Positions 1 through 51,623 of a DNA stretch of 51,623 bases are shown piece by piece. Under the pieces are notes generated by a model. It saw only the letters and a list, made by a program, of their open reading frames with translations, ran no database searches and had not been told where the DNA came from. Source of the DNA: a virus (taxonomy: Duplodnaviria; Caudoviricetes). Position 1 is the first letter of the stretch, and the number at the start of each line of letters is the position of its first letter. The DNA lies in the IMG/VR virus record IMGVR_UViG_3300030107_005790, positions 1 to 51,623 of that record; one strand, given 5' to 3'. A program made the position numbers and the translations under genes.

Positions 1-100
1 CTGTAGCAATATCCACCGTTATAAGTGTCCTCAACCAATCTTTCTATCTCTGATTGTTCAAGGTTGTTATCATTCCAATGCATCATTGCAGCCTTTACGA
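1..100. repeat. Terminal direct repeat, left copy (circularity overlap with 51524-51623)
   Basis: 1-100 matches 51524-51623 except position 99 (g) vs 51622 (a). The repeat lies inside a CDS whose reading frame continues across the junction. Confidence 0.97.
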
Positions 101-896
101 AATTACTAGGAAACCCATTTCGCCTGAAATGACTTATTATCCTCATAGCAGTATGATGCCTATTCCCTTCTTGAGGGCCTAAGTTAATCATTGATTGTAT
201 GCATGGAACTATATTAGAAGGCTCTGTTACTTTCTTTTCTGACCTAATACTAGGTATCTCAGTAACTATATGCTCTTCTAATTCCCCATCTCCAATCATT
301 TCTGTATAAGGAAATTCTAGCCTAGGAGTTTCTGCTAATTTTAGTATTTCATCTGGGCTGCTACTCATGATTTCTCTCATGGTAATTGGAATTTTGTACA
401 ATCCAGTTTTCTGATTCTTTGTATGTTGTACTCTGTATATACCTGTTCTCATATAGACGCTACTATCTATGCCTATATCTTGGAATAAATATTCCATGGT
501 ATACTTTACTACATATGGTAAATCATCAGAGGGACTGAAATTGAACACGCTATTTGGTAATACTAGGTGATATCCTGTACCGCTAAAGAAAGGCTGAATA
601 CTTTCTGAGTCTACTCCCAATTCTTCAAGATGCATAATAGCAGCCTGAGCTTTTTGTTGAGTAAACTCATTAGTATTCTTTTCTTTATCAATATCGATTA
701 GTATCTTATCAATAGCACGTTCGCCTATATACCTTTTTATGGTATTGTTTTCGTCTGCATACTTCTTAGCATCTTCATTGTATAAATACATTGACCTGTA
801 TAAAGGGTCTTTTGAATTTATATATTTTACTAAGTCGTTTTTAGCGATTAGGAGTCCACGATTAAATGGACTCCCTTGTGCTATTTCAACAAACAT
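1..896 (-). CDS. N-terminal part of an AEP primase-polymerase / PriL-CTD-like / SF4 helicase fusion (spans the window junction; about 589 aa with 50650-51523). Missing from the ORF track.
   Basis: Manual translation from ATG at 896 (TAATG overlap with the upstream gene): MFVEIAQGSPFNRG...ILIDIDKE...FFSGTGYHLV...IDSSVYMRTGIYRVQHTKNQKTGLYKIP...VPCIQSM...GNRHHTAMRI. AEP motifs DxD, SGxGxH and a third Asp are present. The frame is open and in frame with ORF 50650..51609 across the junction. Confidence 0.9.
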   Translation of the reverse strand, partial: MFVEIAQGSPFNRGLLIAKNDLVKYINSKDPLYRSMYLYNEDAKKYADENNTIKRYIGERAIDKILIDIDKEKNTNEFTQQKAQAAIMHLEELGVDSESIQPFFSGTGYHLVLPNSVFNFSPSDDLPYVVKYTMEYLFQDIGIDSSVYMRTGIYRVQHTKNQKTGLYKIPITMREIMSSSPDEILKLAETPRLEFPYTEMIGDGELEEHIVTEIPSIRSEKKVTEPSNIVPCIQSMINLGPQEGNRHHTAMRIISHFRRNGFPSNFVKAAMMHWNDNNLEQSEIERLVEDTYNGGYCY

Positions 897-1528
897 TATA
901 AGCTACTTAATCCAGCATCAGCTAGTTCTACCTCTTGATTTGGCGCAGCGGCAGATTCTTTATGCTCTTTAATGTAACCTTGAGACTTCATCCAATTAAC
1001 CTTGTCTTTCAACTTGGTCCTATTTTCAGCAGTGTCTAGGTAAATCTCTGGATAAATAGTAGTAAATACTTTGCCACTACCATTTTTGGATTTTTCTTTA
1101 TAAACATATGCTATATATTTATAATCCATATCTTCTCCAGGCATACCATTAAACCCACATTTATCGTTGAGGAATGATGCAATATCTTTAATGGGCTTTT
1201 CATCATAGGTTTCCCATTCGCCTTGCATGTTGATTCCTGCTTCACATTTGATTACACCGAAGAAATGGTTAATCTTATTTACTACTCTATTCTCTCCTGG
1301 AGTAGCAGTTAGATTGCCATTACCATCTTTGTCGAATCTTCCTGTGATTCTTAGGGTTTTATCATAATCACTTCCTTCTTGTCTAACAGTCACTGAAATA
1401 TAGACATCTGACCAATCATACTTTGAAGATAAATCATCAAAGTCTTTAATTGCTATTTTACAGATGCCATAGAACTTGCTGCCGTCTGAAGGAGATGGTG
1501 TTGTTGGTTTGTATAAAGCCATTTTCAC
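896..1528 (-). CDS. Probable single-stranded DNA-binding protein
   Basis: 210 aa, beta-rich, with a flexible C-terminal tail. It lies between the Sak4-like ATPase and the primase-helicase, the usual SSB position. Positional inference only. Confidence 0.5.
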   Translation of the reverse strand: MKMALYKPTTPSPSDGSKFYGICKIAIKDFDDLSSKYDWSDVYISVTVRQEGSDYDKTLRITGRFDKDGNGNLTATPGENRVVNKINHFFGVIKCEAGINMQGEWETYDEKPIKDIASFLNDKCGFNGMPGEDMDYKYIAYVYKEKSKNGSGKVFTTIYPEIYLDTAENRTKLKDKVNWMKSQGYIKEHKESAAAPNQEVELADAGLSSL

Positions 1529-2205
1529 TAGCCTCCTTTTATTGGTTTGTATATATTAGACCACTTAAAATCGACTTCTTCGCCTCTTAAATGTGGACAT
1601 CTACTTCCTGCCTCTATTGCTTCTCCTGATTTAAAAGATACTTTTAATGTTTCTTTTTCAGGGTCTCTAAATACATATCCAATAGCATCACAATCTGCCA
1701 TTATCATATTCTTTAGCTTTCCTGTTATATCTAGACTTTCAGGTTCTACAATAGCTTTCCCTTCTACTATTGCTCTAGCTGACTTTCTATGGCCAACTAG
1801 TATTAGACCTTCACAAATACTCTTAAAAGCCTTTATAGTGTTCATAACTTTATCACGAACTAGTGCGTAACCCTTACCGAAAGATAAATCGGCAAGGGCT
1901 TGCACATCATGTTCAGCGATAACTGCCTTTTCAGCCCAATCAACAATCTTGTCGATGGTATCTAAAGCAATATATCTAAAGTCATGTCCACCATTAGCTT
2001 TTTTGAGAACTTCGATTAGGTCGCCTCTGCTGTTAACCTCTACAATATGACCTTCTACCATATGAGAGCCCTTTTCAGTGTCTACAATAAGACACTTATC
2101 TAGTTTTGACAACATAGTTGTCTTTCCTACTTTTGGGGCTCCGTATAGCAGCAGGATTGCTGGGTTTACAGAGACTACTTTTCTCTTTTTGACTTCTAGT
2201 CTCAT
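1528..2205 (-). CDS. Sak4-like / AAA_24 P-loop ATPase (ssDNA annealing protein)
   Basis: LLYGAPKVGKTT Walker A, DTEKG, ALDTID Walker B, GKGY, ILVGH, DAIGY. SD GAGGAG upstream. Confidence 0.85.
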   Translation of the reverse strand: MRLEVKKRKVVSVNPAILLLYGAPKVGKTTMLSKLDKCLIVDTEKGSHMVEGHIVEVNSRGDLIEVLKKANGGHDFRYIALDTIDKIVDWAEKAVIAEHDVQALADLSFGKGYALVRDKVMNTIKAFKSICEGLILVGHRKSARAIVEGKAIVEPESLDITGKLKNMIMADCDAIGYVFRDPEKETLKVSFKSGEAIEAGSRCPHLRGEEVDFKWSNIYKPIKGG

Positions 2206-2875
2206 TTGTGACTCCTCTCTCGTTAAGCACTAGGTGTTGTTTTCTAAAAGACGATGGAGATAACGACTTCCAAATATACGAATAATAAGGCCTATGATGC
2301 AACACATTAAATGCTGCTGATAAGCCTAAACCTGATATTATCGAGGCTGTGAATATCGTATGTTTTTCAGTACAAGGTTCATCTGCAATGTCTATACTCG
2401 GCTTCCATGTATTGAAGAATATATCTTTTTGTTGGCTGCATGTTATAACTTCCATAGTTACAGCTCCCATTCTCATATCTATGAGGAATATTCTTTCATT
2501 CATATCTTTCCAAGCATTCCAAACAGCAAGACGAACCTCCATATTATCTGGAGCCATCATCACTTTGTCTGTTAAGGGTTTTTCTGGTGTCCATGGTTCA
2601 GTATGCTCAATAATTCTACATTTGCTATTGAAATACTTACCAACTTCTTTTGCTGCTGAAGTCTTAGACTTACCAAGGAACTTCTCTGGATACATTGTAG
2701 TGCTGAGATTATGTTCTTCTAAATCATCAAAATCCCATACATGTATCTTTTTAAAGCCCATAATTGCTGCGTTGATGACCAGAGACGAGCCGACTCCCCC
2801 TACGCCTATTATAGTCAACTCGTCTAGTTTGTTCTGGTCAATCATATCTTTATTTCTTAGATACCTATTTCTCAT
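2096..2875 (-). CDS. ThiF/MoeB/E1-like ubiquitin-like-protein activating enzyme
   Basis: N-terminal RYLR, IIGVGGVGS nucleotide-binding loop, WDFDDLEEHNL, GKSK, PDNMEVR, IDMRMG, and a candidate catalytic Cys in DEPCTEK (codon 2372-2374). No CxxC Zn pairs. Confidence 0.93.
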   Translation of the reverse strand: MRNRYLRNKDMIDQNKLDELTIIGVGGVGSSLVINAAIMGFKKIHVWDFDDLEEHNLSTTMYPEKFLGKSKTSAAKEVGKYFNSKCRIIEHTEPWTPEKPLTDKVMMAPDNMEVRLAVWNAWKDMNERIFLIDMRMGAVTMEVITCSQQKDIFFNTWKPSIDIADEPCTEKHTIFTASIISGLGLSAAFNVLHHRPYYSYIWKSLSPSSFRKQHLVLNERGVTNETRSQKEKSSLCKPSNPAAIRSPKSRKDNYVVKTR

Positions 2876-3705
2876 GATAACAGTCCAAAAGAATCATTCC
2901 AAGAGGCTATATCATCTGGCTCCTCTCCAAAAGTTTCTGTATATTTCTTAGAAACCTTATCGAATCTTTTCTTTATTTTGTTATATTTCTTTTTAGATAT
3001 CTTTCCATGCTCAAGATTAGCTTCAGCCTGAGTCATTTCTTTCTCTACAGCTTCATACTCTTCTTCTAGCCTATCTTCTTCTTTTAAGGCTTTATTATCT
3101 TCATAAAACCCACCCCAAAGAGTTCTTTGGCCTACTCCTGGCTTAGTACGACTGAGTCCATTGTAAAATACAGTTGGTGATTTCTTCCGTTTTTTATCCA
3201 TTTCATCAGCGTATTTAACCCATTCATCAAGAGGCTTGATTTTAGGAGATTTAACTTCAATATCTTTAGTTTCTACTAATTGAATTTGATTGAAGTTATC
3301 TAAATAGCTTATACCAAATGCAAACTTTGTTTTAGTATGAGCTACTACTAGACTGGGATATCCTACTTTATTGGCAGCTTCTTCAAGTTGCTGTTTATCT
3401 GTTCCACTAAAGTATGCTCCCATTCCATGGTGCGAATGAATTAATCCCATAAAGCATTTCTGGTAATCTGGATGCTTATCATATATTTCTTTTGATATTT
3501 CAACCCAATCTTCACCATCCCATTCAGTGCTTGTTGCGTCTCCCAGGTCAAGTGTTACGAAACCTCTGAGTGTCCATTCTGCAGGGAATCCATCATCATC
3601 GTACTTAACGCTATAAAATGCTGGTCCACTCCACTCAGTGTTTTTATAACGACCCAAGAGATAATTGATGTGTTTCTGGCTTTGCTGTGTTATTATTAAT
3701 TTCAT
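2872..3705 (-). CDS. JAB/MPN+ (JAMM) metallopeptidase, deubiquitinase-like
   Basis: Catalytic Glu in TEWSG and an exact HxH-x7-S-x2-D motif HSHHGMGAYFSGTD (3397-3438). Charged coiled-coil C-terminal tail. Confidence 0.9.
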   Translation of the reverse strand: MKLIITQQSQKHINYLLGRYKNTEWSGPAFYSVKYDDDGFPAEWTLRGFVTLDLGDATSTEWDGEDWVEISKEIYDKHPDYQKCFMGLIHSHHGMGAYFSGTDKQQLEEAANKVGYPSLVVAHTKTKFAFGISYLDNFNQIQLVETKDIEVKSPKIKPLDEWVKYADEMDKKRKKSPTVFYNGLSRTKPGVGQRTLWGGFYEDNKALKEEDRLEEEYEAVEKEMTQAEANLEHGKISKKKYNKIKKRFDKVSKKYTETFGEEPDDIASWNDSFGLLS

Positions 3706-5107
3706 TTAATACTTTTCTCCTTTCTCTTTCGAGGTATGCTAGTTTCTCTTTGTTTACTATTAGTTTTAACGATTCCAACTCTTCTTTCATATAATTAAAA
3801 CGCTCTACAGCTTCATCTAATAAGGTACTTGAAGATGGTATTGTTTTTTCTACTTCTTTCGTTATATCAAAAGAATAGCTGGTATCGTGTATTGATTCTT
3901 CTGCTCTAAGTATGAATACATCAGGATTTCCAATTAGCCACTTAATAGCAGCCATAGGAGGGGATGAATCATTATCGCCTGTTACATTACTTTGAATCCA
4001 ATTGTAATGAGGTGACAATTTTTTAAGTTCTTTTGAGTCAACCTTGAATCTCATATTCAAATAAAATGAGCCATTGTTATAAAGCATTTTATATGCAAGC
4101 TCTTTCATTTTCATAAAGTCAGGTATAACCTTTCCTAAATCAGCCCTAAGTGATTCTTTTGTGTTAAATTTCATCCACAAAGAATTGTATTCATTTTGTT
4201 TCTCTCTGTCATTCCAAGATGAATATGGATTTGCTACCCTAAACTTTTCTAATATCTCTAAAGTTTGTTCTATAGGCATTGTTGCTCCACCATCTTCATC
4301 TGGACTTATTAAGTTCCAAAATGCAAATGCATTATAGATATCTTTACTTGTTCTAAAACAGCTGACCCTATATCTTTCATTCATTATATTATGAAACTTT
4401 CTTTTCACTCTATAAGTCTTAAAAGTAATAGGCTTAAATGATTTGAATTTTTTAGCTTCTTCTTCATTTAAATCATCTACTATATAGTAATAAGCTTCTG
4501 GGTCTACAGTCAATTCATCTTCTCTTGCATCAAAGTATTTACCTCTGGTGTATACATCTCTACCATTGTATTCTTCGATATATTTACGAATTAACTTACA
4601 AGCACCATAGAAATTAGCAGACCATAAAGCATTGTCTATTGCTGTTTTATGACCACCAAAACATCCTTTACCTGCTTGAATATGTGGATGTTCTGCAGGT
4701 CTAAGACAATGTTCTCCATGTCTATCACATCCATCTTGATGGAAAGCAAGTTCCCATCCTCCATAAGGATTAAATTTCAATTCTGCTATATAATCTCCTG
4801 GATAGATGAATCTTCTACATTTAAATCTTGGATTGATGATTCTAATCCACAATGTAAGAGTATATGTTGTCTTTTTTATAACATCTCCATCTTTCTCATT
4901 CTTCATAGTATTAGAATGTGACTCAATTGAGTAAATGTTAAACAATTTCTTTTCATGCTGCACATTTACTTGAGATATCATCTTTTCTTGCATTTTCATA
5001 GCCTCTTTGTCTTTCAGAAGCTTATAAGTACTGCTATAAGGCAGTTCTAATGTCTCTATATTATGTATAATCTTATTTACATAACTGCTAAAGCTTATTA
5101 ATCGCAT
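3644..5107 (-). CDS. Putative prokaryotic E2 (UBC-like) conjugating enzyme with a long C-terminal extension
   Basis: HPHIQAGKGCFG (4661-4690) resembles the E2 HPN(I)...G.IC active-site motif, after predicted beta strands and before a helix. It sits between the Ubl and JAB genes. Start probably 5107 (GGAG SD) rather than 5119. Confidence 0.68.
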   Translation of the reverse strand: MRLISFSSYVNKIIHNIETLELPYSSTYKLLKDKEAMKMQEKMISQVNVQHEKKLFNIYSIESHSNTMKNEKDGDVIKKTTYTLTLWIRIINPRFKCRRFIYPGDYIAELKFNPYGGWELAFHQDGCDRHGEHCLRPAEHPHIQAGKGCFGGHKTAIDNALWSANFYGACKLIRKYIEEYNGRDVYTRGKYFDAREDELTVDPEAYYYIVDDLNEEEAKKFKSFKPITFKTYRVKRKFHNIMNERYRVSCFRTSKDIYNAFAFWNLISPDEDGGATMPIEQTLEILEKFRVANPYSSWNDREKQNEYNSLWMKFNTKESLRADLGKVIPDFMKMKELAYKMLYNNGSFYLNMRFKVDSKELKKLSPHYNWIQSNVTGDNDSSPPMAAIKWLIGNPDVFILRAEESIHDTSYSFDITKEVEKTIPSSSTLLDEAVERFNYMKEELESLKLIVNKEKLAYLERERRKVLNEINNNTAKPETHQLSLGSL

Positions 5108-5122
5108 TTTTCTCTCCATTTT

Positions 5123-5182
5123 AGCAAGCAGGGCAAGATAAGGAGCTCGAATGAATAAAACGAGAAACTTACCCTGCCTGCT
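5123..5182 (-). promoter_or_regulatory. Intergenic RNA stem-loop between the Ubl and E2 genes
   Basis: Minus-strand arms AGCAGGCAGGGTAAG / CTTGCCCTGCTTGCT form 15 bp with two G-U pairs, plus an inner CTCG/CGAG stem. Confidence 0.75.
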
Positions 5183-5197
5183 TAGGTTAACCTATCA

Positions 5198-5446
5198 CTA
5201 TTTACCAGATTTGTTACTTTTCTTGTGAACTTGCAAGTAATCATCAGGCTGAAGAACTGTATTAACAGTTACTCTGTCTCTTGCTTCTCCATTGCCTGTT
5301 GTTATTTCAAGAAATACATCAGTTGGTGAGATGTTATCTTCTTGAAGTACATCACCTACAGTCATGCCTGACTTTAAATCTTTAGATTGAAGTCTATTGC
5401 CTGTCATAAATGATGATAGTTTGTATGTAAGATTGCTATTTGCCAT
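5198..5446 (-). CDS. Ubiquitin-like (beta-grasp, ThiS/MoaD-like) protein ending ...KSNKSGK
   Basis: 82 aa with beta-grasp hallmarks GMTVGDVL (start of helix) and VLQPDDYLQV (last strand), then a flexible tail with a penultimate Gly. First gene of the E2-JAB-E1 cluster. Followed by three in-frame stops TAG TGA TAG. Confidence 0.8.
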   Translation of the reverse strand: MANSNLTYKLSSFMTGNRLQSKDLKSGMTVGDVLQEDNISPTDVFLEITTGNGEARDRVTVNTVLQPDDYLQVHKKSNKSGK

Positions 5447-5705
5447 TTGTCGTTATCTCCTCTAGGTTTGTTGTATATACATTATTATTCCATTCAAAAG
5501 TCATTCCAGGTCCAAGTAAATTTCTTTGGAACTTAAATTCCTTCTCGAATGGTGTTAACTCGCTTTTCTCTACGCTTTTCTCTATTGGTGGCAATATTAC
5601 AATGCTATTGCCGTTCGAACATTCATCTAATGATACTTTTATTAAGTATATCATTAAAATTATTACTATTGATAAAAGTGCTATTAAAGACTTGAATAAA
5701 TTCAT
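5436..5705 (-). CDS. Small membrane-anchored protein with a C-terminal F..F..R..G..F.W....Y.T domain
   Basis: N-terminal hydrophobic helix, FEKEFKFQRNLLGPGMTFEWNNNVYTT, SD AAGGAG. Confidence 0.7.
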   Translation of the reverse strand: MNLFKSLIALLSIVIILMIYLIKVSLDECSNGNSIVILPPIEKSVEKSELTPFEKEFKFQRNLLGPGMTFEWNNNVYTTNLEEITTNGK

Positions 5706-5732
5706 TTCTTTCTCCTTTTTGTTTTAAATGAT

Positions 5733-5757
5733 GGGGAGAAGTGGCATACTCCTCCCC
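5733..5757 (-). promoter_or_regulatory. GC-rich hairpin downstream of the ParB-like gene (terminator or processing site)
   Basis: Minus strand GGGGAGGAGT-ATGCC-ACTTCTCCCC, 10 bp with one G-U. No strong U-tract. Confidence 0.55.
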
Positions 5758-5826
5758 GAGGGTAAAAACACACTATTTTACTCACGCTGTACAGTTCGAT
5801 GAGCTTATCCATGTGTTAGGGAATGT

Positions 5827-6504
5827 TTAAGACTTAGCTTTTTTAGGCAACCTTAAGCTACCTGGGGCAACATATAGAGCTTTTAATTTCTTTCTCTTCT
5901 CTATGCAGCCAATAAGCTGTCTTTTTGGAATGAAGTTGTACATTGCATGCTTTGTCTTCATAATACTTTCGACATTTAGCATATAATATGCAAATTTCTT
6001 CATTTGAACTTGAGTACTTTGACCAGTATAATCTCTATACATTTTCATTACTGTATGAATACTTGCTGGTGAAGTGTTTCTTTCTATTAATAGTCTAAAA
6101 AGACCCCAAGCTGCTTTCTTTCCAAGCCAAGTTTCTAAAGGCTTTATATAAAGATTTAGATACTTTTCTGGAATAGAAGCTTTGTTCATGTAACGCCATA
6201 GATACTGAGCTCCATTCATTCTAAGTGTATGTTCATTTGTTGCTAAAAAGAATGAATCTGTTGTTTTTTGCTCAATCTGATGCTGTATTACATTGACTTT
6301 CTTCCAATTTAATTCAAGGATACATCTGAATCTTCTATGTCCATTGATTATTACATTGTTTTTATCGATTGTTAAAGGCTCAATAAGACCTCTTTCTTTT
6401 ATATCTTCCCTCAAGCCGTCAATAGAACGATTAGCCACTGTTCTTGATGGTGGATTGTATATTGATGGATTAATTGAAGATACTTTTATCTCTTTTAGCT
6501 TCAT
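5827..6504 (-). CDS. ParB/Sulfiredoxin N-terminal domain protein
   Basis: YNPPSR...LREDIKERGLIEPLTID...IINGHRRF, carrying the ParB/Srx GxxR box. SD AAGGAG. Confidence 0.85.
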   Translation of the reverse strand: MKLKEIKVSSINPSIYNPPSRTVANRSIDGLREDIKERGLIEPLTIDKNNVIINGHRRFRCILELNWKKVNVIQHQIEQKTTDSFFLATNEHTLRMNGAQYLWRYMNKASIPEKYLNLYIKPLETWLGKKAAWGLFRLLIERNTSPASIHTVMKMYRDYTGQSTQVQMKKFAYYMLNVESIMKTKHAMYNFIPKRQLIGCIEKRKKLKALYVAPGSLRLPKKAKS

Positions 6505-6537
6505 TTTCTCTCCTTTTTGCTATTGTTGTTGTAATTA

Positions 6538-6952
6538 TACAGGCGTGGAGTTTTTATACTACCTCAACCGAGGCCTACTGCAACTTCCAGCCAGTCGATT
6601 CCCTTGCTGCGTATATGTTGTACTTAATAAAGCTCCTGTTTATTAAATCCCGCAGTTATTTGTGCCTGTAATTATTTGAGAGAACCTCACATTTTCCTTT
6701 GCCTACTAGCTGACAGTTTCACCTAGGTTGTAGGACTTATTTTCCCTATCTGTTTCACGAAGCTGGTACCAATCCCAGTCTATGACCACATTGATAGGAG
6801 GACCAGTTATTGGCTCTCTCAATTATTTGGGGAGGCTTGACCCTCGTTAGTTACAGGGCACCTGAAAAGGTTATCGTAGTAACTCGCCTGTCAATATCCT
6901 CCCCTATTTAAACTAATCTGACATGAGGTTTGTACCATGCATCCACAGATTA
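6538..6952 (-). ncRNA. Candidate cluster of 3-4 tandem structured RNA elements
   Basis: About 440 bp without a credible ORF. Consecutive units are closed by terminal stems at 6538-6670, 6676-6822, 6829-6904 and 6914-6952 and separated by short AT spacers. Confidence 0.5.
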
Positions 6953-7162
6953 TGTTGTTTCATTAGTTCTTATGGCTACATATTTATCCCATAAGCCATT
7001 ATCTTTTAAGAACTTATCATTAAACTCCTGATTAAGCCTTTGCTGTTTAATCATTTGTTTAGCTTGTTCTATAGTTCTACGCATCTCTGCGTTCTGACTC
7101 TTTAAGTCTTCGATAGAAAGATTAAGCTCGTTAATATATTCTATCCTTCTTTTATCGCTCAT
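6950..7162 (-). CDS. Hypothetical coiled-coil protein
   Basis: 70-aa ORF with an ATGA overlap to the upstream gene. Confidence 0.7.
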   Translation of the reverse strand: MSDKRRIEYINELNLSIEDLKSQNAEMRRTIEQAKQMIKQQRLNQEFNDKFLKDNGLWDKYVAIRTNETT

Positions 7163-7515
7163 TTTAAGAGTCCTTTAACAGAACCGACATTATTCTTCAT
7201 AGACTTTAAATCTGCTAATAAAGAGTCAATCCTGCTACTTGTAGCTTGTGCTGTTGATAACATAGATGTATAAATCTCTGATTTCATTGCATCCATTTCT
7301 TCAGCATATTCTGTTACTCTATCACTTGTAGCTAAAAGCATTTCATTAACATCACTTTTATAGGCTACTAAATCGCCTTTTACAAGATATAGATTGTGCT
7401 TAATAACATCAATCTTTTCTTTAACATCATTGGTTACAGTGGTTACTACCACTATATTTATTGCCGACATTAGAAATAAGATACTTAATGTTATGAACAT
7501 TGATGATTTTTTCAT
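7159..7515 (-). CDS. Hypothetical membrane-anchored coiled-coil protein
   Basis: N-terminal hydrophobic segment then a heptad pattern. SD GAGG. Confidence 0.75.
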   Translation of the reverse strand: MKKSSMFITLSILFLMSAINIVVVTTVTNDVKEKIDVIKHNLYLVKGDLVAYKSDVNEMLLATSDRVTEYAEEMDAMKSEIYTSMLSTAQATSSRIDSLLADLKSMKNNVGSVKGLLK

Positions 7516-7561
7516 ATAAACCTCGCTATTATTGTTGTTGTTTTAATTAATATGAAGAAAA

Positions 7562-7607
7562 ATGCATACCACGACACTAGGCAAAAGCCTAGCATCGCAA
7601 TATACAC
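7562..7607 (-). promoter_or_regulatory. 21-bp RNA hairpin
   Basis: Minus strand GTGTATATTGCGATGCTAGGC-TTTT-GCCTAGTGTCGTGGTATGCAT gives 21 contiguous pairs, 7 of them G-U. Confidence 0.8.
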
Positions 7608-7621
7608 GCACATCCTAACTA

Positions 7622-7810
7622 TCACGCCTCTCCCTTTAGATTATCAATCTTTCTTTGTAATCTTTCATTAAAGCCTGGAGACACTTTGAGCTTGGGATGT
7701 AGCATCGCCTCTGCTATTCTATCCCATTTCTCTTTCTCTTCTTGCTCTTTAATACCATTTAAGAACCATATGAGGCCTACTAATGCATATGCAAATCCTA
7801 CTACAAACAT
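7622..7810 (-). CDS. Small membrane protein
   Basis: 62 aa, N-terminal TM, SD GGAGG, TAATG overlap with the upstream ORF. Confidence 0.7.
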   Translation of the reverse strand: MFVVGFAYALVGLIWFLNGIKEQEEKEKWDRIAEAMLHPKLKVSPGFNERLQRKIDNLKGEA

Positions 7811-7977
7811 TATTTACCTCCTTGCACGTATGTATCAACCATTCTCTTAGGCTTAACTACATAGTATTGCTTTTTAAACTCTTCTCTTGAAAGAATCTTG
7901 AGAGTTTTGCCACCTTTATCAACAATCTTTACTTTTCCAATCATTGACATATCTAGATATCTTCTTTCTTTTCTCAT
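7810..7977 (-). CDS. Small basic protein (55 aa, not in ORF track)
   Basis: MRKERRYLDMSMIGKVKIVDKGG...VQGGK. SD AAGGAG. The stop overlaps the next start. Confidence 0.65.
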   Translation of the reverse strand: MRKERRYLDMSMIGKVKIVDKGGKTLKILSREEFKKQYYVVKPKRMVDTYVQGGK

Positions 7978-8006
7978 TCTTTGCTCCTTTATTTAATAAA
8001 ATTTGT

Positions 8007-8038
8007 GTTAAGTCGCTACCTAGAGGCAACGACTTAAC
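8007..8038 (-). terminator. Hairpin, possible intrinsic terminator or processing site
   Basis: Minus strand GTTAAGTCGTTGCCT-CT-AGGTAGCGACTTAAC pairs throughout with G-U and is followed by an A/U-rich tract. Confidence 0.55.
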
Positions 8039-8080
8039 TAATATAATTATGATTATTGTATCATAAAGTTCCTTTATTTG

Positions 8081-8221
8081 CTAGGGGTTTGTGTTGTAAT
8101 ATATCGCATACAACTGTTTCTTTTTCATCTTCTTGAATCTACTAGCTTCCATAGGCCACTTACAAATAGCCCATTCAAGTAGCTGATATCTATGCTTATA
8201 AGGACATATAGCTCTATTCAT
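8081..8221 (-). CDS. Small hypothetical protein (46 aa, not in ORF track)
   Basis: MNRAICPYKHRYQLLEWAICKWP...QLYAIYYNTNP. ATGA overlap with the upstream ORF. Confidence 0.55.
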   Translation of the reverse strand: MNRAICPYKHRYQLLEWAICKWPMEASRFKKMKKKQLYAIYYNTNP

Positions 8222-8361
8222 CTCTTAGACCTATGAAATAGTTCTAATACATAACATCCTAAGTCAATAAGCCACGAAACTGCTATTACTGAAAAACATA
8301 TAAATAAATATGTCAACAATATTGCTAGTGCTAGGTAAAACATTATATCCGCGTAATGCAT
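8218..8361 (-). CDS. Small membrane protein (47 aa, not in ORF track)
   Basis: MHYADIMFYLALAILLTYLFICFSVIAVSWL..., SD AAGGAG. Confidence 0.55.
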   Translation of the reverse strand: MHYADIMFYLALAILLTYLFICFSVIAVSWLIDLGCYVLELFHRSKR

Positions 8362-8398
8362 CTATTTACTCCTTTTTTTATTTAATCAATACTTTGTT

Positions 8399-8482
8399 TA
8401 GCTTAACGCAGATAATGGCACTATTATATGATTTAAGGAGAAATACAGGGTATTGTGCAAGAGTATTATCTGCGTTAAACTA
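8399..8482 (-). repeat. Long inverted repeat / stem-loop
   Basis: TTAACGCAGATAAT (8403-8416) / ATTATCTGCGTTAA (8465-8478) is a perfect 14 bp and extends to 18 bp with one G-U on the minus strand. Confidence 0.8.
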
Positions 8483-8587
8483 TTATTAAAAATTTACATC
8501 CATTTATCCATTAGAAAGAAAGAGCACTAAACTCTACTTACATCAAAAACAAAGAGTAATCTCTGATTACGCCGAGACTTTACATCT

Positions 8588-8625
8588 TCGTGGACAGGTC
8601 CCTTTTCAGGTTCGGCTGTCCACGA
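8588..8625. repeat. Inverted repeat / hairpin
   Basis: TCGTGGACAG / CTGTCCACGA, perfect 10 bp. Confidence 0.7.
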
Positions 8626-8695
8626 TAGAATGTGCTATTGAGTACTAAAGCTAGCTATACTTCAGAGGCGAGTCTTTAGCTCGAAGGCAAAGCTA

Positions 8696-8929
8696 CTACT
8701 CGCCGTTGAACGCGTCAACTTGCTCGTCAGTAGTTCTTTGCTTTCTGATGAATGTGCAAGGCTCGTTAGTTCTGTCGCCTTCACTAATCTGTGCGTACAG
8801 GTCACATTCATCAACCATCGCTTGGATTTCAGCAGGTAGAGGCTCTGTAGTAGAGATTCTAACCCACCCTTCTCCAACTGCGATGGTGCCAAAGGTGGCT
8901 TTTAAAGCATCAAATAACTTGTTTAACAT
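8696..8929 (-). CDS. First gene of the early arm, hypothetical acidic protein
   Basis: 77 aa with a strong SD TAAGGAG upstream of the ATG. Confidence 0.7.
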   Translation of the reverse strand: MLNKLFDALKATFGTIAVGEGWVRISTTEPLPAEIQAMVDECDLYAQISEGDRTNEPCTFIRKQRTTDEQVDAFNGE

Positions 8930-8985
8930 CGTTATCTCCTTATGCTATTCACTATCATACATACCCTGTGCATGTATGGTATTAC

Positions 8986-9109
8986 TAGATAATAAGACTA
9001 GTCGCGTGCCGCGTGCACGCTCTTGGTTCCCTACTGCTCCGTTCATTGAGTGTGGCATCGTAGGGCTCAATGAATTGTATTAGTTATGTCATACTAGTCT
9101 TATTATCTA
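8986..9109. repeat. 17-bp perfect inverted repeat enclosing a GC-rich structured core
   Basis: TAGATAATAAGACTAGT (8986-9002) / ACTAGTCTTATTATCTA (9093-9109). Confidence 0.85.
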
Positions 9110-9163
9110 CAGCTAGAATAAATCTAACTGCACTACCAACAAGAGGCGGTCTTAAAGAGAGTG

Positions 9164-9254
9164 GCTAAGGCAGAGGACAGTAGCTAAGGCGGAGGCACAG
9201 ACAGCCGACACATCGTGTCTGGCTGACCGTGGTCTTGGTCTTAAGATAGACCAA
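9164..9254. repeat. Imperfect direct repeats plus two hairpins in the divergence region
   Basis: GCTAAGGCAGAGGACAG (9164) / GCTAAGGCGGAGGCACAG (9183), CAGCCGACAC-ATC-GTGTCTGGCTG, and TTGGTCT-TAAGAT-AGACCAA. Confidence 0.6.
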
Positions 9255-9367
9255 CCATGGCAAAATTCAACGGTAAGAGACCCCATAGGGCCTAATTTTG
9301 CCGGGGGGTCTATCGTGGTATATCTCAAACTCCCATTCTCGGTAAATTTTTTTAAAAATTTTTTTAC

Positions 9368-9396
9368 TTGACTTTTTGGGGTAATGTTGTTATTTT
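9368..9396 (+). promoter_or_regulatory. Sigma70-type promoter for the virion arm
   Basis: TTGACT-N17-TATTTT with an extended -10 TGn and an A/T-tract (UP-like) at 9344-9366. Confidence 0.6.
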
Positions 9397-9404
9397 CTTA
9401 CTCT

Positions 9405-9433
9405 AAGTAGGCTACTTACATAGGCTACTTACA
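9405..9433. repeat. 13-bp tandem repeat overlapping a palindrome, possible operator
   Basis: TAGGCTACTTACA x2 (9408-9433) and AAGTAG-G-CTACTT (9405-9417), just downstream of the predicted promoter. Confidence 0.65.
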
Positions 9434-9512
9434 TTACACTTAGTTTTTTAATAAGAGATACCCTCTTCGGTACTCTTATAGTAACTCTCTTCGAAGGCTC
9501 TTAGAGGTACCT

Positions 9513-10517
9513 ATGGATGTTATTGTATTTTACGTATTTATGGTACTAGGAGCTACTTATCTTGATGAAGGTGGCCCTAATAAGGATTCCTACGCTTGTC
9601 CCGTATATTGTGCTGTAAATCACAAACATCTTGCATTTAAGGATACTACAGTTGTATATTCCAATATGGCTAAAAATGACAATACAGGGTTCTTAAGCGG
9701 GTTATTTAACCTTATTGGAGGTAAACAGGGTACTGAGATAGATGCTCTTCCAGTAGGTGAATCTAGCTTAGATAACCTAAAAGAAATGCAAAGAAATAGA
9801 GGTAGTTTTTTAGATAACTATCAAGATGCTAAGGAAGCTCAAGTAGCAGCGGTTACTGATATGAGGAATGAAGGTGTATCAGAAGATATTATTGCTAGTG
9901 TAATGCCTAAAAGTGATAAGGCTTTTGAGACTATAGCTCCTGATAATACTAAGGTTGATATGCTTGTAAGTGAGGCTACTAGAGATATTACCAAGCCTAT
10001 GGATATGGCTGATGTATGGGGAGCTGTTTATCAAAGTGAATCAGATACTGATAAAATGGACTTATTTAGAGAGCATCAAGAGACCTTTAAAGACCCTTAT
10101 AAAAAGGAATCTTTGCATAATATTAGCAATGTTTCTGATATAGCTGGGGATGTTTTCCATGGAGATGAAGGCATATCTGGTAAGAAATTAGCAGATATAC
10201 TCTATGCTACTGGTGTTCACGAAAGTGGAGGGGGCAAATGGGATAGGCAGAAAGGAGGTGGTCCTGCATTGGGTTATTTCCAAGTAGAGCCAAAAACAGC
10301 TAAAGATTTAATAAAAAATTCTTCAGCATATTTCGGTCCTAAGGCTAAGTCCCATTTTAAAAGCATTTTAGGGAAAGATGTTAATCTATCAAATATATCA
10401 GATAAAGATTTAGAGTCGTTATTAATGAGTGATATAGGAAGTGCTATATTTGCAGGGGCTAAATACTTAGCTGGAGCTAAGGCAAAGGGCTCTGCTTACC
10501 TAGATTATTTAAAATAA
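9513..10517 (+). CDS. Protein with a C-terminal lysozyme/lytic-transglycosylase-like domain (alternative start 9666)
   Basis: TGVHESGGG...RQKGGGPALGYFQVEPKTAKD, with the catalytic ES and GxxQ motifs of the lysozyme-like fold. Confidence 0.7.
   Translation: MDVIVFYVFMVLGATYLDEGGPNKDSYACPVYCAVNHKHLAFKDTTVVYSNMAKNDNTGFLSGLFNLIGGKQGTEIDALPVGESSLDNLKEMQRNRGSFLDNYQDAKEAQVAAVTDMRNEGVSEDIIASVMPKSDKAFETIAPDNTKVDMLVSEATRDITKPMDMADVWGAVYQSESDTDKMDLFREHQETFKDPYKKESLHNISNVSDIAGDVFHGDEGISGKKLADILYATGVHESGGGKWDRQKGGGPALGYFQVEPKTAKDLIKNSSAYFGPKAKSHFKSILGKDVNLSNISDKDLESLLMSDIGSAIFAGAKYLAGAKAKGSAYLDYLK
9631..9660 (+). promoter_or_regulatory. Possible internal sigma70-type promoter just before ATG 9666
   Basis: TTGCAT-N18-TATATT, 5 nt before ATG GCT AAA. 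Confidence 0.35.
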
Positions 10518-10520
10518 TTA

Positions 10521-11279
10521 ATGTATACCATAAATATTAAACATAAAGACAAAGGTCTTACTACTTATACCGTGTATAAGAAAGAAGAGGCTGATGAAAA
10601 AGGCATTGCTTATAAAAAATGGCAGGATGCCGATAAGGGTGAGTATGGAATATCAGACGATGAGTACGTGGCAAAGGTTATATCTAGACGAATTTATAAA
10701 ACAAGCAACGGTAGGAAGAATGTATATCTAAGATTTCCTTGGGGATACACGTTTTATAACCCTAAAGGGAATACAAAGCCTTTAAAGGTTAAGGGAAGAA
10801 AGGCTAATAACACCATGTCTGGCAAGAGATACATAGAAGTACAAGCAAAGCAGGATAAAATGAAGAATTTAGCGACTATGTTCGCTATTAAACCCGACTA
10901 TGACATTGCTATAGAATGGGCTCTTGGCGAAGTAGAGAGCTGGGAGAAGAAAAAGTGGAAAAGAACCATGAAAACGGAGGTATTTAAGGGTATGGTTAGA
11001 GAAGAACTGGTTAAATTGCTTACTGAGCATGGTATGACAGAGGATTATACACTTAATCTTCTAGAAGAGACAATACAATTAGCAAAATCAAAGAAAGATG
11101 TTACAAATCTTATGAGAGGTATAGAAAATCTACAGGATATGCACGGTATGAAGGAAAAACACCTTGTTAAGACTACCGACAAGCTAGAAGCACATAGCAG
11201 TGCAGAGCTTATTGATGATATTGTAAAAGAGGAGAAAACCTTATTAGCACAGAGAACTACTGAGTCTAGTAAGGAATAA
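10521..11279 (+). CDS. Probable terminase small subunit
   Basis: Translationally coupled to TerL (TAATG). The C-terminal helical hairpin LEETIQLAKSKKDVTNLMRGIENLQDMHGM is TerS-like. Confidence 0.55.
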   Translation: MYTINIKHKDKGLTTYTVYKKEEADEKGIAYKKWQDADKGEYGISDDEYVAKVISRRIYKTSNGRKNVYLRFPWGYTFYNPKGNTKPLKVKGRKANNTMSGKRYIEVQAKQDKMKNLATMFAIKPDYDIAIEWALGEVESWEKKKWKRTMKTEVFKGMVREELVKLLTEHGMTEDYTLNLLEETIQLAKSKKDVTNLMRGIENLQDMHGMKEKHLVKTTDKLEAHSSAELIDDIVKEEKTLLAQRTTESSKE

Positions 11280-12775
11280 TGAATTACGAAGAGCTATATG
11301 CGAAGAAACAGTCCTTAAAGAAGTTAAAGGACAACATGGCACTGTTTGGAAGAATCTGCTTCCCTACCGCCCTCCGCAAAGCAACCCCTCCGTTTCATAT
11401 AAATATATATGGGGCCCTTCGAAACGACAACGACAAGAGAGTTTTAATAGCTGCACCTAGAGGAACGGCTAAGAGCACTGTTACTACTCTCATTTACCCA
11501 CTATATAGGACAGCTTTTAAAGCTTCAGACGAAGGATTGTTCATTGTAATCATATCTGAGTCACAAGCACAGTCTATTAACTTCCTATCTAGAATAAAGT
11601 ATCATTTAATACATAGTGACAAATTTAAGGCTTTATTTGGGGATATGGGTCCAAATACCGCTACTAGATGGACAAATACCGATATTGTCCTTGCTAATGG
11701 TACTCGTATGGTAGCAGTTGGTACTGGACAAAGAGTTAGGGGATTCCTAGAGGGAGATACTCGTCCTAACCTAATTATAGTAGATGACTTTGAATCAGAG
11801 CTAAATGCCTTTACACCAGAGGCTAGAGCTAAGAATAGAAAGTGGATTACCGAAGCTGTTATACCTTCGTTATCAGATGATGGTAAAATAGCTATGATAG
11901 GAACGGTAATATCGGAAGATTGCTTCCTTTATTGGGCAAAAGAGTCCTCATCGTGGAAATGCTTATGGTATTCCATCTGGGACGAGGAAGAGAAGAGTAT
12001 ATGGCCTGAGAGATTCCCAAGAGAGAGAATCTTACAAATTAAGTCAGAATTTGAGGCAGTAGGCAACTTGAATGGATTCTATCAAGAATACATGAATATA
12101 GCTCAATCTCCTGATAATGCACCCTTTAAACCTGAATGGATAAAGTTGCATCATTACGACTTTGAGAGAATTAACGGCCAGAACTGTCTGGTAAGAGAGG
12201 TAGAAGATGAAAGAAAAATTATCCCTATTGAAGTCTATAGTGGTGTTGACCCCGCTAGTTCTTTGGCGTCTCATGCAGACTTCTTTGTCATTACTACTAT
12301 CGGGATTGACAGTGACAACAATAAGTATATCTTGGATTGTTATAGAAAGCGCATCTCGCCTGCGGAACAGCCTGATATCATTATTGAGACGTTTAAGAAG
12401 TTTAGGCCCAGAAGAATGAAGATTGAGACTGTTGGGTATCAAGAGGCACTTCGTACTGCTACTAAAGAGCTTATGTTAAAGAACAATTTATATATACCTG
12501 GGCTAGAGAAGGGTGTAAAGCCCAGAAATAGAAAGAGTGAGAGACTTTTATCTTTAGTGCCTATGTTCGCAAAGAAGCAGTTTTTCTTTAGACCTGAAGA
12601 TATGATACCACAGCAAGAGTTCCTTTCTTATCCAAAAGGAAAGCACGATGATGTAATGGATAGCGTTTGGACAGCACTAGAGGGTGCAAAGCCTTGTAGA
12701 AAGAAGAGTTTTGACCCTGAAAAGAAAGAAAAAGATAGCTTTACAAAAAAAGTACTTGACTGGATGATACAATAA
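11279..12775 (+). CDS. terL: Terminase large subunit
   Basis: APRGTAKST Walker A, VRG, IIVDDFE Walker B, IGT coupling motif, QEYMN, and nuclease residues GVDPA and HDDVMDS. Confidence 0.96.
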   Translation: MNYEELYAKKQSLKKLKDNMALFGRICFPTALRKATPPFHINIYGALRNDNDKRVLIAAPRGTAKSTVTTLIYPLYRTAFKASDEGLFIVIISESQAQSINFLSRIKYHLIHSDKFKALFGDMGPNTATRWTNTDIVLANGTRMVAVGTGQRVRGFLEGDTRPNLIIVDDFESELNAFTPEARAKNRKWITEAVIPSLSDDGKIAMIGTVISEDCFLYWAKESSSWKCLWYSIWDEEEKSIWPERFPRERILQIKSEFEAVGNLNGFYQEYMNIAQSPDNAPFKPEWIKLHHYDFERINGQNCLVREVEDERKIIPIEVYSGVDPASSLASHADFFVITTIGIDSDNNKYILDCYRKRISPAEQPDIIIETFKKFRPRRMKIETVGYQEALRTATKELMLKNNLYIPGLEKGVKPRNRKSERLLSLVPMFAKKQFFFRPEDMIPQQEFLSYPKGKHDDVMDSVWTALEGAKPCRKKSFDPEKKEKDSFTKKVLDWMIQ

Positions 12776-12791
12776 CAACTAATTTACGCTG

Positions 12792-14996
12792 ATGGCCTAC
12801 GACCAAAATAATAAAAAAGATAAAGCCCAAGAGACGAGAGACCTTTTTAAGAAGTATAGCCTTAATCGAGAGACGTGGGCTAAACATGCTCAAGAAGATG
12901 ATGAGTTTCGTTTGGGTAAACAATGGACTGCAGAGCAGAGACGGGTTCTCGAATCTAGAGGACAAGCTCCTATTGTAGTTAATAGGATACATCCTGCTGT
13001 AGAAGCAGCTAAATCTATGATAACCGCTAATAGACCTTCCTTTAGGTGCTCACCTAGAGAGGATTCTGACAGGAAAGTAGCAAATGTAATGTCTGCTTTA
13101 TTATCGTATATGTACGATATATCCGATGGAAGGACTGTTATAAGGAATGTAGTTGATGATTACTATGTAAAAGGTTTGGGTTATATTAATGTTTACCAAG
13201 ACCCTATGATGGACATGGGCAAAGGTGAAGTATGTATACATGACGTTGACCCGCTCGATGTATACGTAGACCCTAACTCTAGACATAGAATGTTTGATGA
13301 TGCAGAAAATATTATAGTATCTAGGCTGTATACTCGTGACCAAGCTAAAAAGCTCTATCCTATGTATGAAAAGGCTATATCAAACGCAGCTCAAGATGAG
13401 TTTGATACAGATAGACCCTCAACCGACAGGGAAGATGATGGAATTGCATCATTTCCAGAAGATACAGTTACTCAAACATATTCTAACCCGTGGGGAGAGA
13501 ATGATGAGTATATCAGAGGATATGAAAGATATTATAAGATTATGGTCAATAGGTATAGAATCTTTGAGAAATTCTCTGGAAAAGAGGATTTATTAGTAGC
13601 AGATGAATTTAATGCTTACATACAAAGACCTGCATGGGTTGTACAAGGACAACCTATTTTAGATGAGAATAAAGCTAAAGAGCTTATAGCTCAACTTGAA
13701 ATGCAATTAGCACAACAATATGAAATAATTGCTCAAGAAGCTCTAAGTAAGGGCATCAAGGTAGATGACCTACCTGCGCCTCCTAAGTTAGATGTAAAAG
13801 AAGTAAACGTAGACTTTCTTGTAAAGAATAACTTTATTGAAGTAGCGCAGACTCAGGTACAAAGAGTTCATATGTGCGTCATAATGGGTGATAAGTTACT
13901 ATACGAAAGAGAACTTCCAATTGAAAATTACCCTATTGTCCCGTTCGCGAACATACACACTCGCACACCATTCCCTGTTTCAGATGTACGAATGGTTAAG
14001 AATATGCAGGAATATATTAATAAAACTAGGTCGCTAATAGTAGCACATGCTACTACAGCTACCAATGTAAAGATTTTAGTCCCCGAGGGTAGCGTGGATA
14101 TGAAAGACTTTGAAGAGAAATGGGCACAGCCAGGAGTAGCAATATCTGTAGATATGGATAATGGTGCTCCTATGCCTGTACAGCCCTTACCTCTTCCTAA
14201 TGAATTGTACCAAAACGAGATAACTGCTAAAAATGATATTGACCATCAACTAGGACTATATGAAATGATGATGGGTAACACACAAGCAGCTCCACAAACA
14301 TACAAGGCTACTATCAGTCTTGATGAATTTGGTCAAAGAAAAATTAAATCTAAATTAGCTGATATTGAAGCTGGCTTAACTAGGGTAGCCCAAGTAGCCA
14401 TACCTTTAATGCAGCAACTGTATAACACTCAAAAGGTTATTAGGCTTGTTAATCCTAATAATTCTATGAATGAGTATGTAATGAATAAAAGGCTTTACGA
14501 TGATAAAACTGGTGAAGCTAAAGTCATTAATGATATTACAGTAGGAAAATATGATGTTATCGTGGTGGCAGGTTCAACCTTACCCACAAATCGATACGCA
14601 GAACTTGAGTTCTATATGGATGCTTATTCTAAAGGACTTATTGATAGGCAAGAAGTTCTTAAGAAGACTGAGGTGTTTGACATTGAGGGTGTTATGCAAC
14701 GAACTGATACTATTCAGCAGTTGCAACAACAACTTCAAGGCTCTCAGGAAGAAATAAAGAAACTCAAGGGTGATTTACAGACTCGTGATAGAGAAGCTGT
14801 AAATCTAAGAAAGAAAATGGCGGTTAACAAGGTAGAAACTGAACTTGATAAAGTTAAAAACAAATCTCAAGCAGCAGGGACTATTTACGAGAAACGCCTT
14901 GACGATATGCTTGCTGGCATAAAAAAACAAGTCGCAACTGCGATTAAAGACATGAGCTCACCTTCCCCCAGCAAGGAAGCAGCCAAAAAAAAGTAA
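12792..14996 (+). CDS. Portal protein (P22-like, with C-terminal coiled-coil barrel)
   Basis: Follows TerL. GKQW...RGQAPIVVNRI, VDPLDVYVDP, YPIVPF, VRMVKNMQEYINK, DITVGKYDV, and a C-terminal coiled coil. Confidence 0.92.
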   Translation: MAYDQNNKKDKAQETRDLFKKYSLNRETWAKHAQEDDEFRLGKQWTAEQRRVLESRGQAPIVVNRIHPAVEAAKSMITANRPSFRCSPREDSDRKVANVMSALLSYMYDISDGRTVIRNVVDDYYVKGLGYINVYQDPMMDMGKGEVCIHDVDPLDVYVDPNSRHRMFDDAENIIVSRLYTRDQAKKLYPMYEKAISNAAQDEFDTDRPSTDREDDGIASFPEDTVTQTYSNPWGENDEYIRGYERYYKIMVNRYRIFEKFSGKEDLLVADEFNAYIQRPAWVVQGQPILDENKAKELIAQLEMQLAQQYEIIAQEALSKGIKVDDLPAPPKLDVKEVNVDFLVKNNFIEVAQTQVQRVHMCVIMGDKLLYERELPIENYPIVPFANIHTRTPFPVSDVRMVKNMQEYINKTRSLIVAHATTATNVKILVPEGSVDMKDFEEKWAQPGVAISVDMDNGAPMPVQPLPLPNELYQNEITAKNDIDHQLGLYEMMMGNTQAAPQTYKATISLDEFGQRKIKSKLADIEAGLTRVAQVAIPLMQQLYNTQKVIRLVNPNNSMNEYVMNKRLYDDKTGEAKVINDITVGKYDVIVVAGSTLPTNRYAELEFYMDAYSKGLIDRQEVLKKTEVFDIEGVMQRTDTIQQLQQQLQGSQEEIKKLKGDLQTRDREAVNLRKKMAVNKVETELDKVKNKSQAAGTIYEKRLDDMLAGIKKQVATAIKDMSSPSPSKEAAKKK

Positions 14997-15005
14997 GGAG
15001 TTTAT

Positions 15006-15965
15006 ATGGAAATTGACAATGTACAGGACACCCCTCAGAATGCTAATCCAGGCAACGCTGATAATGCGTTTGAACCGGCTCAAGCTAACGAAGGCTCCTC
15101 GAGCGAATTTTCCGTTGACGATATCATTCTAGGAAAGACGGAAGCAGCTGACGAAGTATTCGCCACACCTGCGCAGGAAACAGAAGTTCAACCACAGCAA
15201 GAGCAACAGCAAGATTTTACACCTCCAGCCCCAGAACAGCCAGTGGACGCTAAAAACGATGATACTCGTTTTCAGTATTGGCAGTCAAGAGCTGCAAGAT
15301 TAGAAAATCAGTTGAAAAATGTAGAGACCCAGCAAATGCAAGCACAACAACAGCAAGCTGCAGTCCCTCAAGCTCCAGCCAAGGAAGAATTTCCAGCTCC
15401 GCCAGATAAGCCTGAAAAACCAAGGCACTTTAGTAGAGAAGAAGCTTATACTGATAGTACAAGCGATTCTGCTAAGTACCTTGATGAGATGGATGACTGG
15501 AGAGATAACATGGATGAGTACAATCAGCTGAAGCATCATTATGAGATTGCTACTGTTAAAGAAAGTATGCAAGCCCAAGAAAAAGCTCGTCAAGAGGATA
15601 TTCGAAGGCGTCAAGCATATGCACAACAGCAGAAGCAGGTTCATGATGTTAAACAGTATGTACAGAAATCACATGGCTTTAGTCCTGACCAAGCTAATCA
15701 GTTTGTAAAGGAAATGGCCTCTCCTGAATCAATAACAATGGATAATTTGGTACAATTGTGGAGATTTCAACAAGGACAACAAACTCCTCAAGCTGCACCT
15801 GCACAGCCTTCTCAAGCTTTTCAGCAAGAGAAAAGGGCTGCACAGGTTCCATCACCAATGGGCGTAATGCCCTCGGCTGGTGGACAGACTGATGGACGCT
15901 CTACAGAAGACCAGATTATGGACACAATGATAGGGGATTTTAATAATAAAAATCCCTGGAAATAA
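15006..15965 (+). CDS. Capsid scaffolding protein
   Basis: Acidic, Q/P-rich and helical. Lies between the portal and capsid genes. SD AAGGAG. Confidence 0.75.
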   Translation: MEIDNVQDTPQNANPGNADNAFEPAQANEGSSSEFSVDDIILGKTEAADEVFATPAQETEVQPQQEQQQDFTPPAPEQPVDAKNDDTRFQYWQSRAARLENQLKNVETQQMQAQQQQAAVPQAPAKEEFPAPPDKPEKPRHFSREEAYTDSTSDSAKYLDEMDDWRDNMDEYNQLKHHYEIATVKESMQAQEKARQEDIRRRQAYAQQQKQVHDVKQYVQKSHGFSPDQANQFVKEMASPESITMDNLVQLWRFQQGQQTPQAAPAQPSQAFQQEKRAAQVPSPMGVMPSAGGQTDGRSTEDQIMDTMIGDFNNKNPWK

Positions 15966-16025
15966 TCGCCCTACTTGAAGGCCTAAAGGGTAGTTGATAG
16001 AGGGTAAAACAAAGAGGTAATATAA

Positions 16026-17423
16026 ATGGCAACATTAAGTCAAAGTAAGTACAATCCTTCTTTTGGCTCTGCTGTCCAGGGAATAAGTATTGATAATAAT
16101 AGACGACTTTTTAACTTCGGTGAAAGAGTTGCTGAACTTGCTCCCCAACAATCTCCGTTTTTTGTATATTTGTCAAAAGTAGCTAAGAAAGCTACTAATG
16201 ACCCAGTATTCAAAACGCTAGAGCAAAGACATCAGTGGCAAAGAAGGAATTTTGAAGTAGTAACTGCACGACTAAATCTAAATAAAGGCGCAGGTGTAGC
16301 ACTTGGGTCTAGTGGTGATTTAGTTATTAAATGTGGTTATAATACAAAAGGTGTAATAGAGGCTGACCAGCCTTGTAAATTTATACTTCCAGGTCAGACA
16401 TTGGCAGTTAAAACCACTGAAGGTGTAGTAATTCTTAGAATTGCTAGAGATACAGTTATTGGGGATGCTACTGCTGGTACTGATGGAGAAATAAAGCATG
16501 ATGCTGGGCAAACTACAATTGCAGGTGAAGACCTATTTGTAGTTGGTAAGGATATGACTGCTACTGAGGATATCCTTGCAGGTGCAAAAGGTCAAGTAAT
16601 AGGAAGTGCATGGGCTGAAGGCTCTACTGCTCCACTTGGTTGGGAAGATGCTTTATTCGATAGAGAAGGATATTGTCAGATTTTTAAGACTGCAATGAAT
16701 CTTTTCTCTGGAACAGCTATGGCTACAGAATATAGAGGTCTTTCAAATGAATACCAAAGAGTTTGGCAAGAAAAACTAATGGAACATAAGATGGATATTG
16801 AAAACGCTATGTTGTTTGGTAGAGGTGTTGCAGGTCACGGAACTGAAGGTGATACTGGAGCAACTGCTGAAACAGCAGGTACAGCTAGATTTACTCATGG
16901 TATAATTCCTTATACTGAGGTAAATGGGAAAACGTACAATATGTCTTATGCTTCATCTGGTTATGATGCCTTCTTAGATGCAATGGAGGATTATTTTGCA
17001 CCTGAGTCTGGTAATAGTGGTAATAAGCTTGTTCTAGCTTCTAGAAAGGTTATTACTTACTTGAATAAACTAGGTAATGGTTCATTCTTGAATAACTCTG
17101 TTGGTTCTAGCCAGTATAGACTTGATATTGATACTGTGCCTGGAGCTTTCGGCCATCAAGTAACTGTAGTAAATACTATCTTTGGTAATTTACATTTTGT
17201 TGCAGAGCCCCTTTTAAGAGGCCCTTGGGAAGACTATGCATGCATGGTTGACCTTAAAAATGTAGCTTATCGTCCACTAGTTGGTAATGGTGTGAGTCGA
17301 GACACTTTTATTGAAACCAACATTCAAAACAACGATGAAGATGGAAGAAGGGATTTAGTTATGACTGAAGCTGGTCTAGAAATCACTCTTCCTGAAACAC
17401 ATGCTGTTTTGAAATTCTCTTAA
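16026..17423 (+). CDS. Major capsid protein (HK97 fold, podovirus type)
   Basis: Position after the scaffold gene. SPFFVYL, YCQIFKT, EHKMDIENAMLFG, TIFGNLHFVAEPL and TEAGLEI...HA are typical of podoviral MCPs. Confidence 0.9.
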   Translation: MATLSQSKYNPSFGSAVQGISIDNNRRLFNFGERVAELAPQQSPFFVYLSKVAKKATNDPVFKTLEQRHQWQRRNFEVVTARLNLNKGAGVALGSSGDLVIKCGYNTKGVIEADQPCKFILPGQTLAVKTTEGVVILRIARDTVIGDATAGTDGEIKHDAGQTTIAGEDLFVVGKDMTATEDILAGAKGQVIGSAWAEGSTAPLGWEDALFDREGYCQIFKTAMNLFSGTAMATEYRGLSNEYQRVWQEKLMEHKMDIENAMLFGRGVAGHGTEGDTGATAETAGTARFTHGIIPYTEVNGKTYNMSYASSGYDAFLDAMEDYFAPESGNSGNKLVLASRKVITYLNKLGNGSFLNNSVGSSQYRLDIDTVPGAFGHQVTVVNTIFGNLHFVAEPLLRGPWEDYACMVDLKNVAYRPLVGNGVSRDTFIETNIQNNDEDGRRDLVMTEAGLEITLPETHAVLKFS

Positions 17424-17437
17424 GTAGGAGGTAGATT

Positions 17438-17896
17438 ATGTCTTGGATAAAGTTAAAAGATGGTGTTACTCCTGGATGGTATTCAGATTTGACCCATACT
17501 GCAGGCGGAACTGTAGATGTTGATAGTGCAGCTATTGACTTTCTGCCTTCAGGTACTACATTCACTGTAATGTATAACACTGAAGCAGTTGCGACTAATA
17601 GCCAAACAGCTGATGTAGATATATTAGTAGCAAGTTCTAATGATGGTACCTATACAGTTGCTAAGGCTGATTTGATAGCTAATGGTGCTGGCAGTGTTAT
17701 GACTGCAGCAGCTTATGTTCCGGGAACTACAGGAGCAGGTTCGAATGTTTATAAAGTTCGAATTGACCCTGATGGCGACCTGGATGGAGCTGTTGTAAGA
17801 ATAGCAATTGTGCCTACAATAGATGGAATGGCTAAGGTAGACGCAAGTGGTATGCCTCAATCCGATATTGGCGGTGTTGGTGCTGACCCATCATAG
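17438..17896 (+). CDS. Virion protein (capsid decoration-like, beta-rich)
   Basis: Follows the MCP with SD AGGAGG. A/G/T/D-rich, with an SNDGTY motif. Confidence 0.65.
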   Translation: MSWIKLKDGVTPGWYSDLTHTAGGTVDVDSAAIDFLPSGTTFTVMYNTEAVATNSQTADVDILVASSNDGTYTVAKADLIANGAGSVMTAAAYVPGTTGAGSNVYKVRIDPDGDLDGAVVRIAIVPTIDGMAKVDASGMPQSDIGGVGADPS

Positions 17897-17920
17897 TAAG
17901 TAACGTGTTTAATTGATGAC

Positions 17921-17940
17921 GAGGGGGAGTAATCCCCCTC
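17921..17940 (+). terminator. GC-rich hairpin after the capsid genes
   Basis: GAGGGGGA-GTAA-TCCCCCTC, 8-bp stem with a GNRA loop and a weak U-tract. Confidence 0.55.
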
Positions 17941-17966
17941 TGATTCACAAATTTAGGAGAAAAGAT

Positions 17967-18428
17967 ATGGCCGATAGATTAGGCTCAAAATGGAGTAGCT
18001 TAGCAGACCTTACAATAGCAAATGCTACAGTTGAAGCATATGCAAGTTCAGTTATTCCTGGAGAATCAACTTTAAATAATACTGTAGGGCATTGGTGTTA
18101 TTTTGCAATGGATGGAGGCACAGATGCTGATTATACATATGATTTTGACTGGCCTATACAAGGTGATTTTACTATTATAATAAACCCTACTCTTATTGAT
18201 ACTGATGCTGCTACAACTTTAAATGTAAGCGTCAAAGGTAGTGTAGATGGAACAAATTATGTTGATTTGCATGATAATATTATAAGTGCTGGAGCTATAG
18301 ATACAGCAGCACAAGTAGCTGTATATGACTTGGATGCAAAAGGAAAGTTACCACATATGCATTTAGAGCTTACAGCCGCAGCAAATGAATCTGATAGTAC
18401 GATTATAATAGGTGTTATTCCTCACTAA
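17967..18428 (+). CDS. Virion protein, beta-rich (true start probably 17967, MADRLGS)
   Basis: SD AGGAG before ATG 17967. The longer 17913 start runs through the hairpin. GSVDGTNY motif. Confidence 0.7.
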   Translation: MADRLGSKWSSLADLTIANATVEAYASSVIPGESTLNNTVGHWCYFAMDGGTDADYTYDFDWPIQGDFTIIINPTLIDTDAATTLNVSVKGSVDGTNYVDLHDNIISAGAIDTAAQVAVYDLDAKGKLPHMHLELTAAANESDSTIIIGVIPH

Positions 18429-19249
18429 TGGGACAATGGAAAAGATATAGATGCATTGCTCAAAGTATAACTGGTGAGCAAACTAGCGGTTCAACCTTAG
18501 CAGTAGACTTTCCTAAGCTAAGAGCTACAGGGGATGCTAATGAAGGTGCTACATATACTATAGTAATGACAGGAAATTCAGGTACTGACCATTTTCATTA
18601 TATAAAAAACGAAGGAAAAGGTAATGAAGAAACAGTATATGCAGGCGTTGGAACTACAGATAAATTTGTCCATGTAGTAAATGGGACTGATTTAGCAGGT
18701 AATCTTGTATATGCGTCTATAGATGAAGGTGTTGAAATAGCAATACCTAATAATACTTACACTACTGGTGATAAGTTTAAATTTACAATTCCAAAGCTAG
18801 AAAAGGTATATGATGGTGGTATACATGGATTTTGTCAGATGGCATTTGCTATTGGCTCTACACTTTATACAGACCCTATTCCTTATAAAATATCAGAAGT
18901 AGCTACTTTCGCTATCAATTCAAGATTCGTAAGATATACTGTGAACAGTAGTGATACTACTGGAAATTCAGGAACTTCTACTGATTTGCAATATACAGTT
19001 GATGGTACAAATTATACAGATGGATTCGAGTTAATCAATGATACAAATATGGGTGATGCAGTAGCTCCTTTAGACAGTGAAAATTGTACTGCTATTTTTG
19101 ACAAAAGTGATGCAACTGGAACAGCTCCAAAGGAAACTGGAGGTCAAGCTGTAAAATACAGGTTAAAATTTTCGTATGAAAATTTAGGGGGAGGAGAAAA
19201 GATTTTAGGTAGAAAACAATTTTTACATGTAGCAATTTATAATCATTAA
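18428..19249 (+). CDS. Virion protein, beta-rich
   Basis: TAATG coupling. YTVDGTNY motif shared with the upstream gene. Confidence 0.7.
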   Translation: MGQWKRYRCIAQSITGEQTSGSTLAVDFPKLRATGDANEGATYTIVMTGNSGTDHFHYIKNEGKGNEETVYAGVGTTDKFVHVVNGTDLAGNLVYASIDEGVEIAIPNNTYTTGDKFKFTIPKLEKVYDGGIHGFCQMAFAIGSTLYTDPIPYKISEVATFAINSRFVRYTVNSSDTTGNSGTSTDLQYTVDGTNYTDGFELINDTNMGDAVAPLDSENCTAIFDKSDATGTAPKETGGQAVKYRLKFSYENLGGGEKILGRKQFLHVAIYNH

Positions 19250-19261
19250 AAGAGGTAAATA

Positions 19262-19552
19262 ATGGCACAATCAAAAAAAACAAGAACAAATATAGATTTA
19301 ATACAGACAGCTAGTAAAATAGTTGATGCTATGTTCCCTGCAGGTGTTGGAGGTAGAGGACCAGGAGCTGGAAGTATGCCTGGTGGCGGAACTGAGAAAA
19401 AAGGAAAGCTACAAAAAATAAAAGGTAAAGCTAAGATGACGAAAGGTGCTAAGGCTGCTAAGGTGGGCAGTGTAACTAGAGGCGGAAGAAAGAAAAAAGG
19501 TGGCTCTGGTGGTATTACTAAGACTAGAGGTACTGCAAGAGCTTCTAGATAA
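19262..19552 (+). CDS. Small Lys/Gly-rich basic protein
   Basis: 96 aa, strongly basic, low complexity. SD GAGG. Confidence 0.7.
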   Translation: MAQSKKTRTNIDLIQTASKIVDAMFPAGVGGRGPGAGSMPGGGTEKKGKLQKIKGKAKMTKGAKAAKVGSVTRGGRKKKGGSGGITKTRGTARASR

Positions 19553-19653
19553 TGGCTAAAGTAGTATACTCAGGCAGTATAGGTAATCCATGGCATGGAG
19601 TTAAACCTAATACTAGAAGGAAGCTTAACACTCAAAAGAAGAAGGGTAAATAA
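19552..19653 (+). CDS. 33-aa basic peptide (not in ORF track)
   Basis: MAKVVYSGSIGNPWHGVKPNTRRKLNTQKKKGK, with TAATG overlaps at both ends. Confidence 0.65.
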   Translation: MAKVVYSGSIGNPWHGVKPNTRRKLNTQKKKGK

Positions 19654-21014
19654 TGGCATTAAGAGACAGAATAGAGTATTATACTGGAGATATAGATAGC
19701 TGGAATGGTCAAGTTTATTCTTCTGCAGAAGGTAATGCAGAAAGAGTTTTAGTTAATGGAGTTCAGTTTGTAATTGATTTAGTAGCTAAAGCTACTCCAG
19801 ATAAACTAGCATTATTTACAACAAGCACTTCTTCTGATTGGACTAGCTATAAATTTACCCTTGGTGGTGATTATTCAGACTATTTTACCAATGTATATTT
19901 AACACATTCTGATGGAAAGATATACGAATGTACCCCAATATCAGCAGATATGGCAAGGCAAGCTCTAGATGAAGATAGTTTGCATTATGCTCCTTCTGTT
20001 TCTCCTGTATATTATGTAAAGAATAGTCAGGTAAATGTATTGCCTGCACAAGGAACGCCAAGTATAGATGTTGCAAAGCCTGTCCAGACAAATGAATTTG
20101 ACATCACTTCAGATGGAGATATTCCAAGATTCCCTAAAAGTTATAGAGATATAGTAGTTTTATTTGCTGCTGGAAAGATAATAGGGTCTAAACTTGCCTA
20201 TTATCAGGATTATTATACAATAACAGAAACAGCATCTCATGCTTATACTGCATTAAATACAGCCAAAACAGAGCTATCAGAGACACAGGCTTTATGTGAT
20301 TCAATTAACACTCAAACAGGTAACGCAGTAACAGAAGTTGCAAAAGCTGTAGCTGAAGCTGGAGAAATGATAACGCAAACAGATAATAGTTCAGATTTTT
20401 CTACAGCTTTAACAGCTATGAATACAGCAGTTGATAAATTTAGAGCAGATTCTAGTGCCCCTGCTTTATTTGGAGATGCATCGCAATATACGACAGGAAC
20501 AGGGATTACAGGAGTCCAAGATGCTTTAACAAAAGCTGAAAATCTAATTGATGGAACTACAATGGGAGGAGAGACAGAAACAGAAAGTGTTCAGTATTGG
20601 TTAAATCAAGAAGATACTGAAATGGCTCAAGCAACTTTACAAGCTGCTCAAAGTGAAATAAGCAGAGCTCAAGGTCATATAGCGGAATGGAATGCAGCAG
20701 TAGGAGCTTTGCAGGCAGAAATTAATGGATTTGCTACAGAAGTTCAATCAAGAACAGCTCTTACAGGAGCTAAAAGCCAAACTGTTCAAGCCATACTCTC
20801 TGAGGTTCAGGGATATTTAAATGCAGCTCAAGGTTATTCATCTGAAATTCAAGCTAAAATTTCAATTTCTAATGGATATATAGCAGAATTTAATGCAAGA
20901 TTTACAAAAGACACAACTACTTATCAGTGGTTGGCAGGACAAAAACAATTAATCAATACAGAGCTTATGCAGGCTTTGGCAGCAAAAGGATTAGCAGGGG
21001 CACCTGCTCAATAG
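19653..21014 (+). CDS. Virion protein: head-tail adaptor-like N-terminus plus a long coiled coil
   Basis: SPVYYV...IPRFPKSYRDIVVLFAA resembles podoviral adaptor proteins. The C-terminal half is A/Q/E heptad-rich. Confidence 0.55.
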   Translation: MALRDRIEYYTGDIDSWNGQVYSSAEGNAERVLVNGVQFVIDLVAKATPDKLALFTTSTSSDWTSYKFTLGGDYSDYFTNVYLTHSDGKIYECTPISADMARQALDEDSLHYAPSVSPVYYVKNSQVNVLPAQGTPSIDVAKPVQTNEFDITSDGDIPRFPKSYRDIVVLFAAGKIIGSKLAYYQDYYTITETASHAYTALNTAKTELSETQALCDSINTQTGNAVTEVAKAVAEAGEMITQTDNSSDFSTALTAMNTAVDKFRADSSAPALFGDASQYTTGTGITGVQDALTKAENLIDGTTMGGETETESVQYWLNQEDTEMAQATLQAAQSEISRAQGHIAEWNAAVGALQAEINGFATEVQSRTALTGAKSQTVQAILSEVQGYLNAAQGYSSEIQAKISISNGYIAEFNARFTKDTTTYQWLAGQKQLINTELMQALAAKGLAGAPAQ

Positions 21015-21022
21015 GAGAATAA

Positions 21023-23353
21023 ATGGCAGATTTAGAAGGAAAAACAATAGCGAGTACGTATAAGAGTCTTTTAAATGTATCAGGCTCAGATAATGCTGTA
21101 TTACCTACAGGCTCTGTAGTGGCAATTGCAGATGGAACAGGCGTTAATTCAGCTTTATCATTAGGGACAGACAGAGCTACTATAGCTCTTGGCTCGGACT
21201 CTGGTGATGACTTTATAGTAGGTGGGACTAAACTGGTAGTGAGAGGCAATAATGGCTTTGTTGGAATAGGAACTTCTAGCCCAGATAGATTACTTCAAGT
21301 AGAAGCTAGTGGGTCTGCTGCTACAGCAATTTTATCCATAGCTACGCCAAATGATGGAGCGTCAAGAATAGAATTTTCAGAGGTAACTGGTCCAGACCTT
21401 GATGGTGGAAAAATTGAATATAGGCATGCAGCACATGCTACTACTGCTGATAGGGATAAAATGATGTTTCAAACAGCAGATTCTATAAAAATGGTTATAG
21501 GCTCTGCTGGAAATGTTGGTATAGGAACTACAGCTCCTGAAAATCTTTTATCTCTTTATTCTACTGGAAGCACTGCTTTAGAGATAAGAAGCGGGGCAAC
21601 AACAGATGCCCAAGACCCTCATTTGCTTTTTAGAAAAAGCGCAGGAGAAGGGGTGTCCGATTTAACTCTTGTTGGTGAAGATGACCATCTTGGAACAATA
21701 AGATTTGATGGGGCAGATGGTAATGAGTTTATTCAGTCTGCTGGAATAGAAGGTAGGATTGATGTAGATGGTAACACACCTGCTAATAATGTAATGCCAG
21801 GTAAATTATTATTTAATACAAATAATAATGGCGCTGGAGTTACTACTAAGATGGTAATAAAGTATGATGGGAAAGTTGGTATAGGAACTACATCTCCAGC
21901 ATCTTTATTGCATTTGTATGACACAGATGGCGGAGACCCTGACCTGACTATAGAGCATGTAGGTGCAGCGGACCAGGAAGGTGGAAATATTGTTTTTCAA
22001 CAAAGAGAAAGTAGTGGTTATATAAACGATGGGAAATCTATTGGTCAAATTATATTCCAATCTTATGACAATGATAGTGGGAGTGGTACCTATAGGTCTT
22101 CTGCAAAGATTAGGGCAACTGCTACGCATGGGCAAGAAGAAGACAAATTAAGCGCAAATCTGTCTTTTTGGGTTAACAACCACTCTCAAAATCCATTTCA
22201 AGCAATGACAATACAATACGATGGCAACGTTGGTATAGGAAGTACAAGTCCAAATGCTAAACTGCATATTGAAAATACCACTGAAGATGAAAAACCCCAA
22301 ATATATATAGTTAATAAATCTACTACAGCCGCACATGATGGTGGAGAGATAAGATTTTATAGAGAAGACCCTTCAGCTCATCTTGTTACGGATGGTTTAT
22401 CTTTGGGTGATATAAAATTTCTAGGTAAAGATGCCTCTGGTACTTCAATAATTGGAGGCTTAATTAGAGGTTATGTAGATGGAACTGATGCAACTACAAA
22501 TGACCTCCCTAGCGGATTGAAGTTTATGACTAATCCTGGAGGGACAAGTGTTAGCACTAGAATGACAATCGACAAGAGTGGCAACGTTGGTATAGGAACT
22601 ACAAGTCCATTGGCAAATCTACATGTATCTGGTGCTAGTATATCAGATACAAATCCAATGATGATGATAGAATGCACAGATGCAGATGCTGCTACTGGGC
22701 CTGATATCGCTTTATATAGAAATAGTACAAGTCCAGCTGATGATGACTATCTTGGAGCTCTTACTTTTATAGGAAGGAATGATGCTACAGGTGAGGCAGC
22801 TCATAATGTTGATTATTGCGATATATATGGAAGAATTAAAGATATGACCAATGGAACTGAAGATGCTACTCTTTATTTTAGAACTGTAGTTAATGGAACG
22901 CAAACTGATACTATGATGTTAAATGGTGGAAATGTTGGAATAGGAACTGCAGAACCAGGACAAGATTTAGATGTAGCAGGTATAGCTCAAGTAAACTCTA
23001 TAAATTGTGATACAAAAGTAGACATAGCTAATGGTACATTTACAAATACAAGTGTTGCTGGAGTTAGTATGTTAAGATGTGATACAAGTAGTGGACATTG
23101 CTACATTAAAGGGTTAGATGGAGGCGTGGAAGGACAAATGCTATATGTAGTGAAAACTTCTAGTGCTAATACATTGGTAATGTATAACAACTCAACAGAT
23201 GCTGCAAGTGGTGATAAATTGCTTTTAGCAGGATGTATTGCTGACGATAATTCTGATTATATCACAGTACCAGCAGGGTATGGCGGCTTTATATTTATAT
23301 ATCAAGGAAGCTATTGGAGGAATGTATCACACACAGGAGAAGTAACAGCTTAA
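21023..23353 (+). CDS. Tail fibre / spike with GxVGIGT repeats
   Basis: Six GxVGIG(T/S)xxP repeats spaced roughly 80-120 aa apart. Confidence 0.8.
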   Translation: MADLEGKTIASTYKSLLNVSGSDNAVLPTGSVVAIADGTGVNSALSLGTDRATIALGSDSGDDFIVGGTKLVVRGNNGFVGIGTSSPDRLLQVEASGSAATAILSIATPNDGASRIEFSEVTGPDLDGGKIEYRHAAHATTADRDKMMFQTADSIKMVIGSAGNVGIGTTAPENLLSLYSTGSTALEIRSGATTDAQDPHLLFRKSAGEGVSDLTLVGEDDHLGTIRFDGADGNEFIQSAGIEGRIDVDGNTPANNVMPGKLLFNTNNNGAGVTTKMVIKYDGKVGIGTTSPASLLHLYDTDGGDPDLTIEHVGAADQEGGNIVFQQRESSGYINDGKSIGQIIFQSYDNDSGSGTYRSSAKIRATATHGQEEDKLSANLSFWVNNHSQNPFQAMTIQYDGNVGIGSTSPNAKLHIENTTEDEKPQIYIVNKSTTAAHDGGEIRFYREDPSAHLVTDGLSLGDIKFLGKDASGTSIIGGLIRGYVDGTDATTNDLPSGLKFMTNPGGTSVSTRMTIDKSGNVGIGTTSPLANLHVSGASISDTNPMMMIECTDADAATGPDIALYRNSTSPADDDYLGALTFIGRNDATGEAAHNVDYCDIYGRIKDMTNGTEDATLYFRTVVNGTQTDTMMLNGGNVGIGTAEPGQDLDVAGIAQVNSINCDTKVDIANGTFTNTSVAGVSMLRCDTSSGHCYIKGLDGGVEGQMLYVVKTSSANTLVMYNNSTDAASGDKLLLAGCIADDNSDYITVPAGYGGFIFIYQGSYWRNVSHTGEVTA

Positions 23354-23363
23354 AGGAGAAAAT

Positions 23364-23633
23364 ATGGCATTATTTACAACAGAACAAGCAAATGCAATAG
23401 AAATAAAAGAGGCTATAAAAACTGTAAGAAATTCACAAAATTCCATACAGGTATGGTTTAATGATGGAGATGGATTGCGTTATAAGTACAATTTAGAAAA
23501 CTATACAGGAGCTGAGACTAAAGAGGCTATACTTGCTGCAGTAAAAAGTCAAATTGTTGCAGGAACTAATTCTGAAGGATTGGACACAGGCCTTAAAAAG
23601 AAAACTTTATTAGTATCTACTAAAATAGTATAA
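23364..23633 (+). CDS. Hypothetical protein (possible fibre chaperone)
   Basis: SD AAGGAG. Directly follows the fibre gene. Confidence 0.65.
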   Translation: MALFTTEQANAIEIKEAIKTVRNSQNSIQVWFNDGDGLRYKYNLENYTGAETKEAILAAVKSQIVAGTNSEGLDTGLKKKTLLVSTKIV

Positions 23634-23652
23634 GATAAAAGAGGAGTCAATA

Positions 23653-23892
23653 ATGGCAAAAGAAACAAAAGTAAAAGAGTATAAAGAAGAGGCTGAAAAG
23701 CTTAATCAGCCAACTAATGCAGATGCTTTAATTAACCTGAAAGAGCAACTTACTGGATATCAAAAGCAAGCTGCATATTATCATGAAATGGTACTCAAAG
23801 CACAAGGTGCTATTGAAGTATTAACTCAACTGGAGAAAGAGAATGAATCAGAAGGAAATGGTGGAACTGATTCAGCAGCACCATCCAACTAA
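23653..23892 (+). CDS. Small coiled-coil protein
   Basis: SD GAGGAG. KAQGAIEVL coiled-coil motif. Confidence 0.7.
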   Translation: MAKETKVKEYKEEAEKLNQPTNADALINLKEQLTGYQKQAAYYHEMVLKAQGAIEVLTQLEKENESEGNGGTDSAAPSN

Positions 23893-24544
23893 AGGTGTTG
23901 TTGAAATAAATAAAATGCTAAACAGGGCTTCTGACACATTTTGTGCAGAGTCTGAGATAGTAGAAACAACTCTTATCGAAAGTTCTGTTGCAGGGCAACG
24001 ATATTATACACTTGACGCTGATATTGTAAAGATTATCAGCGTTGAGTTTAATGATGTTGCTATTCCAAGAATGATTGGCAAACCTCTAATAGAGGATGAT
24101 GAAATAGCTACTTCTGATGCAAATGCATTGGCTGCACCTACTTCTAGTAGTAATAATAGATATTACTATATAGATAACGATAGGATTGCTATTATAGAAA
24201 AAGCTACTAATGCTATTACAAGGGATGATAAAACATCTAATTATCAAAGCTGTAGTGTTGCTGGTACAAAGAATATAAGAGTATATGCTATTGTATTAGC
24301 ACTTCCTTTTACAGAGACTAGCTTAGATACAGCCCCTTCTGGACCTTCAAGCGAAGTGCCAGTCCAATTTCATGAGGTAATTGTACATAAAGCTTTATCA
24401 GACCTTTATAAGACTCCTCCTACGATGAATATAGATTTAGCGATGTTCTTTGAGGGTGAGTATATGAAAGGCTTAAAAAGAGCTAAAAAATACTCAAAAA
24501 CACATAAACAAAGAGGAGGAGTAATAGCACCTCATGAGTTTTAA
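23843..24544 (+). CDS. Head-tail adaptor / tail tubular-like protein
   Basis: MLNRA...FC, SVAGQRYYTL and SEVPVQFHEVIVHKAL are typical of podoviral adaptor proteins. Confidence 0.7.
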   Translation: MNQKEMVELIQQHHPTKGVVEINKMLNRASDTFCAESEIVETTLIESSVAGQRYYTLDADIVKIISVEFNDVAIPRMIGKPLIEDDEIATSDANALAAPTSSSNNRYYYIDNDRIAIIEKATNAITRDDKTSNYQSCSVAGTKNIRVYAIVLALPFTETSLDTAPSGPSSEVPVQFHEVIVHKALSDLYKTPPTMNIDLAMFFEGEYMKGLKRAKKYSKTHKQRGGVIAPHEF

Positions 24545-24755
24545 TAGAGAGTATATAGGACCTGTTCAATGGCAACAATTAACTGCTCATAATTGGGATT
24601 CATTTAATGAGGCTTGGGACGATGGTGAGCCTTCAACTTTTAATAGAGAAACTATAATACTACCTGAATCTTGGGAAGCTCAAACAACTGGATTTTGGGA
24701 AGCAACTACAAACAACTGGGATTCTGAAACATATAAAGGATTTGTTAGAGAATAA
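24534..24755 (+). CDS. Small Trp-rich acidic protein with an internal duplication
   Basis: Two FNRE...W..W..WD units and a C-terminal FVRE. SD GAGGAG. Confidence 0.65.
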   Translation: MSFNREYIGPVQWQQLTAHNWDSFNEAWDDGEPSTFNRETIILPESWEAQTTGFWEATTNNWDSETYKGFVRE

Positions 24756-24763
24756 GGAGAAAA

Positions 24764-24910
24764 ATGGAAGATACTTTAAAAACAGCAACAGTTGGAATAT
24801 CAGGTTCAATGGTTACTTGGATGGAAGTTCTTCCTCCTTTCTTTAGCGCGTTAGGTGCTATTGCTACTGTGATATATATGGGTATAAAGATTTACAAAGA
24901 ATTAAAATAA
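24764..24910 (+). CDS. Holin-like two-TM peptide (48 aa, not in ORF track)
   Basis: MEDTLKTATVGISGSMVTWMEVLPPFFSALGAIATVIYMGIKIYKELK. SD AAGGAG and a basic C-terminus. Confidence 0.6.
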   Translation: MEDTLKTATVGISGSMVTWMEVLPPFFSALGAIATVIYMGIKIYKELK

Positions 24911-24926
24911 TAACAGGAGAAAATCA

Positions 24927-25076
24927 ATGGGAATGATTGTAGGATGGGTTACAAAGACTATACTAACTGAAAAGATGATGAAGAGCGTTTTAATTATGCT
25001 TGGAGACTATTTGGTTGCTAGTTCTAAAAATAAACTTGATGACAAGATATGGGATAAAGTAAAAAAGACACTTTAA
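24927..25076 (+). CDS. Small amphipathic protein (49 aa, not in ORF track)
   Basis: MGMIVGWVTKTILTEK...YLVASSKNKLDDKIWDKVKKTL. SD AGGAG. Confidence 0.65.
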   Translation: MGMIVGWVTKTILTEKMMKSVLIMLGDYLVASSKNKLDDKIWDKVKKTL

Positions 25077-25084
25077 GGGGGAGC

Positions 25085-25399
25085 ATGCCACAAAGATTCG
25101 TAGTATTACAAGACCTAATAAATACAGATAAAGACTCATTAATTGAAGGGCTGGGAATTTATGGGACTAAATACTACACGAAGAAACCAAAGGAATGTCA
25201 TGTTTGTGGCAGCGATGACATAAATAAAATCGAAGTCCTAGGAGCTTCTAGTAAACCATTGTTATGGACATGTGATGAATGTGGAGAGTTTTACTTAATG
25301 CGTTCTCCCGTGTATACTGAAGTTCTGCTAAATAAAGCTAAATGCTTATATACAAACCCTAGAGATTGGATAGGGCTTGACAGAGGGCTTAAAAATTAA
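25085..25399 (+). CDS. Zn-ribbon protein
   Basis: CHVC...WTCDEC. SD GGGGAG. Confidence 0.75.
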   Translation: MPQRFVVLQDLINTDKDSLIEGLGIYGTKYYTKKPKECHVCGSDDINKIEVLGASSKPLLWTCDECGEFYLMRSPVYTEVLLNKAKCLYTNPRDWIGLDRGLKN

Positions 25400-25407
25400 G
25401 AGGTTAA

Positions 25408-26187
25408 ATGCCAAACAAAAAGAAGGGGGTCCTGAAAAGGGCAATCGTAACCCCAGATAAGCATGTACCAATACATGACAAGAAAGCTTGTAATGTAGTT
25501 TTAAAAGCGATTGAAATAGTAAAGCCTGATATCTATGTAGATTTAGGCGATTTAGGTGAATGGGCTAGTGTAAGTCACTGGCAATGGAAAAGAAAGAAAA
25601 AACCACCAGTTGAATACATTATACCTAGAGTAGAAAAGGATATAGCAGATGTTAATAAATGGCTTGATATAGTGGATGAAAAACTAGACAAAGTAGGTTG
25701 TAAGAAAAGGCATATGTGTGCTGGCAACCACGAAGAATGGCTTGACAACTTTGTCAAAGAATATCCTTATCTCAAGCAATACAAAACAAAGACTGCTTTA
25801 AAATTTGATGAAAGAGGTTGGATATATCACGAACCAGGTGAGTATCTTAAAATTGGTAAATTATATTATTATCATGGGCATCATTTCGGTGGACAGTACC
25901 ATACTGCTAATCACTTAAGAAAGTTAGGATGCAATGTTATATATGGGCATCATCATTCTATGCAACAAGATAGTATCAGCCATATGGATGGACCTAAATC
26001 AGCATGGAGTTTAGGCTGTCTTAAGAGTATGTCTGATAAAAAGAATAAGTGGCTAGGTGGTAGGAAGCACAAATGGGCGCATGCTTTTGCCGTCGTGGAT
26101 TATTATGACAAAGGTCATTTTGCAGTCCACCCTATTCAAATCATCGATGGCAAAGCGTCCTTATGGGGAGAGTTAATTCGTGGATAG
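25408..26187 (+). CDS. Calcineurin-like metallophosphoesterase
   Basis: PDKH, GDLGE, GNHE, HGH and GHHH motifs. Confidence 0.9.
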   Translation: MPNKKKGVLKRAIVTPDKHVPIHDKKACNVVLKAIEIVKPDIYVDLGDLGEWASVSHWQWKRKKKPPVEYIIPRVEKDIADVNKWLDIVDEKLDKVGCKKRHMCAGNHEEWLDNFVKEYPYLKQYKTKTALKFDERGWIYHEPGEYLKIGKLYYYHGHHFGGQYHTANHLRKLGCNVIYGHHHSMQQDSISHMDGPKSAWSLGCLKSMSDKKNKWLGGRKHKWAHAFAVVDYYDKGHFAVHPIQIIDGKASLWGELIRG

Positions 26188-26551
26188 AAATGACATACTA
26201 CAGAAAGCAAAGCAAATAAAGCAAGGATTAACTCCTTCGCCTATGCATCAAAAGATTGCTAATGTTGCTTCTGATTATATGAAATCTAATATGTCTACTA
26301 AAGGTTATTTAAAAAGCGAGTTAAAGGATATGAAAAAGCAATTGGATAAGAATATTGAAAATCCAGAGCAATCTTTTAAAGGATTGCTTGGAGCTGCTTT
26401 AGGGCAAGCTATAACTCAATATAGCCCTGAAGGTGTATATTTAAATCCTACATTAAAAAGACTAGGTTATAAAACAGACAGCTCTAACATTTACTTGGAA
26501 GAGCCTAAAGAAAATGAACTATTTAGAATAGGAGGTGAAATAAATTTCTAA
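26180..26551 (+). CDS. Hypothetical protein
   Basis: 123-aa ORF with a GTG start and GGAG SD, overlapping its neighbours. Confidence 0.65.
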   Translation: MDRNDILQKAKQIKQGLTPSPMHQKIANVASDYMKSNMSTKGYLKSELKDMKKQLDKNIENPEQSFKGLLGAALGQAITQYSPEGVYLNPTLKRLGYKTDSSNIYLEEPKENELFRIGGEINF

Positions 26552-27021
26552 TGGCAAAAGGATTAATGGATTTAGTAAATAAGTATAGACAAGGTAAAGA
26601 GATAGAGAAAGCCGAGAAAACTTTTGAAGCTACAAAAGATTTAGATACAAGAATGACTCAAGCTCAATCTCTTAGAAGGTTAGAAAAGGCTGGATTAGGA
26701 AGCACTCCTGTTGGATATAGTGACCCTCATAATCAACCTTTATGGGAATTTGAAGGAGTTAAGAATCCTTTTGATATGGATAGAGATACTTATAGCAACT
26801 TTATTGAATCAGGAGAATGGAATTATCCTAATGTAAATAATATGTTGGATGAACATGAAATAAAGGCTCAAATGATGGCTGATTATGACATTATACATCA
26901 AGGCAGAGAAAGGGCATCTGACAGAATGGATGCTATTATAGATTCAACTAAAAAGGCATATGCTGCTAAACCTAAGAATATTATACAAGCATTAGCCATG
27001 AAAATGGGTCTTGGAAAGTAG
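26551..27021 (+). CDS. Hypothetical protein
   Basis: 156 aa. SD GGAGGT and TAATG coupling. Confidence 0.7.
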   Translation: MAKGLMDLVNKYRQGKEIEKAEKTFEATKDLDTRMTQAQSLRRLEKAGLGSTPVGYSDPHNQPLWEFEGVKNPFDMDRDTYSNFIESGEWNYPNVNNMLDEHEIKAQMMADYDIIHQGRERASDRMDAIIDSTKKAYAAKPKNIIQALAMKMGLGK

Positions 27022-27290
27022 TGGACCCAATTGCCTTTTTAGAGCAGTTTGGGATTCCCCTTACTGTGTCAGCTGCTTTCGGCTATTTTATATGGAAGCA
27101 GAATCAGTTCATTCAAAACGAACTAATGGAAGAATTAGATGAGAGGTTTAAAAGATTGGAAGGAATAACAATAAAACTAATAGACCAAATAAAAGCCACA
27201 CAGCTAGATTTTCAAGCACTTAAGGGTTATGTGGAAGGTATAGAGAATATATTAAAAAAGCTCTTTAGAAAGCGATATAGAGACGAATGA
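27021..27290 (+). CDS. Holin-like TM + coiled-coil protein
   Basis: EQFGIP...FGYFIWKQ N-terminal TM, then a coiled coil and a basic tail. Confidence 0.6.
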   Translation: MDPIAFLEQFGIPLTVSAAFGYFIWKQNQFIQNELMEELDERFKRLEGITIKLIDQIKATQLDFQALKGYVEGIENILKKLFRKRYRDE

Positions 27291-27430
27291 GTGCTATTGC
27301 AGTTATATTAGGAGCATTATTTATTTCGCTCTTTTTATTTACTGCTTATTTAACTTATTTGTTTTACAAAGTAACAACTAAATTTAGAGTAGACCATTTA
27401 GAAGTAGAGGAAATAAAAGATGCCAAATAA
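27287..27430 (+). CDS. Single-TM peptide (47 aa, not in ORF track)
   Basis: MSAIAVILGALFISLFLFTAYLTYLFYK..., ATGA overlap. Confidence 0.55.
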   Translation: MSAIAVILGALFISLFLFTAYLTYLFYKVTTKFRVDHLEVEEIKDAK

Positions 27431-27515
27431 AAAAGCTAAAGCAAGAAAACAAGCAAAGAAGAAGAAAACACAAGCTATTAAACAATATAAAAAGAATAAA
27501 AAAAAGAAATATTAG
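27420..27515 (+). CDS. 31-aa Lys-rich peptide (not in ORF track)
   Basis: MPNKKAKARKQAKKKKTQAIKQYKKNKKKKY. SD GAGG. Confidence 0.55.
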   Translation: MPNKKAKARKQAKKKKTQAIKQYKKNKKKKY

Positions 27516-27523
27516 GGAGATAT

Positions 27524-27796
27524 ATGGGCGCAATAGGATATGAACAAAGGAAAGCAGCAAAAAAGGCAAAAAAGCTTGCCAAGCAAAAAGCTCACCAAGC
27601 TTCTGTTCAAAAAAAAGAAAGTGATTTTAAGGAAAGGATTGCTAGAGGTACAAATATAAAAGGGCAACATAATGCTAATCTAATTCGTAATAAAAGATAT
27701 AAAAAGGCGGGAGTTGAATTTACCTCTGGGAATCAAAATAGGACGGTTGCTCCAGAACAATATGGTGGTCCGTACAAGAAAAAGAAAAAGTATTAG
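27524..27796 (+). CDS. Small basic protein
   Basis: 90 aa, Lys-rich. SD GGAG. Confidence 0.7.
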   Translation: MGAIGYEQRKAAKKAKKLAKQKAHQASVQKKESDFKERIARGTNIKGQHNANLIRNKRYKKAGVEFTSGNQNRTVAPEQYGGPYKKKKKY

Positions 27797-28335
27797 TGGA
27801 TTACCTTATAACAGGATTACCTAGAAGTAGAACTGCATGGTTAGCTAACTATTTAACAGTAGGAAGCTCATTTTGCTATCATGAAGGCCTTAAAAACTGC
27901 TTTGACATAGGAGACCTTAGAATGATGAAAAAAGCTCCTTATACGGGCAATTCTGATAGTTCAGCAGTATTCTTCGTAGATGAGATGAAAAACCTATTTC
28001 CACATATGAAGATAGTTATAATAGATAGAAACTACCAAGATGTGCTAAATAGCCTTAAAGATGAATACTCTGGCCCTTATACTAACTACTTAGTATCAGC
28101 AACAAAAACTTCAAAGAAATATGTAGAAAAGAACTATGACCATATGCTAGTAAAGTATAAAGATATAAATGATAGGTTAGATGAAATAGCAGCATACTGC
28201 ATTCCTGACCAAGAAATTACAGAGGAAAGAAAGAATATGCTACTTGATTTAAAAGTAGAAGTATCAAAGGACTCCTACGAGAACGTAGGTATGCTGGTAA
28301 GAAATAAAATAAAGGAATTATTAGCTTATGCCTAA
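27796..28335 (+). CDS. Sulfotransferase-like P-loop protein
   Basis: ITGLPRSRTAWLANYL (5'-PSB-like loop), CYHE, KIVIIDR...DVLNSL (3'-PB-like). Confidence 0.7.
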   Translation: MDYLITGLPRSRTAWLANYLTVGSSFCYHEGLKNCFDIGDLRMMKKAPYTGNSDSSAVFFVDEMKNLFPHMKIVIIDRNYQDVLNSLKDEYSGPYTNYLVSATKTSKKYVEKNYDHMLVKYKDINDRLDEIAAYCIPDQEITEERKNMLLDLKVEVSKDSYENVGMLVRNKIKELLAYA

Positions 28336-31300
28336 AGAGTTATTAGAAATAAAGAATTTTACACTTGGAATACAAACTACTCCATCAGAGGCTGATATTA
28401 ACCATGAAGCTGCATCTTACTCTTTAAATGTAGACCCTATAGCACAAGATGGTAAATTGCAAGCTATTCCTGATGATGAAACTAAAGATGTAGATTGGGC
28501 TGATGCTACTGGCAATCAAGCTGAAATGATGAGAGTAATAGAGGTAGATGGTGTTAAATCTATTATAACATATACAAGTGATGGAAAAATTAGATATTCC
28601 TACAATTTAACCACAGGGACAACAGATGGAACTGCAACTGCTTTAGCAGATGTTACAGGAACAACTAGTGCTGGAACTATTACTGCTAATTTACAAAATG
28701 GCGATAATATTGATATGGAGGTTAATAATCAAGAAGCTCATATAGGTTTTGGGACTTCTACTAATCCTTATTGGGCTGGAAAAATAGGACATGAACAATT
28801 TAGCGTAGCACACTCAGCTACAAATGGACTTTATGCTACTGAAGCTGAATTAAAGCCACCAAGTGAATTTAGAGGTTGCTATAAGTTAGTTTTTGCAAAA
28901 GTAGATACAACAGGGAATGGAACAGCTGATACAGTATATATTTATGGAATAGATTGGAAAGGAAATAGAGTTTATAAATTTAAAGAAGCAACTGCAGGCC
29001 AAAGCTATACATTTGAAGGGGCATCAACTACAAGGTTTACTTCTACTCAAGGAATATGCCAAAGATATGTAGGTGGAAGCAATGGTAGTGGCGCAAATGA
29101 AACTGCAGAATCTGCTGTATTATGGATTTACGATGCGGGTATAGGAGCGCAAGGAAGTTTAGTTGCATATGACCCTGTAGAAGATGCAATTAAAAAAACA
29201 TTCACTATTGGCAATACTAATATAGCAGATAAGACTGATAGTAGTTTTACAGATACTGTATCAGATATCTTAGAAACAGAATTTGCTAATAAGGTTAGAC
29301 ATGTTTTCTTTTCAAAAAGATACGATAATGAATATCCAGTAGCATTTAAAGATTATTATAGTGGTAATTCAGGGGATTTAGATGCTAGTTATGGCACAGA
29401 TAATGGTGTAGGAATTATATATTCTACCTCGGAAGCCTCTTTTGATGAAACAACATCAAGTGGAGATAAAACATCGACAATGGTTACCTTGACTAATAGA
29501 ACTCCTAAAATAATGGCTACAGATAAAACTAGTGCCCTTGTTCATCAAACATTAGCTCCTTATTTATCTGAATATGAATGGATGGTTCATAGCAGCTTTG
29601 GAGATAGCTCTTACACAGCAGGTAATCAATACTTAGGAGGGCTTGCTCCTTTTACGGGAACAAGAATAAAAGATAAAAGAGGAAACTCTTTTACACCTAA
29701 AAGTGTAAGTAATAACGGCTATTCAGGGGAAGGAGCTAGTTATAAAATAGCAAGTGCAACTGGAGATATTTCTAGCACAGCATATGCAAATTGCAATTTT
29801 CTTAATGCGGCTATTGGGCATATAGACTGGCTGAATGATGGTAGTCAAACAGTTCATTATAAGTATCAAAATAGCTGTAGTGTAGATGATAATAATGGGA
29901 CTAAATATTTAGCAGGCGTGCAAACTCATAATATTGCTATAGATTCTACAAATAAAGTTGTATTTGCTAGCACAAGAAGTGCTTCTCATAGAGCTGCTAA
30001 ATATAGTGCAATAATAGGATTTTTATACTCAACAACCAATTCAAAAGATTGTCCTAAAGGAACTGCGAGCGTTCCTATTACTATTGCTACGCCAGAGGTA
30101 GCCACTTTAGATTCATCATCAGGTGGTGCTAGCTATCCAGACAGTGCAAATCAATCATATGGCCCTATAGCCCTTGATACTGTTAATAAATTATTATTTA
30201 CAGGAGTTGGTAATCAAGATGACCATACAGGCAGTTCTGGAGAGTTACTATGGTCTTATTCATATACTGGAGCCCAATTAACTTCAAGGAAAGATGCATT
30301 TTTAAAAACTGAGCATTCTACTTCTGGTACATATACAGGAGAACCTCATCAATTAATAGTAGATGAAGAAAGGCAAATACTTATTTCGATTACAAACTCT
30401 AATATGGCTGCCACTGCTGGTACTCATGCGACTAAATGGGATGGTGTTTATGCTAATATTGCTTTTATTAGCTATACTAGTGCAGGTATTTTTACAAAAA
30501 TTGAAGATTGGGCTTTAACAGGAGCTTATATAGTAGCAGCAGATTACGATTCAACAACAATGGAGTTAGCATTTAATACAGTAGTAGGCTATACACATCC
30601 AAGCAATGCAGATGCAGCTGAAGGGGCTAATGTTTATGTTATGGGTATGAATTGGTCAGGAAGTATTGGTAGTTGGACTTTTGCTGAGACATGGAGCGTG
30701 AAGAATTATGCCTCGGGAAATACAGGTGACTATATTCCTATGGATATAAAAATTGATGGAACAAATGGACTTGTTCATGTTAATAGTAAGTATGCAGGCA
30801 CATCTGAATTTGATAATACCGATGGCCTTTCTAATGCAAAAGCTAATGGTGGTGCGGTTTTTGATGCAGGATATATCGGTGGAGACCACGATGAGCCTGA
30901 CCCAACCAATTCTACCACACTATCAGGATTGACTATTGCGCTTGGTAATACTTTAATCCCTAGCTCTGGTACAACTTCAATACCTACAGCTAATTTGTTA
31001 GGAAGGCCTGTAAGTGGCCTTGGAATACCTCATGGTACTTTTATAACTGAATCTGTGACAACTAGTAGCACTAATACTACTAGTTTTAGAATTAGTCAAG
31101 CACCTACTGCAAATACAGTTACAGTTACAGGGACTATATATTCAGCAATGGTTACTGGTACGGATGATAAATTTGTACGCTCTTCGGGTAGTTTTACTTC
31201 TGCAGGATTTGAAGCAGGAATGCTAATCAACGTTTCTGGGTTCACAGATGCCGCTAATAATGGCAACCATAGAATAAGTTCAGTAACATCTACTGAACTT

Positions 31301-34300
31301 TTTGTAACATCATCTGGAAGCACTTTAGTAAATGAGGCAGCTGGAGACACAGTTACAATAACTGCTGGTGAAATTAATGTTTATCCAAATGTAGGTTATG
31401 TAGCTAGTTCCGGTGTAGGCTCAAGACAGACAACTAAAGGCGGAGCATCTGTTGTTCATACTTATAAATTAGCAGATGGCCAATTAACTGAAACAGATGA
31501 TAAATATTGCTATGATGCTCAAAATTCTCCTCAAGAATGCCATGGGCAGATGACAATAACAGGTGATGGAAAATATATGTTTATGGGTGGAACTCCTGGA
31601 ACTAAATCTATTAGATTTGTTAAAAGAAATGTTACTAACAAAACTTCAGGAGAGTCTATATTTACTCATAGTATGAATTTTTTACAAAGAATTAATAGCA
31701 ATGAAGGAGCTGGTGTTCATTCTGGTATGTATATGGGGAAAGTAGTTTTAGATGAAAATTTAGGTTATTGCTTTGCCATGAATGTAGATGAAAATACTTT
31801 AGATGTATTCCAATATTTTACAGATGACGACTGCAAGATTACAACTCCATTAGCAAATTTAATAACTGTTAATGATGGTACTGCAAATAGAAGGGTAGCA
31901 TTTGCTTATAAATTCAATCATCCTTCAGGTGTTCAATTTAATGTAGACAATGCTTTAGATATGGGCAAATGGTTTCTTCATTGTGTAGATGACAATGCAG
32001 GTGGAAATGGAGTGGCTGATGAAGATGGAACTACTGCCTTTCCTTCACCATCCTCAGTTGCGGTTACAGGAACTACATATGCAGCAGTTAGCTCTAATAG
32101 AACTATCACATCAACTGCAAATAATTTTATTGCGGCAGGTTTTACGGCAGGGATGAATATTAGAGTATTAGGGTTCTCAGAAGCTGCTAATAATACTACT
32201 CATAAAATTGCATCAGTAGTTGCTGGTACGATTACATTGACAGGTGGTTCTAGTTTGACCGATGATGCTGCTGGTGATTCAGTTACAATAGAAGAATGCA
32301 GTAAAGGGCGAGTATTTAGATTTGAATATACACATAATGTTACAGATTACTTGTTTAATGCTAATATTTATGGATTATTTAATATTAGCAATAATATTGG
32401 CGATTTAATGGCTAGAGATACTTTAAAGCAATGGGGGTATACATTTGAAAAAAGTTCAACTGAAACTTATATACACGTAACAAACCATCATGATGCCATT
32501 GGATACGATATGGGGAATGATGCATATAGCGAAGGAATAACATATAATTTACTTGATTTATACAATGGTAATGTATTAAGTCGTGGAGAAGGCTCTGTTA
32601 ATATACCTAAAGCTATTTTAGCATATAGAACTGACTTGTCTGGAACAGCTGTTATGGCTGATGATACGCACTCATATTGGATGGGAATTGGAATGGATGT
32701 TCCGTTGACAGTTTCTTTTAAAAGAGTAGATAATGCCGACCACAACCCTATAGATGGAGGTAACTGGGAAGTTACTTTAGCAGAAGACGCAAATGCAATT
32801 TATCAAGGACCACAAGGAGGTTTTTATATTGATAATATAAAAGTAAAATCTTCAGGTGGAACCCTTAAGAAAGACTATAAATACTTTTATAAAGCTTCTG
32901 CTGTTTATGATGGGTATCAAGAAGGGCCTTTAGGTGACAACTTTGAGGTAATTACTACCGTAGATGAAGATTCTAATATTATCAACGAGAATACAGTTAG
33001 AATTAATTTAGATGTTAATATTGATAATCTTCCTAACTTAAATAAAAGATTATCAGGAATTAAAATATACAGAGCTGAAAATTCTGATACTTTATCAGAA
33101 ACTCCTGAAGGATTTTACAGGCTTATTAAGGAGCTTTCTTTAAAAACTAATCTTTTTGCACTTGGAACAATTTCTGGTACACTCCCATCTATGGAAAACA
33201 AAAGGTTTGCACCTCTTGAAGATACAGGGGCATCTTTTCAAAACTATGAAGCAAATACAGGTATAAATGAAGTTATTGACAGCTTTAATGTTAAGTATAA
33301 ATGCAGCACTCAACTTAATAATACTCATTTTATAGGTAATTTAGCATCGGATTTAGATAATAGTTTGTTAGGTTCTAATTATATAGCTAAATCAAAACCT
33401 TATAATTTTAATCAATATGACCTTTTACAGGATATTTTACAAGTTCCTGGGACTGTAGTGGCAATGGCATCATTTGCTGGCCGTATATTTGCTTTTTCTG
33501 AAACTAAAGTATTTAAAATAGAGCCTAATAATTTATTCATAGAGGATACATGGGAAAATATAGGGACTTTCAATCAAAAGTCAGTTCATGCGTCAGAGCT
33601 TGGAATGTGCTGGTGTGATAAAAATAATATATACCTTTGGGATGGAAGACAAGTTAGAACAATAGGTGATACTATATTAAAAGGTGATAGCACTAATTCA
33701 TGGCAAGAAGGTAGTTTAGTTTATGATGGAGCAACCGATAGTGCTGCATCCAAGGAGCCTCAAGTATTCTGGGACCCAGAAAGAAAAGCATTTTTAATTA
33801 TGTTTACTAGCGATACTGACCATAGAAAGATATGGGTTTATAGCGTTACAAAAAATAGATGGGACTTGTGGGATATGGGAGACGGAGCTCAAGTACAATC
33901 TTTTACACATGGGCCATCAGGAGAAGTATTTTATGTAAAATATGGAAGTAGGAATTTATTTTGGTTAAATGGTCATGCTACTACTAGAAAACCTCTATCT
34001 TGGCATTCTAAGAAGCTTACCATGGGAATGGATACTCAGATTAAGTTATTTAAAAAAGTAAGAATAACAGGCTTTGATGGAGTAGATGAAAATGTTCTTA
34101 ATTCAGATGTAAATGTTAGTTTTTTAACAGCAGCAGGTAATCCTGAAGATGGTGATGGATTTTCTAATGATACTACGCAGTCAGTATATACCTTATCTAC
34201 AAGTGCCGCTAAATCAGAATGGCTAAAGGTTAAAATAGATGCAGCAGAGAATGATAATCTACAAATAGATTCTATTGGAGTAATTTATAGAAGGAGACCA

Positions 34301-34309
34301 ATTAGATAA
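28328..34309 (+). CDS. Large tail protein (nozzle/stabilisation-protein-like beta-propeller termini with a very large insertion)
   Basis: 1993 aa. N-terminus IKNFTLGI...NVDP..DGKL. C-terminal propeller-like part (NIGTFNQKSV, IYLWDG, WHSKKLTMG...KLFKKVRI, IDSIGVIYRR) resembles podoviral nozzle proteins. Confidence 0.7.
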   Translation: MPKELLEIKNFTLGIQTTPSEADINHEAASYSLNVDPIAQDGKLQAIPDDETKDVDWADATGNQAEMMRVIEVDGVKSIITYTSDGKIRYSYNLTTGTTDGTATALADVTGTTSAGTITANLQNGDNIDMEVNNQEAHIGFGTSTNPYWAGKIGHEQFSVAHSATNGLYATEAELKPPSEFRGCYKLVFAKVDTTGNGTADTVYIYGIDWKGNRVYKFKEATAGQSYTFEGASTTRFTSTQGICQRYVGGSNGSGANETAESAVLWIYDAGIGAQGSLVAYDPVEDAIKKTFTIGNTNIADKTDSSFTDTVSDILETEFANKVRHVFFSKRYDNEYPVAFKDYYSGNSGDLDASYGTDNGVGIIYSTSEASFDETTSSGDKTSTMVTLTNRTPKIMATDKTSALVHQTLAPYLSEYEWMVHSSFGDSSYTAGNQYLGGLAPFTGTRIKDKRGNSFTPKSVSNNGYSGEGASYKIASATGDISSTAYANCNFLNAAIGHIDWLNDGSQTVHYKYQNSCSVDDNNGTKYLAGVQTHNIAIDSTNKVVFASTRSASHRAAKYSAIIGFLYSTTNSKDCPKGTASVPITIATPEVATLDSSSGGASYPDSANQSYGPIALDTVNKLLFTGVGNQDDHTGSSGELLWSYSYTGAQLTSRKDAFLKTEHSTSGTYTGEPHQLIVDEERQILISITNSNMAATAGTHATKWDGVYANIAFISYTSAGIFTKIEDWALTGAYIVAADYDSTTMELAFNTVVGYTHPSNADAAEGANVYVMGMNWSGSIGSWTFAETWSVKNYASGNTGDYIPMDIKIDGTNGLVHVNSKYAGTSEFDNTDGLSNAKANGGAVFDAGYIGGDHDEPDPTNSTTLSGLTIALGNTLIPSSGTTSIPTANLLGRPVSGLGIPHGTFITESVTTSSTNTTSFRISQAPTANTVTVTGTIYSAMVTGTDDKFVRSSGSFTSAGFEAGMLINVSGFTDAANNGNHRISSVTSTELFVTSSGSTLVNEAAGDTVTITAGEINVYPNVGYVASSGVGSRQTTKGGASVVHTYKLADGQLTETDDKYCYDAQNSPQECHGQMTITGDGKYMFMGGTPGTKSIRFVKRNVTNKTSGESIFTHSMNFLQRINSNEGAGVHSGMYMGKVVLDENLGYCFAMNVDENTLDVFQYFTDDDCKITTPLANLITVNDGTANRRVAFAYKFNHPSGVQFNVDNALDMGKWFLHCVDDNAGGNGVADEDGTTAFPSPSSVAVTGTTYAAVSSNRTITSTANNFIAAGFTAGMNIRVLGFSEAANNTTHKIASVVAGTITLTGGSSLTDDAAGDSVTIEECSKGRVFRFEYTHNVTDYLFNANIYGLFNISNNIGDLMARDTLKQWGYTFEKSSTETYIHVTNHHDAIGYDMGNDAYSEGITYNLLDLYNGNVLSRGEGSVNIPKAILAYRTDLSGTAVMADDTHSYWMGIGMDVPLTVSFKRVDNADHNPIDGGNWEVTLAEDANAIYQGPQGGFYIDNIKVKSSGGTLKKDYKYFYKASAVYDGYQEGPLGDNFEVITTVDEDSNIINENTVRINLDVNIDNLPNLNKRLSGIKIYRAENSDTLSETPEGFYRLIKELSLKTNLFALGTISGTLPSMENKRFAPLEDTGASFQNYEANTGINEVIDSFNVKYKCSTQLNNTHFIGNLASDLDNSLLGSNYIAKSKPYNFNQYDLLQDILQVPGTVVAMASFAGRIFAFSETKVFKIEPNNLFIEDTWENIGTFNQKSVHASELGMCWCDKNNIYLWDGRQVRTIGDTILKGDSTNSWQEGSLVYDGATDSAASKEPQVFWDPERKAFLIMFTSDTDHRKIWVYSVTKNRWDLWDMGDGAQVQSFTHGPSGEVFYVKYGSRNLFWLNGHATTRKPLSWHSKKLTMGMDTQIKLFKKVRITGFDGVDENVLNSDVNVSFLTAAGNPEDGDGFSNDTTQSVYTLSTSAAKSEWLKVKIDAAENDNLQIDSIGVIYRRRPIR

Positions 34310-34566
34310 TGCCTGTATCAAAGAAAAAGCCACCAGCAGGTGCAGTTGAGGGTATGGATAGAATTATACAGCAGATTTACGATGATATTAATGATGTTAT
34401 TAACTCTGTAAATCAATCTGAAAATGCTATGAGGAATCTAGGAAAAGGTAAGGTTGGTGATATAAAAGTAGTACAAACAAGTGGTGGTACAGATAGAATT
34501 GAAGTAAGAACTAAAAGTGGCTGGTCTAAAGTTAATTTAACTCGAATAGAAAAACAAGTTGACTAG
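34309..34566 (+). CDS. Small virion/tail-associated protein
   Basis: TAATG coupling. Short coiled coil followed by a beta hairpin. Confidence 0.65.
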   Translation: MPVSKKKPPAGAVEGMDRIIQQIYDDINDVINSVNQSENAMRNLGKGKVGDIKVVQTSGGTDRIEVRTKSGWSKVNLTRIEKQVD

Positions 34567-34588
34567 TGAACACATTTAATATTATATT
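34559..34588 (+). promoter_or_regulatory. Possible sigma70-type promoter for the ejection-protein/RNAP operon
   Basis: TTGACT-N18-TATATT ahead of SD AAGGAG and ATG 34622. Confidence 0.4.
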
Positions 34589-34621
34589 TAAACGCTGGAT
34601 TACAAGTAAAAAGGAGATATT

Positions 34622-35287
34622 ATGCCATTATTAATAGCGGCAGGCGTTACAGCAGTAGCAGGTTTAGGAGCAACGGCTTATGGTGCTAGCCAAGCTGGCA
34701 AAGTAACTAAATACGACCAAAATAAAATTAGACAAGATTTAGCACCTTGGCAGCAAAGTGTTGATAAAATGCAAGACATGTCTACATCTTTATCTCAAAG
34801 GTCAGATAGAATGTATGGGCAAGCTGACCAATTTTTTGACCCTCGTAGTAATTATTATAATCAGCAAAGGCAACAAATGAGAGAGCAGATTGCTGGTCAA
34901 ACTGCTAATGTAGCCCAACAACAAAATCAATTAATGGCACAGAGAGGGATGGGAGGAGGCGGTATAAAAGGCCTTCTTGGAGCCGTTAGTGCCAATCAAG
35001 CAGGAGAGCAAACCAGACAAGGTATGCTTACAATGCAACAACAAGGCATTGGATTAGGTCAAAGACAACAGCAATTAGCAGGGACTATATCAGGTCAAGC
35101 TGGGCAAATGTTAAGTTCAGCTACAACTCAACAAGGTAGTATATCTGAAAATATAGCACAAGCTTACCTTGCTAATGTAGACGCTCAAAATGCTGCACAA
35201 CAAGCTAAAGCAGCTGGCTGGATGGGTGCAGGAAGTGGATTGTTAGGTGCAGCTGGTACAATGGCTGGTGGATATGAGGCAGGATAA
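34622..35287 (+). CDS. DNA ejection (internal virion) protein
   Basis: Gly/Ala hydrophobic termini with a Q-rich helical core, typical of podoviral pilot/ejection proteins. Confidence 0.7.
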   Translation: MPLLIAAGVTAVAGLGATAYGASQAGKVTKYDQNKIRQDLAPWQQSVDKMQDMSTSLSQRSDRMYGQADQFFDPRSNYYNQQRQQMREQIAGQTANVAQQQNQLMAQRGMGGGGIKGLLGAVSANQAGEQTRQGMLTMQQQGIGLGQRQQQLAGTISGQAGQMLSSATTQQGSISENIAQAYLANVDAQNAAQQAKAAGWMGAGSGLLGAAGTMAGGYEAG

Positions 35288-35301
35288 TAAGGAGATAGCT
35301 A

Positions 35302-36555
35302 ATGGCATTAAAATTTAATTTAGCAAATCAATTAATAAGCCCAGAGCAAATGGGACAATATGGTGAAGCCTTTGGAGAAGGCCTTGGTGGTATGGGATTA
35401 GCTCTAACTGAAGCTTGGGATAAACAACAAAAGGACCAAGCCTTAGGGCAGGAAGTTGATGAGTTCACAGCTGATGACGATTGGACAACAGGAACTAGAG
35501 CTTCAGATGCAGAAATCGAAGGAATGGAAAATGAATGGTTATCTCAAAATCCAGATTGGGTAAAAGAAGATGGTGAATTTAAATTATATGAAGATAGTCA
35601 AGCTTCAAAAGATTTAGATGCCTGGGCTGCAGGGCCTGAAGAAGGAGATTATTCTGCCAGTGAGATAGAACAAGGAAGACAAAAAGCAGCTTGGAACGCT
35701 GCCAAAGCTTCTATAGATGAAGGACTAGCTGAGCAAGGTGCTCTTGATTATACTACATCTGCTAAGATTTGGAAAGATTCTCCTGAATTTACTTTAGACC
35801 GTAAATCTTTAGGGGAAAAAATAGAGATTCCTGAAGCAGTAGCAACTCAGGAAGATAAAGATACTTATATAAAAGAACATGGAATGGACGCATATAATGC
35901 TCTTACTGAGAAGCAATTACGTGAACAAGATTCAGGTATGCACAGTGGAGCTTCCTTTAAAGCAGGAGGGGTGGATTCAGGCTTTGGACTTGATAGAGAG
36001 GTTAGCGATGTTCTCGAAGGTACGGATGAATGGAAAGGTGATGCACAAAGTTTTATGAGTCAAAATCCTCAGACTTCTAAGTTTATTCCTGGCAAGTCTT
36101 CAGGAATGTTAGGACTGGGAGAAGGTAATATTTCTACTCTTGGTAGTGCAGACCAAATAAGTTCAGTTAGTTCATTTTCTCCTACAATTTCAAATAGATT
36201 TAAGCAAGATTATTCAAGTATGTTATCAAGTATGGATGAAGGTCAATACTTTAAAATGGATAAAAGGACTGGAGAATATTCACCAACAGACCGTAGTAGG
36301 CTTGACCAAATTAACTTACTGCAGCAAGCTGCAAGAAGTGGAGAAATGCAAGACCTTATGGGAGGCATTCCTGAGGGTATGAATAAAGAGGAATATATAA
36401 GTAAATTACAAGATGCTAAACGATTACCTGGTGATGTAGGGTTTAAATATAATACTGCAGGAGAGTCTTGGTTGCCTGAAATTAATCAAACTAGTACATC
36501 TAGCCCTAATGATTTAGATAGATTATTATGGTCAAAATTTAGCAATTTTAAATAG
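35302..36555 (+). CDS. Probable internal virion protein (acidic)
   Basis: In the ejection-protein operon. SD AAGGAG. Confidence 0.55.
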   Translation: MALKFNLANQLISPEQMGQYGEAFGEGLGGMGLALTEAWDKQQKDQALGQEVDEFTADDDWTTGTRASDAEIEGMENEWLSQNPDWVKEDGEFKLYEDSQASKDLDAWAAGPEEGDYSASEIEQGRQKAAWNAAKASIDEGLAEQGALDYTTSAKIWKDSPEFTLDRKSLGEKIEIPEAVATQEDKDTYIKEHGMDAYNALTEKQLREQDSGMHSGASFKAGGVDSGFGLDREVSDVLEGTDEWKGDAQSFMSQNPQTSKFIPGKSSGMLGLGEGNISTLGSADQISSVSSFSPTISNRFKQDYSSMLSSMDEGQYFKMDKRTGEYSPTDRSRLDQINLLQQAARSGEMQDLMGGIPEGMNKEEYISKLQDAKRLPGDVGFKYNTAGESWLPEINQTSTSSPNDLDRLLWSKFSNFK

Positions 36556-36563
36556 GAGATAAA

Positions 36564-37592
36564 ATGAGTTTTATACAGAATTATATGGCAGCAAAACAGC
36601 AAGGTAGATTAGATAAAGCTGCTTATGAAGCTAAACAGGCAAAGAAGTTCCAAGGTGCTGTCGCAAATATGATGATAGGCTATAGTTTTGATGGTCAATT
36701 TGAAGTTCAAGAAGATGGTTCACTGCAATTTCAAAATGCTTTAGGTGGACAATTTAAAGGATTTCCTAGTGTAACTGAATCTTTTAGTAAATATAAGAAG
36801 CTTGCAAAGCAATATGGGCAAGAACCTGATTATCCTGCTTTTACAGCTATGTATAAAGAGGCTGAAGGTAAATTTGCCCAATCATTCTTAGGGAAGTTAA
36901 AGTCAATGGAAAATGCAGGGCATAAACCAGAAGCAATTTCAAATGCTATATTAACTAATCCTGAGTTAACTAAAACTTATAATCATTTTCTAGGAACATC
37001 TCTTGGTCCTAATTTAAAGCCTTATGCTCCAAAGCCTCCAGGTGGAATTTTTGGTGGAATGTGGGAAGGAGTAACAGGGATGGAAGGTTCTCCTTTAGCA
37101 AGATATGGAGCTAGAGCAGGATTAGGAGTTGCTACAGGGGGAATTGGAGCTTTATCTACCACTCTAGGTGCAAAGAGCGCAGTAAGAAGCCTTGGAGGAA
37201 AAGCTATAGTAAAAAAGCTTACTGCTGATGGAAGTTTGGATGCAGTTACAGGTGTTTCTAAACATATAGGCTCTAAATCTAAAACTCTTCAAGGGGGATT
37301 AAAAGCTATACAAAAGTATGTTGAGAAGCATGGCGCAAAGTCCCTTATGGATAAAATTATAAAGAAAGCAGGTTGGAAGGGTGCGGCAAAAATACTTGGA
37401 AAAGGAACTGTAGGAGCTTTATTAACAGGTAGTGGAATTGGAACAGCTGCAGGCCTTGCTCTTGATGCTTGGACTGTTTACGATATTATCAATATTATAA
37501 ACGAAACAACAGAAGAATTTGGAAGGGGAGAAAATATAAAAGAAAGTTTAATTGGAGGCGATGTAAAGGCACCAGCAGGCACTATTTATTAG
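36564..37592 (+). CDS. Probable ejection protein with Gly-rich membrane-inserting helices
   Basis: GLGVATGGIGAL and GALLTGSGIGTAAGLAL segments. SD AGGAG. Confidence 0.6.
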   Translation: MSFIQNYMAAKQQGRLDKAAYEAKQAKKFQGAVANMMIGYSFDGQFEVQEDGSLQFQNALGGQFKGFPSVTESFSKYKKLAKQYGQEPDYPAFTAMYKEAEGKFAQSFLGKLKSMENAGHKPEAISNAILTNPELTKTYNHFLGTSLGPNLKPYAPKPPGGIFGGMWEGVTGMEGSPLARYGARAGLGVATGGIGALSTTLGAKSAVRSLGGKAIVKKLTADGSLDAVTGVSKHIGSKSKTLQGGLKAIQKYVEKHGAKSLMDKIIKKAGWKGAAKILGKGTVGALLTGSGIGTAAGLALDAWTVYDIINIINETTEEFGRGENIKESLIGGDVKAPAGTIY

Positions 37593-37600
37593 GAGGATAA

Positions 37601-40600
37601 ATGGCCAATGAGTTTCAACCTAGCTTAAGTCTAGAAGAAGTACAAACCTATGCGAAAGACTTAAAAGCTTTCCCTCATCATTATGATGACAATCAAAAAG
37701 AACAATTAAAAGCACACGCTGATTATTATGGTGTACCTATGTACACAGGTGAGTTTGACATTACAGATGCCGTTAAACAGCTTGCAGGTGGCCTTGTAGA
37801 GGGTTTTACTACCCTAAACATAGTTGATGCCCCTGACAACGAATATGAAGCTATAATACGTAATATAGGGCATTTAGCAGGATTTGCACCTGGCATTGCT
37901 GTTGCCCCCTTAAATGCTGTTAGATTAACAGGATTAGCAAAAGTTGCAGGTGCTTTAGGTAAAAAATCCCTTCCTATGTTTGGAGCAGAACTTGCTACCA
38001 AACAAGCCAAAAAGATATTTAAAGGAGCATTAAGTGGTAAGCTAGGCTCTGCTAGAGCAGGTCAGGAAGCTATGGGCTTTCTTCAAAAGCGAGCTGGTGC
38101 TGCTAAACATGTAGTAGAAGGTGCATTCCATCTTGGAACAGCATCTGCTATTTCTGCATGGCAAGGTGGTGTCGATGAAATGATGCATTCTTTTATAGGA
38201 GGTGCTAAAGCAGGTGCTTTCTTCAGGCTTTTAGGTAATGTTAAAATGTCTAAGCAACCTCAAGTTCAAAAGAATCTTCAAAGGCTTTCTGGGTCCTTAT
38301 TTATGGGTCTCCCTGCTACAGCAAGAGGAGCAACTACTCCTGAACAGGTATATGAGTATTTAATGGGTGCTTATTTCGGAGGAAGCGAAGTTCATTGGAC
38401 AAAAGCAAAGTCTCAGCAGTTTATCCAAAAAGTAAATAAAGATATATATAAAGATGGTTTTGGCTTATTAAAAGCTAAAGGAGAAATAGAACTTCATCCT
38501 GAATTTGAAAATCTTGACCCAATGGTTCAAAAGCAAGCAAAGAAAGATTGGGCTAATATTGTAGGTAAAAAGAAATGGAATTATATAGCTGGCCATATAT
38601 TAAGTAAACGTGGTGAGCTAGAGAATTTTAATGAAATTATCAAAAAGGCTAAAGAAACTGGTGACTATACTGAATATTATAATTTATTAGAAAAGTACGA
38701 ACTAATTGACCCTGCAGAAGCTAGCAATTGGAAAAGGAATCACAGAGAATCAGAAGTATTAGAGTCCCATGCTAACATCATGGAACAAACTCAAGAGGCT
38801 TTTGATATACAAGAATCAAGAGATAATTTAAAACCTGGAGACTGGATTAAGCGTGCTCCTGATAATATTGAGATTACAGGACCATTACAAGTTAGTAAGA
38901 TACATAAGTCAGATTCTGGGAAATTTGTAGAAGTTAAAGGCTCTAAAGAAGCGTTTCCTATTGAAGAGATAAAGATTGTTGAAGCTCCTAAAGAGCAAAG
39001 AGTTCCTACAGAGACTGAATTTAAAGTTGAACTAGAAAAAGGAGGTCGTAAACCTGAAGAAGCTCCCGTTGAACCTATTAAACCTGAGAAAGAAGCAGAA
39101 AAAATTGACAAAGTTCCTAAGCCTAAGCTATATGTAGGCGATGCTGAGATAGTTTATAAGAAAATTGGCAAAAAAAGAGGACCTAAAGATATGGTCCCTG
39201 CTCGAACTATATATGGGAAAGATGGTGTTAATAAGATAGAAATTGATAAGGATTTACTAAGAAAGAAATACGATGAAAAAGCATGGACAAAGCCTAAAGT
39301 TAAAGGTGTAACTCCATTGCCTGAAAATGCTTTTAGAAACTATAAAGAATGGGAAGTATTTGCTATAGGGCATGAGCAAGGACATGCTTTAGAAGGTCCT
39401 GGACCAAAAAGAGGTACTCCTGAATATGTTGCAAATGAAAATAAGTTAAATCAATATGGACTTGATGCTGTTCAAAGATATAGAGAGGCTCAAGAAACAC
39501 AAACTATTGAAACTAGAAAGAAAGAATCAAAAGAATTTAAGTTAGATATTACTCCAGATGAGATTCAGAACTATGATTTTAACAGTGATTTAGATGTAGG
39601 AATGCAAAGTGCTGCTCCTGGAGAGTTTAAAATAGAAACCTTTGCAAGAACTAAACTTCCTAGTAAAATTAAAGAATTAGCCCAAAAAGACGGGATTACA
39701 ACTGAAGTAGGTATAAACCAGGCTATAAGCAAAATCTCGCAGAATATAGCTAAAATAATCGATAAAAACCTTACTTATAGCAATGAAATCAAGTCTAATG
39801 AGGTATTAAAGGAGTTAAAAGCAGAATATGGCATTGATTTCCTTAAAAAAGGAAAGGAAGATAATCTAGCTATAGGTATGATACGAAACTTCATGATGAG
39901 GAAGAATCAATTAAGACCTTATGAAACTATGAATTTCACTATGGATAAAGGGATTATTGGAGAGCTTAAACCTGGTGTTCAGTATATACCTATGGGTGAG
40001 CCTGGAGCTCAAAAGACATCACCAGCAGGTAAGGCTATTAATCCTGTTACACCTAGAACTCCTTTTGATAGCTTTATGGAAAAGTATTACTCTCCAGAAG
40101 AAGGTAGAGGATTTATGACATGGGAAAGTATATCAGCTAGAGGAAAGGATGGCCGTTTTGTTGATTATGAGATATCAAGGTTTAGAAATGAATTAAGAAA
40201 TAATATTCTAAGAGATAAGATAGATGCTATACCTAAAGTTCTTTCTTATAAGAATAGGATGAAAGAGATAAATAAGTTAGTTGAAAAAGAAGAGAATAAA
40301 ATCTTTCACTCAATAGCACGGGAAGCTGCTGAAAAAGACCATTATCTCTTTAGTGGTAAAGGTGATTTCGATGGATTCTTCTTTGCTAAGGTACATCCAA
40401 AAATTAAGCAGCTTAATGTTAAGATTACTGATATCTTTTCAGGAGAATCTAATAGAAGTTGGATTGAAAAATCTAGAAAAGATTTTCTTTTAGGTGCTGG
40501 AAAGAATACGAACAAAAAAAGACTCTTGGAAATACATGATACAGGACTATTAAATAATGTTTTCCATCAAATAGAAACAATCAATGGGATAGAGATTGTA

Positions 40601-43600
40601 TCTGCAAAGCAAGTAAATAAGCTACTTAAAAAGATGATGCAGAAAGGGTCTGGATTCTTAAATGACTCTAAAGGTTTTAATAAAAGGTCTCAAATCATAC
40701 TTACTAATGGATTTAATTCTGATGGGAATTTTATTAGAAGGCATTTAGGACTTAAAGAGGATTCTTATAGTAAAAAAACTGGCGAACTTGTTGAAGGCGA
40801 AAAGCTAAAGTTTGAAGTTGTTCCTGATTTTAATGCAAAGGCTCCTAAAAAAGACTCTAATGTATTATTATTACCCAATACTCAAATAATGGAGTCAACG
40901 GATGGTGGATTTAGAACTCATACAAAACTTGTTAATGCTATGAATTTAGATGGAGGTCAAGAATTTTCTGGTCATAATAAGAATATGCATAATGGTGTTA
41001 TTTATAAAGATGGCAATCCATTAGGGGCATTGCTGCTTAAAGGTATGAATCACAATATGGATAAAGCAGGTAATAAAAGATTAGAAGAAAAAGGGATATG
41101 GGGAGAGATACCTGAATCTGTTATAAAACAATTAGGTGGAGTTAAGGTAGGGGATATTATTGAGATAGACCCTAGTAACTTTAAATATGTACTCTCTACT
41201 ACTGAAAGCTCTCATATGTGGACACCTCAAAAGCTATATAAGCAATTATCTACATCAGCTACAATGGCTGCTAAAAATCCAGAGCTATACAAAGAAGCTG
41301 TTAATGATTTTACATCTCAAACTATGAAGAGATTCTATGGAAATGATGTCTTTAATAAACTTCTTGAGACTACTTTAAAGAAGCCTACTAAAGAAAGTTT
41401 AGATAAGATAATGGATAATATAGATGAAATAGGTGTAAAGAATATTCTAGAAGCAGCAAGGAAGAAAGGCAATGAGCAATTTACTCAAAGATTCTATGCT
41501 CATGTACTTGATTTGAATGTTCAAAAAGAGATTATCAGAGAGATTGAAAATTCTGGAGAAATTAATAATACACAAGCAAATAAACAGATAGCTGAAATGG
41601 AAGGATTTCTTGGAGGAGTTAAGGAAGAAATTAAGTTAGCTGCTGAATGGGCTAAAGAGAATAACAATGCTGATTTCTTAGAAGTTTATCATAATAACAA
41701 TTACTTTCAAAATGCTTTAACCAATTGGGTCAATGCACAGGTATTAACACCTAAGATAAAAAATAGTGCTTTAACCATAATGAGACCTCAAGATGTTGAG
41801 TCTACTAAACTTATGAAATTTAATCAAGAACCAGCAATGATTAAAGAGAATGGTAAATGGAAAAGAAATGATAAGATAATGGAATTTTGGCTTGATGAAG
41901 GGGGCAGGAAGAAACTAATTGAAACAGGTATAGAAGGTATTGGCGATATTAAGCTAGGTGATTTATGGGATAACTTTAAAGCTAACAAATATACAAAAGA
42001 GCAAAATACTGAAATAAAAGAAGTCCTTAGAGCTGTTGTTGGTCGTGTTCCTCAAGATTCGGTATCTGGTGCTGTAGTACTCAGATTTGCAGGATTCTCA
42101 GGAAGAGAAGGCTATGGAACTTGGATGCATGGTGTAAATGAGAAGTTCTTAGGTGGTGCTGATAAAGATGGAGATAAAGCATTTGTATACTTTGGAGGTA
42201 AGGGAGGATTAAGCAAAAAGACAAAGGACTTTATTGATGCTAATTGGGATGAATATATTGATTATTCGGGTAAAGAACCTACACTTAAAGAACCTAAAAA
42301 TCCTAAAAGTGAAGAGATATTTGGAGTTCCTTTAAAAAAGAGTGATAAGATGTATTATGATAATAGCGTAGGATTCTTCTCTCCTTCAGTTAGAAAGACA
42401 ATCGCTAGTAACGCTGTTAGAAGTAGACAAGCATTAGGACAAAACTCCACACTTAAGACTATTATACAGTCTGCTTATTCTATAGACAGAGCGTTAAACA
42501 GAGCAACAGATGGGGATATCAATATAAGAGGTACAAGATATAATATAACAATGACCCCTAAGAAGGAAGTTATTAATGGAAGAGAATTAATAGCATCATC
42601 TATTGCCTACTCTGCTGACCCTTATGATGTATTTGCATTAAAACCATATAACCATGTTAATAGAGTCCTAATAAAGTCTTTTTATGATTTTAGTGTAAAG
42701 CCAATGATTAAGAAAGGTAATAAATTTGTACCTGCAAAAGCAACTAAGGGAACTGTAGACTTTGCTATTAATCAATTTATTGATAGAACATTAAATAGCG
42801 AGAAAACTTTTTCTACTATTAGAGCTGTAAGGAAGCTTAATCAAGGTTTATATGGTAGAAATTGGGCTTCAAATAGAAAGTTTTATGCTGGAGAAAAGAT
42901 GGAAAAGTTTGCTGAAGCTCAAGGTATTGATGCTTTAGGAGACAACTTCTTACCTAGAGCTGGCAGTATGATAAAACAAACTTTATATAGAGACCATATA
43001 TTAAAGAGAGTTAATGAAACTGTATTTGAGAATATCTTAAAAAATGTTAATGAAAATGTAGGAAGATACGATTATTTAAAAGAACTAACAGGTCGTTCTA
43101 CTTTTAGATTGCCTGACAATAAATTTATAGAATTAAATAAACTTATATTAGAAAGATTTGACATGCTAACCGATATACAGTCAGTAGAGGCTAGCGAGTT
43201 TATGGGCTTTTTAAAACCTATATGGCAAATGAAAGCATATAATGAAAAATATAGTACATTCAATAGAATGATTGACCCAGTAAGGGCAAAAAATATGGCT
43301 GAAACTAAAGAGGGGAGAGTTGAACTTCTTGAGCAAATCCTTTCGTATGGAGAGAAATCAGTTAAAAGAGATTTAGACCAAGCTGTATCTCAAGAGATTA
43401 TTCATAAGTTGATTACAGCTAGGAATCTTTCTAAGAAAGAATTAGCCAAAGTAAAAGAAGTTTATGAGAAAGCTGAGGAGATTAAAGCTAGAAGTTATCT
43501 CAAAAATAGAGATAGTCGTAATGAAACACCTGACCCCAATGACCCATTTATACAAGCAGGAAAAACTTTAAAAGAAAAGGTTCCTCAAAAAGAAAGACAT

Positions 43601-46600
43601 AAAGTTGAAACCCCTGAAGATAGAGCAGAGCTTAATAGAGAACAAATTGATATTGAAATTAGAAAATATAAAGATACCTTAACTCCAAAGCTTCAAGATA
43701 TATTTGATGCTGCTCTATTAGGCAATATAAACAGAGGTAATACAGCAAAGAGAATTAAGCGTTTAGAAAAGATTTTAAAGGAATCTTTCCATAAAACTCA
43801 TGGAAAGCCAGGAGAAACTGCTGAACAATTCAAGGAAAGGATGAGGAGGGTTGAAATTGAACTCCAACAACTAATTCATGATGGAGCTAAGCATAATACA
43901 TCTGTTTTAGGGTGGCAGAGCAAAGAGGTTAATAGGAATGTTAAAAAGTTTTTCATTGGAAAGAAGCTTTCTATCTTTGATAAGTCTAAACCAGAGAAAG
44001 TTGAAAAGATTGTTAATAATGCTAAGAAGAAACTTGAAACTACATCTGAAATTCAGAATGAAATAAAAGAACCTATAGAAAAGATTAAAAAGCAAATTAA
44101 AAAAGAAATGGAAGTAGAGCAACTTTCATTTGATTTTGGTAAAGGCTCTAAACCTGAGATTAAAAAGATATTAGCAAATGAAATAGAGATAAAGCTTAAT
44201 AACTTAGATAAATATGTAGAAAAGCTAGTAAATGAACCTCTACCTTTAAGGGAGAGAAATATTGACAAGTTGCTTGAAGATGTTGTAGATAAGCATATTG
44301 TAGAACTGCAACATCAAAAGAACATTGACCACTTACTTGAGATTGACCCTTCTAGAGGCCTTAGAGGTTTGGTCAAAGGCAAGATGAGTGACCTGCCAAA
44401 AGAATATCAATCTGTAGTAGCAGAATTACAAGAACACTTAAAATTTTACAATAACAAAATAAGTCATAATTTCGCTGAAATTGTGGGAGGTATATTAAAA
44501 AAAGAAGTAAATACTCTAAACTTGCATGATTATAAGGTCTTGAATAATTACTTTAAAGACCTTAGAGGAGGAAGCTTTTTCCAAAAGATATTTGGAGATA
44601 AGGCACCTGAAATTCATAAACGCTATTACTGGTTATTCCCAGATAGCGTTAATAAAGAAATGATGAAATATGAGATAGATTGGCTCAAAAAAGAAGGATT
44701 AGTTCTTACCAAGGAAGGAACAATGAAGACTGCTAATGTTGCTGTTCCAACCTGGACCCTTTCTAAGCTTACTCACTTTGTAGCTAAGATGCAAGACCAG
44801 GCAGCTGGGCAAGCTGATGAATGGATTGGAAACTTAAAGACTGATATGTTATTTCTTGGTAATGTTGCTGAAGGAGAAACCTTAAGACAAATAGCAGTCA
44901 GGAAGAGAGAGCTTGACTTACAGAATGTATCTCCAGCTGAAAAGAAAGAGCTTACAGATAATTATAACAAGATATTGAAAGAATCTAAATATGAACAAAA
45001 GCTAAAGAATAAGAGATATACTATTACCAATGCTGAAGGCAAACGTGAAGAGCTTACTGGAGAGCAAATTGTAGACAGAATAAATAATTCTTATACTAAG
45101 TTCTTTACAAAGATGTATGACTTTATAAAGGGTAAGGGTGGGCTGACTGATAAAGATAACATTCCAGAAGCTTTAAAGCAATTTATTGATAAGAAAGACC
45201 CTTGGCAGGATGTTGAAGCTACTGTTCCAAAGATAAATTGGAAGAAGTTTTTAAAGTATATGGAAGATGCTTATAATAGGGGAGAAGACGTTTCTTATGA
45301 GTTTGGAATAGATGGCCTTAGAATGGTATCTAATTCTATGCTAGTTGATTTTGCTAAAGAATTAGAAGATGCAGGCAAAGCAAAAAAGGGCAGTTTTTCT
45401 TCTAGGCTAAAAAGGAGAAAAATAGAACCAACTGGATTCCAAGGAGATAAAACTGGACAATCTGCTGGGTATTGGGCTAGAATGATGACTAGTCCTTCTG
45501 CAGCTATTGAGGCTGCTAAAAAGCAAATTGAACTTATTAAAGCTGATACTAAGCTTAGTAAAGAAGCTAAAGACAAGAAAATAGCAGAAGTTCTTATAAG
45601 GCAGCACTCTCTTACTGGTGATTGGCATTTCAATGAAATGGATGTATATGAAAATTTTGATGCTGCTGTTGATGTTATAATTAAAAAGCAGAAAAAGCAA
45701 GAAGGAGTTGGTATTGATTGGTTTGATGCTAATCAAGTTAGCCCTAATATGCGTAAACGTACAGGAGTAGCAAGTGGTTATTCTATTGATGCTACTGTAC
45801 CCGAAACTTATGCTAGAAATATAGCTAATCTATACTCTAAGCATTTATCACAAATTTACTCTAGGGCTACTGTTGATAAAGCTTATAAAAGACATGCTAA
45901 GAAATGGGGAGAAGAACTTGCTTGGGGCTGGAGGCAATACTTTACATTGTATGTAAATGATGCACTTGGAAATCCTGTAAGAATACCTGATAATGTTTTA
46001 GATAGCCCAGTTATGAAAGTTAAAGGTACACCTTATGCTTGGTGGGCTGATGATAAAATGTTAGATAGAGTTAACTCTATAGCTAAGAAGCTAGGAGTTG
46101 GCGGCAGAGACCTACCTGAAGGACTCGAACCTGTAACTATGCATAGAATGAGGCATTGGGGTAATTTAGAAGCACAATATCAAATGGCATCATTATTAGC
46201 ACACCCTAAGTCTATGGTTACTAATATATTTGGTGGTGCTATGCATACTGTAGAGTCTGTTGGATTTAGAACATGGAGAAACGCTAGGAATTTAGATTAT
46301 CTAAGAAAGATTAATCCTGAATGGAAATCAATAGAAGACTTAAATGCCTTTGTATTAGAGCATGGAGTTATTCCTGAGTATATATCTTATGAAGCAGGTT
46401 TGTCTAAAGAGGTTCGTACTGCTAATGCTCAGAATTTTATAAAAGACGTTGTTAATAAGGTTAAGAAAAATCCTGATTTAAAGAATACAGACCTTATGAC
46501 ACTAGCTAAAGAGCATGGCGTAACTGATAGAGTTAGAAATTTTGCTGCTAAGTTCTTAACTGTTCCTGAGAAGGCACTGCGTAGAGATGCGTTTATGGCT

Positions 46601-47347
46601 CATTATATACAAGCATGGGAATCCTTTAATGGTGCTATTACAGACCCAAGGCATCCATTCCTTATTGAGATGGCTAAGAAAGGTGTTAAAGCTACTCAGT
46701 TCTTGTATTCAGCTCCATTTAGACCAGCGTTTGCAAGAACAGCATTAGGTAAAGTATTAACTCGTTTCCAGCTTTGGAGTTGGAACTCTGTTAAATTTAG
46801 AAATGATGTTATGAGGGATGCTAAGATTCATGGCTATAGACAAGGCACTCCTGAATTTGAAAGATTTAAAAGAATGGCTCAAATGGACTTATTTGTATTT
46901 GCTCTTGCTAATGCATACGCCTATTCTTTATTTGAAACAGCATTGCCTGCTCCTTGGAACTGGTTCCAAGATACAGCAGATTGGATGTTTGGTGATGAAG
47001 AAACAAGAGATAGAGCATTTTTCGGAGCGTGGCCCACAGGTCTCGCACCCTTACAAGTAGTGACTCCTCCTATAATGAGACTAGGGCCACCTGCTCTGAG
47101 AGCTATGCTTGATAACGATTATAAGAAATTAACTGATTATTATATTTATACTATGTTCCCATTTGGAAGATTAGCAAAGGATGTAATAGGACCAAACAAT
47201 GTGATTGATGCTCCTATTAATGGTATTAGTAAATTTACAGGATTGCCCTTATTACAGGCTCAGAGAAAAGCTAGTCAAAGACGTAAGGACATTGAGGCTG
47301 GCACTGTTTATAAAGTACCAACCCCTGGAAGGAATATGTTATTTTAG
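37601..47347 (+). CDS. Giant virion protein with a putative two-barrel DNA-dependent RNA polymerase domain and a zincin motif
   Basis: 3248 aa. TDG (aa ~1100), LLKG, PESVIK, RVPQDS and GGADKDGDK (DxDGD at 42161-42175). HEQGH at 39371-39385. Last gene of the ejection operon. Confidence 0.75.
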   Translation: MANEFQPSLSLEEVQTYAKDLKAFPHHYDDNQKEQLKAHADYYGVPMYTGEFDITDAVKQLAGGLVEGFTTLNIVDAPDNEYEAIIRNIGHLAGFAPGIAVAPLNAVRLTGLAKVAGALGKKSLPMFGAELATKQAKKIFKGALSGKLGSARAGQEAMGFLQKRAGAAKHVVEGAFHLGTASAISAWQGGVDEMMHSFIGGAKAGAFFRLLGNVKMSKQPQVQKNLQRLSGSLFMGLPATARGATTPEQVYEYLMGAYFGGSEVHWTKAKSQQFIQKVNKDIYKDGFGLLKAKGEIELHPEFENLDPMVQKQAKKDWANIVGKKKWNYIAGHILSKRGELENFNEIIKKAKETGDYTEYYNLLEKYELIDPAEASNWKRNHRESEVLESHANIMEQTQEAFDIQESRDNLKPGDWIKRAPDNIEITGPLQVSKIHKSDSGKFVEVKGSKEAFPIEEIKIVEAPKEQRVPTETEFKVELEKGGRKPEEAPVEPIKPEKEAEKIDKVPKPKLYVGDAEIVYKKIGKKRGPKDMVPARTIYGKDGVNKIEIDKDLLRKKYDEKAWTKPKVKGVTPLPENAFRNYKEWEVFAIGHEQGHALEGPGPKRGTPEYVANENKLNQYGLDAVQRYREAQETQTIETRKKESKEFKLDITPDEIQNYDFNSDLDVGMQSAAPGEFKIETFARTKLPSKIKELAQKDGITTEVGINQAISKISQNIAKIIDKNLTYSNEIKSNEVLKELKAEYGIDFLKKGKEDNLAIGMIRNFMMRKNQLRPYETMNFTMDKGIIGELKPGVQYIPMGEPGAQKTSPAGKAINPVTPRTPFDSFMEKYYSPEEGRGFMTWESISARGKDGRFVDYEISRFRNELRNNILRDKIDAIPKVLSYKNRMKEINKLVEKEENKIFHSIAREAAEKDHYLFSGKGDFDGFFFAKVHPKIKQLNVKITDIFSGESNRSWIEKSRKDFLLGAGKNTNKKRLLEIHDTGLLNNVFHQIETINGIEIVSAKQVNKLLKKMMQKGSGFLNDSKGFNKRSQIILTNGFNSDGNFIRRHLGLKEDSYSKKTGELVEGEKLKFEVVPDFNAKAPKKDSNVLLLPNTQIMESTDGGFRTHTKLVNAMNLDGGQEFSGHNKNMHNGVIYKDGNPLGALLLKGMNHNMDKAGNKRLEEKGIWGEIPESVIKQLGGVKVGDIIEIDPSNFKYVLSTTESSHMWTPQKLYKQLSTSATMAAKNPELYKEAVNDFTSQTMKRFYGNDVFNKLLETTLKKPTKESLDKIMDNIDEIGVKNILEAARKKGNEQFTQRFYAHVLDLNVQKEIIREIENSGEINNTQANKQIAEMEGFLGGVKEEIKLAAEWAKENNNADFLEVYHNNNYFQNALTNWVNAQVLTPKIKNSALTIMRPQDVESTKLMKFNQEPAMIKENGKWKRNDKIMEFWLDEGGRKKLIETGIEGIGDIKLGDLWDNFKANKYTKEQNTEIKEVLRAVVGRVPQDSVSGAVVLRFAGFSGREGYGTWMHGVNEKFLGGADKDGDKAFVYFGGKGGLSKKTKDFIDANWDEYIDYSGKEPTLKEPKNPKSEEIFGVPLKKSDKMYYDNSVGFFSPSVRKTIASNAVRSRQALGQNSTLKTIIQSAYSIDRALNRATDGDINIRGTRYNITMTPKKEVINGRELIASSIAYSADPYDVFALKPYNHVNRVLIKSFYDFSVKPMIKKGNKFVPAKATKGTVDFAINQFIDRTLNSEKTFSTIRAVRKLNQGLYGRNWASNRKFYAGEKMEKFAEAQGIDALGDNFLPRAGSMIKQTLYRDHILKRVNETVFENILKNVNENVGRYDYLKELTGRSTFRLPDNKFIELNKLILERFDMLTDIQSVEASEFMGFLKPIWQMKAYNEKYSTFNRMIDPVRAKNMAETKEGRVELLEQILSYGEKSVKRDLDQAVSQEIIHKLITARNLSKKELAKVKEVYEKAEEIKARSYLKNRDSRNETPDPNDPFIQAGKTLKEKVPQKERHKVETPEDRAELNREQIDIEIRKYKDTLTPKLQDIFDAALLGNINRGNTAKRIKRLEKILKESFHKTHGKPGETAEQFKERMRRVEIELQQLIHDGAKHNTSVLGWQSKEVNRNVKKFFIGKKLSIFDKSKPEKVEKIVNNAKKKLETTSEIQNEIKEPIEKIKKQIKKEMEVEQLSFDFGKGSKPEIKKILANEIEIKLNNLDKYVEKLVNEPLPLRERNIDKLLEDVVDKHIVELQHQKNIDHLLEIDPSRGLRGLVKGKMSDLPKEYQSVVAELQEHLKFYNNKISHNFAEIVGGILKKEVNTLNLHDYKVLNNYFKDLRGGSFFQKIFGDKAPEIHKRYYWLFPDSVNKEMMKYEIDWLKKEGLVLTKEGTMKTANVAVPTWTLSKLTHFVAKMQDQAAGQADEWIGNLKTDMLFLGNVAEGETLRQIAVRKRELDLQNVSPAEKKELTDNYNKILKESKYEQKLKNKRYTITNAEGKREELTGEQIVDRINNSYTKFFTKMYDFIKGKGGLTDKDNIPEALKQFIDKKDPWQDVEATVPKINWKKFLKYMEDAYNRGEDVSYEFGIDGLRMVSNSMLVDFAKELEDAGKAKKGSFSSRLKRRKIEPTGFQGDKTGQSAGYWARMMTSPSAAIEAAKKQIELIKADTKLSKEAKDKKIAEVLIRQHSLTGDWHFNEMDVYENFDAAVDVIIKKQKKQEGVGIDWFDANQVSPNMRKRTGVASGYSIDATVPETYARNIANLYSKHLSQIYSRATVDKAYKRHAKKWGEELAWGWRQYFTLYVNDALGNPVRIPDNVLDSPVMKVKGTPYAWWADDKMLDRVNSIAKKLGVGGRDLPEGLEPVTMHRMRHWGNLEAQYQMASLLAHPKSMVTNIFGGAMHTVESVGFRTWRNARNLDYLRKINPEWKSIEDLNAFVLEHGVIPEYISYEAGLSKEVRTANAQNFIKDVVNKVKKNPDLKNTDLMTLAKEHGVTDRVRNFAAKFLTVPEKALRRDAFMAHYIQAWESFNGAITDPRHPFLIEMAKKGVKATQFLYSAPFRPAFARTALGKVLTRFQLWSWNSVKFRNDVMRDAKIHGYRQGTPEFERFKRMAQMDLFVFALANAYAYSLFETALPAPWNWFQDTADWMFGDEETRDRAFFGAWPTGLAPLQVVTPPIMRLGPPALRAMLDNDYKKLTDYYIYTMFPFGRLAKDVIGPNNVIDAPINGISKFTGLPLLQAQRKASQRRKDIEAGTVYKVPTPGRNMLF

Positions 47348-47357
47348 CCGCCATGTA

Positions 47358-47669
47358 TCAAGTATTATTTTTTTCCTCAACCATTCCCCAAAGTAACATA
47401 AGGTAGACTATTGCATCTTTTATTCTCCCTCGGACATCCTCTCGTTGCGATGTATGCCCGTTCGCCCAACTTACTATCCCGTCTTTGTGCTTTAGGAAGT
47501 AGGTTAGCAAAACTTTTTCTGGAGAACTATCCAAATCTTTTGCTACCCTTTTAAAGTTAGCAAATACATCACTCTGCGTGCGCGCGTACTCTTTCTGTCC
47601 CTGCTCCCTTGTTTGCACTACTTCCTTCATTATCTTTTTTGTCAGTGTCCTGAACTTCGTTAGTTTCAT
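47358..47669 (-). CDS. All-alpha NTP pyrophosphohydrolase-like / nucleotide-modification-associated protein (start probably 47669)
   Basis: KEYA...DVFANF...KH.D...EDVRGRIKDAIVYLMLL pattern. SD AGGAG before ATG 47669. Confidence 0.6.
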   Translation of the reverse strand: MKLTKFRTLTKKIMKEVVQTREQGQKEYARTQSDVFANFKRVAKDLDSSPEKVLLTYFLKHKDGIVSWANGHTSQREDVRGRIKDAIVYLMLLWGMVEEKNNT

Positions 47670-47859
47670 TTTTATCTCCTCCAACTTTTGATTTAACAAA
47701 TTCTATAAAATCTTGGTTATCTCCTTTATATGTAAGTAATAAGTCAAAGAGATTTTCCAATGTAGTTAGACGTTCTCTTAATGAAACACACTCATGTGCT
47801 ATTGTTTGTACTGATTGCCATAATTGCTCATTATTTGGACTTTTTTTCTTTTTAGCCAA
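47569..47859 (-). CDS. Hypothetical protein
   Basis: TTG start with SD GGAGG. Coiled coil. Confidence 0.6.
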   Translation of the reverse strand: MAKKKKSPNNEQLWQSVQTIAHECVSLRERLTTLENLFDLLLTYKGDNQDFIEFVKSKVGGDKNETNEVQDTDKKDNEGSSANKGAGTERVRAHAE

Positions 47860-48085
47860 GTGAACCCTCCTTCATTTGTTTTCTAAAGTTTTTAGACCCA
47901 TATTCTTCCCTATACACACATTTTTTACAAGTATTGAAAGTGGTTTTAGGTATATGGTCTTCTATATGTTGAAAAGCTTTATAAATCCACCTATCTTGAA
48001 CCTTTTCTGTTCCACATATTTCACAAGCAAAGTAACTTCTACCTGTTTTTGATGCAATTCTTTCTTTATATCTATTTGTCGCCAT
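47852..48085 (-). CDS. Small Zn-finger protein
   Basis: CEIC...CKKC. Confidence 0.7.
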   Translation of the reverse strand: MATNRYKERIASKTGRSYFACEICGTEKVQDRWIYKAFQHIEDHIPKTTFNTCKKCVYREEYGSKNFRKQMKEGSLG

Positions 48086-48365
48086 CTTCTTCCAATGTTC
48101 TTTTTACAACAATAGACATATTTGCTGTAGCTTCTTTTAATCCTTTTAAAGCATTCATATTCCTATATAAATTCATTTTATCAGGATTAGCAGGTTCTGA
48201 TTCATACTTCTCCTTGCCATCACAAGCTTTTTTAAATAGCTTTTTATTAAAATTAGGGTCTATATCAGCAAAGTATCTTGCTATTGTATTTACAAAGGCA
48301 ATCTTTACTTTACTACTTATTAATATCTCGTGGCATATTTTTGCAATTACCGCATAGTCCATCAA
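48072..48365 (-). CDS. Hypothetical protein
   Basis: YFADIDPNFNKKLFKKAC motif. Overlaps its neighbours. Confidence 0.65.
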   Translation of the reverse strand: MMDYAVIAKICHEILISSKVKIAFVNTIARYFADIDPNFNKKLFKKACDGKEKYESEPANPDKMNLYRNMNALKGLKEATANMSIVVKRTLEEDGDK

Positions 48366-48564
48366 TACGTTCCTCCATTTCTTTCATTTTCATTATAAGC
48401 ACATATACTTTATGCTTTAAGTTTTCTATCTCTTGCTGCCATTCAACTGGAGGATGTGCTAGCTCCTCCAGCTTGGCAAGCCTTTCTTCTATTACTTTTA
48501 CACCGTTCTCTCTATAGACATACTTAACTTTTGTTCCTTTTTTAAAGGTATTGCTCTGGCTCAT
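48313..48564 (-). CDS. Hypothetical coiled-coil protein
   Basis: 83 aa. SD AAGGAG. Confidence 0.6.
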   Translation of the reverse strand: MSQSNTFKKGTKVKYVYRENGVKVIEERLAKLEELAHPPVEWQQEIENLKHKVYVLIMKMKEMEERIDGLCGNCKNMPRDINK

Positions 48565-49333
48565 CCATTAACTCCTTTTTCTTTTCTTGATTACTTAATT
48601 TAAAAGAAGAAGGTAACTTTCGTTTCTTAAAAGGTCTTGGAGGATTTCCTCTGCCATCGCTATTCATCCAGTACCATAAATTAACAGCACCTTCTACTTC
48701 CTTTGCTAAGAACTTTAATTGCTTATATTGAGGATTAGGTCCTTTAATCCATCTATCGCCCAAATATAGCCCTCTAAGCTCATCTATGTAGTATTCCTTA
48801 CCATAGCCACATTGCTCCATTATAGTGTCCCATAGTATTTTATAACAACTTGCCTGTAAATCATGACTTTTATAGTAACCACCTGTTTTTATGTCTATCA
48901 AGACATTCTTATTATCTATTTTGGCTATAAAGTCGAATCTACCTGCAAAGCGTATACCTGGATAAGCAAGCATTTCTTCTATTGCTATTATCTCAGGATT
49001 TGTTTCTTTCCACCACTTTTCAAAACACATAACTCTTTTGATAACTTCTGGTCCATAATCTTTTACTAGCACTTCCTCTCCTTTCATAAGGTCTTCTGCT
49101 ATGTCATGAACTAAAGTTCCTCTTTCTGCGGCAGCGTCCCTTACTTGACATGCTATATCATAACTTGCATGACTTGCTACCCATTTAAGAAAGTTCTCTC
49201 CTTTATCTACAACAGATAAAATAGATGTTACTGATGGCACCCAATCTCCGCTTCCTTTTATTGAATACCATCTTGTGTTTCCTTCCATGGAGATGATTGG
49301 ATTCATTTCTTTCCATTTTTTGAGTTTAATCAA
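48542..49333 (-). CDS. PD-(D/E)xK exonuclease (Cas4/RecB-like phage family)
   Basis: PSVTSIL, RGTLVH, E, AGRFD, IDIKTG, QASCY. Confidence 0.88.
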   Translation of the reverse strand: MIKLKKWKEMNPIISMEGNTRWYSIKGSGDWVPSVTSILSVVDKGENFLKWVASHASYDIACQVRDAAAERGTLVHDIAEDLMKGEEVLVKDYGPEVIKRVMCFEKWWKETNPEIIAIEEMLAYPGIRFAGRFDFIAKIDNKNVLIDIKTGGYYKSHDLQASCYKILWDTIMEQCGYGKEYYIDELRGLYLGDRWIKGPNPQYKQLKFLAKEVEGAVNLWYWMNSDGRGNPPRPFKKRKLPSSFKLSNQEKKKELMDEPEQYL

Positions 49334-49704
49334 AACAGCTCCTTTAACGGCAATAGGAACATAACGCTTGTATTATTATCTCCTCCTTGCTCAAGCCTTC
49401 CATGCCCTTCTGCCCTTATTTCTTTTATTCTTTTTTTCATTTCTTCTGTCGGCAATATCACTATCCCCTTCACTATGCTATTCTCTGTTAATATATGGCA
49501 CCAGTAATCTGATTCTGTTGTTTGTATACCACTAGGCTTGTTCCTACTCCTAAGTTCAACAGCAATGTTTCCTGTTGATTTCCATATATCTCTTTCTGTT
49601 TTTACTTCTATTTTCTTGCTAGTCAATATATTAGCAAGTTTGGTTTCGAATATCTCTCCAAACTGCAAATCTATATCAAACTTACTATCGTTGTTTTTTC
49701 TCAT
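49330..49704 (-). CDS. PD-(D/E)xK-like nuclease-fold protein (start probably 49704, MRKNND)
   Basis: FDIDLQFGE..E, IEVKTER...TGNIAVE, PSGI..TESDYW. SD GGAG before 49704. The longer ORF start overlaps the Zn-finger gene. Confidence 0.7.
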   Translation of the reverse strand: MRKNNDSKFDIDLQFGEIFETKLANILTSKKIEVKTERDIWKSTGNIAVELRSRNKPSGIQTTESDYWCHILTENSIVKGIVILPTEEMKKRIKEIRAEGHGRLEQGGDNNTSVMFLLPLKELF

Positions 49705-49720
49705 TTTCTTTTCTCCGTAT

Positions 49721-49951
49721 TTAGAGGCCAGGTAGGCTCTTAGGGAATTTTCTGGGTTCTGCTTCCATGTCCCAGTACCACCAATAGCCTGGCTTTCTAT
49801 GGGACTTGAGCTTTGGCTTGTTTTTTTGCCTATATTCTTTGCATTCTTTATTGTGGCATTTTTTGCATAGCGACCTGTATCTCCCATAAAACTCAACCTC
49901 TCCTTCTACTTTTTTGCATTCTTTGCATATTTTCACTCTTGGTGTATTCAT
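49721..49951 (-). CDS. Zn-finger protein
   Basis: CKEC...CKKC. SD GAGG. Confidence 0.65.
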   Translation of the reverse strand: MNTPRVKICKECKKVEGEVEFYGRYRSLCKKCHNKECKEYRQKNKPKLKSHRKPGYWWYWDMEAEPRKFPKSLPGL

Positions 49952-49963
49952 TGTTATTCCTCA

Positions 49964-50446
49964 TTAATATCTATCTGATTTTGCTAACTTTCTTAATACA
50001 TATTTTTCTACTATTTCTGGTTGTCTTTTTAACCAACTTAGTATTTTTCCATACTGTCTATCTGTTAGCGTTCCTTTCCTTGTATTGCACCTGCCGCATA
50101 TTAGCTGCAAGTTCTTTAAGTTTGATTTACCTCCCAAAGAAAGTGGTATTACATGGTCACACACTGTATTCTTTATAGTCATTTTGCATCCACAGTACTT
50201 ACACTTCTTTCCATAAGACTTTAACAGCATGTCTCTTATTTCTTTAAGAGTTATATTAAACTCTACTTCATACTCTTTACTTCTTTTGCGTAACGAAGAC
50301 CTTAGTGTAGAAGACTTTTTCATGAGCCTGTGGAATACATTTTTCCACATATGCCCATGAAAAGCCTTCAATACTTTGGCAAATCTAATCTGCCAATTGT
50401 CTAAGATACTTTTACGCTTTGATTTCTTGCGTTTCATCTTAGCCAT
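49964..50446 (-). CDS. HNH endonuclease
   Basis: CKYC...DHVIPLSLGG...NLQLICGRCNTRKG. Confidence 0.92.
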   Translation of the reverse strand: MAKMKRKKSKRKSILDNWQIRFAKVLKAFHGHMWKNVFHRLMKKSSTLRSSLRKRSKEYEVEFNITLKEIRDMLLKSYGKKCKYCGCKMTIKNTVCDHVIPLSLGGKSNLKNLQLICGRCNTRKGTLTDRQYGKILSWLKRQPEIVEKYVLRKLAKSDRY

Positions 50447-50452
50447 ATCTCA

Positions 50453-50653
50453 CTACGCCTTTGTTAATGGTGTTGTTTGCTTGTAGCCTTTTTTGCTTCT
50501 AAGAGCAAAGCCTATTGTAAACTCTAGCATAAATAATCCTATACTTAAAGACCAATAAGTCCCTACTCTTCTTTTCGCTCTATTTCCTTGTATGTAGAAT
50601 CTTCTAAATAAAGTTATAGAAAATCCATCTCCAAGGTTGAAGTATTCTATCAT
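50453..50653 (-). CDS. Small hypothetical protein
   Basis: ATGA overlap with the helicase stop. SD AGGAG. Confidence 0.6.
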   Translation of the reverse strand: MIEYFNLGDGFSITLFRRFYIQGNRAKRRVGTYWSLSIGLFMLEFTIGFALRSKKGYKQTTPLTKA

Positions 50654-51523
50654 ATATCAGTTCTCCTCATTCTAAAGCTTGGAGTCCATTCTAATTCACA
50701 AGAAAATAACTCTCCATCTGTATTCTTAAACATCTGAACAGTTTTATTCTTAGAATTAGCTTGTCCTTTTAAGCCAATTACTTTTCTACTAGCATTCTCA
50801 ATTGCTCCTGAGCCTTTGCCAGCGTACAAGTCTAGAACTTCGTTACGTGAATAATCCCGTGCTACTTGTGATATTTGTATGATAATGATATCCATATTAA
50901 CAGCCATATTAGACAAACTATGAGAAATATATTTTATTTGTTCGTATTCTGACCTTATGTTGCTAGGCGTTGCTACTAAATCAATATAGTCAACGATTAC
51001 AACAGCAGGTTGCAGCTCTCTTATTTTTCCCTTTATCTGTTCTAATGTAGGTGAAACTGTTTGTATAGATAGATGCTGTAATTGATGACCATGCTTTTCA
51101 TATATACCTGAATAGTTGTCATTAACAGTATCTTTATCAGTATCGCTTACTATCTGTAAGTGCCTTTTATGCATATACCAATCTGATAATTCTAGAGATA
51201 GGAATAATGTAGGAATTTGATATTTCTTATCAATCTCATTCTTTACAAAGTCCAATCCTAGTACCAGATTCTGTGCAAATGTAGTTTTATTACATCCTGT
51301 AGGGCCAAATATAGTAACTAGCTCTCCAGGATATATTTTACTATCAACACTCAATCCAAGCATTCCTGATAAATCTACACATCTACCACTAAAGTCAGTT
51401 GTCAACCTTTCATGTAGCTCTCCTTGCAATTCCTCGGCACCTTTAACCTCTATAAGATAATCTTTCCTCTTAAAGAATACACACCTTGGTTTACAATGTT
51501 TAACCATCAATTTATCTTGACAA
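50650..51523 (-). CDS. C-terminal SF4 (DnaB/RecA-like) helicase part of the primase-helicase fusion (continues from 1..896)
   Basis: Cys cluster ..SCQD...HCKPRC, then Walker A variant GPTGCNKT, FLSLEL, VIVDYID, ISQVAR and GSGAIEN. Confidence 0.9.
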
Positions 51524-51623
51524 CTGTAGCAATATCCACCGTTATAAGTGTCCTCAACCAATCTTTCTATCTCTGATTGTTCAAGGTTGTTATCATTCCA
51601 ATGCATCATTGCAGCCTTTACAA
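51524..51623. repeat. Terminal direct repeat, right copy
   Basis: Copy of 1-100 with one mismatch. Confidence 0.97.

What the first reader, a model, noticed from the sequence alone, without database searches (positions are those of the whole stretch)
2096..5446. Complete phage-encoded ubiquitin-like conjugation operon: Ubl - E2 - JAB - E1
Seen in sequence: four adjacent co-oriented genes, the last three overlapping. They encode an 82-aa beta-grasp-like protein ending SNKSGK, a ~490-aa protein with HPHIQAGKGC (E2-like active site), a JAMM protease with E...HxH-x7-S-x2-D intact, and a ThiF/E1 with GxGGxG, DxD..E..NL and a crossover-loop Cys (EPCTEK). Established: this enzyme set performs Ubl activation, transthiolation and (de)conjugation. 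In bacteria it is mainly known from host loci such as Bil anti-phage systems, CBASS Cap2/Cap3 and PRTRC cassettes. Here it sits in the early arm of an apparently lytic ~51.5-kb phage, directly upstream of the Sak4-SSB-primase genes, with no thiamine, molybdopterin or tRNA-thiolation genes I could recognise. Inference: the virus brings its own protein-tagging pathway. It may tag or inactivate host proteins, counter host Ubl-based defence, or regulate its own replisome.
Basis: partly seen in the sequence, partly recalled or inferred. Interest (0 to 1): 0.93.

Follow-up and report, generated by a model that had tools for sequence, protein, structure and literature searches.

The report
Phage ubiquitin-like tagging operon, replication-linked
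An uncultured 51.5-kb marine-type phage carries, inside its DNA-replication operon, four intact genes that look like a complete kit for attaching and removing a small ubiquitin-like protein tag, a kit so far known mainly from bacterial anti-phage defence.

Summary
Four co-oriented minus-strand genes (5446-2096) encode an 82-aa protein ending NKSG-K, a 491-aa protein with HPHIQAGKGC, a JAB/JAMM peptidase and a ThiF-type E1. E1 and JAB match Pfam. The 491-aa protein matches no family. Its AlphaFold model (pLDDT 84) has an N-terminal domain whose only structural matches are E2/UEV/RWD proteins, and His144, Pro145, His146 and Cys153 are invariant in 38 relatives. The 82-aa protein has an invariant C-terminal N-[KR]-S-G followed by a variable 1-3-residue tail, like a Ubl precursor. 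Seven of 18 relatives hit the ubiquitin-like family Ub-Mut7C. Its beta-grasp fold was not confirmed by fold search.

The order Ubl-E2-JAB-E1-Sak4-210-aa protein-primase/helicase is kept in 25 of 25 related viral contigs. Distant, misannotated counterparts sit beside primase genes in Flavobacterium phage FpV4 and a crAss-like Kehishuvirus.

The most likely function is a phage-run Ubl conjugation and deconjugation cascade acting at replication. Conjugation itself is inferred. A Q-x-x-L-[FW] peptide in the JAB linker, and a confounded one at the E2 tail, resemble sliding-clamp-binding motifs. The phage has no polymerase or clamp gene.

Earlier notes of this scan report similar clamp-linked cassettes on other DNA. 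My searches found no paper describing this.

The parts
5198..5446 (-). Ubl precursor candidate, 82 aa. Invariant C-terminal N-K-S-G (5204-5215) is followed by one extra residue, K82 (5201-5203).
   Evidence: ORF. In an 18-sequence alignment N78, S80 and G81 are invariant and the residues after G vary (K, N, I, R, V, IVA, FVA, IVS). Family members hit Ub-Mut7C 7/18, DUF348 Ubl 4/18 and ThiS 3/18. The AF2 model has element order b-b-a-b-b at pLDDT 66.7. A copy is present in 19 of 19 related loci that have DNA upstream of the E2-like gene.
3644..5119 (-). E2-like (UBC-fold) protein, 491 aa. It has an N-terminal UBC-like domain (about residues 10-243) and a C-terminal helical domain (about 250-475), followed by a disordered tail. 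The real start is probably Met5.
   Evidence: AF2 model pLDDT 84.3, pTM 0.76. E2/UEV/RWD proteins are the only matches to the N-domain. No Pfam, NCBIfam, PHROG or PADLOC family matches. Six of the 8 close homologues start at the residue aligned to Met5. The Atlas nearest named cluster is Prok-E2_D (11% of members, score 0.90).
4661..4690 (-). E2 active-site-like motif H144-P-H146-I-Q-A-G150-K-G-C153.
   Evidence: Translation. G108, H144, P145, H146 and C153 are invariant in 38 sequences. In the model the motif follows strand 137-141 and precedes helix 157-166. By my recall this is where E2 enzymes carry HPN...Cys.
3647..3667 (-). E2-like C-terminal tail QLSLGSL, which resembles a clamp-binding motif. 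Its conservation is confounded by dual coding.
   Evidence: 37 of 38 family members carry QxxLF, QLx[LF]xxPhi or QxxxLxL within the last 15 residues. pLDDT is below 50 for residues 483-491. Caveat: the same bases encode the conserved JAB motif I-N-Y-L-L in another frame.
2872..3705 (-). JAB/JAMM metallopeptidase, 277 aa. Predicted to trim the Ubl precursor and to remove conjugates.
   Evidence: Pfam Prok-JAB 6.7e-6. E24, H90, S91, H92, S100, T102 and D103 are invariant in 21 sequences, including FpV4 and Kehishuvirus.
3115..3129 (-). QRTLW peptide in the JAB linker, which resembles a clamp-binding motif and is not overlapped by another gene.
   Evidence: Q..L[FW] is present at the aligned linker position in 17 of 19 window-family JAB proteins. 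L003 has QGNLGL there and L004 has none. Across the window's 55 ORFs (16,156 aa) the pattern hits only JAB, the E2-like tail and two sites inside the giant structural ORFs.
2096..2875 (-). E1-like ThiF-family adenylating enzyme, 259 aa. It consists of a minimal adenylation domain (about 1-215) and a low-complexity C-terminal extension that overlaps Sak4.
   Evidence: Pfam ThiF 1e-16. R7, G24, G26, G27, D48, D50, E53, N56, K71, D110, N111, R115, D133, R135, D165, C168, K171 and T173 are invariant in 20 sequences. The family profile hits PDB E1 enzymes: UBA3 1.2e-8, UBA6 2.3e-8, SAE2 7e-8, MoeB 5.7e-7, ThiF 6e-5, Cap2 2e-4.
1528..2205 (-). Sak4-like AAA_24 ATPase, the conserved downstream neighbour.
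   Evidence: Pfam AAA_24 1.1e-23 and PHROG 124 'Sak4-like ssDNA annealing protein' 5.6e-27. It follows E1 in all 24 related loci that extend past E1.
896..1528 (-). No family assignment.
   Evidence: No hit in Pfam, NCBIfam or PHROGs. The family profile has no PDB hit below E 0.5. It is conserved in 21 related loci.
3..896 (-). N-terminal half of the primase-helicase gene. The C-terminal half lies at 50650-51621, and the gene runs across the window ends.
   Evidence: PriCT_1 and PHROG primase. DnaB_C 2.2e-16 on 50650-51609. A continuous 590-aa frame appears when the ends are joined through the 98-nt repeat.
5827..6504 (-). ParB N-terminal-domain protein upstream of the Ubl gene. It is not a conserved part of the module.
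   Evidence: Pfam ParB_N 2.1e-9. No counterpart was found among the upstream ORFs of 14 related loci at E<=1e-3.

Best explanation
The four genes encode a phage-run ubiquitin-like protein conjugation and deconjugation cascade, expressed as part of the early replication operon.

Inferred steps:
1. The JAB peptidase trims the 82-aa precursor after Gly81.
2. The minimal ThiF-type E1 adenylates Gly81 with ATP and takes the Ubl onto Cys168.
3. The Ubl passes to Cys153 of the E2-like protein, whose HPH...C loop sits on a UBC fold.
4. The E2-like protein's large C-terminal helical domain selects targets and the Ubl is transferred to them, without a separate E3.
5. The JAB peptidase also reverses the mark.

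The module is never separated from the Sak4, 210-aa protein and primase-helicase genes, and the phage has no polymerase or clamp of its own. The targets are therefore most likely proteins at the replication fork, host or phage.

What is shown: gene order, intact catalytic motifs and their conservation, the UBC-like fold, and the precursor-like Ubl C-terminus. What is inferred: every chemical step and the targets.
For: - E1 and JAB are identified by Pfam.
- Every adenylation and JAMM motif residue, and E1 Cys168, is invariant across 20-21 sequences, including two cultured phages.
- The E2-like model is confident (pLDDT 84.3). Its N-domain matches only UBC-superfamily chains: 12 of 12 N-domain rows (UbcH10 5a31_Q Z 6.6, rmsd 3.9, 125 aligned; 1yrv_A Z 6.5, 135 aligned; Ube2K, Pex4, E2S, UBE2E1, UbcH5c, UBE2F, Ubc3, UbcH7, UbcH5B) and 7 of 7 (E2 UbcA1, Rad6, UbcH5c, two TSG101 UEV, two Spc24-Spc25 entries).
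- H144, P145, H146 and C153 are invariant in 38 sequences.
- In the Ubl family the N-[KR]-S-G end is invariant and the 1-3-residue tail after it is variable. In Bil systems the JAB-type DUB trims the Ubl to expose its C-terminal glycine (passages of 10.1101/2023.09.26.559546).
- Ubl family members hit ubiquitin-like Pfam families. An Atlas lead points to a ThiS-bearing cluster.
- Synteny holds in 25 of 25 loci, and the Ubl gene is present in 19 of 19 loci with room for it.
- The E1 family has 266 clusters at E<=1e-5, on contigs of up to about 56 kb.
- No sulfur-pathway genes, polymerase or dnaN were found in the genome.
Against: - No biochemical evidence exists.
- The window's own 82-aa protein hits no family. 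Its model is weak (pLDDT 66.7). Foldseek and VIA searches did not single out beta-grasp folds: the best Z was 4.2, and the two rows I take to be beta-grasp (Get5 UBL, Grb7 RA) were tied at Z 3.4 with unrelated folds. Six of 18 relatives also hit TrkA_N.
- The E2-like Z-scores are middling (5.7-6.6) and Foldseek found nothing at E<=1e-3.
- No E2 Pfam family hits any of the 38 members.
- The E1's best curated matches are ThiF sulfur-carrier enzymes, all far below their cut-offs.
- No target is known.
Confidence: 0.7

Rival explanations
1. Sulfur-carrier system. The E1 adenylates the small protein, which is then thiocarboxylated and donates sulfur to a nucleotide, DNA base or cofactor needed during phage replication. 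The JAB peptidase only trims the carrier. The 491-aa protein is a sulfur-relay or scaffold protein and not an E2.
For: The E1's best NCBIfam matches are ThiF/MoeB adenylyltransferases (PRK08644 4.5e-13, 49 bits against a cut-off of 159). Three of 18 Ubl relatives hit ThiS. By my recall, JAMM peptidases that trim or recycle sulfur carriers are known (CysO/Mec+, QbsE/QbsD). A replication-module location would suit a DNA-modification pathway.
Against: No rhodanese, cysteine desulfurase, PP-loop thiolase, ThiG/ThiH, MoaE or similar family was found anywhere in the 51.5-kb genome. The partner protein has a UBC-like fold with invariant HPH...C, which sulfur-carrier pathways lack. The passage of 10.1101/2023.09.26.559546 seen states that ThiF/MoeB pathways encode no E2-like protein.
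Confidence: 0.08
2. Counter-defence. The phage cascade exists mainly to neutralise host Ubl-based immunity (Bil, type II CBASS Cap2/Cap3). It might strip or mis-tag host conjugates, or flood the host system with a decoy Ubl.
For: Host Ubl conjugation systems are anti-phage (abstracts of 10.1101/2023.09.04.556158 and PMC10097602 in the listings). The E1 Rossmann region weakly resembles CBASS E1-E2 and BilD PADLOC models (best 1.3e-7; BilD 0.0014).
Against: Counter-defence genes are usually variable accessory genes. This module is fixed in one place between early genes and Sak4/primase in 25 of 25 loci, and distant versions sit beside primase genes in FpV4 and Kehishuvirus. The Ubl, E2-like and JAB proteins hit no Bil or CBASS model. 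A deconjugating peptidase alone would suffice for stripping, yet E1, E2 and Ubl are all kept intact.
Confidence: 0.1
3. The 491-aa protein is a non-catalytic UBC-fold adaptor (UEV/RWD-like). E1, Ubl and JAB would work without an E2, for example by direct E1-mediated transfer as in archaeal SAMPylation (recalled).
For: UEV and RWD proteins are among the structural matches (TSG101 UEV Z 5.3 and 4.8; Spc24-Spc25 Z 5.1 and 5.0). No E2 Pfam model hits the family.
Against: UEV and RWD domains lack the catalytic cysteine (Iyer et al. 2006, section 14). Here Cys153 and the preceding HPH are invariant in 38 sequences spanning down to about 15% identity.
Confidence: 0.05

Closest known systems
Bil systems (BilA Ubl, BilB E2, BilC JAB deubiquitinase, BilD E1) of bacterial anti-phage defence
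   Same: Both have four separate proteins with the same four activities. In Bil, a JAB-type peptidase pre-processes the Ubl to expose its C-terminal glycine and removes conjugates (passages). The variable tail after the invariant Gly81 suggests the same here.
   Different: This system is encoded by the phage, inside its replication operon, and not by a host defence locus. PADLOC Bil models do not match: BilD reaches only E 0.0014 and 15 bits on the E1, and nothing matches the Ubl, E2-like or JAB proteins. The E2-like protein is 491 aa, with an extra helical domain of about 230 residues. The E1 is a minimal adenylation domain of about 215 residues.
PRTRC (ParB-related, ThiF-related cassette; NCBIfam TIGR03734-03742). 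Earlier scan notes, unchecked, equate it with operon type 6d of Iyer, Burroughs and Aravind 2006.
   Same: Both are mobile-element-borne sets of Ubl, E2-like, JAB and ThiF-type E1. A ParB_N gene lies 380 nt upstream in this window. The E1s of the cultured-phage counterparts weakly hit PRTRC_ThiF (5e-10 and 4.5e-7) and their JABs faintly hit PRTRC_A (0.03-0.05), all below the cut-offs. The Atlas nearest named cluster for the E2-like domain is Prok-E2_D.
   Different: None of the 9 window proteins scanned lists a PRTRC model at E<=0.01. ParB is not conserved in relatives. No counterparts of PRTRC proteins E or F were found. The type-6d E2-like proteins lack the classical histidine before the cysteine and use a downstream one (Iyer 2006, section 14). 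This family keeps an invariant HPH before the cysteine.
Type II CBASS Cap2 (E2-E1 fusion) and Cap3 (JAB)
   Same: Both use E1, E2 and JAB chemistry. PADLOC E1-E2 models hit the E1 Rossmann region (best 1.3e-7), and PDB Cap2 chains hit it at 2e-4.
   Different: Here there is no CD-NTase and no E2-E1 fusion, and a separate small Ubl is present. The similarity is confined to the nucleotide-binding region.
ThiF-ThiS and MoeB-MoaD sulfur-carrier pairs
   Same: Both have a ThiF-family adenylating enzyme and a small protein ending in glycine. GenBank annotates the cultured-phage E1 counterparts as 'thiamine biosynthesis protein'.
   Different: Scores are far below the family cut-offs (49 bits against 159). 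An E2-like partner is present. No downstream sulfur-pathway genes were found.
Unnamed modules of Flavobacterium phage FpV4 (KT876724.1) and crAss-like Kehishuvirus 'tikkala' (OQ198717.1)
   Same: Both have the same order: a Ubl-bearing protein, a 420-428-aa protein, JAB, then ThiF. The middle genes overlap, and the module sits beside toprim/primase genes. JAB and E1 are homologous to the window's (1e-12 to 1e-16). The Ubl domain ends K-S-G and the middle protein carries GYMHSH...C.
   Different: In these phages the Ubl domain is fused to a C-terminal extension of about 135-200 residues. Their middle protein and Ubl are not significantly similar to the window's (hhalign E 0.037 and 0.23). Their genomes are 88-101 kb.
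Eukaryotic PCNA ubiquitination and SUMOylation (Rad6-Rad18, USP1; recalled). A functional analogy only.
   Same: If the docking peptides bind the sliding clamp, then an E2 and a deconjugating peptidase would both be recruited to the replication clamp, as in the eukaryotic pathway.
   Different: There is no homology beyond the UBC fold and no RING E3. Clamp binding is untested here.

Membership tests
ThiF/E1 superfamily (Pfam PF00899) | Match above the Pfam gathering score, with an intact nucleotide-binding GxGGxG and the Asp/Arg/Lys adenylation residues | tested here: met
   61.3 bits against a cut-off of 28.1. G24, G26, G27, D48, D50, K71, D110, N111 and R115 are invariant in 20 sequences.
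ThiF/E1 superfamily acting as a thioester-forming E1 | Conserved catalytic cysteine in the crossover loop | tested here: met
   C168, within D-E-P-C-T-x-K, is invariant in 20 sequences including FpV4 and Kehishuvirus. Thioester formation itself cannot be tested here.
JAB/JAMM metallopeptidases (Pfam PF14464 Prok-JAB) | Match above the gathering score, with an E...HxH-x7-S-x2-D zinc site | tested here: met
   26.4 bits against a cut-off of 25. E24, H90, H92, S100 and D103 are invariant in 21 sequences. The motif is verified at 3397-3438.
E2/UBC superfamily | UBC fold (helix, four-strand meander, helices) | tested here: met
   All N-domain matches are E2, UEV or RWD chains: 12 of 12 rows (Z 5.7-6.6, 121-151 residues aligned) and 7 of 7 rows. 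Foldseek alone found nothing at E<=1e-3.
E2/UBC superfamily | Catalytic cysteine preceded by a conserved histidine (HPN-type loop) | tested here: met
   H144-P-H146-x6-C153 is invariant in 38 sequences. That it occupies the same place as the E2 HPN...Cys loop is judged from the order of secondary-structure elements. No residue-level structural alignment was available.
E2/UBC superfamily (Pfam UQ_con or Prok-E2_A to E) | Sequence match to a curated E2 model | tested here: not met
   None of the 38 family members matches an E2 Pfam family at E<=10. There is only an Atlas feature lead to a cluster in which 11% of members carry Prok-E2_D.
Ubiquitin-like beta-grasp modifiers | Beta-grasp fold | tested here: inconclusive
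   The model's element order is b-b-a-b-b at pLDDT 66.7. Foldseek and VIA gave no distinctive match. Seven of 18 relatives hit Ub-Mut7C (best 2.7e-4), 4 hit DUF348 Ubl and 3 hit ThiS. The window's own protein hits none, and 6 of 18 also hit TrkA_N.
Ubiquitin-like beta-grasp modifiers | Conserved C-terminal glycine available for adenylation | tested here: met
   G81 is invariant in 18 sequences and is followed by a variable tail of 1-3 residues.
Bil (BilABCD) | Matches to the PADLOC BilA-D models | tested here: not met
   Only BilD matched, at E 0.0014 and 15.4 bits on the E1. Nothing matched the Ubl, E2-like or JAB proteins.
PRTRC | Matches to NCBIfam TIGR03734-03742 above the cut-offs | tested here: not met
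   No PRTRC model is listed at E<=0.01 for the 9 proteins scanned.
PRTRC | ParB-family gene as a constant member of the cassette | tested here: not met
   ParB_N is present in this window, but no counterpart exists upstream of the Ubl gene in the 14 related loci examined.
Beta-clamp clients (clamp-binding motif QLxLF) | Short Q-L-x-L-F-like peptide, usually at a terminus or in a disordered stretch | tested here: inconclusive
   The consensus and its usual C-terminal position come from passages of PMC4549789. The JAB linker carries Q..L[FW] in 17 of 19 members, and the E2-like tail carries a motif in 37 of 38. The tail motif shares its bases with a conserved JAB motif.
Beta-clamp clients (clamp-binding motif QLxLF) | Physical binding to the clamp pocket | not testable with these tools
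The host is unknown.

The most novel reading that the evidence does not exclude
The phage's E2-like enzyme and its JAB peptidase both dock on the host beta sliding clamp through Q-x-x-L-[FW]-type peptides. The phage would then write and erase a ubiquitin-like mark on the clamp or on clamp-bound replisome proteins, to take over the host polymerase it depends on. This would be a bacterial-virus counterpart of PCNA ubiquitination. It would also give a function to the long-unexplained E1/E2/JAB/Ubl cassettes of phages and plasmids, including those of crAss-like gut phages.
Probability: 0.3. Interest if true: 0.92.

Novelty: new variant of a known kind. Interest (0 to 1): 0.75.

Why it matters
Bacterial ubiquitin-like conjugation has so far been established as host immunity (Bil, type II CBASS). 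This module shows the opposite side of the conflict: a complete, intact cascade carried by phages and locked into their replication operon.

The family is large. The E1 search found 266 clusters, on contigs of up to about 56 kb, from ocean and other metagenomes. Distant versions occur in cultured Flavobacterium phages and crAss-like Bacteroides phages, where the genes are annotated 'thiamine biosynthesis protein', 'metalloprotease' or 'hypothetical'. Those culturable systems make the question testable.

The E2-like and Ubl proteins belong to families that Pfam, NCBIfam, PHROGs and PADLOC do not cover. If the targets prove to be replisome components, the work would reveal a new way for viruses to control bacterial DNA replication. 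It would also bear on how ubiquitin-type signalling at sliding clamps arose.

Tried and rejected
- **Cultured-phage matches to the region.** blastn of the region and tblastn of the E2-like protein against 50,697 phage records gave no match.
- **Fold searches of the Ubl model.** Foldseek PDB search gave nothing at E<=0.001. The VIA wide search had a best Z of 4.2 and no distinctive fold. The Ubl family profile against PDB sequences gave nothing below E 0.4.
- **Foldseek of the E2-like model against PDB.** Nothing at E<=0.001.
- **JAB family profile against PDB sequences.** No hit at E<=0.01.
- **Link to the cultured-phage proteins.** hhalign of the E2-like and Ubl families against their FpV4/Kehishuvirus positional counterparts was not significant (E 0.037 and 0.23). 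In BFVD, a 420-aa entry (A0A1B0WLX5, E 4.4e-3) has the length of the FpV4 protein, but I could not verify its identity.
- **Bacterial genome scans.** I therefore cannot say whether bacteria carry this family.
- **Host assignment.** The window has no tRNA genes. Terminase and primase have only distant cultured relatives. Bacteroidota is a guess, based only on the two cultured counterparts.
- **RNA and regulatory signals.** Rfam found no family in the window. Promoter-like sites are no more frequent than in shuffled sequence (35 against 36.5). One strong minus-strand terminator-like hairpin lies at 7606-7563.
- **Complex prediction.** Complex prediction (E1 dimer with Ubl 1-81) was not available and nothing was folded. 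No E1-Ubl, E2-E1 or clamp-peptide model exists.
- **Literature.** Searches for a phage-encoded E1/E2/JAB/Ubl system found no paper describing one. Iyer et al. 2006 mention phages only for the tail-assembly TAPI/TAPK pair. A search for PDB code 9EGB, the best E1 structure hit, found nothing relevant. Supplements were not consulted.
- **E2-like tail as independent evidence.** I first took the tail as independent evidence of a docking peptide. I withdrew that after one search showed that it is dual-coded with a conserved JAB motif.

Full report
**What is there**

The window is a complete IMG/VR virus record of 51,623 nt. Its first 98 nt are repeated exactly at its end, so the genome is circularly permuted and about 51.5 kb long.

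Genes from about 9,500 to 47,350 lie on the plus strand. They encode terminase, a P22-like portal, an SU10-like capsid protein and adaptor, tail fibres, and two giant proteins of 1,993 and 3,248 aa. The remaining genes lie on the minus strand and form the early and replication arm.

The finding's four ORFs are all on the minus strand at the stated coordinates. The E2-like and JAB genes overlap by 62 nt, JAB and E1 by 4 nt, and E1 and Sak4 by 110 nt.

**Identity of the four proteins**

*E1.* It matches Pfam ThiF at 1e-16. In an alignment of 20 sequences that includes two cultured phages, the following are invariant: the N-terminal arginine, GxGGxG, the DxD..E..N block, Lys71, Asp110-Asn111, Arg115, and the crossover-loop cysteine in D-E-P-C-T-x-K. 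The family profile matches PDB E1 enzymes over the Rossmann region:
- an unnamed ThiF-type protein, 9egb, at 2.7e-10
- UBA3 at 1.2e-8
- UBA6 at 2.3e-8
- SAE2 at 7e-8
- MoeB at 5.7e-7
- ThiF at 6e-5
- Cap2 at 2e-4

These differences are too small to place the E1 with either the conjugating or the sulfur-carrier E1s.

*JAB.* It passes the Prok-JAB gathering score. Glu24, His90, His92, Ser100 and Asp103 are invariant in 21 sequences.

*E2-like protein.* The 491-aa protein matches nothing in Pfam, NCBIfam, PHROGs or PADLOC. None of its 38 family members hits an E2 Pfam model, even at E<=10. Its AlphaFold model, built on 38 sequences, is confident (pLDDT 84.3, pTM 0.76). The order of elements is:
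- N-terminal helices
- a beta-meander at residues 60-141
- the HPH...C loop at 144-153
- helices from 157
- a separate helical domain at about 250-475
- a disordered tail

Foldseek found nothing at E<=0.001. An exhaustive alignment against 48,161 PDB representatives gave 50 listed rows. All 12 rows that cover the N-terminal domain are ubiquitin-conjugating enzymes, at Z 5.7-6.6 with 121-151 residues aligned of chains mostly 150-210 long (two are longer fusion constructs). The other 38 rows are generic helical matches to the C-terminal domain. A second look at Foldseek's top 990 chains gave 7 N-domain rows, all from the UBC superfamily: 3 E2, 2 UEV and 2 Spc24-Spc25 entries. The Z-scores are middling, and the tool warns that single domains of long models score low. 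The exclusivity of the matches is the argument.

Gly108, His144, Pro145, His146 and Cys153 are the only invariant columns across 38 sequences that fall to about 15% identity. The ESM Atlas nearest named cluster is a mostly viral one in which 11% of members carry Prok-E2_D (score 0.90). That is a lead only.

*Ubl candidate.* The window's own 82-aa protein hits no family. A model built from 5 sequences has the beta-grasp order of elements but a pLDDT of only 66.7. Fold searches were inconclusive. Three observations support a Ubl:
- In 18 sequences the C-terminus is an invariant N-[KR]-S-G followed by a variable tail of 1-3 residues, and it is preceded by a G-D-T-[IV]-x-I strand-like segment. This is the pattern of a precursor trimmed to expose glycine, as the Bil deubiquitinase does for its Ubl (passages of 10.1101/2023.09.26.559546).
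- When each of the 18 relatives was scanned on its own, 7 hit Ub-Mut7C (best 2.7e-4), 4 hit the G5-linked ubiquitin-like domain and 3 hit ThiS. Six also hit TrkA_N, which is not beta-grasp.
- The gene sits directly upstream of the E2-like gene in 19 of the 19 related loci that have room for it.

**Conservation and spread**

The E2-like protein has 8 close homologues and 14 distant ones of similar length that share only the core.

A pattern scan of IMG/VR returned 25 loci, several of them near-duplicates. All 25 keep E2-like, JAB and E1 adjacent and co-oriented. Sak4 follows in all 24 loci that extend past E1. The 210-aa protein follows in 21 loci and the primase-helicase in 20, and every absence is at a locus end.

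Upstream genes are variable small ORFs. The ParB_N gene of this window has no counterpart there.

The E1 family has 266 clusters at E<=1e-5. The 120 listed are all at least 51% identical to the window's E1. They come from ENA, JGI, NCBI and Tara sources, on contigs of up to about 56 kb. Where they are named at all, it is as 'molybdopterin/thiamine biosynthesis adenylyltransferase'.

No cultured phage carries the E2-like family. The E1 does find 62 phage records, at 25-30% identity: Flavobacterium psychrophilum phages and crAss-like Bacteroides phages. In FpV4 and in Kehishuvirus 'tikkala' the hit is the last gene of a set with the same layout, beside toprim/primase genes:
- a protein whose first 85-90 residues end K-S-G and which then continues into a long extension
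- a 420-428-aa protein with GYMHSH...C, overlapping the next gene
- a JAB protein
- the ThiF gene

JAB and E1 in these sets are homologous to the window's (1e-12 to 1e-16). The other two proteins are not significantly similar.

**Relation to known systems**

No Bil, CBASS or PRTRC model is met. The cultured-phage E1s and JABs touch PRTRC_ThiF and PRTRC_A only below the cut-offs.

Iyer, Burroughs and Aravind (2006) described five bacterial E1/E2/JAB operon types. In the passages found by a search for 'phage', they mention phages only for the tail-assembly Ubl-JAB pair. Their type-6d E2-like proteins lack the histidine before the cysteine, whereas this family keeps HPH there.

Five literature searches found no paper on a phage-encoded E1/E2/JAB/Ubl cascade.

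**How it most likely works**

Trimming by JAB, adenylation and thioester formation by E1, transfer to Cys153 of the E2-like protein, and transfer to targets chosen by its helical domain are all inferred from conserved catalytic residues. None of these steps is shown.

Three observations point to replication-fork proteins as targets:
- The module is fixed in the replication operon.
- The genome has no DNA polymerase gene.
- A dnaN model search of the genome found nothing, while the same model was found in 10 of 14 control genomes.

The sulfur-carrier rival is weakened by the E2-like protein and by the lack of any sulfur-pathway gene. The counter-defence rival is weakened by the fixed, replication-linked position of the module.

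**The clamp lead**

The E2-like family ends in a disordered tail carrying QLSLGSL, QLSF.., or Q.[ST]LF in 37 of 38 members. The JAB family carries Q..L[FW] in an indel-rich linker in 17 of 19 members. Within one phage the two peptides can be identical, for example QATLF in both proteins of L005.

The bacterial clamp-binding consensus is Q-L-x-L-F, usually C-terminal (passages of PMC4549789). In the window's 16,156 aa of ORFs, the pattern hits only these two proteins plus two sites inside the giant structural proteins. Two stray sites are about what I expect by chance from a rough composition estimate of my own.

Against this lead, the E2-like tail is encoded by the same bases as the conserved JAB motif [IVL]-x-Y-[LF]-L in another frame. 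The JAB tyrosine codon forces an aliphatic codon in the E2-like frame, and the next JAB codon forces F, L, S or P. The JAB motif persists in Kehishuvirus outside the overlap. The tail's conservation is therefore not independent evidence. The JAB linker peptide is free of overlap and remains the cleaner lead.

The shared peptide could equally dock on the minimal E1, which has no extra domain for recruiting an E2.

**Earlier notes of this scan**

After I had noted the clamp idea, I found that the scan had reported Ubl/E2/JAB/E1 cassettes on other DNA. These lie in replication operons of other phages and plasmids, and several have clamp-docking-like peptides or adjacent clamp genes. They are unchecked AI notes. 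They agree with my reading but do not support it.

**Verdict**

This is a new, widespread phage variant of a known kind of system, with two protein families that no library covers. Its targets and purpose are unknown, and a testable replisome or clamp hypothesis is available.

Noticed in passing
window 1-98 and 51524-51621: An exact 98-nt direct repeat at the two ends of the record, although IMG/VR classes the record as linear. The genome is circularly permuted, and the primase-helicase gene is split across the window ends (3-896 plus 50650-51621). The two halves give one 590-aa frame when joined.
   Followed up: yes
window 28328-34309 and 37601-47347: Two giant plus-strand ORFs of 1,993 and 3,248 aa in the structural arm, with no PHROG or Pfam match. 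Together they take up about 30% of the genome.
   Followed up: no
window 21478-22624: Four copies of a repeat spaced about 357 nt apart, inside the 776-aa tail-fibre gene (21023-23353). The conserved core encodes ...GNVGIGTT.P....
   Followed up: no
window 27796-28335: A 179-aa ORF in the structural arm with weak, below-cut-off matches to sulfotransferase families (Sulfotransfer_3 5.6e-5) and to a PHROG 'hydrolase'.
   Followed up: no
window 2096-2230: The E1 carries a basic, low-complexity C-terminal extension of about 45 residues, and this extension overlaps the Sak4 start by 110 nt. The extension is present in the window-like and L010-like groups and absent from the L005-like group of relatives.
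   Followed up: partly
window 3644-3705 and the same junction in L001-L026: The E2-like and JAB genes overlap by 62-113 nt in every window-family locus checked. The E2-like stop codon always falls within about 0-8 codons after the JAB [IVL]-x-Y-[LF]-L motif, so two conserved peptides are read from the same bases in two frames.
   Followed up: yes
window 7563-7606, minus strand: A terminator-like hairpin with a 20-bp stem followed by a T-run, between two small early ORFs. It is the only strong one upstream of the module and may mark the start of the long replication transcript.
   Followed up: no
L028 (OQ198717.1) 4187-5422: The Kehishuvirus JAB protein has QGELPF in its linker, a Q-x-x-L-x-F pattern like hexapeptide clamp-binding motifs. 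The E2-position proteins of FpV4 and Kehishuvirus end in QNQVPL and QTGYI.
   Followed up: no
window 8081-8221: A 46-aa early ORF is the only upstream gene of the window with counterparts in related loci (5 loci, E 2e-10 to 6e-7). Its function is unknown.
   Followed up: no
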